A stretch of DNA of 64,000 nucleotides, from positions 1,097,148 through 1,161,147 of the forward strand of contig NW_004797384.1 in NCBI RefSeq assembly GCF_000002075.1, read 5' to 3'. This stretch comes from Aplysia californica. Lineage: Eukaryota. This document shows positions 1 to 64,000 of this stretch, one piece after another. The translations under genes were made by a program, and so were the position numbers. Every line of letters begins with the position of its first letter. Position 1 is the first letter of the stretch. The notes under the pieces are model-generated. The model did no database searches, had not been told where the DNA came from, and saw nothing but the letters and a program-made list of their open reading frames with translations.

Positions 1-437
1 GTGCTATAAAAATTATGTATTTTATTATTATTGATGGTTTGCTGCTGTTTCTTTTGCCTTCTGATTTTTCTCGGAAAGCGAGATGCTTTTACTATGAAGG
101 ATAAATAAAGTTTGCTCAGTCTTATCTTATCTTTTTGCTTCCTAGTCCTTCTTCATCTTGTCACTCCTTTTCTTTTCTTCTCAATCCAATACTAGGTTAT
201 CACGGGTAGCTAGAGTGTGCTACTGGTGGGTCCTACTTCTTTTTTGTTCCCCCAGTTGTTTCGGATGGCCTGTCTTACTTTTTTGTGGTCTTTAAGCATT
301 GTGTTCTTTTGTTTTTCTTTACTGAAACAAACATTGTCTTCTCTTACTGGTATAAGGTCAAGGGAAATGGGTGCTATGTCTTTTAAGCAAATGTTTCACG
401 TTTAATTACTCTCCCCCCCCTTTTCTCTACCTTCCAG

Positions 438-544
438 TGTCTTCGGAGGTTTTCCACAAAGACCAACAGCTGACAGACGCCAACATGCAGTTGGAAGTGC
501 TCAAAGCTGAAAAGGAAAAGATGGAAGTGAAGGCGGCTCAACTG
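438..544 (+). CDS. EEA1: EEA1 exon w1 (phase 1-0)
   Basis: ttccag acceptor, gtaagt donor; [35 protein letters not shown]. Confidence 0.85.
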
Positions 545-3500
545 GTAAGTGGATGTTATTGTGCGTCCTGAATGGTATGTCCATTCTTGCTTTGTTTTGT
601 TTGGGTTTTTGTTGTGTTATTTTCCCTTTTGTGTTGTGCGTGGTTATAAACAAATGAAATCCATCAATCTGATAAAACTGTGTGTTTTTGTATACCATAA
701 ACCTGGATGTGAATGAAAATAGAAAATAGAATCATATTTAACCTTGCAGATTTGTACTGTTTTGTTATTAAGAACATTCATTGTTTTTGAGGGTTCTATT
801 GAGAATGTTATAGATTATATAATAATAATAATATATGACATTCGTATAGCGCTCTACCCCGATTAAAGTACACAGGCTCTGAACGCTTTACAATACAGTA
901 CAACATACAACAGTAACATAAAACGTGTTCTGACAAAAAGAAAATTACTCGAAATATTCATCTTATTGATTTAAAAACAGAAACGACCTCAGCTGAGATT
1001 TGAATTAATCAAAAGATTTGATCTCTCTTAAAGTACTAGGTAAAGCATTCCAGATCTTGGGGCCTTGGTATTCCAATGCCCTTTCACCCATTGTTTTAAG
1101 GTTCATAGATGGCAAAAGAAATTTCTTTTTGTCAGCTGATGACCTTAAACTGCGAGTTGGAATGTACAGTCTTAACAGATATGAAAAGTATGATGGCGCA
1201 TTATCATTCAAACATTTGTGACCTAGGGTGGCCAACTTGTACAAAATTCTTTTCTCAACAGGAAGCCAATGCAATGTCCGCAAAAGAGGTTTAGCAGAGT
1301 CTCACTTTGTTTTCCGTAAAGCTAAACGTGCAGCATTGTTTTGGACAGTTTGAACTCAGCTAGTTATTTGTAAAGCAGAAAGGGTTTCATTTTGTCAGTC
1401 ATAGTAATCTACTGAGTGCTCTCAGATTTTATGAGCCTTCCATTAAAAAAAACTAAAATGTTTTGAGGAATTCACTTGACAAAATATTAAGGACCCATAT
1501 AAGTATCCCTTCAGATATATGAAATACTTTTGGTTTACTGAATTATTTGAGTTATCCATTAATTTGTGTGTGTGTGTGTGTGAGTGAGTGTGGTAGAGAG
1601 ATAAAGAGAAAGAAAGAGAGAGAGAGAAAGAGGAGAGAGAATCGTAGAGAGAGAAAAAGAGAGGGGGGTGGGAGGGAAGAGAGAAGAGAGTTTGGGGAAT
1701 TTCTGTAAAATGTTTCTTCATTTCATGTTGTCTCAGGCTGGAGAGATGGCCAGCATGAAAGCGCGGGTGGACGAGAGTGAAGGACAGAGGACAGCGCTGG
1801 AGGACCACATCAAGACACTCAAGGTAGGAGAAAGTTTGTCCGTCTTGCTTATGTTAACTGTCACCACTGTAAAGGCTGGACAATTTAAAAAAGTAATAAC
1901 AAAATGAAATAAATTTCCACTTTTACTGATTCCTGAGGGGAAATTTGGTTTACAATAATGTATTATACATACTTAAATATGGTTCTTAAATTCATACTGA
2001 AACGTACAGATATGCTACAAATACGGTGCATAAATACATAGATGTTATACATACTGAAACATACAGATGTACTACTAATATGTTGCATAAATATATATTT
2101 CTTGTCTTTAGGTTCAACTGGAAGAAAAAGGGACGTATGTGAAAAACCTTGAGACTCAACTAGCTCAAAGGTAATCTTTACTGCATTATACATCTCAGTC
2201 TGAGAGAAAACGAGTGAGCAAATGTTTCAAACATTGTGAGCGGAGAATGAGCAAGCTAGTGTTTGTCATCGTGTCTTGAGCTGTGTACCACTACGTGTGA
2301 TGAAATGTGTTGTAGCAAAGACTCTGCGCAAGAAAATTACGTTTGACATTTCAGGCTAAGACGTCCGGTACATCAAATTTGATTTTATTGTGTTGAAACT
2401 TCTCTACAGCTTTTTGTGGTGATTTTAAAAAAAAATTATTGGGCCTCTTACATCTTTATTTAATGGTTTATTTATTTTGTGTGACAGACTTTTTAATAGT
2501 CTCTGCAGCGTGTGCACATTAGACAGTATACCCCTCTCTGTAAATATTTGTGTGAGTGTTGTGCATGCTGCTTGATCTACTCAGTGTAATTTTTTTTTAA
2601 ACCATGTACAACAGCTAATCTCATGTACTGCCCTTTTGTAAACACTTTGTTGTAGTGAACTTCTTTTTTCACACTTAACACTGCATCAAGGATGAGAGAT
2701 TGAAAGCAACAAAACAATTCTATTAAAATGTCTTATGATAAGTTACCTCATTTTTGTAAACATGTAGGAACATTTTTTTCTCTCACACTTTATGCTGCAT
2801 CAAGGATAGGATGAGAGATTGATAACAGCTACTGCAACAATAACAGTAGTGAAATACTTAAATGTGTGTCTTTGTCAACTTTGATCTATTTAGATTTCTC
2901 GTGATAGTTTGTTTTCATAACAACAATAATTTAGGCATGGGAAAGTGATGTTCATGAAAAAACCATAATCTTCAAAGAGACCAGTGTTAAGCAGGATATT
3001 ATATCATTAATAGCAATATACTATCTCTTTCTTGGTGAAAATCTTTAACACTGATTTTTAATTTTCCTCATTGTTTTGTTCAGTGAAAAGGAGAAGGAGA
3101 AAAAGTAAGCCTGACCATAGATTTGAACCATATACTGTGTCCATTTTACCCCTTTGCTGATCCGCACCTCGTTGTAAGCATGCATAAAGGTTTGTTTTTT
3201 TGCAGTTATTGAACTGGGCAGCTGGTGAAGCGAGTTCAATGGTTTGCAGAGCTCATTCTTTATTGTGGCTTGTATTGATATTTATTCACTTGTTATGAGA
3301 TGAAGTTTCGTGTTTGGTCCTTACAGATAGGGCTGAAGCCACCTGCTCTCCCAGACAGTCTGAATTGTGTCAATGGGGGTGGGGGCTGCAGACCTGCCAC
3401 TCATCCCTATTTAACCGGGACATACCGATCCCCCACCCCAATCTCAAGCATCCTGATTTCGATTGCGTGTCCCGATTTTTTTGTTCTGTCTGTTGCGCCG

Positions 3501-6500
3501 GATTTTTCTAAAAACATACTCTATCTTCATTATATATTTATGGACCCCCCTAGAACTGAAACATTTTTAAATCAGCTTGGCAATCACCCTGGTGAATTGT
3601 CGTTGATCCCGATTTTTTTCCCCAGATCCCGATTTTTCCCCTTGAGATCCTGATTTTTAGATTTCAAAGGGTGGCAGGTCTGGGACTGGGATCAGTATCA
3701 ACCTATAAACAAAACTAGCCTGTTTTAACTCCTTTATATGAAATCACAGTTTGTTTGTCAATGTCTGACAATGATCAATGCGTCTGCAGAGGAGTTCTTA
3801 AGGAGAAACAGAAGAAATAAGGATAAAGATTAGATAATTTGTGGCTACTGCTAGGGTCAATGAGACCAATTCTGGCAGAGAAGAGTGTGCCACATTTTGA
3901 GCTTTCAGAAGCTACATTTCCACTTGTGAATGTGAACATGGAGAAGAAAACCACAAGACTCCTGTTGAAAATAACCAGTGCTGTGTAATGTTTTGCCACT
4001 CAGTTATTTTTATTTTTATTTTTGGAAAGACTTTCTATATTTACCAATGTCTTTTTAGACATGGCTCAGCATGCCCTTAGAAAGATAGTAATAGTAACTT
4101 GGACATTATGTGAAATCAAAAGTTACCTGTTCACTCTGTCAGTATGTGACTTGATTTTTTGGGAGGAAGGGAAATAAAACTGCATGATTTTTAGATTTTT
4201 GTCTTTATATTTTGTACATGCGCAATTGCAATGTGAGAATATAAAGATTATGCGTGAAACATGTCTGGCTTGTATTTGTGTGATTGTGCTATTTTCAGTA
4301 TATTAAATACGCTTAAGGGGGGGGGGGGAATAAAAATCAGTGAGTAGTAAATTGGGATAATTTTTTATTAGATTTAGCTCAGACTGGAAAGAATACTGTT
4401 GTATACTTTTGTGAATACAATTCTTAACTGCTTGGCGACTGACTATCTTAGTCATGTTTGGAAGATAGATATTTATATCTTGCCTTGACTTTCCTCATTA
4501 CTCCCACCAGCTGAGCCTGAAGTTACACCCCTCTTCTACCCCTACTCCACGCTGATTTGTATAAAATCTTGTTAAGGAATCTTTTTCACACAAGAGGCAT
4601 GTCAGGTCCTAAATCAGTGCAAAATTAGAGGAAGAATATAAATCACAATTGTTTGTGAATTGCCTCTAGCCTTATTTATTTATATCTTTGCATTGTGAGT
4701 ATAACTATGTATCTTTAAATACATATGTGAGTCAGTTGTCGAGATGGTTGGAGTCAAGCTCTGTACCATGAGTACTATTGTCATTCTTCTATGGGAATTG
4801 AGTGGCAGGTATAACACTCATCATGATTTGACTTTTAGCGTGCTTGAAAAGAGAACAGGGCTTTTCTTTTTTGCTCTCTTAAGCATCCAATGAATCAACT
4901 TACTTAAATTTCTTGAAGGTCCTGTAAGTTCTGCAAACTGGATGGAATAAAAGGCAGAGTTAGACAGAGAATAAATTATATAGAGAACTTGAACAAATTG
5001 ATGAGAGGTGAGACCAGGATGGTATGTTTTTTTTGAGAGCATTCAAGCAGAGAAATGGATGGTGAACCATGATCCCCAATGTCTGTTCCAGATCTGGCAC
5101 TTGAAGTTGAAGAAGTGAAAGAAAAAGAAGCATCCAGTTGAGATGTGTATTGGGGAAAATTTATAATGTTCAAAAAACTTATTGGTGTTCTCTCCTTGTG
5201 AGAATATGACTCAAAGCTATTTCTATGATTTTATTTAATTTACCGAGTTACCTGCTTTTTTCCCCCTTACGATGTGGCGACTTTGTGACTGCTCTTATGA
5301 TTACATCTTTTACAGAGTTTTTTTATAGACGTTTCCTCCCCTTCCCCCCCCCCCCCCCCCCTTTACCATAAGGTTGTTTTTTCCCGCTGAAGCTGTACTG
5401 TTTGGCATCTTAGAAATGAAAAGGAAAGAGATCAGGATGATAAAAATTGTGTTAGTTTCATGTATAATTCTGAAAGATATGAGTTGAGATATAATAACAT
5501 AGCCACAAAAAACTATTTGCAATGTGAGTTTCTTCAGATTGGTCTGTCCCCATCTTGTTCCCCCCCCCCCCCCCCCCCCCCCTCTGCCCATGCCCAAAAG
5601 TATCTCTCGTTCGTCTCCGTTACCCTGTTTCTTGAACATCTGAACGTAGGCTGCTGCTTCTTTAGTCTCAAATATGTTTTTGAAAAAACAAAAAACGACA
5701 GACTGAGTTGTGTATTGTTTGATTTAATGTTCTCAAGAGTATTTTTTTTTTTTTGGTGTGTTTTGAAAGTATTAAAGGGAAGCTGGTGAACTAGTTTGGT
5801 AATAGATTTTTTCAGTCTGGCTTTTTTACTCACAAAATAGATGTCACCAGTCTGTGATTGCATGCTGGTTTTAAAATGAGCGGAATCAGTATGAAAAAGG
5901 GAAATAGGCGTACAGTTATATCCTTGTTGAACGGTCCTGTCAGTATTGTGATTTTGTGTTTTGCTTTTTGCTGGAAAACATTGAAGTAAGAAGTAGAGTG
6001 GGTGATTTGTGCATGATGATAAAACTGCTTTCTCTGTTTATGTTAGAGAATTTGTGTCATGTCAATACCTTAGTACTATATTATAAGTAACTGCCCTCGT
6101 ACTTAACACTGACCAATGTCTTTGATTGAGAGAAGGGGATGGGGGGATGGGGTTGTTCCATATTTCCTTCTTTCTGCTGAAATGCTGTATCCCACTGTCT
6201 TGGTTAGACGTGGTTGGAGCAACCTGTCTAGTAATTACTTAGTTTGTATCTGTTCTGGTATTTTTAGGTCAATCAAAATTCACAGTTATGACACCTTTTG
6301 TTAATTTTTTGCTTTAAAAGTTGTTTTTTTCAAAGTGAGTTTTATAAGATAAGTAAGGATACCAACATAAGGCTAGCATAAGTACTAGAAAGGTTCTTTC
6401 TCAAGTTTTCTAGTTTTTGGAATAAAACTGGTTTGTGCTAAATTGAGCGTGAGGTGATTAAAGGTTCTTTGCGTATTATGCATGGTTGCGCAGTAGACAT

Positions 6501-9500
6501 GTTAGCTTTTCCAGGTCTAGGTATTCACTGCTCTTTTTTCCATGGCATTACCATTTGTTACAGTTTTAGAGAGAAAGATATTCATGTGTTAATGATCGAA
6601 ATTTGATGGGGAAAGTTGAGAAAGCTTGAGTAGAAGAGTTTGTGTGTAGTGAAGAAATAGGACCTACTAGTGGCTCCTTCCATTCTTCCCTTGAAATGGT
6701 ATAATATACATCAGTAGGAAACAAAATTTTTGTGTTGTGCATTTTTTGTGCTTATATGAGGCATAATGGGTCCCATCTAAAAAAGAAAATGAGATAGATA
6801 AATTTGACCACTGTTGATAGAGATACAATCTATGATGTACACAGTGAAATGGGAGTACCCGTTTTTCTATGTATGTGCTTTAAGTACAAAGAATAAACAT
6901 GTATGTGTAAGAAAAAAAATAGGGAACTGAAAATCTGTTCACTATGTGCGTGTTTGCTATATGGCTTCTGGACTTAAAAGGAATGTCCTTGAAGAAATAT
7001 GGGAACATTTTTACTTTGAGGTGTGTTTCGATTTGTAAATTTCTCATGGTCACTTACTCTGTTTTTATACAAAAGCAGTTTAAAAAAATTAATGAATAAC
7101 GTTACTTACTGGTGTCTGTGATGTAGCAATTAGGCTCTTTGCCATAGCAAACAAAAGACATGACTTTTTTAATTCACATATGGGGAGATTTTTTTATCAG
7201 GTTTCTCCACCAGTCTGTGAGAAGATTGTGTCCATGTGTCTGCATCCTGAATGATGTAGATTGTGTTGATGGGCGTAACACATTTATTGTTACAATGACA
7301 CTCTGTGTTCTGTCGTGTGTTTTAGGCCGGCAGCTGATGATGTGTTTGTGCTGAAGCAAGAGCTGGTGTCCGTGCAGACGCTGATGGACAAGATGACACA
7401 GGAGAGAGAGAAGGAGAAGGAAGAGTTGGAGAAGGAGTACAAGGAGCTCAAGTCTCAGTTTGATCAGTATGTCCTCTTGTTGTTGGGTGATTTTGTGACA
7501 TACTGTACTTGTTTGTACAGATTGGTAATAAGGAAAAGACCAAGACAATATAGATGTTTTTATTTTAAAGATCGTCTGGGCTGAGAAATGAGTCTGGGGA
7601 TCTGTCCTCTCAGCCCGGTTGACCCTGGCTGGCAGTGTTTTTAAAAAAATATTTTAAAAAGTAAATTACACTTTTATTTGTCCCAGAAAGGCACTTTGGT
7701 TTACAATGGCAAACATACATGTACCTACATAAATACATGCACAAATACATACATAAATACATACATAAATACACAATATTACATAAATACAGAACAGTTT
7801 TACAACTACAACCATGCCACTGTTGGTAGGTGGTTTGCAGGTGCTCTTTCCTATCAGTCATCTATCGTCTTTATCGCTTTTCCTTCTCTTTTGTGTTTGT
7901 TATTCTCTTGTAAAACCTCTAATCTTCTGCACTTATATGACCTCATTGTGTTGCAATTGCAATAAAACTCTTGCTGAAACTAAGGAAGGCAGGGTTGAAG
8001 CAGTCTGCTTCCTGATGATCGTTATCGTGTAGATGGGGGCACGAAACAGTTGCTATTAAAAAAGAAAATTATTGAAGACTTGTTTCTTGCTCTGTCCAAA
8101 ATACACGCAATGTCATTTTTGTTACTTAAAAATGTTGTCAACGTATTCAAACTATGTCATGGGGAGATGGTAGGACATTGGACAGGGTGTTCCTGAAGAC
8201 CGGACACTCAGGCAAAATGTTGGGTATTTGTTCCTTGTACTACAGGCAAATTTGGCTTGAAGTTTGATCTGATATTTCACTTTTTTATTTCTTATTCTGA
8301 TTTAAGTGGAACATTATCGCATATATATAAGTAGTAAAAATTTTGATTTGGTGCTTTGTTCTCTTTTGCTTTTAGTATTTCTATTGTTATTCCTGTTCTT
8401 TTCACATTATTTATTTTCATGTATACCTTTTTAGGAAGGAAACAGAGCTGAAGGAATTCAGTGTCAAGCTGCAAGAGGCTCCTAAGACAGAGCAAGTGGC
8501 CAGGTACCCTACTTTTTGTTAATAAAGAAAACGAAATTCTCCCTTCACCTGTGTCATGTCATATCAGGTAAACTTAAAAGGGTGTAAGTTTTCTTCACCG
8601 GTGTCTGTGATGTAGCATTTGGCGCTTCGTTGTTACAGGCAGTAGTTCCAAGCTCGGTTCCTGAGTGGGGAAAATCTGTATTGAGTATTTCAGTCTTTCT
8701 GCTTGGATATTGTATCCCACTCAGCCCGGTTTGGCCCTGGCAGGCAGGTAGGTAGCCAACTTCCTGAATGATCTAAATTGTGTCGATCAGGGAGATAAAA
8801 GCACCTATTCGAAGTCTTCATCTTTTTCTCCTTTTTCTTCTCCTCATCTTTCTTCTCCTACTCCACTTCTCCCCCCCCCCCCGCTCCTTGTCCTCCTTCT
8901 TCTTAATCTTCACACCTTATGCAGTTGCGAGCTCCGTAAAACCTGTACTAAAACAAACAAGATAATAGATAGCGTGCTGTATAATGTAAGATAAAAATTG
9001 AAGATTGGAAAAAGCACACTGTGTAATTCCTCTTCTGTTCTTAAAATAAAGCCCTGAGTTCTTCCTTTAAAATGGCCAAATGTATGAAATTGAGCCCTAG
9101 ATTCTTAAAAAAGACAGAAAAAAAATACAAAGATACAAATCAGTGTATTGTTTTTAAAAGCAATGAAAAGATGTATTCTACATTCTCATTTCGGTTTTCA
9201 AAACTTCCTTCCTCCCCAGCCTTCAGTCAGCTCTTGATGAGAAAGAGTCCAGTGTAGAGAAACTGAAGTCTTCTTTGTCAGAAGCTGAGAAAAAACTGAC
9301 TCAGGCAACGGAGGACAAGACTAAGGTATTCATGTCAGACAAAGGAAAGGATCTAGTGAAAAACAGGAGAAGTCCTTTAAAAAAAAAAAAAAGCCCAGGG
9401 TACTAGTCCTCAGCTTATATTAGTACCTGCAAAATATCCCTTTGAAATCAGTAAAGTAACCAGCTAAGTCGTTCACGCAATGTAGTTTTATGAAAGCAAA

Positions 9501-12500
9501 CCAAGTCAAGAACAGACATGTCTATTATTAAAAAAAGGAAAATAGACTAAGATGTGGTAGGATTAATGTGACTTAACCTGTTTTTCACATGATCTCTTCA
9601 AATGTTTTCTATTAGTGTCTTCTATAATAGTCAGGCACTTTACTATTGCGTGCAGAAGACATGAGTTCTCTTCCCATGTGGGACATTTTTTTAGCAAGTA
9701 TCTGCCTGTCTGCTAGGAGGCTGTATGTATTCTACTCAGCTTGACACTGACAGGAACGGTAGAAGTAATGATCTCTATTTCTCTCTATCTCTCTGTCTCT
9801 TTCATCTTCCCCCCNNNNNNNNNNNNNNNNNNNNNNNNNNNNNNNNNNNNNNNNNNNNNNNNNNNNNNNNNNNNNNNNNNNNNNNNNNNNNNNNNNNNNN
9901 NNNNNNNNNNNNNNNNNNNNNNNNNNNNNNNNNNNNNNNNNNNNNNNNNNNNNNNNNNNNNNNNNNNNNNNNNNNNNNNNNNNNNNNNNNNNNNNNNNNN
10001 NNNNNNNNNNNNNNNNNNNNNNNNNNNNNNNNNNNNNNNNNNNNNNNNNNNNNNNNNNNNNNNNNNNNNNNNNNNNNNNNNNNNNNNNNNNNNNNNNNNN
10101 NNNNNNNNNNNNNNNNNNNNNNNNNNNNNNNNNNNNNNNNNNNNNNNNNNNNNNNNNNNNNNNNNNNNNNNNNNNNNNNNNNNNNNNNNNNNNNNNNNNN
10201 NNNNNNNNNNNNNNNNNNNNNNNNNNNNNNNNNNNNNNNNNNNNNNNNNNNNNNNNNNNNNNNNNNNNNNNNNNNNNNNNNNNNNNNNNNNNNNNNNNNN
10301 NNNNNNNNNNNNNNNNNNNNNNNNNNNNNNNNNNNNNNNNNNNNNNNNNNNNNNNNNNNNNNNNNNNNNNNNNNNNNNNNNNNNNNNNNNNNNNNNNNNN
10401 NNNNNNNNNNNNNNNNNNNNNNNNNNNNNNNNNNNNNNNNNNNNNNNNNNNNNNNNNNNNNNNNNNNNNNNNNNNNNNNNNNNNNNNNNNNNNNNNNNNN
10501 NNNNNNNNNNNNNNNNNNNNNNNNNNNNNNNNNNNNNNNNNNNNNNNNNNNNNNNNNNNNNNNNNNNNNNNNNNNNNNNNNNNNNNNNNNNNNNNNNNNN
10601 NNNNNNNNNNNNNNNNNNNNNNNNNNNNNNNNNNNNNNNNNNNNNNNNNNNNNNNNNNNNNNNNNNNNNNNNNNNNNNNNNNNNNNNNNNNNNNNNNNNN
10701 NNNNNNNNNNNNNNNNNNNNNNNNNNNNNNNGAGGAGGTATACCAGTTTAGGAGCTACCTTCTATTTTTATTAGCTGGTTTTCATCAATTTTCATAGATG
10801 GGTGACGGGAAAAGACGAAGATAACATGTGTTAAAAGCAGAGAAATGGATGGCGAACCATGGTTGCAGAAGTTTGTTTCAGATTTTGACACTTAAAGAAA
10901 AGTTTTTCACTCTTCTCCCATGGGAAAAAGCTTTGGCAGCTGTCTTATCTAGTCTGATGTATGGGCTTCATTTCAGGTCCAGAAGAAATACATCTGTGGT
11001 GTAATGGCTAGGCTTTTTGCCATCAGGTGCCAGAGATTTGAGTTTGAACCCCATGTGGGGAAGTATCTCCATCTTTTTGTTTGGACATTGTATCCCTCAG
11101 CCAATATTTGGCCCTAGCAGGCAGGGTCAAAACAACCTGCTATTTAAATGATGTAAATCAATAATGTCTATGGGTACATAAAACATTAATAATTATTATT
11201 TCAGACCCAGACGAAACTTGAGGAAAGTTTGCAGACCTTGAAAGAGAAGGCTGGAGAAATATCTCAACTTCAGACATCAGTAGACCAGAAGGAAGAGTCC
11301 ATCAGCGCATCACAACAGGAAGCCGAGAAGCTCAAAGAAGCCCTGGAAGATCAGAAAAATGAATTGGAACAGGTGAAGTTTATGCCTTATTTAATTGTTC
11401 ATGATTTTTCTTTTGCGCTTGCTCTTCATATAACACTTTTATTAGTTGTAGTTAACTTATTTCATGGTAAGATTTATACAATAGATTAATCGTTCATGAT
11501 TTTTAGTTTGACGTATTGTATCTTTGTTTTGTGTAAAACTGTTTTGCATAAGAGAGAACTGATTATCCATTTCTGTATGTACATTGTATCTGTACTTAAC
11601 TCTTTTTTTAGTTTTAGTAGAGGTTTTCGGCGCTCGCAACTGCATAAGGTCATACGAGCGCCAGAAGATTAGAGGTGTTACTAGAGAGTAACAAACATAA
11701 AAAAGAAGACGGGGAGATAAGGTCGATAGATGTTTGATAGGAAAGAAGAAGCAGACCACACCAGAGCACCTGCCAACCACCCACGTTTCTTAACTCTTAA
11801 AAAACAGGATTAATAGCTCATTTTCACATTTCTGGTCAGCAAGGCTTATATAAACCACTATTCTTGGTTTGGGATGTATAGGAATATAGTTGTGCACATG
11901 TCATATTGAAGGAAATGGCATGCAGAAGTAGAATAGATGAAAATCATGAAAGTATGTCTTGTCTTTGTGGAGGAAAACATATTGATCGAGTTGATGCTGT
12001 GCGTCTTTTTACTCAAACAATCAAAACAAACGTTCAGAAACAAGATGTCCTGTAAATTGTGTCAAAATGACATTTTTGCTCTTTTTTCCCTTTGTCCAGA
12101 CCAAGAAATTGCTGGAGGAGAAGGGAGCGGAGCTGGAGAGTGTCCAGAAGGCGATGGGAGACTCGGCCGAGGTGTCTCAGTCCGCCATGGTGCAGAAGGA
12201 ACAGCTCCTCAATGAGCTCAAGTTCAAGGCCGAGAAAGTGAGGACTAAAAGGGGTGCCACCACTTACTTAAATATGATTATGATAATAATGACAATAATA
12301 ATAATAATAATTATTGTTATTACAATATGTGATATTTGTACCGCTCTCTACCCGGATTAAAGAACAGGGGCTTTGGGTGCTTTACAAATACAGGTAGCAA
12401 CAAGTGGACAATACATTGCAGTCTGACGAAAAATCTATGTATATATTTTTTTTAAACCCTAAAAACAAAAATGACTTGACCTGGCTATTAAATTAATGAA

Positions 12501-15500
12501 ACTTCTTTTGGAAATAACAAAAACTCTAAGCTGGAATGCTGTTTGTCTAGATAGTTTGTTCTGCATTTTTTCTTTTGTTACAATTATTTCTTTGTTTCTT
12601 TACCGATGTGATATCTACTTTTTTTTTTCCAAGGTAATCCAAACACTTTAAAAAAAATGTTGTTAGAATTAGGAAGCAGGTCTTTGTTTAAGTTTGAGAC
12701 CTGCCTGGAGCAGTCGTTTGTTTGAAAGTGTTTGATGTTGTGTACACCCGCTGGGCTGAAAAAAGATGGCATGTGCATGTCAGATGATGGATACTAATCC
12801 TATACAATTCTACACGTTTTTATTACATGCAAAGGAAATGTTGATCGGTCTCTTTGTTCTTTGTTTGCAGCTACAAGCCGACCTGGACACAAAGTCCAAT
12901 GAAATCTCTGACCTGGAAGCCCAGCTGGCCACGTCCAACAAAGTGTTTGATGAGGAGGTGAGAATTTGATGATCATTGTGTTGTCTGACATATGTCTGCA
13001 TATTTTGTTCCTTGGATTTCCCTTATTCTTGTCTGACATCAGAATTTTATAGTTTGAATTTGGGAGCCCTAGTGGCCTAGAGGTTAAGGTGTTCGCCTCT
13101 CAATCGAAGGTCTCGGGTTCGAATCTGGGTAGCGACGGAAAAATTTTATCTGAAATTGTCTCCTTTCACCCTCATTCCTTCTCTCTTGCAATATTATGTC
13201 GTCTTCTTTCGTCTCCACTTTTTTCAATCTCCCCCACACCCTCTTTGCCCCTACTCTGGGCTCCTGACTGTTTCTGCAGCCTTTCTTCTGCTACTTCTTG
13301 GCTCCTTCTTACTGCTGTCTTTCAGCCACACCCCTGATCTTCAGGTAGGAAAGATCTACACATCTCGGATAAGGGCGAAAAATCTCGGAGGTCCCGTGTG
13401 CAAGTTGTGCACGTTAAAGTTCCCTGGTGGTCGAAAATCTAAAAGAGTAGGCTTTGGCCGCCACCCGGGCAAAATCCAAAATTTCCTACCAATTGAAAAT
13501 GTTTGGTGTGTCCTGCGCGCTCATATGACCTAATGCAGTTGCGAGTGCCATAAAACACTTACCACAAAAAAAAATATTTGAATTTAAGGTGGACGAAGGC
13601 CTCAAGAGGTAGACTAAGAATTTCTTACTTTGAGAACTTTTTCAGATAGGCAAAAGAGAAAAGACCAGAGTAATTTTTTTTTTTTTTTAGAGCATTCTAG
13701 CTGAGAAATGAAAGGCGAAGAATGATTATTGCGTTCCACTACACATAGATTTGTGCAGATTCTAGTGGATTGTGTAGAGATGGTTGTAGTTGCCCTTTTA
13801 TTTGGAAAACGTTAGTCTCTCATGTGTCTGTAAAGAATCTACTGGATTGTGTTAAGATATTCGTATTAGCCCTGTTATTTGGAAAACATTAGCCTCTCAT
13901 GTGTCTATACATAATCTATTGGATTGTGTTAAGATATTTGTATTGGCTCTTTTATTTGGAAAACGTTGGTGTTACATGTGTCTATAAAGAATCTATTGGA
14001 TTGTGTTACGATATTTGTATTGGCCTGGTTATTTGGAAAACGTTAGTCCCTCGTGTGTCTATAAAGAATCTGTTGGATTGTATTAAGATATTTCTATTGG
14101 CCCAGTTATTTGGAAAACGTTGGTGTCCCATGTGTCTGTAAAGAATCTTCTGAATTGTAGAATTGTATAGAGATGGTTGCAGTTGCCCTGTAATTTGGAA
14201 AACGTTAGTCTCCCATGTGTCTGTACAGAATGTACTGGACTGTGTAGCTATGTTTCTGTCGTGCCCCACAGAGACGCTGTTCGGATGACCTGAAGTCCCA
14301 GGTGCTGGAGAGAGACGGGAGACTGGAGGAGGAGAGCAGGAAGCTGGCTCAGATGTACGGGCTGGGATTTGTTTTGTTTTTACACAGTAAATCTTGGGGG
14401 AACTTTGAGAACTTGAACAGATGGATGAAAAGGAAAAGACCAGGATGACATAAGTTTTATTTAGAGCACCCAAGCAGGGAAATAAGTAGCCAACAATAAC
14501 TACTGATATTGTTGGTACCTACAGTTAAGGAATGGAGTGGGGGGTTGTTTTAAAAAGCCGTAAAACCCTATACTACTACTACTACTACTACTGTTTTAAA
14601 AAGAAAACATTTTTATGTTCATATCTCTGCTCCAATCTATCTTTTGCCTTGTTGCTTCAGTCATTTATTCATCCATGTAGCTTCATTATCACTGTATTGC
14701 CATAGCCTGGATAAGCCTGGGTTTTATAACATCGAGTATTCTTATTCTTCTTTTTCTTACAATACTTAAGTGCTAATATCTTCTCTTCATTTGTTGCTGC
14801 CAACCATCCTCCTCCTCTGCTGCCACCTCTTCCTCCGTCTCCTGAGGTCCTCTTTGTTCAAAAATCTTTAAAATGTTTTGTGAGTAGGTTTTTAGGGATG
14901 AAAAGATTGCTTCTTACATAACAGCGTCAGAATACAAAATCTATTTTGTTAACAGCTGAGAAGTTAGTTGTACAAACAATAACATTTTGAAAAATAAAAA
15001 CACCATTTATTTAGAGAGGAGAAAGTGCGAGACGTGGAGGGCAAACTGACTGCCATGTCTGAGGAGAAACAACGCCTGGAAGGAGAACGGGAGGAGCTGG
15101 TGGCCAAGATCGAGGCTGGGGATGGAGCCAATGAGCTCATCAGTCAGATGAAGCAGGAGAACGTGAGTGAGATGAGGAAAATTTCTTTGGTGTCCGACTC
15201 TAACCATGTACCTGCCATACTAGGCTATTTTTAAAAAAAATTATTATCTATTATCTTCCAGAATTTCTCAAAATTGTTTATGGGATGTTCTTTTTACTTA
15301 TTTTAGTATCACCAGATGTAATAACAGTTGTGAATAACATAATAATAGACAAAAGAACTGTTTGACCTAATTTAGGGGACACACGATTCGAGTGAACATC
15401 GATGATGTGGTTACTTATTCAAGGATTTAATGGTAAAGATTGACATTGTTATGCTCTTAGCACATACATGGTTTCTTGAAAATTTTTTGGCATGAATGAG

Positions 15501-18500
15501 CCCCCTCTTGATTTGAAAGGTGAGAGAAGATGCAAAAGTTAATCCTCATTACTTTTTTACTATGGGTTTTATAGAGAAGCTACGGATTGATCTCAGCAAT
15601 GGTTAGAATTAAAAAGGAGTTGACCTGTTTCTTACTGTCATGCGGTTAAAGCAATATACCAAGGAGATATTGTATTGTTGTAATTTAAACCCTTTGACTA
15701 ACATTTCCTGTGCTTCGCCTAGAACTCTTTCAGGCCTGCTGAGATCATCAAAGTGCCATTTAGCGGTAACTTTCATACATAGTTGTCAGTCATGTTATGT
15801 AAAAAATCTCCTTTTTGCCCTCTAAATGAAGTTAAAACTATGGGGCTTTTTAGGGTTAATGCCATTTTCACTATCAACATTTTTTTTGTTCAGACTTCAA
15901 TAGGTGTTACTTTGTCAGCATTCTTCTGCCAACTACAACTCTACTGTTTGTATAATGTCAGTGTCATTCACTATTTTGTTTGTCCAGATGTCCAGCAGGT
16001 GGAGTTTTTTTGTCTGTCTGTCTTACGTTTTTGCTGTTCTGAATAACTTATATGATATATGTTGATGCACTTTTCTTTGTAGTCAACTTTTTGCCTGCAT
16101 TAAATAACCAGCACCGTGTCGATTTGCTTTTCTTTACTCAAACAACAACACCAATAACAGACATCCTTGCAAGAGAAAGTGTCAGCCCTTGAAACATCTA
16201 TAGAGAGCCAGACGAACGAGCACTCTGCCAAAGAGGAGAACTTGCATAAACAAGTGCGGGAGGTCAAAGGTCAGCTACAAGAGGCGGAGGCCAAAGTGAC
16301 GAAGCTGGAGGCCAGCGTGGAAGAAAAGTCGACCAAATTGAACTCAGTACAACAGAAACTGCAAAGTGTGGATGCGGAGCTCAAAACGAAGGTGAGGATT
16401 TAGGAATGTTAACTGTAATTGTAAATCTTTAGTTTTAGTTTTAGTAGAGGTTTTACGGCGCACTCAACTGCATAAGTTCATATGAGCGCCTGAAGATTAG
16501 AGGTGTTACAAGAGAGTAACAAACAGAAAAAAAGAAGAAGGGAAGATAAGGACGATAGATGTTTGATAGGAAAGAAGGAGCAAACCACACCAGAACACCG
16601 GCCAACCACCCTCTGTAAATCTTTTACTTTCCCCATCAACACAAGACGGAAAAGGTAAGAGGTTAAAAAAAGGTGATAGAAAGAAACCTGAAAGTAAATG
16701 AAGGGCTAATTGTTAGTGTTTTTTCTTCAGTAAACACAATTCAGATAGTTTAGGAGGCGGATGCTCTAACTGTTACTGTCAGGGCAAACTGAGTTTAAGT
16801 GCGTTGCAACATCGCAGCAGACAGACAGAGTAACCTGACATAAATCTTCCCCCTAATGGAAATTAAACTCGTGTCTTCTGCATGCAACTATGAACAGTGT
16901 AACTGCTACATTGCANNNNNNNNNNNNNNNNNNNNNNNNNNNNNNNNNNNNNNNNNNNNNNNNNNNNNNNNNNNNNNNNNNNNNNNNNNNNNNNNNNNNN
17001 NNNNNNNNNNNNNNNNNNNNNNNNNNNNNNNNNNNNNNNNNNNNNNNNNNNNNNNNNNNNNGCAGTTCAGACTGAAACAACACATTTATCACCTGATTAC
17101 AAACACACACACTGTTCCCTGTATCTATATAGGCGGAGCTGCTGTTAGCCTCAGAGGCTGCCAAGACCAGTCAGAGAGTGGACCTGGAGAATCACATCCA
17201 GACGGTCAACACATCCCTGGAGAAAGCCAATGTTCAGCTCACCACAGTGAAGGGACAGCTCGAACAGGTCAGTGTTTGTTTTTTTATCATAAGCTGTACA
17301 GTAATTTTCCTTATGGAGATTTCATCATTTTGTTCATATTTAACCCCTGATCTACAGCAAGCAGCTACCAGTGGCTCGCAGTGAGAACTGCTGTGCCAGT
17401 GAGTCGCTGGCAGAGGCCCGGGCAATGTCTTTTACGACGATTTCCATGTTAATTTTGTTTTTGACCTTTTACTGGGAGTTCTTTCATTTTGTCAAGTTCG
17501 AGTGGGTGTGGCACGTTTGTCCCTTTGCCCTTTATTTGGCTGAGTGGCACATGCCCCAAAGTGATTCTATGAGATATGTCTGGGTGTGCGGTCTAGACAC
17601 TAATATTACTAGTCTATGACTAGAATGCTCTTACGCACATTCCTATTACGTTTTCTCTCACAATATATACCCACATGTTTGCCAAAACATAAAAAAAGTT
17701 TGTATTTATGTGCTTTGGGGCAGGGCCTTTAATGGGTGTCAGGGAAAGAACTCAGGATAATATAAGATTTTTTAAAGCATTAAAGCAGAGAAATGAGTGA
17801 TAGACCATAATTAACGATGTCTGTTTCTGGTCCATGAAGACGGTAGGACCTTTGAAAATGTTTAACTATTTTAACATGTATATTTTCCCCACAGGCAAAC
17901 ACAGATGTAACTTCACGCAAGGAGAAGATTGCACAGCTGGAAGGGAAGCTTGGGGAACAGAAGGAGAAGTTGTCTCAGAGCAACAAGAGGGCCAACTCTC
18001 TGGAGAGGAACGTCAAAGAGAAGGTAAAGAGGTCTTCCTATTCTTTTTCTTCCTCCTCCTCGTCCTTTGTGCCTTTCTTCAATTTTCTTAACATTTTTTT
18101 TTTTGGGTCCCTTGTCCTGACTTTTAACCTTACAGTGTGAGGGGTGTTTTACCCGTACAATTTTGCATGTTGAAAAAAAATTGTTTGTGCCTGATTCAGT
18201 TTATTAAGGTTAAAAAGGGTTTTATTAGTCATGGTTTTTGTTGCTTTCAGTCTATGTAAATGATGAACAATATGGTTGGGTTATTTTCCTTTCTTGTGGC
18301 TAAATTCTGTTTTGTTTATTTTTTTACCTCTAGCTTAGACCAGTATGGCTAATTTAATTCCTCATCATACTGTCTTGTGAAAATGTTACACTGTAAGTGT
18401 TGCAGAGATGAAAGTTTTAAGGAGAAACAAAAAAACAACACAACATACTATAAAGCTTTTAACATGTATTTCATTCTTGATATTGTTTTAATAGACATTT

Positions 18501-21500
18501 TTAAAAACTGTTCGTTTGACTTGTTAAAGATTTGTGTAGAGAATGTTTGATTCCTTAAGTCATGTGTTTCAGTAAGTGTTTAAAATCTCTTGCATTAAAT
18601 AAGGAACAGTTTTGTAAACCCAATGTTTTCTGTTTCTGCAGACAAGTGGCCTTAATGAACTGGAGAAGGAGAAGAAAGAAGTGGAAGAGACACTGAGCAC
18701 TACAAAAACAAACCTGGAAGAGACGAAGGCGAAACTTCAAACAGCTGAACTACAACTGGAAACAGTAGGTCTTCTCATAACCCCCTTTTTTTCTCCTATA
18801 TTTTGGTGTTATTATGTCTAAGATAAACATGAAAGTGAGAAATATTGTCTTGTTTTGCTCCAGATAGGAGGGTCATGTGACTTCACAACTCTGCAGACCG
18901 GCATGTTCGTTCTGATTTATTTACTTTGTCCCCCTTCTGCCAACTGCTAAAAAAAAACCCATCTGCAACAGATGTAACAGCACCTTGCTCTTGGCGGAAG
19001 TGCAGAATTTCCAGATGAATAAAAAAATTCAAGGTTCTTGAAATTGTTTAGATCCTAACTTTGGGCCGATTGCTGTATGCCTGTGACTAATATGGATGAA
19101 GAGCAAATTATGATTAATTGTAGACAGGCATCTTTGGCTCTTTGCTGTCATATTCAAAAGACATGTTGGCTTCTATTGATTTGAATTACTTTACTCAGTC
19201 AGTTAGGTCCCTTTGTCTAGAATGCTGACTGACTTTGTCTTATGTGTATTGAATGTTTCTGAGAAGTACTGGTTGGTAGACTTGGAATTTGTGGTCTGTG
19301 AATGTGTGCGAAGATGTTCAATAAATGAATGAATGATATTAAAGGCAAAATGCTTAAAGATGTATGAGGTTTTATTTAGAGTATATCTGCCTGTCTGCTA
19401 GGGTGCTGTGTCCCTCTCAGCCCCTGAAGGCCTTGACAGGCAGGGTTGTAGCAGCTCGGCCCCAAAGGAGCCAAAATATGTCGATGGGACGTTAGACATT
19501 TTTATTGACAATTGCTTTTGCTGACCATACAAAATGTTGTGCTTTTCTTCCCAGGAAAAGAAGACAAGAGAGTCGGAGACATCAGAGTTGTCAGAAAAAG
19601 TCGACAGACTGAATACAGAGAAAACAGAATTGCAGGAGAAGCTGAATTCTACCGTGAGTTTGTGGGGGGAAAAGAGTTTGAAAATCTGATGGAAAGCAAA
19701 GAAGTCAAAAAGAAATGGTGCTGAAAGGAGCCTGCATGGGATGGCCAATGATACAAACAATTAGGAAGAGACACACTCTATGTTTAGGGCTCTTGAATTG
19801 ATTAAAATAAAACCCTGAACATAATATTTTCATGGAGAAATTTAAGGCTGAAGAGGCAGAGTTGGGCGTACAATAACTTTCTCATCAGGAAAAGATGAGG
19901 TTAACATAGGTTTGGGGAGCATCAGAGCAGAGAAAGAGTGGTATTCTATGATCAAAATGTTTTTGAGAAATACTGGCAGTTGAACTTGGAATTTATGGTC
20001 TGTGAATGTGTGCATAAATGTTTGCTAAATGAACGAATGACATTGAAGCTTAAAGATGTATGAACACTTAAATGATTAGTGTGCTTAAGTTAATAGCATA
20101 CATGAAAGTTCTATAAATATAGAAAATACTTTCCTTAAAGTTGAAAAAATGAATGCATTTCATTTTACAATCGGTATTTTTTTCCTTTGTAGTATTGCGG
20201 ACAATACAAGGACAAAGTATAGAAGCCAAAAACATGCATGTTTACAAGCTGAAAGGACCAAAGCGCGTAATGTCGTAAAGTCAAATGTTCGTCTTCGTTG
20301 TTTCTCAGAGTTCCAGTCTCGCGGACACTGAGAGGAAACTTTCTGACAAAAGTGCTGAATTGGAGAAGGTGACCAAAGATTTGGAGAGTACACAGGCGGA
20401 CCTGAAAACTGCACGCACAGATTTGACACAGGTACTGAGTTGTTTTAGTTATAGTTTTACTATATGCTGGAAACCGATATCTGTGGTGTCGTGGTTAGTC
20501 TCTTCACTATTGTGTGTGGGAGTGTGTGTATGTGTGTGTGTGTTTAAATGGCCTCACAATAAATATTTTTGCTTTTGATTTGCCAGTGTGTGGTTGTGGG
20601 TGTGTGTGTAAATGTGTGGGTGTGTGTGTATATGTGTGTGTGGGTGTGTGTTTGTTTGTTTAAATGGCCTCACAATGAACATTTTTCTTTTGATTTCCAG
20701 TGATAGTTCTGCATTGTAAAATACTTTGAGCCTTCTAGTCTTTACGTGCAATATAAATTCACATAATGTTATTACTTTTATTATTACAATTTTTTATTTT
20801 TTTAAAATCATTCTCCCAGAACAAAGAGAGCCTGAGCGGTCAAGTTGCCTCACTGACCACAGAGTTGGAGAAAGAGCGGAGTGCCTCGGAAGCTGCCCGG
20901 CAAGAACTGGAGAAACAGGTGAAGGGAAAGTTGTACCTTGCATGTGTATGTGTGAAGAGTGACAGAGAGAGAGGGGGAAGGGGAGCTGAGAGAAGGCTGG
21001 TGAGAGAGAGAAAGCCTACGTGTATGAAGAGTGAATGAGAGAGAGAGGGGGGGGAGTGAGAGAAGGGTGGTGAGGGAGAGAGAGAGAGCATACGTGTATA
21101 AGGAGTGAATGGGAGAGAGGGGGAAGGTGAGAGAGAGAGAGAAAGCTTATGTGTATGAAAAGTGAGGGAGAAATGGAGGATGAGAGAGAGAGAGAGAGAG
21201 GTCACACTTTATGTCATCTTGCCACTTGAGACAAGCCAGATTTGTTCTAAGGAGGTTGGTGAAGAATCTTTTTAATATTCTTGTTTTCTTTCGAAGTGGC
21301 ACCCCCCCCCCCCCCCCAGAAGTCATAATAAATTATTCCAAGCTATCTGTGTCATATGTGTTTTTTTGTTTCTTCCAATCCTAACTAGTTCCCCGATTTT
21401 GGTGTCTACAGACATGTATTTGTGTTTCCCAAAATCCTAACTTGTTCCCAGATTTTGGTGTGTCTACAGATGTGTGTTTGTATTTCCCAATCCTAACTTG

Positions 21501-24500
21501 TACCCGGACTTTGGTGTCTACGAATGTGAGTTTGTGTTTCCCAATCCGAATTTGTTCCCAGATCTCCATGTCTGATGTGTGTTTTTGTCTCTCTCCCCAG
21601 GTGTCCACTCTGAGCACTGAGAGGAACAGCTTGAGTGAGGAGAAAGTGAAACTGGTCAGTGAGATCACGGACCTCAACAACCAGGTCAAGCAAAAGTCCT
21701 CAGAAATTGACAGCCTGAAAGGGGAAATGGAAAAGGAGAAGGTGAGAGAGAGAGAGAGCACACCCTTTTTTGTTTTAATCTTAGTCAGAGTTACATGGCA
21801 TTTGCAACTCACAAATAAGTCATATTTAACGCTGAAGATTGGGGGTGTTACTAGAGAGTTGTTATACAAAGATAAAAAGGAAGAGAGATAAGGATGTTAC
21901 ATGTTTGATAGGAAAGGAGCAAATCACACCAGAGCACCCACCAACCACCCACACCCCTTTTTGAAAATGTTCGTTGATTTTTAAAATAAAGAAGATATAG
22001 TAAAGCTGCAACCTCCTCCCCCTCCCTCCTTTTGTTAGTGATGCCTTTCTTTTTCCCCTACCCTTAATTACAGTTACTGTGTCAATGTGCTTCTCTTTAC
22101 TCATACAAAAACCTCCCTGCAAAATTCAACCTTTATCATGGTGACTTGCGGTATAGTACAACTCAAGACTCATTTTTCAGAATCAGTTTGCGTCTCAAAA
22201 GTCAGATTTGGACAAAGGTCAAAAGGAGAAGGAGGCTGAATGGGAACAAAAGGCAGAGGCTTTGAGGCAGGAAATAGCTGCTGAGAAGGTAAGGGTTCGT
22301 GACTGACTGAATCATTACGGTTCCCTCTTGTGTTGGCTACTTGCATACTGTATTGTAAAGATTATGCATAGAGTTCCCTTTTGTGTTCTGTATTGTAAAG
22401 TGCATGGAGTTCAGCCTTGTGTTCTTTTTTGCAAAGTGCATAGAGTTCCCAGTTGTACTGATGTGTATTGAGGGTGTCTGACTCCAACTGTATATCTGCC
22501 AGATTAGGCCAAACACTTTTTTTTATCACAAAATATGGTATTCACAACCGTGATTATGATTGGTGATACTGTAATGTGTAATAAGAACACCCAGTGCGAC
22601 ATTTTTAGCAATTCCAAAAGGTAATAAGGAAGACATTATATTTTTCCCACTTTTCTGAAGATTGATTTCAAGCACATACACGATTAGAGTCAGACATTGA
22701 TGATATTTTTAAAAAATATAATAATCTTGTTTGTGTTAGGATATGTTTATGTTCTTTGGAGTGATATTTATCAATGTTTTTGAGGCAATGTTGAGTGAGT
22801 GAGTCTTGAGAAGGAAAATAGAATAAGAGGAGTATGAGTGTTGTTTTTGTGTGGGGGTTTGGGGGGGGGGGGATGCGAGTGAGGGAAAGAAAAGAGACAG
22901 ACAGACAGACAGAGAGACAGACAGAGAGAGAGAGTTTTGAAAATACTTATATAATCACAATGAACTTACAACGTGCTCTTTTTTAATCTTTCAGAAACAA
23001 GTGGAAGAAAAAGAAAAGACAATTCAAGATTTCACTCAGAAGGTAAGTCAACTTTGTCTCTATTGATAAACTGAGTCCTTTTACTCAATGTCTCTTCTCT
23101 GTAGAATTTAAAACAGCCTAACAATAGTGATATGATTTGTACCATGGTATCGTAAAGATCATGCTTGTAGCTGTCAAACAAGGTGTTCAGTAATCCAGTT
23201 GGTGGGTGAATGACAGTACCGCTAGTAGGTCCTGTTTCTTTTATTTATTTATTTTGTTTCTGTCCGTCTGTCTTACTTTCCCCTATTAGTAAATGATTGT
23301 TATTATGTTGATATGCTTCTCTTTAATCAAATAAACAACAAGGAAATAGAACCCAACTTAAAACACTTACAGGAAGATGGGCTTTTGATCAACTACTTCA
23401 AGCATTCATTGGATTATATTTTGTTTATATTCCTGCTCAATATGCCAAAAATGGTATGTCGTTTTTGTGAACATCTTTTGTGAAAACAACAGCTTAAAAG
23501 ATGTTACGGAAAAGAGCGACAATAATGATAATGATATATAGATAATTATGACCAAATCTTTCATTGAATTTGCACCATGGCAATGAAGGAGCTCAAATTG
23601 GTTCATTTTCAATTCTGTCCTGATATGTATGTTTCAGTGAAACAGTGTGTATTCATCCAATTACACTGAGATTGGATACTTTTAATTCCTTTTCATAGGT
23701 GGTTGGAGAAGCCACTGGTAGGTCCAACTTTTTTTCTTTCCCTCTGTAGTTTCTGTCTATCTGTCTTGTTTCTTCCCTGCCCTAAATGACCAATATTGTG
23801 TTGATCTTCTTCTCTTTCCTCAAACTCAAACGATAGCATTTTTTCTTCTGTCTTTGTGAAGGTCTCTGAGTTGGAGGGTGTCAAGTCAAGTCTTGAAACT
23901 GCCAAGCAAGAGCTGGAAAGCCAGTCAGCAGAAAAGCAGAACAGGATTGATGCTCTGGTAAGTTGAAGGACTTTTATATTGGAAATTTACACTTTTTGTA
24001 GGATTCACATGCTGTCAATGTGACTGACATAATCTTATTTTACATGGTATGGCATTTGTTGCTTTGTGAAAAGGCTTTCCACCATTGCCTGCAGGAGACA
24101 AAAGTTTGATTTCTGACGGAGGAAATAATAAAGGTGCCTTCAAAGTCCTTACTGGTGAATTTCCAAAGAACCATTTATGCAATTGTGGTTTGACTTATAA
24201 CATTAGAACTGTGCTAAGAAAATAAGTTGAGTGGGGGGGGGGGATAAAAAGGATTAGAAAGTAATGAACATGAGGGAGAAAAGGAAGAAAAATGTTCAAT
24301 TTTTCTGCAACTGCTAGTTCGGAAAGAAATAGAGAGAGAAAAAGTATTGATATTTAAAAGTTACTGTGTAGATTTGTTTTAAAGTAACGCAGTTCTACTT
24401 TAACCCTTAAGATTCTGGTCCCTGATAAATGTTTGCCCGATAAGCGCAATCCCGCGAGGGAGACATTTGAGAGCAACTGAATAAAAAAAATATTCGGAAA

Positions 24501-33730: not shown

Positions 33731-35662
33731 CATTTCCTTATCCCGTAACTTATTCCTCTAATTGCATCAGTGATGACATGTGTTTTTTCATGTCCTCTCA
33801 TTTGTCCAGAGCTTCCCAGCTTTTGAAGCGTTAGAAGTGACGCATGATGCCGTCTGTGTGAAGCTCAAAGCTTGTCACATTCCCAATATTCTTTCCACTT
33901 TTGTTTTACTGTGAATACTCTGTTGGCGCCCTTAGAGAGAGTACTGTACTGTTAGTGAATATGTTGGTTTCTGGTGCAAAAACATCTGAAGCTGTAACAA
34001 TAATAACTGATAATAATTACATTTATATAATGCATATTCTACAGCCTGCACTTGGCACTTTACAACTATTCTCTTTTTATACTGGTAGTGCGCGGATAAG
34101 GTACTCAGATGGTCAATGTATGGTATGTCCGTCCGAGAGTCAAATAGGGATCAGAACTGTGGCAATCACCATTTTTGTGTGTATTGAATTTGTTTCGAGT
34201 TTGAATAAGGACAAGCGCCTTGACACATTAATGGTCATTTTCCTGGAAGAAAAAGTAAGAAAACAGAAACAACAGAGGGAAAGAAAAGAAGTTTGAACTA
34301 CCAGTGACGTCCTCCAGTCACAAGCTTTTGTTTTTTCTTTTCCATTTTTTGGGAATAATAAGAAACCTCTGAAGGTATTATTTGTTCACAGCTCGCTACC
34401 TTACCACTATCTGTTTGGACACTGGTAGAAATATTCTTGAGTTTCAGTTATCAAGAATTTCTGTCTTTGATCATAATGAATTAATATTCAAGGGCCTATA
34501 CTATACATGTAATAAATCCGCTGTCACTTTCAGTGCTGTTTTTAATGATTGGCTCAAGAATATCATCTTTTTCAAGGATATATCCACTGCGGTTTCCGAA
34601 AATTGTGTGAATGGTTCATTTTAGAGTTGTCAAATTTTATTTGTAGGCCAGTGAAATGTGCCTTGGGACTATACTAAAGGCAGGAAATCGTTGCCAGTAC
34701 AAAAGATATTTAGCAGCAAAAACTTGCAGGTGAATGGTAATCAGTGAAACAGGAAAAAGAACCAATGATGGGTACTGTGATCTTTCCTTTTTGTGTGCTG
34801 TATCGTGAAGACTTTATTGTTTGCTGAAGCAGTCTAGACAATGTCCATTTTCCTATTCTTGTTACTTTTTTAGTCCCCGAGTATTGTCCCAAACACAGAC
34901 ATCTGCCCTATTTCTCCCAGTACTGTGATGCTCAGTTAATTAATGGATTATCTTTTTGGCATTGTCCTTTTTTAAATACTGTAACCAGGAAATGTCCTGT
35001 TTCGCATTCAAATTTTTCACTGCCTTCACTAATGAAAATTTACAAAAGAATTGTCATGTATGATTTTGACAGTCTGTTTACGGGATCTTGCCTTAGATTT
35101 CCTGGTACCAGTCCAGTTAATGCTGTCGTAAAAAACAGCTTGTAATTCTTTGTATTCAAAAGTTTAATTTAGATATTAAAATGCTTGTTATTTTTCGCTC
35201 AGGTGACTGCCTGCCTCTGTCCCTCAATATGTTACCATCAACTTTGCCATTGTATTCTGGTTTGAATATATATAAACGTTGTTTCCAGCCCTTGGTTTTT
35301 AACCACTTTCTGCAGTCTCAGTAATTGGTCTTTGACCTTTGTTCTCTGGCGTAGCTCCGTAGGGTATTGATTCCTGTCACTTTTGATTGGTCAGTTGAGC
35401 TTTCTTATCTGTCAGTAATGTTATCACTTTGTGTGATAAATGAAAGCAATATTTTTGGCGACTTGGCATTAAAAAATCTGTGCTTGCGCATTTTAATGAG
35501 TTTGTGAAAGTACAATTTTATACAGCGTTAAGGGTTGTGAGCTTTAATCAGATTTATTCCCTTCAGATTGTTTCACTTCACCATTTAAAAAATTTTTTTT
35601 TAACTTTTCTTTTTTCTCACTTGTTTGCATCAGGGCCATGCTTGTCTTTCGTTATAAAATGT

Positions 35663-36096
35663 GAGGCAGAGTGGTAAAATCAGGTGCTCGTCAAAATAAT
35701 GAAAGTCAAGAAATTTGCATTTTCCAGCAAGTTTGGGAAGTTTTATAGCATTTTAATTTTGTTATTTGGTTCAACACCTTTCATGCCCATTAAAGAGCAC
35801 ATTTCTGTGTAGATTTTACTGAAACACGTTGATTAAAGGCAGAAGAAATGCAAATTTCAATTTCCACGGACTCTCAAGCCAAAGAAATAACTCAACTTTG
35901 GCGGCCATTTTCTCCCTAATTTTACCTCTGAAACCAGATGACCCTCTCCTCCTTCAATCACACATTCTCGACTTCTATTCAACATAGATGGATATTATTT
36001 TCTCCCAAAATAAGGAAAATGGACAGGCCTTAAGATCATGCCATCAACTCCATATGCCCAAAAATTGACGAGAGCCTGATTCCATTGTCGTGCCAC
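35663..36096. mobile_element. TIR DNA element of about 430 bp; second copy in opposite orientation at about 57120-57540
   Basis: TIR core aatcaggtgctcgtcaa / ttgacgagagcctgatt; the interior matches 57120-57540 in reverse complement (ttggcggccattttctc, tctcgacttctattcaa); the GAGGC terminus is Sola-like but unconfirmed. Confidence 0.75.
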
Positions 36097-36116
36097 AAAT
36101 AAACTTTGATCTGCTT

Positions 36117-36175
<59 letters not shown>

Positions 36176-39100
36176 CCCCTAATTCATGCCTAGTATTATT
36201 ATAGATAAGGCCTCTGGTATTGCTGAAATTGTTGAGGTAGCTGAAAGGTGTTGCTGATTGGTCCTTTTATCTTTTCTTTCACTGTTATTTTCATCCATTA
36301 TTTTCCTCCGTCTGTCTTGCTTTTTTTCAGTGTTTCTCTTCAATTCTAACAAACAATGAACACTTTTTGTTTCTTTTCTCAAACAGAAGTTCTTCTAGAA
36401 ACCATCTTTGCTTTTGCTCTTGCATACTTGATACAATACTGTTTGATTATGTTTTAAATATATAGTTTCGAACCCTCAATAATATAGATCATGTCGCCAA
36501 CAATATATTTAAGGGCTTTTATAATATTTTAGATGGAGGCGGGAACAGTCTGTAGTGCGCAATCTTTCATAATTTGTAAATATTTACCAATTTTGTGCCA
36601 ATCCTTTCTTGGTTATGTATTGGATGGTGTGATTTTTGTTGTCTTCATTTTGCATATTAATGAATGCGGACAGCAGAAAAATTTGTGACTCCGTTCTGTT
36701 TGTTCCCATTCCTTTGTTTTTATATATCATTTTTTCCAATTTCATAATGTTGGTTAGACGGGGGTTTTTTTAGTTTTTAGTCCTCATGTTTTAGATATCT
36801 AAGTGTCTGATGTTACAAAACTCAGCACAAGTGCTCAAAAATAGTCTTTAAAAAAAAACTATATGTATTTCTCTTTTTCCTTCCTCTTCTCTCTTGTTAG
36901 CAATTTTGTTTTATAATGCATTGTAAACTTTCTAAAATTTTAGAGCAGATTTTTAAGTATCTTTAACTCTGCATAATAGTAACTTTTATTTGTATTTTTT
37001 ATAGCTGCCTATCACACTACTGACATTTGAAGCGTTACAATACCGGTTACAAATAGTGACCGTTGTTTCTATGGAAAGGGTGTATACTTCTGTACATGTG
37101 TATTTTTTTACTACATTTTTTGTCTCTAAAAACTCAGCATCATATAGAAGAAAGAACAGCCAGGTCATTAAGGCTGTTTGCTTTGTTGCATAACTAGGGT
37201 TATGATCAGAACTAGCATTCTGCTTTAATGATATCTGTTATGTCCATAAAATGTTATGATTTTATCATGGAGGTAGGCTCACTTTGCCAGTATGCGATAC
37301 TCCATGTCGTCAGTGTTGCATCCAATCTGTGTACCTTTACAAATACAGTCAAAATTGTTCAAGACGGCTGCCCGTTGTTGAGAAGACAAGTGGTTGTTCT
37401 AGACAAGTTGATGTNNNNNNNNNNNNNNNNNNNNNNNNNNNNNNNNNNNNNNNNNNNNNNNNNNNNNNNNNNNNNNNNNNNNNNNNNNNNNNNNNNNNNN
37501 NNNNNNNNNNNNNNNNNNNNNNNNNNNNNNNNNNNNNNNNNNNNNNNNNNNNNNNNNNNNNNNNNNNNNNNNNNNNNNNNNNNNNNNNNNNNNNNNNNNN
37601 NGGGGGAAGTGGAAAGTGGTCATTTGTACAGGTAGGCTACTTGTTTTGGGCAGGTGGCCATAAGAGTAGGTTTGAGCATAGTAACAGGCTCAGGTTTAGC
37701 TCATGTCAGCCTCAGGGCCAGCTGAGATCTCCCTGTAGTAGTTCAGAATTGAAAAGTTGTGGTTTAATCAGTTCAAATGTTGAAAATTTGTTATGCTTTA
37801 AAATTTAACTGTAAAATTTGGGTTACTTCCCTCTACGCTGTAACTTGTTCTGAAGATTGCGTTTAGAAATATCCGTCATGAGATTAGGTTTAGAAATATT
37901 CTTTCTTTTGATTGCCGATGTTTAGATAAATCAGTTTCAAGGTTTTGTTTGGAAAATAAGTAACAAAATTGTATATTCTTTCTTTCAATTTCTGGGGTTT
38001 AGAAATAACAGTTTCAATACTGAATTTAGATTATATCAGCGAAATAACTCCTGTAATATTTTGGGTTGGTTGTTTTGGGGTTTTTTGTTTCTCTGTCTGA
38101 TTGCAACACTGACGATGTGAAAGAAACAATGTGACACAGACCTTTTTTATATCCATGGTTGTAAAACGGGGTGTTTGCAGTTTTTATTATTTTGAGTTTC
38201 CTTTTTCTTCATAAGGCCTGTTATATCATGATAAGTGATTTTGCAAATGGTGATGTGGCTTCTGTGATTACATTCAACTCTTGTAGATCTTTACAACCAG
38301 TGTGAATAGTCTGTACCTAGCACTTGCCAATCCTCTCTTTCTGTTGTTGTGAGAGCAAAAAAAAAAGTCAAACTGCTACTGGTATAGTAGTTTGTGGTTT
38401 ATATTGACAAAAACGTGTTTTAGATCAAGATTATTAGATCTAGTGGGCGTTCTTCTTTTACAGATAACCTTGTACATTCACATAGTTCTATGCTAAGGGT
38501 ATGTGTTCTATTTAAAGAAATGTGGCATATTCTAAAAATGTCGTCGTTGCAATATTTTCGCTTCCTTTTGTTCTCACTGCAATGTCTTTACTGCACTGTC
38601 AACTGTTTCTCTACAAGTGAAAGTTTGATCCTCGTACACTTTCATTTAGTGAATATAGTAGCATACTGTACATTGAAGTGTTTACTGGGATTGCAAACGG
38701 GGGTCTAGTGTAGAAGTTGTGTGTAAAAGAACAGAATCAGATAGTTGAATCAGTTTGTGAACACACTAATGTGCGAGTTGAATGAGATGATCATATTATT
38801 CATTATTTTTTCAAGTAATTAAATTGTAATGATTTCATTCCAGGTTGCTCTTGTGTTGCATGTGGCTGTATAGTGCTGCTACAGGTGTATAGTGTGTCTA
38901 GGTAGTTTTTTTGTGTTTGGCTGAATATAATAATACTATCTATGGCTAAGTAGTTTTGAGTTTAATATAATACACATTGGTTGCGTTATGTGAAATGATA
39001 TTTCATCAACATTCCACTGAGATATCTATAATATTTTTGTTGCTGTAGTTTTGTGTGCGGAGTGAGTAAAATGTGACAGGCGATGGGTTGATACTTGAAA

Positions 39101-39618
39101 AATGGGCTGAAATATCAAAATTTGTCTCATTTTAATTCTCTTTGGTTTTGATTTTCTCATTTGTATATAACATGTTCTTTTGGAATTTTTAATGAATGTG
39201 AGGGGAAGCAACAGTTGACTGCAGCAATAATTGTGAAGTCTCAAATTGTTTATGATGTGATATCATGCTAGATAGGACTCTTGCTGTGGTCTTTTATTCC
39301 TCTTCAGCTTGTAAGCGGGGACATTCGAGAATGTTTTGATAAGTGCCTTTCAAACAAATATAAGTACAGAAAGTTTGCTCATCATAAGTAGCAAAATATT
39401 GTTAATGTTTTTGACACCCCTCTATATAGAGAATTGAGGCTTACAGACTGGACCATTGGTTTCACTTCTTGAGAGTTTACCCATTTACTCAGACAGATGA
39501 GTTGTTCAATTCTTTCATAATCTAAAGAAATATGAACTTTTCTCTCTTTGAGCTCCTATGATTTCCTGTGGTGGTTCAAGAGGATGAGTCTTGCTGTGAA
39601 AGCTTATGCTTTGATTAA

Positions 39619-39909
39619 CCCTTCCAGCCCCATGCGCGTATATTTTCAGCAGCGTTTGTACTTCCCACCGTCCCAAGAGTGTATATTCTCAGTTTCGGGG
39701 GAACCAAATTTGCATATTTTTCAAACTTACCGAACGTAATTAAACTTGTTTTCTTAGTAGATCTATTTGCTCATTTATATGTTATTATCTAAACCTCATT
39801 ACAAAGATGCAACATACTTTTTAGAATGCTGACCTCTCTTTCTGAAATACTGCTGTATTGGCTGGGACTGGGGTTAGGGAGTGCACTAAAATGGCTGGGG
39901 CTGGAAGGG
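39619..39909. mobile_element. piggyBac-type MITE, 291 bp
   Basis: Perfect 14-bp TIR CCCTTCCAGCCCCA / TGGGGCTGGAAGGG; TTAA TSD on both sides. Confidence 0.9.
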
Positions 39910-40719
39910 TTAATATTTTATACGGCCCGTTCTTGAAAGCGAAAAAGATTCGATCTGGAGTGATATTTAGCAAATGAATTTTGAGCACTATCACATGTAC
40001 TTGAATTTATATTTTCTGAATGATTTTAAGTTTACGTGAGGGGTTTATTAATTCATTTTTCTCTTTTCTCCAGCCCAGTAGATAATATTGTTTTGGTCAT
40101 CTTCTTTGTATTAAGTCATTTATCGCGACTTTAAGATCTAATTCTCTGTTTAACTTTTTTTTAACTGTCAGAAACATAGATCTATTCTTAAGCATAATCT
40201 GCACCTTCTCATTTTTGTTTAATGTACTTTCTGTACATTGTTACTGTCAACTTGCATGGATTGTTGCTGTTGAAAGTTTGGGTTCAAGAGTAGATGGATA
40301 CATTTTTTTTACTCCAGGTTTTTTCTTTCTTATTTCATCTCATATTGTGTTCCCAGGAGGAGGCATGAGAAAATGATGAAGGGTTTCAGTGAATGTTTTA
40401 AGAAATTACATGTTAGAATTGCTAGATATAGTGTGAAGATTGGTACGTCTGTCGTTGTTGTTACGGTTGCTGTTTCTTTTGTCACTCTTGATGTTGACAC
40501 TGTTGCTGTTGTCACTGTTGCTGTTGTCACTGTTGCCAAGTGTTGCTGCTTGTTCGTGCTGCCTTTTCCTGACTGTGATCCTCTCTGATTCGTCTCTTCC
40601 CTCATCTTATTCAGGCCGTTGTCTTGCCTGATCCTGTGAAAAATCCCTGATAAGTGGCTAGACTATTTCGCTGATTTGCTTGTTAGGCTTTGGTAAAATG
40701 AGTCAGTCTATGTATAGTC

Positions 40720-40955
40720 TGATGTTCCCAGTTATATTTATTTGGGCATCATTTCACGAGAAAATGTTAGAAGGCGAAAGAGGCCGAGGTAGACTAACAA
40801 TAAGTTACTTACTGAACTTGGTTTGAACAAATGCGTGGTGACAGAAAAAAAAAGATAGGATACTGAGGGTTTTTGGAAGTACTCCAGGAGAGAAATGAGT
40901 GGTGTACCATGATTGCAGATGCCTGTTTCAGATCAGGTGCTTGAAGGAAAAGAAT
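40720..40955 (+). mobile_element. 5'-truncated RTE-clade LINE 3' end (family E), representative copy
   Basis: Translates ...MLEGERGRGRLTISYLLNL..., an RTE-type GKRxRGRPR motif, and ends ...MIADACFRSGA* followed by a GAA-rich tail. Other plus-strand copies at about 4940-5125, 10800-10900, 13586-13730, 14405-14530, 17780-17855, 19840-19960 and 25705-25920. Confidence 0.7.
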
Positions 40956-41126
40956 CATCAGTGGATCAGTTGTTCAGGATGGAGAAAAAAAGTTTTAAAA
41001 TTTTGTTGTGATACAGCTGAGTATAAACTGCAGTGGAAATTGTCCAAGACGGTACACATTGTCAAGAAGAAAAGGGATTGTCATAGACAGGTGGACATTT
41101 TGGAAAGTGTCATTATTATATATATG

Positions 41127-41299
41127 CAGTATAACAGGAATGGGTCGTACACAGAAGACTCGGTGTCCCGCATCCGTCAAATTGTGCCTGCTGTCCCCTT
41201 TTTTCTTCTTCTTTATCTTAGTAAGATATCCCTCAAAATACGGATCCCTCGAACTACCGAGGCCGGTCCCGACAAATTCAAGCTATCCGTTTTATACTG
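41127..41299. mobile_element. Tc1/mariner-pogo-type MITE
   Basis: CAGTATAA...TTATACTG termini; TA on the right, TG on the left. Confidence 0.55.
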
Positions 41300-42277
41300 T
41301 ATATAGAAAAAAATTCATTGGGTGAAGTAGGAAATGAGCGTTTGTACAGGTGATTGTTTTGAACAGATCGATGTTAGAGCAGGTTCGACTGTACTTTTCT
41401 GTTTCCTCTGGCTTTTATCTTTTCAACAAGAAGTCTTTCGGTGGGGGGAGAATAATGACATTCTGGTCATGTCGTTTCGCAGTGTTGATGAGGCCTATCG
41501 ATCTATATGTACCACATTTTCCAATTTTGAAGAAGAAACATAATATTGATGAACATACATTTTCTATTTACATTACATTCACAATTTTCTTCTTAACCAG
41601 TTATTCTCTATTTTTGCACCAGTTTTGTTACATTACGAGAAAATAAAGCAATATCTGTGTTTTCTGGAGTTTTGAAAATGTAATACATGTTGGGAATTCA
41701 TGAATGTTCAAATAGGGAAAACACAGTGAACGTTATCTGTGGATTTATAAATGTCTGGGCTGTCTGATGCTGCTCCTCTTAAGCAGCGATATAAACTGTC
41801 TATGTATGGTTAAATAGTCTGACAATGACAGGGTCGAAAATGAATTCAGTTCGTCTCTCTTCCATTTTATAAATTAAAATACTTTTTGTTAAGACTACAG
41901 ACGCTTTCATGCTTTTTTGTATTATTGTTCAGGATTGAAAGATGATGATAAAGGAAATGAGAGACACCATTGTTTTGTATGTGCAAAGCACTTTCTCATG
42001 TTGCAGATGCTTGAATACGTGATGTGTTGCCATCACAGGCTCAAAGGTTTTTAGCTGATGTAGAGTAACGGGTGCCTGTGATTGTTATTTCTTTTGTAAG
42101 GTGAGATTGTGGTGGTCTTTGGTGTAGGACCTTGTATCTAATATGTAACAGTATGATGGTCTGTAATGTATTACCAGGAATATACTGTCTGACATTGCGG
42201 TGGTCATTTATTTGTTACCACGTGTATGTAGTGAACATATGAATTGTGGTTGTCTGTAACATATGACCGCATATCTA

Positions 42278-42501
42278 ATCTGCCGTAAGCTGACAAAACG
42301 CCTTTTTTCATTTCTGGTGTTAAATTTTTGAATTTGCTAAATGTGTGAGAAAATCAAAGTGAAATTGTGGCTAGTTTTTTAATAAGTTAAAATTCAAATT
42401 TCGGAAGAACACCTTTTTCAAAAGGTTACCCTGACAGAAAAACATCTTTATCCCGAAACTGCCGTGAATAGAAAAAGGCGTTTCTTCAACTCACAGCAGT
42501 G
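42278..42501. mobile_element. MITE with about 27-bp TIR, CACTG (CACTA/EnSpm-like) right end
   Basis: ctgccgtaagctgacaaaacgcctttt versus aaaaggcgtttcttcaactcacagcagtg. Confidence 0.6.
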
Positions 42502-43084
42502 ACATGATGTAGTTTTGCATATCTATAACGTACTGTCTTTGTGGCCACTATAAAACATTACGGATTACCTAGAATAATGAAGTGCTATCATGGTTTTTTT
42601 TTCTTTTTTTCAAAATTATGGATGCTGTGTATTGCGTCTCATTTATTAAAAAAATAAATATTTGAATCGACTTTGATTGTTTCTTGTTTGCTTTATTTAA
42701 GAGAAGGTTAGTCGCACATTGTTGTCCAGAACTGTGCTAAGAAAAAGAAAGAGGATGAAAGAAGTAATAATGATGAGGATAATGATAATATAGAACATCT
42801 CAACTAAGTGAATTCCCAGAGATGACATGTGGATGGTTGGCGGGACCTCTGGTCTCGTTTCCTCCTTCTTTACTATCAAACATCTTTATCATTCCTGCTT
42901 CTTTTTTATGTTTGTTACTCTCTTGTAACACATTGGCAATTATATGACCCAATTGTGTTACATCTGCCGTTAAACGCTTATCTGACCAAAGCAGAGCTCT
43001 CCGACTGGTGGCAGAGAGGCGTCTCTTTCTTCCCGAGACACCCGAAAGGGTATAAGCGGCGGATAAAAGTAAAAGTAAAGTAAG

Positions 43085-44680
43085 CTAGTTGAGCTGTATA
43101 TCTGACAACTTCACAGGACTTTGCCGAGTATCTTACAAAAGTTGAAAAATCACAAAAAGAAGAAAAGCCCCTACAAGTTCACTATCTATCACCAGAAAGT
43201 CAAAATGAATTCATCCAATGTTGTGCATCAAAAGTGACAGACGTGACTTTGAATTCTTCAAATGAACCTCACCCCAGAAACACGGTCAGATTTGATTGGT
43301 ATTCTTAAGTACTTTGCATCATTTGAATGTGTGATAATGGCTTCTGTTAGGCTCAAAATCTTCACAGAAATAGAGTGTGCTTCAAGCACGAGATATGACG
43401 CTTGACGTTGAGGTGGCAAATATCAATAGTCTGTTTAAAGATCTGAAAAGCTTACGAGATGAATGGGACGCAATCTTACTTGAGTGGGTCCAAATTAGTA
43501 GCAGCACCCAGCACAACTATGACATTGAGGATTCATTCGCCGAAAAAGCAAAACGACAAAAGCGAAAAGGAAGCTTTTTGCAGACGAGACAGAAGATTTA
43601 ACAGACTACCAATGGAATATAATCCCGATAACAAATTCAAACATGACATTTTTTATGTCCTCATTGACTGCCTTCCTGGAAATTTGACGACAGGTGTAGA
43701 TATAATGCAGTGACAAAACTCGATTAGTTATTTAGTGTTTTGTGGAAATATCCCCAAGAGGAAGTCGTCGTTATTCGTGATCTTGCAAACAAATTGCACA
43801 CGGAATATGCAGTGGATGCATCAGCAGACCTTTGCGCAAGAGTTGGAACATTTGAAAGTGATTCATTCAGCGAATAATATTGGAGAAAATGTACTGCCGC
43901 CTCTTCAGTTGCTAAACAGACTTCATTCCCCGAAACTGGATGCCTTGTTTCCAAACGTTGAGAATCTTCTGCACCTTGCCTGTCACTGTCACACTGAGTC
44001 ACAGTTGCGCAAGCTGAACGTTCCTTCAGTACCCTTTCTCGGGTGAAAAACATTTTGCGTCCACAATGTGTCAAGACAGACTCAAAAGTCTTGGAACTTT
44101 GGAGAGGCCAGTCTAGAGCGAAAATTGGACTACGAACCAATAATTGACAGCTTTGCTAGAGCTAAATCCCGTAAGGCTCCGCTGTAAGAAAAATAAAGTG
44201 TGCTACATTACAATTTATTTTAATTTTTGTTATTGGTTTATTCCTACCTTCATTTTTAACTACCCGGTAAATCAGGAAAATTTTATGTTGACAATACCCA
44301 TCATTTGATCATGGAGGGGGGCGGGACAAATGAGGCTGGGGTGAGAGTGTGTGTGTGTGTGGGGGGGGGGGATTACTTTTACTTTTATACAAACATCTCT
44401 TTCGTAAAATGCATTTCNNNNNNNNNNNNNNNNNNNNNNNNNNNNNNNNNNNNNNNNNNNNNNNNNNNNNNNNNNNNNNNNNNNNNNNNNNNNNNNNNNN
44501 NNNNNNNNNNNNNNNNNNNNNNNNNNNNNNNNNNNNNNNNNNNNNNNNNNNNNNNNGTTAGGTGATTGTGTAATAATACGATGCTTTTTGTTGGGTTATT
44601 AAATTGCAGGTGAGGATGCATGGGTGGGGCCGGGGGAAGGATTGCTGCCCCAGGGCCCGACCTAGCTCTCGACGGCCCTG
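43085..44680 (+). mobile_element. Truncated hAT DNA transposon with the right TIR retained
   Basis: Right end ...gggcccgacctagctctcgacggccctg (reverse complement CAGGGCCGTCGAG, hAT-type terminus); left TIR not found. Confidence 0.75.
43100..44187 (+). pseudogene. Decayed hAT transposase (ZMYM1/Tip100-like), internally deleted, with frameshifts
   Basis: Fragments HYLSPESQNEFIQCC; LQARDMTLDVEVANINSL; FKHDIFYVLID; LFPNVENLL; hAT dimerization motif TVAQAERSFSTLSRVKNILR; ends IIDSFARAKSRKAPL*. Confidence 0.88.
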
Positions 44681-44713
44681 GATGATGATGACATCATCAT
44701 CATTATATAGGCC

Positions 44714-44770
<57 letters not shown>

Positions 44771-44850
44771 ATAATAATGATAGGCTAATAATAATGATAA
44801 CAAAGAAAAAACACAACAGCAAAAACAACAACAATAATAATAATAATGAG
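44714..44850. repeat. (AAT)n microsatellite
   Basis: Read directly. Confidence 0.9.
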
Positions 44851-45113
44851 GAAGCGTGCCGTTGTGAAGGCATGAATTGTGACTTGGGTGGGAAAGCCCC
44901 AAAGGACAATTAAACTTTTATAACCTCTTTGGAAAACCCTCTATTCAACTCTGAGCGACTAAGTTCCTTCCTTGTGCCCATGCGCTCATGAAAGCCAGGT
45001 TCTTCATACCCAAAGCTTTTAAGAATAAAAAATGAAAGAATTTGTCATTGAGTCAATATATAATATAATAATTTTATTATATTTATATTATAATTAGATC
45101 TATGTACATGTAC

Positions 45114-45146
45114 CACAGAATTCTACACTAAGTGTAGAATTCTGTG
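45114..45146. mobile_element. 33-bp perfect palindrome with 8-bp flanking direct repeat (possible minimal hAT-type MITE)
   Basis: CACAGAATTCTACACT-A-AGTGTAGAATTCTGTG flanked by acatgtac (45106-45113 / 45147-45154). Confidence 0.6.
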
Positions 45147-45529
45147 ACATGTACAGATCAAGCCCTTTTTGTTCAGCACCGCGTTACTCGCATTTATTAC
45201 AATTACTTCCCCTGTTATAGGCCTATCGACTTTCGACGGAGGAGGAAAAAAATGACTAGGCTACAAAGGGGCTGTGGATATTCCCAGATATTTTGGATTT
45301 TTTGTTCTAAACTCCTTGGGATAGCCCAATGCGTCCATTAGCGGGCTTAGCTATTCCCAAACCTTAATCCTATGACATGCTTGGCAACATCAAGCGCAAA
45401 AATCCTTTCACCAGAGACAAGGCAAAACTCAAAATTTGTTAGGCTATGTTTTACAACTCATTCTGAAAAAAAATCTTCGAAAGATGCCTCGAAAATTTAG
45501 ACAATGGCAACACCCATATTCTCCTTGGC

Positions 45530-45579
45530 CGAGAGACGAGATAGAGATAGATAGAGAGAGATCAGAGAGAGATCGAGAG

Positions 45580-45636
<57 letters not shown>

Positions 45637-45687
45637 GGGGTGGGGGGGAGATCAGAGAGAGAGAGAAGAAGAAAAAGGGAGAGAGAA

Positions 45688-45737
<50 letters not shown>

Positions 45738-45750
45738 AAAGAGAGAGCAA
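45530..45750. repeat. (GA)n microsatellite; others at 1566-1690 (TG/GA), 20510-20655 (TG), 20960-21200 (GA), 30403-30480 and 30877-30965 (CA), 36120-36172 (CT), 62958-63041 (CA)
   Basis: Read directly. Confidence 0.9.
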
Positions 45751-47132
45751 CACAGACAGAAAGGTAGGTAGATATAAGCAGACTGACAGCAGAGTCAAGG
45801 AGAGATCTAGGGGTCAATGTGAAAGATAATAAGCGGGGCACGATAAATTCACGCTGGTTTGGCACGCGCTCAAAGGAAACATTTAGGGCTACCATTCTAC
45901 GGGACATTGCCCCGAGGACACAGCCAGGCTAACTGAGTTCGAATCGTGAACAAAGCGAAGAAGCAAGATGACTGACCCAGTTTTTTGGTGCTATGAGAGG
46001 ACTGAAAATACGCACCCCCCCCCAAAAAAAAAAGACTAGATATCTAATAATAATAAAAGAAAATCAGCAATAAAAACGAATAAACGACGCACACATCATT
46101 ATGTTTGTCAAAGTCAACCAGCGTGAGCAAAGGTGACTGTTTCAACGATTAGACATCTTGTACTCGAAACAATCCCTTTTGTATTGAGAATGCGAAGCAA
46201 GTGACAGGTATTTTCACCATTCTAATTCAATAGTGTAGAATGTCTAGAAACCTGAAAAGAAAATAACAGTAAGTTTAATGACTGGCAACATATTTTGGAG
46301 AAAACCTTGCCTAGCCTTTGTCACGCATGCGTAATGCACTACAAAATTTGGGAATAGCAGGAAAGCTGCTAGGCCTATCCCCAAATGTTTGGGGATATCT
46401 CTCTAAATATAAAAACATCCGCTCGTCGCTTCTTGTGGCTTATCAGCAGGTACCCTACTCGTATGATGTGTTTATCATCATTGAATGACGAAGGGTGTGT
46501 GCATGCGTGTTAAAGAAAAGTAAACACAGGTGAGAGTTTGGCAGATGACTTGCGGACTGTCGAGACAATGCTCTTCACATGTAGATTCTAGATTTTTAAT
46601 AGATTAGAACTGTCTGAAATACTTACTTCCCGTATTGACAACACTTCCCTGTTGCTAGATCTAGAAAGACACCTCGGGCCTCGGTTTGTTGATTTGACTT
46701 CACTCAGCCCTCGCCTCACTCACTGGTCTCCCCCGGTGAGTCTTCGATCACGATCATTAGCCTATCATCGTAATTGAACTTCTGTGTCTGTGCTGGTACT
46801 CCGCAGTTCTAAGTTACCAGTGATTCACCCATATTCCACATTTTGTACTTCTATCCGAGTTTACCAGCATCAGGTTCAGGAGGTGTCTTGAGTAGCCATC
46901 ACAAAGTTCGATGATCTCATCTACTCTACAGAGGCCGACAAACAAGCCTACAGACTAGGACAGTAGCCTACTGACAACAGGTCTACGTGGGTTGTGACTG
47001 TGTGATCATGTGTCTTTCACTTGTCTTACAACCTGTGTGAATTGCTGTCAGTGGACAGGGATCAGATTAACTTCATCATGTGTAAATTTGTGTGTCATGA
47101 TCAATTATATGCCTTGTATAGATATAGATATT

Positions 47133-47580
47133 GGCTGTCATTATTCGGACTCGAGTCCGAATAACATTTTTGGCTGGATTGTACTTTACCGGACCACCCG
47201 TCTCGGCCCGTGATTACTACGCATGCCTAGCCTAACTACGCACTCATACTCATAGTACTCTACGTGTGGACAAAAGGCAAAAGGTAGTTCCGCGGGCGAC
47301 TTCGCGCACGCACAGCGCAAGCCAGTGGCGACTGGTGGTGAGGCGAGGTGAGCGAGAGGTGGTGGTTGAGAGTGGGCAGGGGAGTTAACTTTGGTGGACC
47401 ACCGTGTATCATACCAACAGTAGGGAGGGGGGGGGGGGTTAGGGGGGCTTGCCCCCCTGGAAATATTAAAGAAAACACACAAATGCGAAACAATAAAATA
47501 AGCGGAAAGTCGTGTTTACCCATCAATGTAACAACAGTGGGGGGAGGGGGGCTAGCCCCTCTGGCAACAATAATTTAAAG

Positions 47581-47621
<41 letters not shown>

Positions 47622-48923
47622 AACAATAACATGAGCGGACAACGGGGTAGATACTCGCCAAGTTGCGAGCAGGGCTGAGGGGGTTGCAATTATGCAAATG
47701 AGCTCTCCTGCGCATCTCTAGCCCTCCATTGTACTTTGCCGGACCAGGAGTAGGCCAAGCCAGCAGAGTTGCGAGCAAATCAGAATAGTGGACCACGTGA
47801 TTAGATTGACCAATTAGCCTCAAGGTGTCAGGGTCGTGGGTCAAAGGGCACGGTGATGACTGAAAAACCCGGTAAGAGACGTCAGTCGATTGTTGGCGGT
47901 CGAAGGGTGTGGACGTAGAAAACTGAACAGGAGAGTGAGTAGGGGAGCTCATAAATGAAGAATAGCGGGCCACTATGCACCAGGGGCACCATAGCGAAAG
48001 TTGCTCCGACCGGTGGTCCGGTAAAGTACAATCCTACCACATTTTTTCATATTCGGACTAGAGTTCGAATAAAAAAATTTCATATACGGACTAAAGTCCG
48101 AATAAGAAAAAATGTTATGAATTCGGACATGGGTCCAGAAAAAAAAGGAAGTGTCTTCGTTCTATAGATCTAACGTTCAGTGCTTCCAATTTTCCGCCAT
48201 TTTTTAGTTTCCCCCGCACCTTGTCTGCCGATCCGATGCCCGCCGCCTCATTGATACGCCCCCCCACCCCCATGTTTCCCACTTTCTTTGTTGTAGAAAA
48301 AGGTAAAATTGAAGATTAGCAGATCTCCTGGCACCTGCATATTATGAGCTGTGTAAAAAAAAAGACTGATTCGTTCAAATACACAAGCCTGTGTCATCTT
48401 GATTGTTTACCAAGAAAAAGTTGTGTTGCTGTGTAGAGCCGAGCATACGGCAACTTTTGATTCCATAGACCAGCGCACAATTCATTACGTAGATCTAGGT
48501 CAAGACTAGCTTTTATTATTGTAATGATCAGTTGCACCCCCCCCCCCTCTTCCCCGACACGCACACACAGCCACACGTGTGCAGGCCGCCCATCCGACCC
48601 CGACACACGCTAACAAGCCATCTTTAATTGCTTCTGATGACCTCTTGACAAATATAAACATTTATTAGAAGCGCTCTAACTTTTTAGGCCGGCCTCAAAT
48701 TCATCATAAAAGATAAAAACTCGGCTCCGGCACAATAAATTTAACGCCATTTTGCCCAAAGTGATCCCGGTCTCTACCCAGCCTGAGGCGAGTCACGAGT
48801 GAGGCAGGACAGGAAGCCGGAGTCACGAGTCACAGGAAGTCGGAAGTGATGTCATGGTGGACAAGAATCAGAGTCCGAATAACATTTTTTCATATTCGGA
48901 CTCGAGTCCGAATAGTCACTTCG
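47133..48923. mobile_element. Palindrome-array TIR element 1 (superfamily unresolved), host of a nested insertion
   Basis: The 22-bp palindrome TATTCGGACTCGAGTCCGAATA occurs near both ends, with degenerate copies at 48050-48140 and 48871-48880; flanked by the 9-bp direct repeat atagatatt (47124-47132 / 48924-48932). Confidence 0.7.
47171..48039. mobile_element. Nested TG...CA TIR element, 869 bp, 6-bp TSD
   Basis: 23-bp perfect IR core GGATTGTACTTTACCGGACCACC (starts 47176; complement ends 48034); termini TGG...CCA; TSD catttt (47165-47170 / 48040-48045). Confidence 0.8.
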
Positions 48924-48937
48924 ATAGATATTATAGA

Positions 48938-49025
48938 CTAGAGATCTAGATCTAGATCTAGGCTAGATTCTAAATACAAATATATCTAGATCTAGATATC
49001 TAGATCTAGATCTAGATCTAGATTT
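48938..49025. repeat. Self-complementary (TAGATC)n array; smaller arrays at 50016-50080 and 51025-51052
   Basis: tagatctagatctagatcta runs. Confidence 0.85.
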
Positions 49026-49134
49026 ATATCTTGATTTAGAATGTTGATCTACATCAAGTGAACTTCCTTATACTGGTCTTGACCTCTTGTCATGTTCCTC
49101 ATCAAGTGCCAGGTTTACTCTTTACTCGAAATTA

Positions 49135-49960
49135 CAGTTGAACCTGCCCTGACGGCCACCTCTATAAGACGGCCACCTGTACAGACGGCCACTTTCCATT
49201 TCCCCCCTTGCGTTTTTTCGATATAATTTAACTGTGTAAAACGGGCACCTGTCCAACCCGGCCGCGGCCACCATAATTTAACACACAACCCCTATCATAC
49301 TAAGCAATAATAATACCTGTCTTAGACGGTCACCTTAGTGACTCCATTACGTTTTGTCATAAATTGTGCATTGGCCCCTGGCGTTGTGGGCGAGCCGTCA
49401 TAATTCAATCACCTGTCGTTGTTGTTAGATAGTCCCTCCAACCGATCATGTTGCGTAGGCCCCTCCCACTGTTGACCAATAGCTACCAATTTTCAGCTGC
49501 TGGCGAAGTTTAGTAAGCGTGTGATCCCTTATAACCCATAAGCCCCGCCCAGAACTCATACACAAATCGTAAGTGAGATGAGTGGTCACTGTTTACCCAG
49601 TCTGTAACAAAGTAACAATGGACGTAAACATGAACTTGTTTCAGAAGCGTCGCTCGTTCTCCGAGTAGTGGCGACCCATGTTTTTGTTTTAACATGGCAC
49701 TCGGTCTTCCTTGTCAAATACGTTTCGTTTTATTGTCACCCTTGTTCAAAATCAGTGACAAAATAAAAATTCCAAATGAAATAAAACCAACAACAACAAC
49801 ACCAACAAAGACAACAACAATGCGGCTACTTTCGATTGAGACCTCAGATGGAAATGGTTTGTTTTCTTTATCTTGATAAGTCCTGCCTAAGACGGCCACC
49901 TGTCTTATACGGCCACTTTTCTCCTTGACAGTGGGTGGCCGTCTTACACAGGTTTGACTG
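49135..49960. mobile_element. Tc1/mariner-pogo/Tigger-type non-autonomous element, 826 bp
   Basis: TA|CAGTTGAACCTG...CAGGTTTGACTG|TA with repeated GACGGCCAC subterminal motifs. Older or shorter relatives at about 30120-30330, 37345-37680, 41030-41110, 54544-54620 and 63531-63706. Confidence 0.85.
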
Positions 49961-50082
49961 TATTGTCCACGTTTTGAAGGAATTTTTATACACTGATTTC
50001 ATGAAACATGTAGAATAGATCTAGGGGGGAATAAAAACGCTAGATCTAGGTAATTTAGAGATAATATACTCTAGATCTATAT

Positions 50083-50429
50083 GGCCACCTCTATTCTCAC
50101 CCCGAGTGAGAATAGCGCAGGCAGGCCTTTTGGCTATTCTCACCCGGTGTGCCTTCACCGTGATTGGCCAACCAGTGTAGGGTTCACCATGAACAAATGT
50201 TCCAGCACTCTTTTGTGTTGTCTGTCGGCAGTGAGAGAGAGAGAGAGAGAGCTCTGGAGGGTGTGGGAGTGATGGGGAGCTAATCCAGTGAGAAAGAGGA
50301 AGGAGCGAGTGAACAAGAATGGGGAGAAAATAGTCTGCGACAGAAAGAGAGAGGGAGCAAGCGAGAGAAATGAGAAAGACACTCGTACATAGATAATAGT
50401 CGTGGAGAGAAAGAACAGGATGAGAACTA

Positions 50430-50475
<46 letters not shown>

Positions 50476-50961
50476 AGAGAGAGAGAGAGAGGAGTAGCGT
50501 GAGAACTTCCAGGCGAAACAAAAATGGCCGTAGCATCTTTGTAGTTTTGTAGACGACCAAATTAATTTACTTTTGTGTTTTAACGTCATTTTTTATCTTT
50601 GTTTTTGTCAACTTGATGGTCCACTAGACAGTATTCAGAAAGAGAGTGCAAAAGAGGGAGAAGGAGTAGATCTTGCGAGAACTTGCGGGCAAAACAAAAT
50701 GGCGACCCACGTAGTTTGGCTTGATTTGAAAAGTGAAATAGGCATAACATCTTTGTAGACAACCAAATTAGCTTACTTTAGTGCTATTCATAATTTTTTT
50801 GTTTTCTATCCTATCATCCACACCGATAGACAGTATTCCGAAATTAGAAAAAACAGGTCTTGTTTCACAGCGGGTGAGAATAGCCAACGCTGTCAAGTCT
50901 CACCTGGGGTGAGAGGTCGATCGTATTTTTATTCTCACTTGGGGTGAGGATAGCCACTTCC
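50083..50961. mobile_element. Palindrome-array TIR element 2 (GG...CC termini, AT flanks; ISL2EU/Harbinger-like is one possibility)
   Basis: Hairpin CTATTCTCAC-cccga-GTGAGAATAG at 50091-50115, mirrored at 50930-50953; inner IR pair at about 50131-50151 / 50866-50886; at|GG...CC|at. Confidence 0.7.
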
Positions 50962-52801
50962 ATTGTTTATCATAACATGGCTAAATAAAACTGTGTCAAA
51001 GTGAATGGGGAAGTAGTTTCCTCTATAGATCTAGATCTAGATATATCTAGATTTATTAAATGTTATTCATGTGAGGCATGCTGACAGCAATGAGTTACTT
51101 CTCGGAATCTAGATTCTAGCTCTATGGGCACAGATAGGTGTCATTATAATTGATACAATTTATTATTTATGTGAAATAATACAAATGTTAAACTTGAATG
51201 AAAAAGCTTAGTTGAAAATCTAGGCTACTAATCTGGTGTCAGTTTTCAGATGACATAACTTCCATTTGTGGATTACGAACAGTAACTCATTTTGTCTGCA
51301 CACCTCACATATATATATCTATTTAGATGTTAGAGATTGCATAGCAATCCTTTGTGTACCCTGCGATCTGACTTAATGCTGGGACTGTCCTCTCTGGGAC
51401 TTGGTGAGTTTCATTGGACGCTCCCATCGTCCAGTTGGGGTTAGATCACACATAGAGTTTTATTTAAAACTCTTTATCTCGGGGAAGCTGCTCCCACCGG
51501 CTCGAGGTCGGATCCGCTGTGCCGGTAAGCTGCTGACAGGGGCTCAGGCACACATCCCTTTTTTTGACTTCGACATGATGCAATCACTTTTTGGCAAATG
51601 CCGAAGACAGGTCTCTTTTATTGGGATTTCATTCATATATATATAAGATGAAGAACTATCAAAAAAGGTTCACTTGTTTTGATTTAGTGACCAGTTTAGT
51701 AACGTTTTGTCATTTTTAGATTTAGTATAGAGGGTTTACCACCCTTGGAGATAGAGAGTGAAGGTCTGAAACTGAAACCAGATGTTTTATATTATGTTTC
51801 ACCAATCATTTCTTTGCTTGAGCTACCTGCTAAAAAATAATCATTTTAATCACCAATTTGAACACCGGTCTTTTTTACTGTCATCTGTTAGTTCGAGTTG
51901 TTTGAAATAAATATTTTTCTCTCTTGGTCTACCTCTGTTTCTGTTGCCTTCTGTTTTTCCATTGAAAGCAAGATGTTCAAGGTTTTTACATATCAAATTT
52001 AAGTCCTAAGGAACACCATAATTATCTTTTCCTGTTTTTATTACTGAATGGCCCACAGAGAGGGGCTTCTTTCAGCACATCATCATTTGATTTTTCATTC
52101 CAAGAAATGTTTGTATATATAACAATATATCTCCAAAGAAACCACTGTCTGTTGCCCTTAGAACTTTTAATTTCACTCCTGGTGACCTTTGCAGTGTTTC
52201 TTTTTATTTGGAACACTTAATTGTCCGATGTTCACAGCAGTTTTGAAGGGTTGACCACATACATAGGGTTAAAAAAATTTCAGATTAAGAGAAAGGAATT
52301 AGAATGTATGTCTGTTGTAAGTAAAAAGAGAGATCATGTTCAGCATTGAAAGTGGAGTAAAAAAAGAACTGTCTTGAAAGTAATCCATGAATTCATCTGA
52401 ATTGTGACAAAATACTTTTAAAATGTCAAAAAGAAGTATATGTATGTTTATTCATTAGCTTGACAGGAAGTGATTTGACTTCCCAAAATTGTTGTCTCAT
52501 TTTGGTGAATTGTTTCCTCAAGGCTTTATGATATTAGTTTAGTATAGTTTAGGTACTTTATCATTTCATTTCCATTGAGGAAATTTGCTATTGATATTCC
52601 TTTGCCATAATCCTCTTTGATTGTTTCAACTCTCCTTCAATTTCTCCTTTCGTACAATTTCTCCTCAGATTTCATTTGGCCTTGTGCAACGCTCATGGAC
52701 TGTAGGCTATAACAACGGGGATAATATTCTAGAAGGATCCTGCATTTAAGATCAAGTTGGCTTGACCTATATTGTCTGTGCATGGAGGGTAACCAGACAC
52801 C

Positions 52802-54031
52802 ATGGAGAGTGCGTCGTCATGGCTACAGCAGTACTACAATGCCATGTCCTGTGGCTTTGAGCGCCTCTATGCCTCGGGTGCTCACTCCGACACAACCATT
52901 ATTGTTGGAGAGAAGACTTTCCAATGCCACAGGGTTGTCCTGTGTGCCATCTCGCCCTATTTTGATGCTATGTTCTCTTCTGGTATGAGAGAAAGTGTGT
53001 CTGGAGTGGTCAAGATAGAGGGTACAGAGAGTGTTGTCTTTGAAGCTATCCTAGAGTACATTTATAAGGGTTTGGATACCGTGACAGATGAAAATGCTGA
53101 GGCCATTCTTAAAGCCGCTTGTCTACTTCAAATGGAATGTCTCCAGAAACGTTGCGAAGAGTTTATATGTAAGACGTTATCGATAGCTAATTGTTTTGAA
53201 CGATGGAGGCTTGCCCTGTGGCATTGCAGCCAACATCTAAAGCAGCAGGCCTGGAAGTTTATCATGTCAAACTTTGTAAAGATTTCGCAGCAGGATTATT
53301 TTGTGTCTTTGGAAAAAGACGAACTGATTTCCATTATCAAGGAAGATGATTTGAACTGCCCAAGTGAGGAGTTTGTCATAGAGACTGTTCTGAAGTGGGT
53401 GCAGCATGATCTGGAGGCCAGAGGTCAGCTCTTGGGTGATATCTTTCCTTACCTCCGCCTTCCATTGACTAAGCCTCAATTCTTAATCGACATCTTGAGG
53501 AAATATGCCTTTGTCAAAGAACACACAGAGTGCCACATGTACATTGACCATGCCAAAAACTTTCAGCTTCTTCCAGCCCATCGTCACGACAGCAGCAGTC
53601 CAGTCACATCTTATCGTACCACATCACCGTTTGAAGACATCTTGGTGGTCATATCAGGTGGTGAATCGCCAAGACCCCCCTATGTCCGCTCTAAAAATGT
53701 TCTCGCTTTTGGATTCAATAGTCGGAAGTGGTATCGTCTAGCTGCCTTACCGTACGACCCAGGCATTGAGTTCGCGACTTGTGTTCACAGCAACGATATT
53801 TTTGTGACCGGTGGAGGTCTGTTCAAGGCCTGCTTCTTGCGCTACCGCTCTAAGAAGGATAAGTGGTCGCAGTGTCGGGCAAAGCTAAAGAGTGGGCGTC
53901 GGCGTCATGCAATGGCTGCCTGTGGGAACAAGATCTACGTGATCGGTGGCTATAACAGTGAGCTAGAACAGGGGACCAAAGTACAGAGCTCCATTGAAGA
54001 GTTTGAGTTAGGGTGCAGTGAGTGGAATGAG
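52802..54031 (+). CDS. Kelch-like gene coding exon 1 (BTB, BACK, first blades)
   Basis: Part of the 428-aa ORF; donor GAG|gtaggt at 54031; probable upstream acceptor ctcctcag at 52668, giving 133 nt of 5' UTR in this exon. Confidence 0.93.
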
Positions 54032-56371
54032 GTAGGTGGAATGTTTGGTGTTGTGTGTGACAGACATGGAATAGATATCTATCTATAGCATGTGTGTAGA
54101 TCAACACAACTCACAAGGTCTAAAAATGGTTTAAAATCGTTTTTGAGCTAGGTGGCCTTTAACCTGATTGAGACCATCAAAAATCTTCTGACACCTTACA
54201 ACTAGTATTCACCAAAGATAATGGCTAAAATAGAGATGATGGTGATGACAGATTTGATCTGATTGGTCATGGTGTCCAAGGCATAATTTGATGAAGCCTT
54301 AATGGTTAGTTCAAAAATATTATTCTTATGATCTTTTTAAAAAGTTTCAGTAAAAAATATATCTACTGAGAGGTATCAGGATAAGTTCAAGTTGGTTTGC
54401 TTCTGTTGTTTTTTGTTTTTTTTGGGGGTTTTTTAATACTGTTTGTAATCTGTAAAATTGAAAATAAAATTAAGCTTGTATATCATGCTGATTCAGTAGA
54501 AATTACAGCTCAACAAGAATTTATTTATCTGTTTCTCTGTATACAGTGGAAATTGTCTGAGACGGACACCCATTGTCGAGGAGAAAAGTGGCCGTCTTAG
54601 ATAGGTGGCTGTCTTATACATGATGAAATCAAAAAAATTACTATTTATGTCTTGTTCACTAGGTGGGAAATCTGATCACTCCGGTGAGCTCTATCTCTGC
54701 CACGGCGACCAAGGACAAAATTCTGGTGTTTGGTGGAGAGACCAACGACCGGACGGACACACCATCAATTCAGTGTTTCGACACACAGACGCACACCACC
54801 AGCATCATCGCTCAGCTACCCTTGGCCTGCAAGCTGACCCGCGCCACCGTTTGCAACAACTGCACCTACATCATCCTCTATAACGGCAAGATTGTGCAGT
54901 TTGATCACAGGAATGATAATGTCAAGGTCAGTACTGAAACAAAGATGCAGATTTTCCAAATAAATCTGTAAATCCGGATTTCAGAGCTGACTGGACTTGT
55001 GATATTTACTACTTCTTATACTTATACATTTATATTTTAATCTCCTTTTACTGCATTTTGTTTAAAAATAGTCTTGATACAAGATGCGTTCAACTATATG
55101 ATCCATAAATTCTGAGTCTGTGCACATGCGTTTCCATGGGGTACGCAAAGTTCAAAATATATTTATAACCAGTCAGCACCTCTATTGAAATTTTCTAGAA
55201 AAATTCCTGTAGTATTTCTCCCTGTTACTCTGGTCTGTGACTCCTCTGGTGAGGGTGGATGGAGGGTTCTACTGTTAGGTACAATTTGTTCTCATTCCCT
55301 CCGTTAATTTTGTCTGTCTTTTTTTCCCTGCACTATATTTGCCGTTCTTGTGTGGATGTGCTTCTCTTTACTCAAAGAACTCCAACATCCTTTGCAATGG
55401 ATTACACTCAAACTTTTACGTGTGTGTAGTAGATCAAGCTGAAATCCATTGACTTAAAAATAAAAATAAAGTCCTGGTTTCTCTGATCTTTCTTCTCGTG
55501 ATGGGCCAGATTCAGAATATTAACAACAATTAGCATTTTAGAGATAATTGTTACTGTTGTTTATTCAGTAGCCTTTGGTTGTGTGCCCTTCGGTCCGGTG
55601 CCATGTCAAAAAAAGGGGGAAGTCTTCAAAAGCAGTTCTTTGCTGCATTATAATAATGCAGCAAAGAACTAGGGTATCGTCTGTGGTAGAAACAGGAGGA
55701 AGTTGCTGTTTGAGATCCTGCTGTTTCGGAGATTTGAAGAGCAGATGTTGGACTGTTTACATTGAGGAGGTTAAGCCCATGCAAAAGCAAAACAGATGTA
55801 TCAACATAGTGTTCTGTTTAAACCCATAAGAAAACAAAAAAGATGGAGGGCGGGTGCTCTGGTGTGGTTTGCTCCTTCTTTCCTGTTAAAAATCTATCGT
55901 CCTTGTCTCTCCTTTTTTGTGTTTGTTACTTTTCTTGTAAAACCTATTATTTGGCTCAAGGTGACCTTATTGTATTGCTGGTGCTGAAAACCTTTACTAA
56001 AACTAAAATAAAAAAGATAAAGGGAATGAATAACAAAGTAGAACGACTCTCTAGCGCAGTTAGTCAGTTTGGTTTCCCCTCTCATTCCCCAGGTGATGGG
56101 CCACATCCAGAACTTTGACTGTGTCCACTACGGGCTGGTTCACCGTCGTGGTTGTCTCCTCCTGCTGGGCGGTCAGCGCATCATCCCCGGCCCGACCCCT
56201 GTGCGTGCGCTAGTGGACACCATGCTATTGTACGACGTGCGCAACCAGCGAGTCATCATGCTCAATGACAGAATTCCTTCACCGCGACTCGTGGATAGCT
56301 GCGCGAAGATCACCATCGAGAAAAAGTTCCTTGTGACGGAGTATGTGGACCCGCCCCCAACCACGACATGA
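52802..56371 (+). CDS. Kelch-like BTB-BACK-Kelch protein (KLHL24-like, putative Cullin-3 substrate adaptor), 590 aa; exons 52802-54031, 54663-54926, 56093-56371
   Basis: ACCATGG start. BTB domain (SDTTIIVGEKTFQCHRVVLCAISPYFDAMFSSGMRES), BACK domain (DDLNCPSEEFVIETVLKWVQHD...YLRLPL) and Kelch blades (VISGG, NDIFVTGG, RRRHAMAACGNKIYVIGG, KILVFGG, LLLLGG). Two phase-0 GT-AG introns join in frame (410+88+92 aa). Exact orthology is not determined. Confidence 0.92.
54663..54926 (+). CDS. Kelch-like gene coding exon 2
   Basis: cactag / gtcagt; VGNLITPVSSISATATKDKILVFGG...DNVK. Confidence 0.9.
56093..56371 (+). CDS. Kelch-like gene coding exon 3 plus TGA stop
   Basis: ccccag acceptor; VMGHIQNFDCVHYGLVHRRGCLLLLGG...PPPTTT*. 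Confidence 0.9.
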   Translation: MMGHIQNFDCVHYGLVHRRGCLLLLGGQRIIPGPTPVRALVDTMLLYDVRNQRVIMLNDRIPSPRLVDSCAKITIEKKFLVTEYVDPPPTTT

Positions 56372-57574
56372 CGAAAGTCTCTACATTGATTTTTGTGCAA
56401 CAGCAGGGTATTTCGTTGAGGGTACAAATGGCAAATCACATCGTGTCCTGTGTTGTTTTTTTGGACCTTGTGAACCAGGGTAATTTGAATTTGTATGTAC
56501 AGTTCACATCGCAAAAAACAAAATCCATCTGATCTAATTAATGAAAGAAGACTCAAATTTTAGCCCACAGCACTTTTATTTTATTATTAATAGTGCATGC
56601 TGGTTAAGGATATTTATTGAGGACTCCCAGATCGATGTGGGTAATGGGTTTAGAACAATAAAAGCGGTAACTTATTTGTTCCAGTTATAAGAAAAAATGA
56701 AAGGGTAATATTGATTTGTAAATGATTTGCAGGTAATAATATGTCCTTATTTTGCTTTTTTCAGGGTCGGCAGAAGCATTTTGAGAGGGAACTTGCCATT
56801 GTATATTATATGTATGCATATCTGTGTTTGTTTAGCAGTGTGTTTATCTGTGCTTCTCACAAGAGTTTCATGTTCCTGAGCCTGCATGGGATCTTTTATC
56901 TTTCACTACTAGTTCCTGCGCCTCCATTTGTGTAGTGTGTGAGTGAAGCTATAATAAAGTGATGCGCCTGTTTTTGCACATTTTAAAATGTTTCTGTTTT
57001 AGTTGATCATGGTACAACGGTATTTATTTATATTCTTTTATATTATAGTTTGCATGTGTGAGTGTATGTTTGGTTGCATATATGAATTTTAGTAAGTGTT
57101 GATCGGTTTGAAATGTACAAGGACCTCGTGGTGGAATCAGGCGCTCGTCAATTTTTGGGCACGTGGAGTTATTGCGTCATCTGAATGTTTATTCATTTGC
57201 CTTACTTAAAATTTTTAAAAATATCCATCTAGCTTGAATAGAAGTCGAGATATTTGTGATTGCAGAAGGTAGGGTAGCATGGTTTCAGTAGTTAAATTAA
57301 TGAGAAAATGGCCGCCAAAGTTTCATCACTTTAATCGCGTAAGAGTTCTTGAAAACGAAAAATTACATATTTTGCGTCTTTAAACTAGGTTTTTCAGTAA
57401 AACTCACAGGGAAATGTGTCTTCATAAGAACATAAAAGCCAAAAAAACAAATTTTGATAAAAATTGTGAAACTGATGAAAAAATGCCTTTTTCTACGAAT
57501 TCATTATTTTGACGAGCACCTTATTTCACCACGATGCCTCTCATACAGTCACATATGCCCAAAGCTTTGTTGAT

Positions 57575-57750
57575 GTTGGTGGATGGCGGGTGCTCTGGTG
57601 TGGTTTGCTTCTTCTTTCCTATCAAACACCAATCGTCCTTATCTCCCCTCCATCTTTTTTATGTTTGTTACTCTCTTGTAACACCTCTACTCTTCTGGCG
57701 CTCATATGACCTTATGCCGTTGCGAGCCCCTTAACACTTCTACTAAAACA
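57575..57750 (+). mobile_element. Short retroposon family C
   Basis: 14-bp TSD aaagctttgttgat (57561-57574 / 57751-57764). Further copies at about 7822-7985, 32985-33170, 42830-42990 and 55842-56015, plus a tail fragment at 8915-8960. Confidence 0.9.
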
Positions 57751-59395
57751 AAAGCTTTGTTGATCATCATATTGGCAAAGATTCAGTTATTGTTGACAGT
57801 CATGCTGGGATTGATTTAGTCGCTGTTGAGTCTTATTGGCTTAGTAAAGGTGTAGTGTTTGTTGACAGTTGTGTTGGCTTAGCTTTAGTCACTGCAATCG
57901 ATCAATCTCGTCAGCTAGTCGCTTAAGTATTTGCAAAGCAAATTTCAACTGCAAAAGTCCTGACCGTTTTTATATTAATATAAATTTTAAAATAAATTTA
58001 ATCATTCTTTTGTTTTGGTTTGTCCTAGTAAACGACACTTAATTTTGTCCTGGCTTCTATAATGTAGCTGTTAGGCTCTTTGCTGTAGTTTGCAGAAAGC
58101 ATAAGCTTGATTCATGAGGGTGAACATGTTTATAGAGTTTTTCTGTCCCTGTTCTGGGATGCTGTATTCCATATCAGCCTGGGTTGACCTGAACCGGCAG
58201 GGTCAAGCAACCTGTCCCCCATTGGTGATCTAATTTTGCTGATAGAGCTGTAAAATGCTACTATTACTATTACTATTTCTGCTGCTACTGATCAAACTGT
58301 TCTCTATAGTTTCTGCCCTGAGGCTAGCCTTGCATGAATTCTTTCAGTCTTTTTCTCTTCTGAATTTTTTGGTTTTGTTTTGTTTTTGAGATTCTTTGGT
58401 GTTTTTGCTGTAATTGTTACACTATGTTCTAGTACCTGACCCTGTATTTGGTTACTAAATATATGAAATTTGCTGACATTAATGTGATATCTCTCTGTGA
58501 ATAAGGCACTACTATTTGTATTATTCTTATTCTTATTGTAATCATCATCATCATTGTCACCAGCATTTTTACATAGTGAAAAGTATTATTTTTTTATCAT
58601 TATCTTTATTATTGGAATTATTTTTTATTTCATGAAGAAGTAAAAAGTATTATTATTACTGTCGACATCTTCATTTTCATTATCTTCATTTTCATCATCA
58701 TTATAAAATTGAAAAGTAGTGACTGCCATCTGTTGTGTAGCAGCAGGCAGGGACTGAAGCCCGCCTCCTAAATGATCATCTAGATTGTGTTGATTGGGAA
58801 CGTAAAACGTACATTAAAAAAAACCCAGTAATGAAAAGTATTATTTTATTAGAGATATTACTTTTCAGAAAAGTATTTTTATCGTGGCATCATGGTTACA
58901 TTAACACATATCATTCATCAGTACTTTTCTTTTGAATGATGTACTATTTTTTTGGGCCCTGGGATGGTGCTTGCTTGAGAAAAATTTCCTAGGTCCTGAT
59001 GTCTCTAACATTTGTTTATGCTTGTCATCTCACTGCGATGTTCATGTCATTTCTTTCAAAGGATTTTTTTTTTTTTTAATTATTTTTTTTGGTACATTTT
59101 CCTGAACTAAAGTTTGTTGCTGTTGTTTGAACTGACATTTGAAACTTTGTTTCTCCATCTACCTCCGTGACCAGGCAGACGTAAGCTGTAAACTTGATTA
59201 TATTCTGCACCAATTTTCTCTGTTTTTGTAACATACACTTTTTCGCCGTACTGTGTTATGAATTCCCAAGTGTAGAAATTTTTTATCCAGCGTCTCTAAA
59301 TGTCTTCTGGGATGTTTTGTTCCTCTCCGCCAGATTGGCCCTGACAAGCTGGTTTGAACTAGCATGCTTCATAATATAAGGTCTAGATTACAGTA

Positions 59396-60277
59396 CAGTG
59401 GAGTCGTCTTAAGCTGGAATGTCCTGTCTCCAGATTTTATTTGGCTTATCCGAGTTTTCAGTTTTGAGAGGTTGCTCAAATAGAAGGAAAAAAAATCAAG
59501 AATTTTATTTTCTTTCTGTCAACTTCTCTTTTCGGATTAACAGTGTTTGTTAAGGGGGAGGGGGGGGGGGCTACGCCTGAAGGCTGTCTCGCTTATTAGT
59601 GAATTTTACCAAATTTCACACATATAACAAGCTTAGTAAGGAGTCTTAAAATCCGCCGTCAAATTTGAGAAAAATGTTTCGTTTCCATGGATACGGCGGC
59701 CATATTGGGTTTTGTTGACATCCTACGTAATGAATACCGCACTTACTGTTCATGGAAATTGATTATTTTTTTGCAGGCGTGTTCACAAACATTAGATCTC
59801 AAAAGTTGTGTGTTGTTTTTTTCCTAAACGAATTAGAACATTTCTAATGAATTTTTTTCTGAGGTAGCATTCAAGTTTGCAAAAAATCCGTGAAAGTCCA
59901 CACTCAAGACACCACCACCAAAAATGTATTTCATATATCAAAAATTCAACAGATGAATTTTTAGTATTACATCTTCTCTTCCTTCTGTGCAAATTTTATG
60001 AAGATTGGATGAAAAATGGTGGAGTTATTAAAAAAAGTAGAGAGAAAAGTTGCGTTTAAAGAAATCGGCCGATAAAGAAGAATACAATATTGACTTTATA
60101 AGGAAGTGGTGGTGACACACATGCCCGATATGGGAAGAAATGAGGTTTTTGGGGGTTCTTATGCTATGAAATAGTTGTAGGAGAGGCTGAGGAAGCTAAA
60201 AATGCCTACAACTCAAATTCCATAATTTTGAGCCGAATCGGGACTTTGCCCCCCCACCCCTTAAGTGGACTCCTCTG
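59396..60277. mobile_element. Tc1/pogo-type MITE interrupted by a TTAA-targeting element
   Basis: TA|CAGTGGAGTCGTCTTAA...TTAAGTGGACTCCTCTG|TA. Confidence 0.75.
59554..60260. mobile_element. Kolobok-like non-autonomous element (GGGG...CCCC, TTAA TSD), 707 bp, nested
   Basis: TTAA at 59550-59553 and 60261-60264; G-run/C-run TIR; inserted in the right TIR of the host MITE. Confidence 0.7.
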
Positions 60278-62993
60278 TATATAGCCTACAGTTCCTTGCT
60301 GGGCAGTAATGGTGCCTACTCATACCCCATGCCAAAGGGTACACTACCATAGAGAGTGGATGGATTATGAGTGTTCTGCTGCAGCTTGCTCGTTTTGCTT
60401 CTCTTCATCTGTCATTGTCATCTGTTCAGGCAAAATGTGGCGATTTTTCGTGCTATCTCGCCATTTGTTCCAACTCAACAGCTAGTGAGAAACTTCTGCA
60501 TTTTCAACGTTGACATTCCCTTCACTCAATGCGGTTATTACTTACATACTCTTTAGATACTGTTTTTTTCCCCCCTTTGAGTGTCTGGTGCTGCTCTGAA
60601 TGCTTTGCTGGGTAGATAGATGATTGGCTTTATTTGAACAGAGTGTAACCCGGGCAGATCACTTTTCTTGGCCCTTCACGTATGGAGATATAAGGATTGA
60701 GTACCCTTGTAAGAAGGATACGATGTGTAATATCTTCACCATCCCAGCAGGAAGGAGATTGACTCCGTATACGTTTGTCTGTCTGCTGGGACATTGCATC
60801 CATCCATCTCAGCCCTGGTTAGCTTAGGCAGGCGGGGTTGAGGCAGTCTACATCCTAAATGACCTACATTGTGACATCAGGGATGAAAGAACATAAATTA
60901 GTTTGTCTTTTCCCGTTGAATTTTAAAAAAAAGAAATTGTCAGACTCCGTTGGTGTTATGTAGGACTCTTAGTATTTACTTTGATGGTAGAGACAGGAGA
61001 TTTATGGAGAAATGTAGACTTTTTCGTTCTGATTTGCTGTATACTTCAACTCAACAGCCATGGAGGATGACTTTACTAATGATACAAATGTCTTTACTGA
61101 TGATGACAAGGCAGCATGTATCATTTTGCTGTTGTGTGAAATAATATGTCAGTCGGTTGATGTCTGTGATGTGCTCTTGTTTCAGCATTATACTCCAAAC
61201 TTTGTGATAAGTGAATTATGTGAGATTGTTTTCTGTCTGATGATTTCTTGGGGGGGGGGGGGGATTTTTGTTGTAAATGATTGAGTGTATCTAGGTATGT
61301 TGTAAGAGTTAATTGCTAAATGGTAAGTCCAATGTAGTGAAAACCAAATATTACAGAAAATTAAAGAAAAAGTTAACAGTGTTATGTTCTAATTACACAA
61401 GTTGCGAAGGTTTGAAAATAATTAGAAGACAGAATAAAACAGCCGTTTTTATTTTCAGTCTATTATTTGGCTTGTATTTCTGTTATAATGTAAAATTATC
61501 TGTTTAAAAATGGAAACCAAAAATGCTTTGATTTGCCTTTCAGCATTTATCACTAAGGATTTAGTCTGGCTAATCATAGTTTTTGTGCAAGTGAATACTT
61601 TTGAGCTCCGAGTTCTTTTCAAAACTTTTCAAATACGTAATGCATGGTAGCATGAGGCTACTTGTAGATCCTACTTCTTTTCTTTCCTTCTGTTGTCTCA
61701 GTCTGTCTATATATCTGCAGTAAATGACCAGTATTTTGTGGATGTAATTTTCTTCACTCAAACCACCATACGTAAGTTAGAAAGTAAGTAATTTTATTCA
61801 GTATTTAAGGCTATTGGCCCACATCACATCACATTATCATAAAAGAACTTGTGAGAGCTCACACACTTTTTTAACATTCTCAACGGTAGTTGCTGTAGCT
61901 GTAGTTTCAGTGGCAGTCACAAGAGCAAAAAGAAACTCCAGTTCCTCAGATTTTTGTACCCCACATCCCCTCGACTAAATACTGTAGGTGGTTGAGGGTA
62001 CCAGTGTCTTTTAGGTCCTCTTTCATTCGTTCCCATAATTCATTTGTTTCTGTCTGTTGGTCTCATTACCATACAAGCTTCACAAGATCCATGGTTTTGT
62101 CAGTCTACCAATGAGACAGCATATTTTGTTCTCAGAATGACACAGCATGTTTTCCGGACTTTTTTTGTTTCTGTATTCTATTATCATATGATTTGTATCA
62201 GGGTAAACCTGTAAATATATGTTGAGTTTCTATAGATGTCTGTAAGAGAAATCTGTGTTAAGGGAGGAGCATGTATCATATTTCTCATTAAGCAAATGAC
62301 AATTTTATGAACCACAATTTATTTTATTTTCTATATTCTTTAGTATCTGCCTTTTATGCTTATTTAATTTTGCTGTGCTTTTTTTGACTCAAAAGAGAAT
62401 TTTTTAAAATGGAATCAAGAAAACAGGAAAGTGGATGAGTAAGGAGAGGTTGACAATTGAAATCAGTATTGTGCACTATTATATTTACTTTAGCTTCTTT
62501 GCTTGTTTTTGTTTTGATTTGGCTGGCACTCATTTCTGTAGGGCAGATGATAGACAGAGAGGTACCAGTGCAAAGTTTCTTTCATTCCTGTTGTATGGAT
62601 TTAGATTATATATGTCGTTAACAACATGTTTTCTTTTTCTTTAATTGTTGTCTTGCTGACACGCTTCTGTTGTACACATAGATGTACAAACTTACTTACT
62701 CTCTGTATTACAGCTGGTTATGTTTTGTCGGATTTCCCTCAGTTGTTGAAGCATTCCATCTCGTGTTCCGTAGGTAGATTTTGATATGTTGTTGTGATAT
62801 AGCACTCACTGTAGTTTCTAAGTGCTTTCATTTATTTGTTTTTTTGTACTCCTACTGAACCTTTTGTTATGTTTGTATTATTGGCTTTTGGTGGTGGTTT
62901 GAAGGAAGGGGTTGTTGATGGCTGTGGAGATAGTGGTTGTTTATTTTGCAGGTAAACTCACACACACACAAACACACGCACGCGCGCACGCAC

Positions 62994-63045
<52 letters not shown>

Positions 63046-63114
63046 TGCATACTGCTTTAAACTTTAAACTCATCTGTTAAAATGCAAAAGGCCTTTCTAT
63101 ACTTTCAGTTTTAA

Positions 63115-63275
63115 CACTTTCCACCCACGCTGCGCGCAGAGCGTGCTACACTTATCCCCACGGACCAGGATACAGATGTGGTACATGCTATATCACACCG
63201 TAGCCAATTGGCGTGCAGTGGGGTAAAGGGACGGCTTCTGACCGTCACTGATGGGCGTTCCATGGGGGCATAGTG
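63115..63275. mobile_element. piggyBac-like MITE, 161 bp
   Basis: TTAA|CACTTTCCACCCA...TGGGGGCATAGTG|TTAA. Confidence 0.7.
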
Positions 63276-64000
63276 TTAAATTTTGTCCATGAGGGAGCAA
63301 AACACTTGCTAATCCAATTACAGTTATAGAAATGTAACTCTGGTAGGCCTACTCCCCATGGCTAGTAGTACAGAGAATGCCCACAACTCTGATCACAAAG
63401 GGAAACTAATAATACAGTGTAGGCGATTGTATATTCCTAGTCAGTCAATGTGAGTTGGCTTTTTGTGTATAATGCAATGTAATGAAAAAATGTCTGAAGG
63501 CAAATTCTGCACAAACCGTTTTTTTGTGTACAGTCGAACCTGGTCTAACAGCCACCTACAGTCACCTGTTCAAATGACCAGGTCCCACTTACTTCCTCCC
63601 TTGCATTTTTCTAAATATAATAATGATGCTGTCCTAAAGGACCAGCTGTCTGGGATGGCCGCTGTTCTCCTCGACTGTAGGCGGTTGTCATGAACAGGTC
63701 TGACTGTGGTTCTTTTACATCTCCATGACAATAATGCATTGCCAAGAGGCTAAGTTAACCTTTTGAAGAGCTTGAGCTGGATCGGGTATTTTATTATTTA
63801 TTTTCCATGTTGTAAAATTTTGTCTCTGTTTTTGAATTTTTTAGAAGAGATGATCATAGACATAAGTTGTCGCTTTATAAGAAGATTGGACACAGTATTT
63901 CTTTAGGACAGTGTCAGGGATTTGTCTTTTAATATAAGAAAAAAAAAGGACAGTTATAGTTTTTTGATCTTGTGAAGACATTTTTTTTTTCAATGGCCTG

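Follow-up and report, generated by a model that had tools for sequence, protein, structure and literature searches.

Tails of short intronic retroposons are enriched beside coding exons, and point towards them, in Aplysia californica

The 100 nt before a splice acceptor are a textbook exclusion zone for transposons, and single retroposon insertions at acceptors are known from disease cases, in which the tail or the duplication rebuilds the splice signal. In mammals, the 100 bp next to exons are poor in SINEs, above all on the acceptor side, while human Alus are sense-biased at 20-200 bp from exons, their antisense copies carrying cryptic acceptors (PMC3088655). The non-LTR element TRE5-A of Dictyostelium inserts in one orientation about 50 bp from tRNA genes with TFIIIB/TFIIIC; this targeting is near-absolute and has been shown experimentally (PMC3159450). 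Bivalve SINEs accumulate in genic regions, where insertions have been counted by compartment, i.e., exon, intron and flank (PMC11481361, PMC4824008). In gastropods, LP-SINEs are headless, short retroposons with flanking target-site duplications and tandem-repeat ends, and Aca_CORE SINEs are tRNA-headed elements of about 226 bp (PMC4758252). The accessible text of the mollusc SINE papers covers families, partners and genic accumulation rather than tail-to-exon geometry (PMC4758252, PMC11481361, PMC4824008, PMC5786205). No report of a tail-to-exon enrichment of SINEs was found in a literature search that covered few subscription papers.

The stretch of DNA analyzed here, referred to as the window, comprises 64,000 nt of A. 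californica contig NW_004797384.1 (positions 1,097,148 to 1,161,147). On its forward strand, 32 coding exons (w1 onwards) at 438..33,390 join into a single open frame of 1,255 codons. The predicted product ends in a C-terminal FYVE domain preceded by a coiled coil; this layout and the label used in an earlier note on the same DNA suggest the name EEA1-like for the host gene. Among the RNA-read joints listed, at least 11 supported GT-AG junctions at 17,263-26,299 (introns in w13-w25), and the w21-w22 junction was absent. The window also encodes a Kelch protein with 88% identity to a Biomphalaria protein and 86% to an Elysia protein. An Rfam scan of the window gave no match at gathering score, which spoke against an identity of the repeats as intronic snoRNAs, and ARAGORN detected no tRNA gene in it. 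Minisatellites were seen before w10 (units of about 77 nt, 13757-14245), ending just before w19 (about 40 nt, 21353-21584), after w27 (32 nt, 28510-28821) and just past the EEA1 stop (C-rich units, 33430-33720). An inverted-repeat family, F3, occurs at 54541-54616, 30150-30324, 49129-49225, 49886-49963 and 63528-63707, one copy lying about 45 nt upstream of Kelch exon 2. Two copies of about 430 nt of the MITE F1 are found in opposite orientation at 35659-36084 and 57132-57544, and decayed frames at 43080-44190 resemble, by eye, a hAT-type transposase remnant.

The earlier note had placed sense-strand tails of a repeat family, D, at 108, 81, 17, 74, 35, 32, 53 and 46 nt before the acceptors of w1, w8, w12, w20, w22, w27, w29 and the last EEA1 exon. 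Measurement gave nearly the same values, i.e., 107, 81, 17, 74, 36, 37 (32 by HMM end), 53 and 46 nt. The corresponding forward-strand matches are located at 202..333 (41.5 bits; tail about 105-107 nt from the acceptor), 11990..12024 (a weak tail remnant of about 11 bits), 16007..16146 (two pieces of 17.6 and 33.5 bits, the tail inside the branch window), 22033..22111 (3' half, 38.7 bits), 23696..23830 (full length, 104 bits), 28014..28157 (full length, 63.5 bits), 29841..29977 (full length, 101 bits) and 32821..33215, a cluster of D (32821-32967), family C (32976-33171) and a weak D tail. The distances for w8 and the last exon derive from weak, tail-only matches of 10.7 and 9.2 bits; among 780 unrelated acceptor zones, 2 and 4, respectively, had scores as high. 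A feared confusion of D with ordinary pyrimidine tracts was dispelled by an HMM trained on 29 copies from outside the window, which found the window copies at E values of 2e-31 to 9e-10 and gave no hits in decoy (reversed) DNA.

Other tails behaved similarly, with small shifts in distance. Sense copies of family B, a SINE with a tRNA-like head by eye, end 32 nt before w4 (7089..7293, 85.7 bits), 7 nt before w7 (10990..11197, 111 bits, with an A-rich end) and 42 nt before w16 (19367..19512, 3' part only, 68 bits), where about 40, 17 and 55 nt had been claimed. An RTE-type sense tail (17731..17842, 48 bits) ends 52 nt rather than about 40 nt before w14, and the distance from a sense family C tail (55841..56015, 132 bits) to the final exon of the Kelch gene (56093) is 77 nt, as noted. 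On the reverse strand, family C tails lie 225, 34 and 24 nt past the donors of w7 (11598..11794, 202 bits), w12 (16426..16623, 200 bits) and w19 (21766..21963, 123 bits), close to the 230, 40 and 32 nt given before. The placement of an antisense L2-type tail past the donor of w8 (12323..12497, 32 bits) was also correct, and its distance was not: 85 nt by HMM end instead of 50 nt. The counter-examples already recognized, a sense RTE copy at 14405 and D copies at 23198..23338 (79 bits, full length, mid-intron, 523 nt from the acceptor) and 55250..55379 (72 bits, in a Kelch intron, about 710 nt from the acceptor), stand, and sense D copies at 26786..26909 (50 bits, lacking the tail end, 437 nt from w26) and 32,821 are to be added. 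An antisense D copy lies past the EEA1 stop at 34195-34327. Past the Kelch gene, 58041-62064 contains six more B/D copies, all on the forward strand, which hints at a further forward transcript or a long 3' region.

The 110-nt zones before the acceptors represent 3,410 of 29,183 nt of EEA1 intron sequence, the 12% originally estimated. The count of about 11 out of 17-18 sense B/D copies in these zones had too low a denominator: 20 hits reached at least 18 bits, 9 of them within 110 nt, and inclusion of the two weak D tails gave 11 of 22. In the window by itself, five of eight intronic D copies lie near acceptors (1.4 expected, P = 0.005), and three of 11 B copies do so (1.5 expected, P = 0.16, not significant).

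Family D is a repeat of about 135 nt that has a well-defined 5' boundary and terminates in (CAAA)n, C measures about 180 nt and ends in (CTAAA)n, and B measures about 206 nt and shows tRNA-like box motifs in its consensus by eye. C and D begin sharply at a common, non-tRNA head (alignment score 60 vs. a shuffle maximum of 47); local alignment scores of B with D and with C were not above those of shuffles. All three families end in a foldable 3' hairpin, and the elements, 130-206 nt in size, include 5' truncations and contain no coding frame. Target-site duplications were detected in 88 of 154 C/D copies, as compared to 15 of 462 shuffled pairs; they are mostly 9-16 bp long and more distinct in C than in D, which is older. 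Since the duplications occur far beyond chance, these elements are regarded as target-primed retroposons. Copies of C are commonly inserted right behind or within tails of D, C, and F7, resulting in same-strand chains. F5, a tRNA-headed SINE of about 510 nt at 13066-13577, carries a C-type tail, and F7 is another body with the same tail, an arrangement indicative of module swapping. In the consensus of D (e.g., 23696-23830), a motif similar to a donor is followed at about 60 nt by a pyrimidine tract with CCCAG at its end, an arrangement resembling a mini-intron within the element; this AG has been lost in two thirds of sense copies.

By visual comparison, the 3' end of a bivalve I/Nimb LINE (PMC11481361, supplement file 4) and the family C tail appear to agree in their hairpin, which has an ATGACC loop, and in ending with GCCGTAAAAC; the tails of B and D look similar to this LINE end as well. 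Judged from this likeness, a LINE partner common to B, C, and D would probably be of the Nimb type. None of 20 RNase H loci, out of 150 listed, ends directly in a C-type tail; one of the 20 has such a tail about 210 nt beyond its stop. The head motif of C and D was absent from the four supplement files of PMC4758252 that were searched.

To place these observations beyond a single gene, HMM mapping and signed distances to splice sites were applied to 54 regions with dynein, myosin, and kinesin genes, which yielded 938 gap-free, phase-consistent introns (827.5 kb); the annotated genes are those of these three motor-protein families and EEA1. Exons were called from homologous proteins and a coding model, a procedure that recovered 29 of 31 EEA1 exons, 27 of them exactly, with one extra call. 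Introns with N or a broken phase, five elements overlapping called exons, and hits below 18 bits were excluded, and the null model placed each copy uniformly inside its own intron. Sense B/C/D tails ended within 110 nt of an acceptor in 116 of 362 cases (53.0 expected, P = 1e-18). Family C, not D, is the strongest carrier of this excess (C, 74 observed and 31.3 expected; D, 26 and 13.7; B, 16 and 7.9). The mirror arrangement described in the earlier note, antisense copies just past donors with the tail towards the upstream exon, was also recovered (28 of 90 within 110 nt vs. 12.9 expected). Head-facing placements, 37 sense copies near donors and 11 antisense copies near acceptors, were not enriched, and the tail-minus-head statistic reached 96, with a maximum of 43 in 20,000 shuffles. 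Held-out data showed the same excess (61 vs. 28.4 expected for sense copies at acceptors, 13 vs. 6.9 for antisense copies at donors), as did myosins and kinesins (35 vs. 16.9). The excess occurred in 33 of 35 genes and survived cluster-level and repeat-collapsed nulls. The tail-to-exon rule is real, genome-wide and unexpected, and is not peculiar to EEA1.

For family C, the excess over expectation was 4-6 fold at 10-40 nt from the AG, about 3 fold at 40-80 nt and absent by 110 nt. The last 10 nt were nearly empty (one C copy vs. 2.4 expected), the nearest copy ending 9 nt from the exon. Per repeat-free kb, sense copies reached a density of 1.26 near acceptors, 0.44 near donors and 0.26 mid-intron, and antisense copies 0.30 near donors, 0.12 near acceptors and 0.08 mid-intron. 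In dynein region C472 and others, antisense C tails were seen 3-16 nt past donors, one of them supplying donor positions +4 to +6. About 22 dynein heavy chain loci occur in the genome, more than the usual set; some, such as C26 and C2481, may be haplotype duplicates.

An annotation-free count over the genome, in which the exact C-tail motif was followed by an acceptor motif, gave 182 cases at a near distance (5-35 nt) and 130 at a far distance (205-235 nt; P = 0.002). The ratio of 1.4 becomes about 2-fold or more after subtraction of a chance background of roughly 87, which is based on a rough copy estimate. As a head-facing control, donor motifs ahead of the C head were counted. There were 51 near and 77 far cases, of which 3 and about 28, respectively, belong by eye count to another repeat, leaving about 48 vs. 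49. Other repeats were analyzed with the same exons and null. Pooled inverted-repeat elements showed a mild, symmetric enrichment of 1.3-1.7 fold (36 and 38 of 170 at the two intron ends vs. 27.1 expected), and part of the exon-side excess is therefore general. L2-tailed SINEs were found near acceptors in sense orientation in 3 of 17 cases (2.5 expected) and near donors in antisense orientation in 6 of 26 (3.9 expected), RTE tails in 0 of 9 and in 4 of 10 (1.5 expected), and F5, with its C-type tail, near acceptors in 2 of 8 (1.3 expected). F7 was left out of this comparison, one mis-joined element having distorted its expectation. The sense tail-to-acceptor rule thus belongs mainly to the hairpin-tailed families; the RTE and L2 tails grouped with it in the earlier note did not, at these small numbers, clearly obey it in other genes.

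The excess was 2.0-2.6 fold in all five divergence classes, and young copies displayed the pattern as well (full-length C below 5% divergence: 8 of 20 near acceptors vs. 2.7 expected). An apparent lack of excess below 10% divergence (4 of 33 vs. 3.8 expected) was a single-consensus effect that disappeared when subfamily consensuses and a larger data set were used. Intact duplications flank young copies that lie 15-26 nt from the AG, one of which duplicates the AG itself; since the duplications are intact at these distances, the observed acceptor-side position is the point of insertion. Near-acceptor copies occurred at a rate of 9-17% per intron at any host intron length, while the number of mid-intron copies scaled with length. 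The enrichment was equal on both strands (2.3 and 2.2 fold; 2.1 and 2.0 fold for B alone). Within genes, the exon downstream of the tail was 1.8 percentage points richer in GC and the upstream exon was without excess; exons before antisense copies showed no GC excess (n = 28), and no GC step towards the tail was found around mid-intron copies (tail 0.370 vs. head 0.391, P = 0.05). Distance and enrichment were unaffected by exon length. Of the two causes put forward in the earlier note, oriented insertion beside exons is favoured by the flat age profile, the duplications, the independence of intron length and the strand mirror. Its specific versions had mixed results: the GC-richer exon agrees with them, and the exon-length prediction failed, as did the methylated-CpG version, no dependence on CpG depletion or exon CpG being detected.

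On balance, these data incline us towards an insertion bias beside exons of likely Nimb-type LINE machinery, followed by filtering through selection. The machinery common to B, C, and D would nick the DNA on the exon side, at a distance of 10-80 nt from the exon edge, and prime there. Under standard target-primed reverse transcription, synthesis would start, in either favoured placement, from the exon-side end of the nick, and tethering of the enzyme to exon chromatin, or to a polymerase or spliceosome paused at the exon, would yield the tail-to-exon geometry. Selection would likely trim the products afterwards. Insertions less than 40 nt from the AG may survive for two reasons: the A/C-rich tail can take over as branch region, and AG occurs only 2-3 times in a sense copy of C or D. 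Antisense copies, with 17-25 AG, would mostly be purged. A part for selection is suggested by the near-empty zone next to the AG and by the intronic strand ratios (sense:antisense) of 208:39 for C, 98:11 for D and 56:40 for B, in which the AG-poor families C and D are biased 5-9 fold towards sense; F5, which has 57 antisense AGs and no strand bias, counts against an AG-driven origin of this bias. Motif matches of C form long same-strand runs, as gene-strand bias would predict. Insertion and early selection are not directly separable, because the examined copies are probably all fixed, and no empty alleles were detected among the joints listed for three DNA runs.

Survival alone, the main rival and a less probable cause, would start from uniform insertion in transcribed DNA. 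Pyrimidine-rich sense copies would mimic 3' splice regions when in mid-intron and be lost before fixation, but would do no harm directly upstream of a true AG; antisense copies with a cryptic acceptor would survive mainly when too near the donor to form an intron. Fast purging would also flatten the age profile of fixed copies, GC-rich exons may tolerate disturbance better, and the sense strands of C and D contain 64% pyrimidine and hardly any AG. The internal AG of D is retained in 31 of 94 sense copies vs. 7 of 11 antisense copies (P = 0.09), partly as a linked subfamily trait. Moreover, 58 loci centred on well-preserved C/D copies lacked a tail-facing excess: placements within about 130 nt of an exon comprised 3-4 sense/tail, 3 sense/head, 2 antisense/head and no antisense/tail, some nine exon-adjacent cases in all (P = 0.04-0.06 vs. 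gene-anchored proportions), and one of the four Pfam-confirmed exons is tail-facing. Yet survival alone requires loss of about 80% of mid-intron sense copies, going by the densities near acceptors and in mid-intron, and the density is lower still genome-wide. The 20-mer of C averages 10 per Mb per strand over the genome (a motif-count estimate rather than one from random intergenic stretches) vs. 22 on the sense and 5 on the antisense strand of genes (35 genic motif hits); an average below the genic sense density is hard to reconcile with purging in all other DNA. The strands of B are compositionally alike (52% pyrimidine, 12 vs. 13 AG), yet show the same fold, and no such loss from mid-intron is seen for other repeats of comparable length.

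Co-option, in which acceptor copies would be favoured and kept for an improved branch point in their tail or an improved pyrimidine tract in their body, appears improbable as the cause. The tail is kept in 114 of 116 near-acceptor copies vs. 180 of 246 elsewhere. Among 49 copies whose end is less than 40 nt from the AG, 45 have their best-scoring branch candidate inside the element or at its end, a result largely forced by geometry; the weak branch motif of this genome also limits this comparison. However, tails and hairpins of near-acceptor copies showed no extra conservation (0.119 substitutions per site in tails within 40 nt vs. 0.122 in others), branch scores were like those of ordinary branch windows, and the excess reaches 40-80 nt, where the host branch window stays intact, as it does in 65 of 114 near copies. 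A benefit would be needed in about 12% of all introns, as 111 of the 938 sampled introns hold a retroposon ending within 110 nt of the acceptor (50 within 40 nt), and the antisense mirror past donors is left unexplained. Selective retention, the other cause offered in the earlier note, is not supported by these results, and a branch or tract role probably explains only the tolerance of such insertions. Priming of the tail on short A/C-rich microhomologies that happen to be more frequent at acceptors (sense strand) and at donors (antisense strand) is very improbable as the cause. Many duplications open with 1-3 bases resembling the tail, and the tails of other SINEs are a common landing site of C; nevertheless, a weight matrix built on 66 sites that were defined by duplications and lay away from exon ends predicted 1.0-1.6 fold near acceptors and 0.9-1.2 fold near donors vs. 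the 2.5-6 fold observed for C at 10-80 nt, which largely refutes it. An artefact of exon calling or of the null model would be a legitimate concern with exons from an in-house script (homology hints and a coding model) in three motor-protein families, and is scarcely credible given the recovery of EEA1 exons, the control repeats, the annotation-free count and the introns with homology support for both exons (73 vs. 35.1 and 22 vs. 9.1 expected).

If the preferred insertion bias is true, retroposons would have a targeting rule that depends on exon structure, and insertion sites would preserve, like fossils, a record of exon chromatin in the germline or of co-transcriptional splicing in a mollusc. 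Should survival be responsible instead, selection on short repeats in mid-intron must be far stronger than assumed. The abundance of family C, about 200,000 copies genome-wide by crude scaling, makes insertion and selection directly testable with population data. A wider proposal, which we offer tentatively and rate as short of probable, is that the Nimb-type LINE machinery of gastropods reads exon boundaries, through nucleosomes on exons or through spliceosomes on polymerase that has paused, and that its passengers are inserted beside exons with the tail first. Bodies free of AG and tails resembling branch sites would then have evolved for survival in this niche and the branch regions of thousands of introns would have been rewritten, as in an exon-tethered counterpart of tRNA-gene targeting.

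By description, C and D resemble the LP-SINEs, being headless and having target-site duplications and tandem-repeat ends, and B, with about 206 nt and a tRNA head recognized by eye, resembles the Aca_CORE SINEs in length (PMC4758252). Studies of mollusc Nimb-tailed SINEs give, in their accessible text, neither splice-site distance nor orientation (PMC11481361, PMC4824008). Mammalian introns share with those of A. californica that SINEs show orientation and splice-site biases near exons, and the enrichment of B, C, and D at acceptors is the reverse of the mammalian depletion (PMC3088655). Going by length, B may be related to the CORE-SINE Aca_CORE_2. Retroposon insertions at acceptors, elsewhere isolated cases, concern about one intron in eight in Aplysia. 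With TRE5-A, the three families share a fixed orientation, a fixed side and a short distance from a landmark; this landmark is a Pol III gene for TRE5-A and a coding exon for B, C, and D, whose bias is statistical and 2-5 fold (PMC3159450). With a landmark other than a Pol III gene and a tether that is putative, B, C, and D are similar to TRE5-A in manner, but not members of its type.
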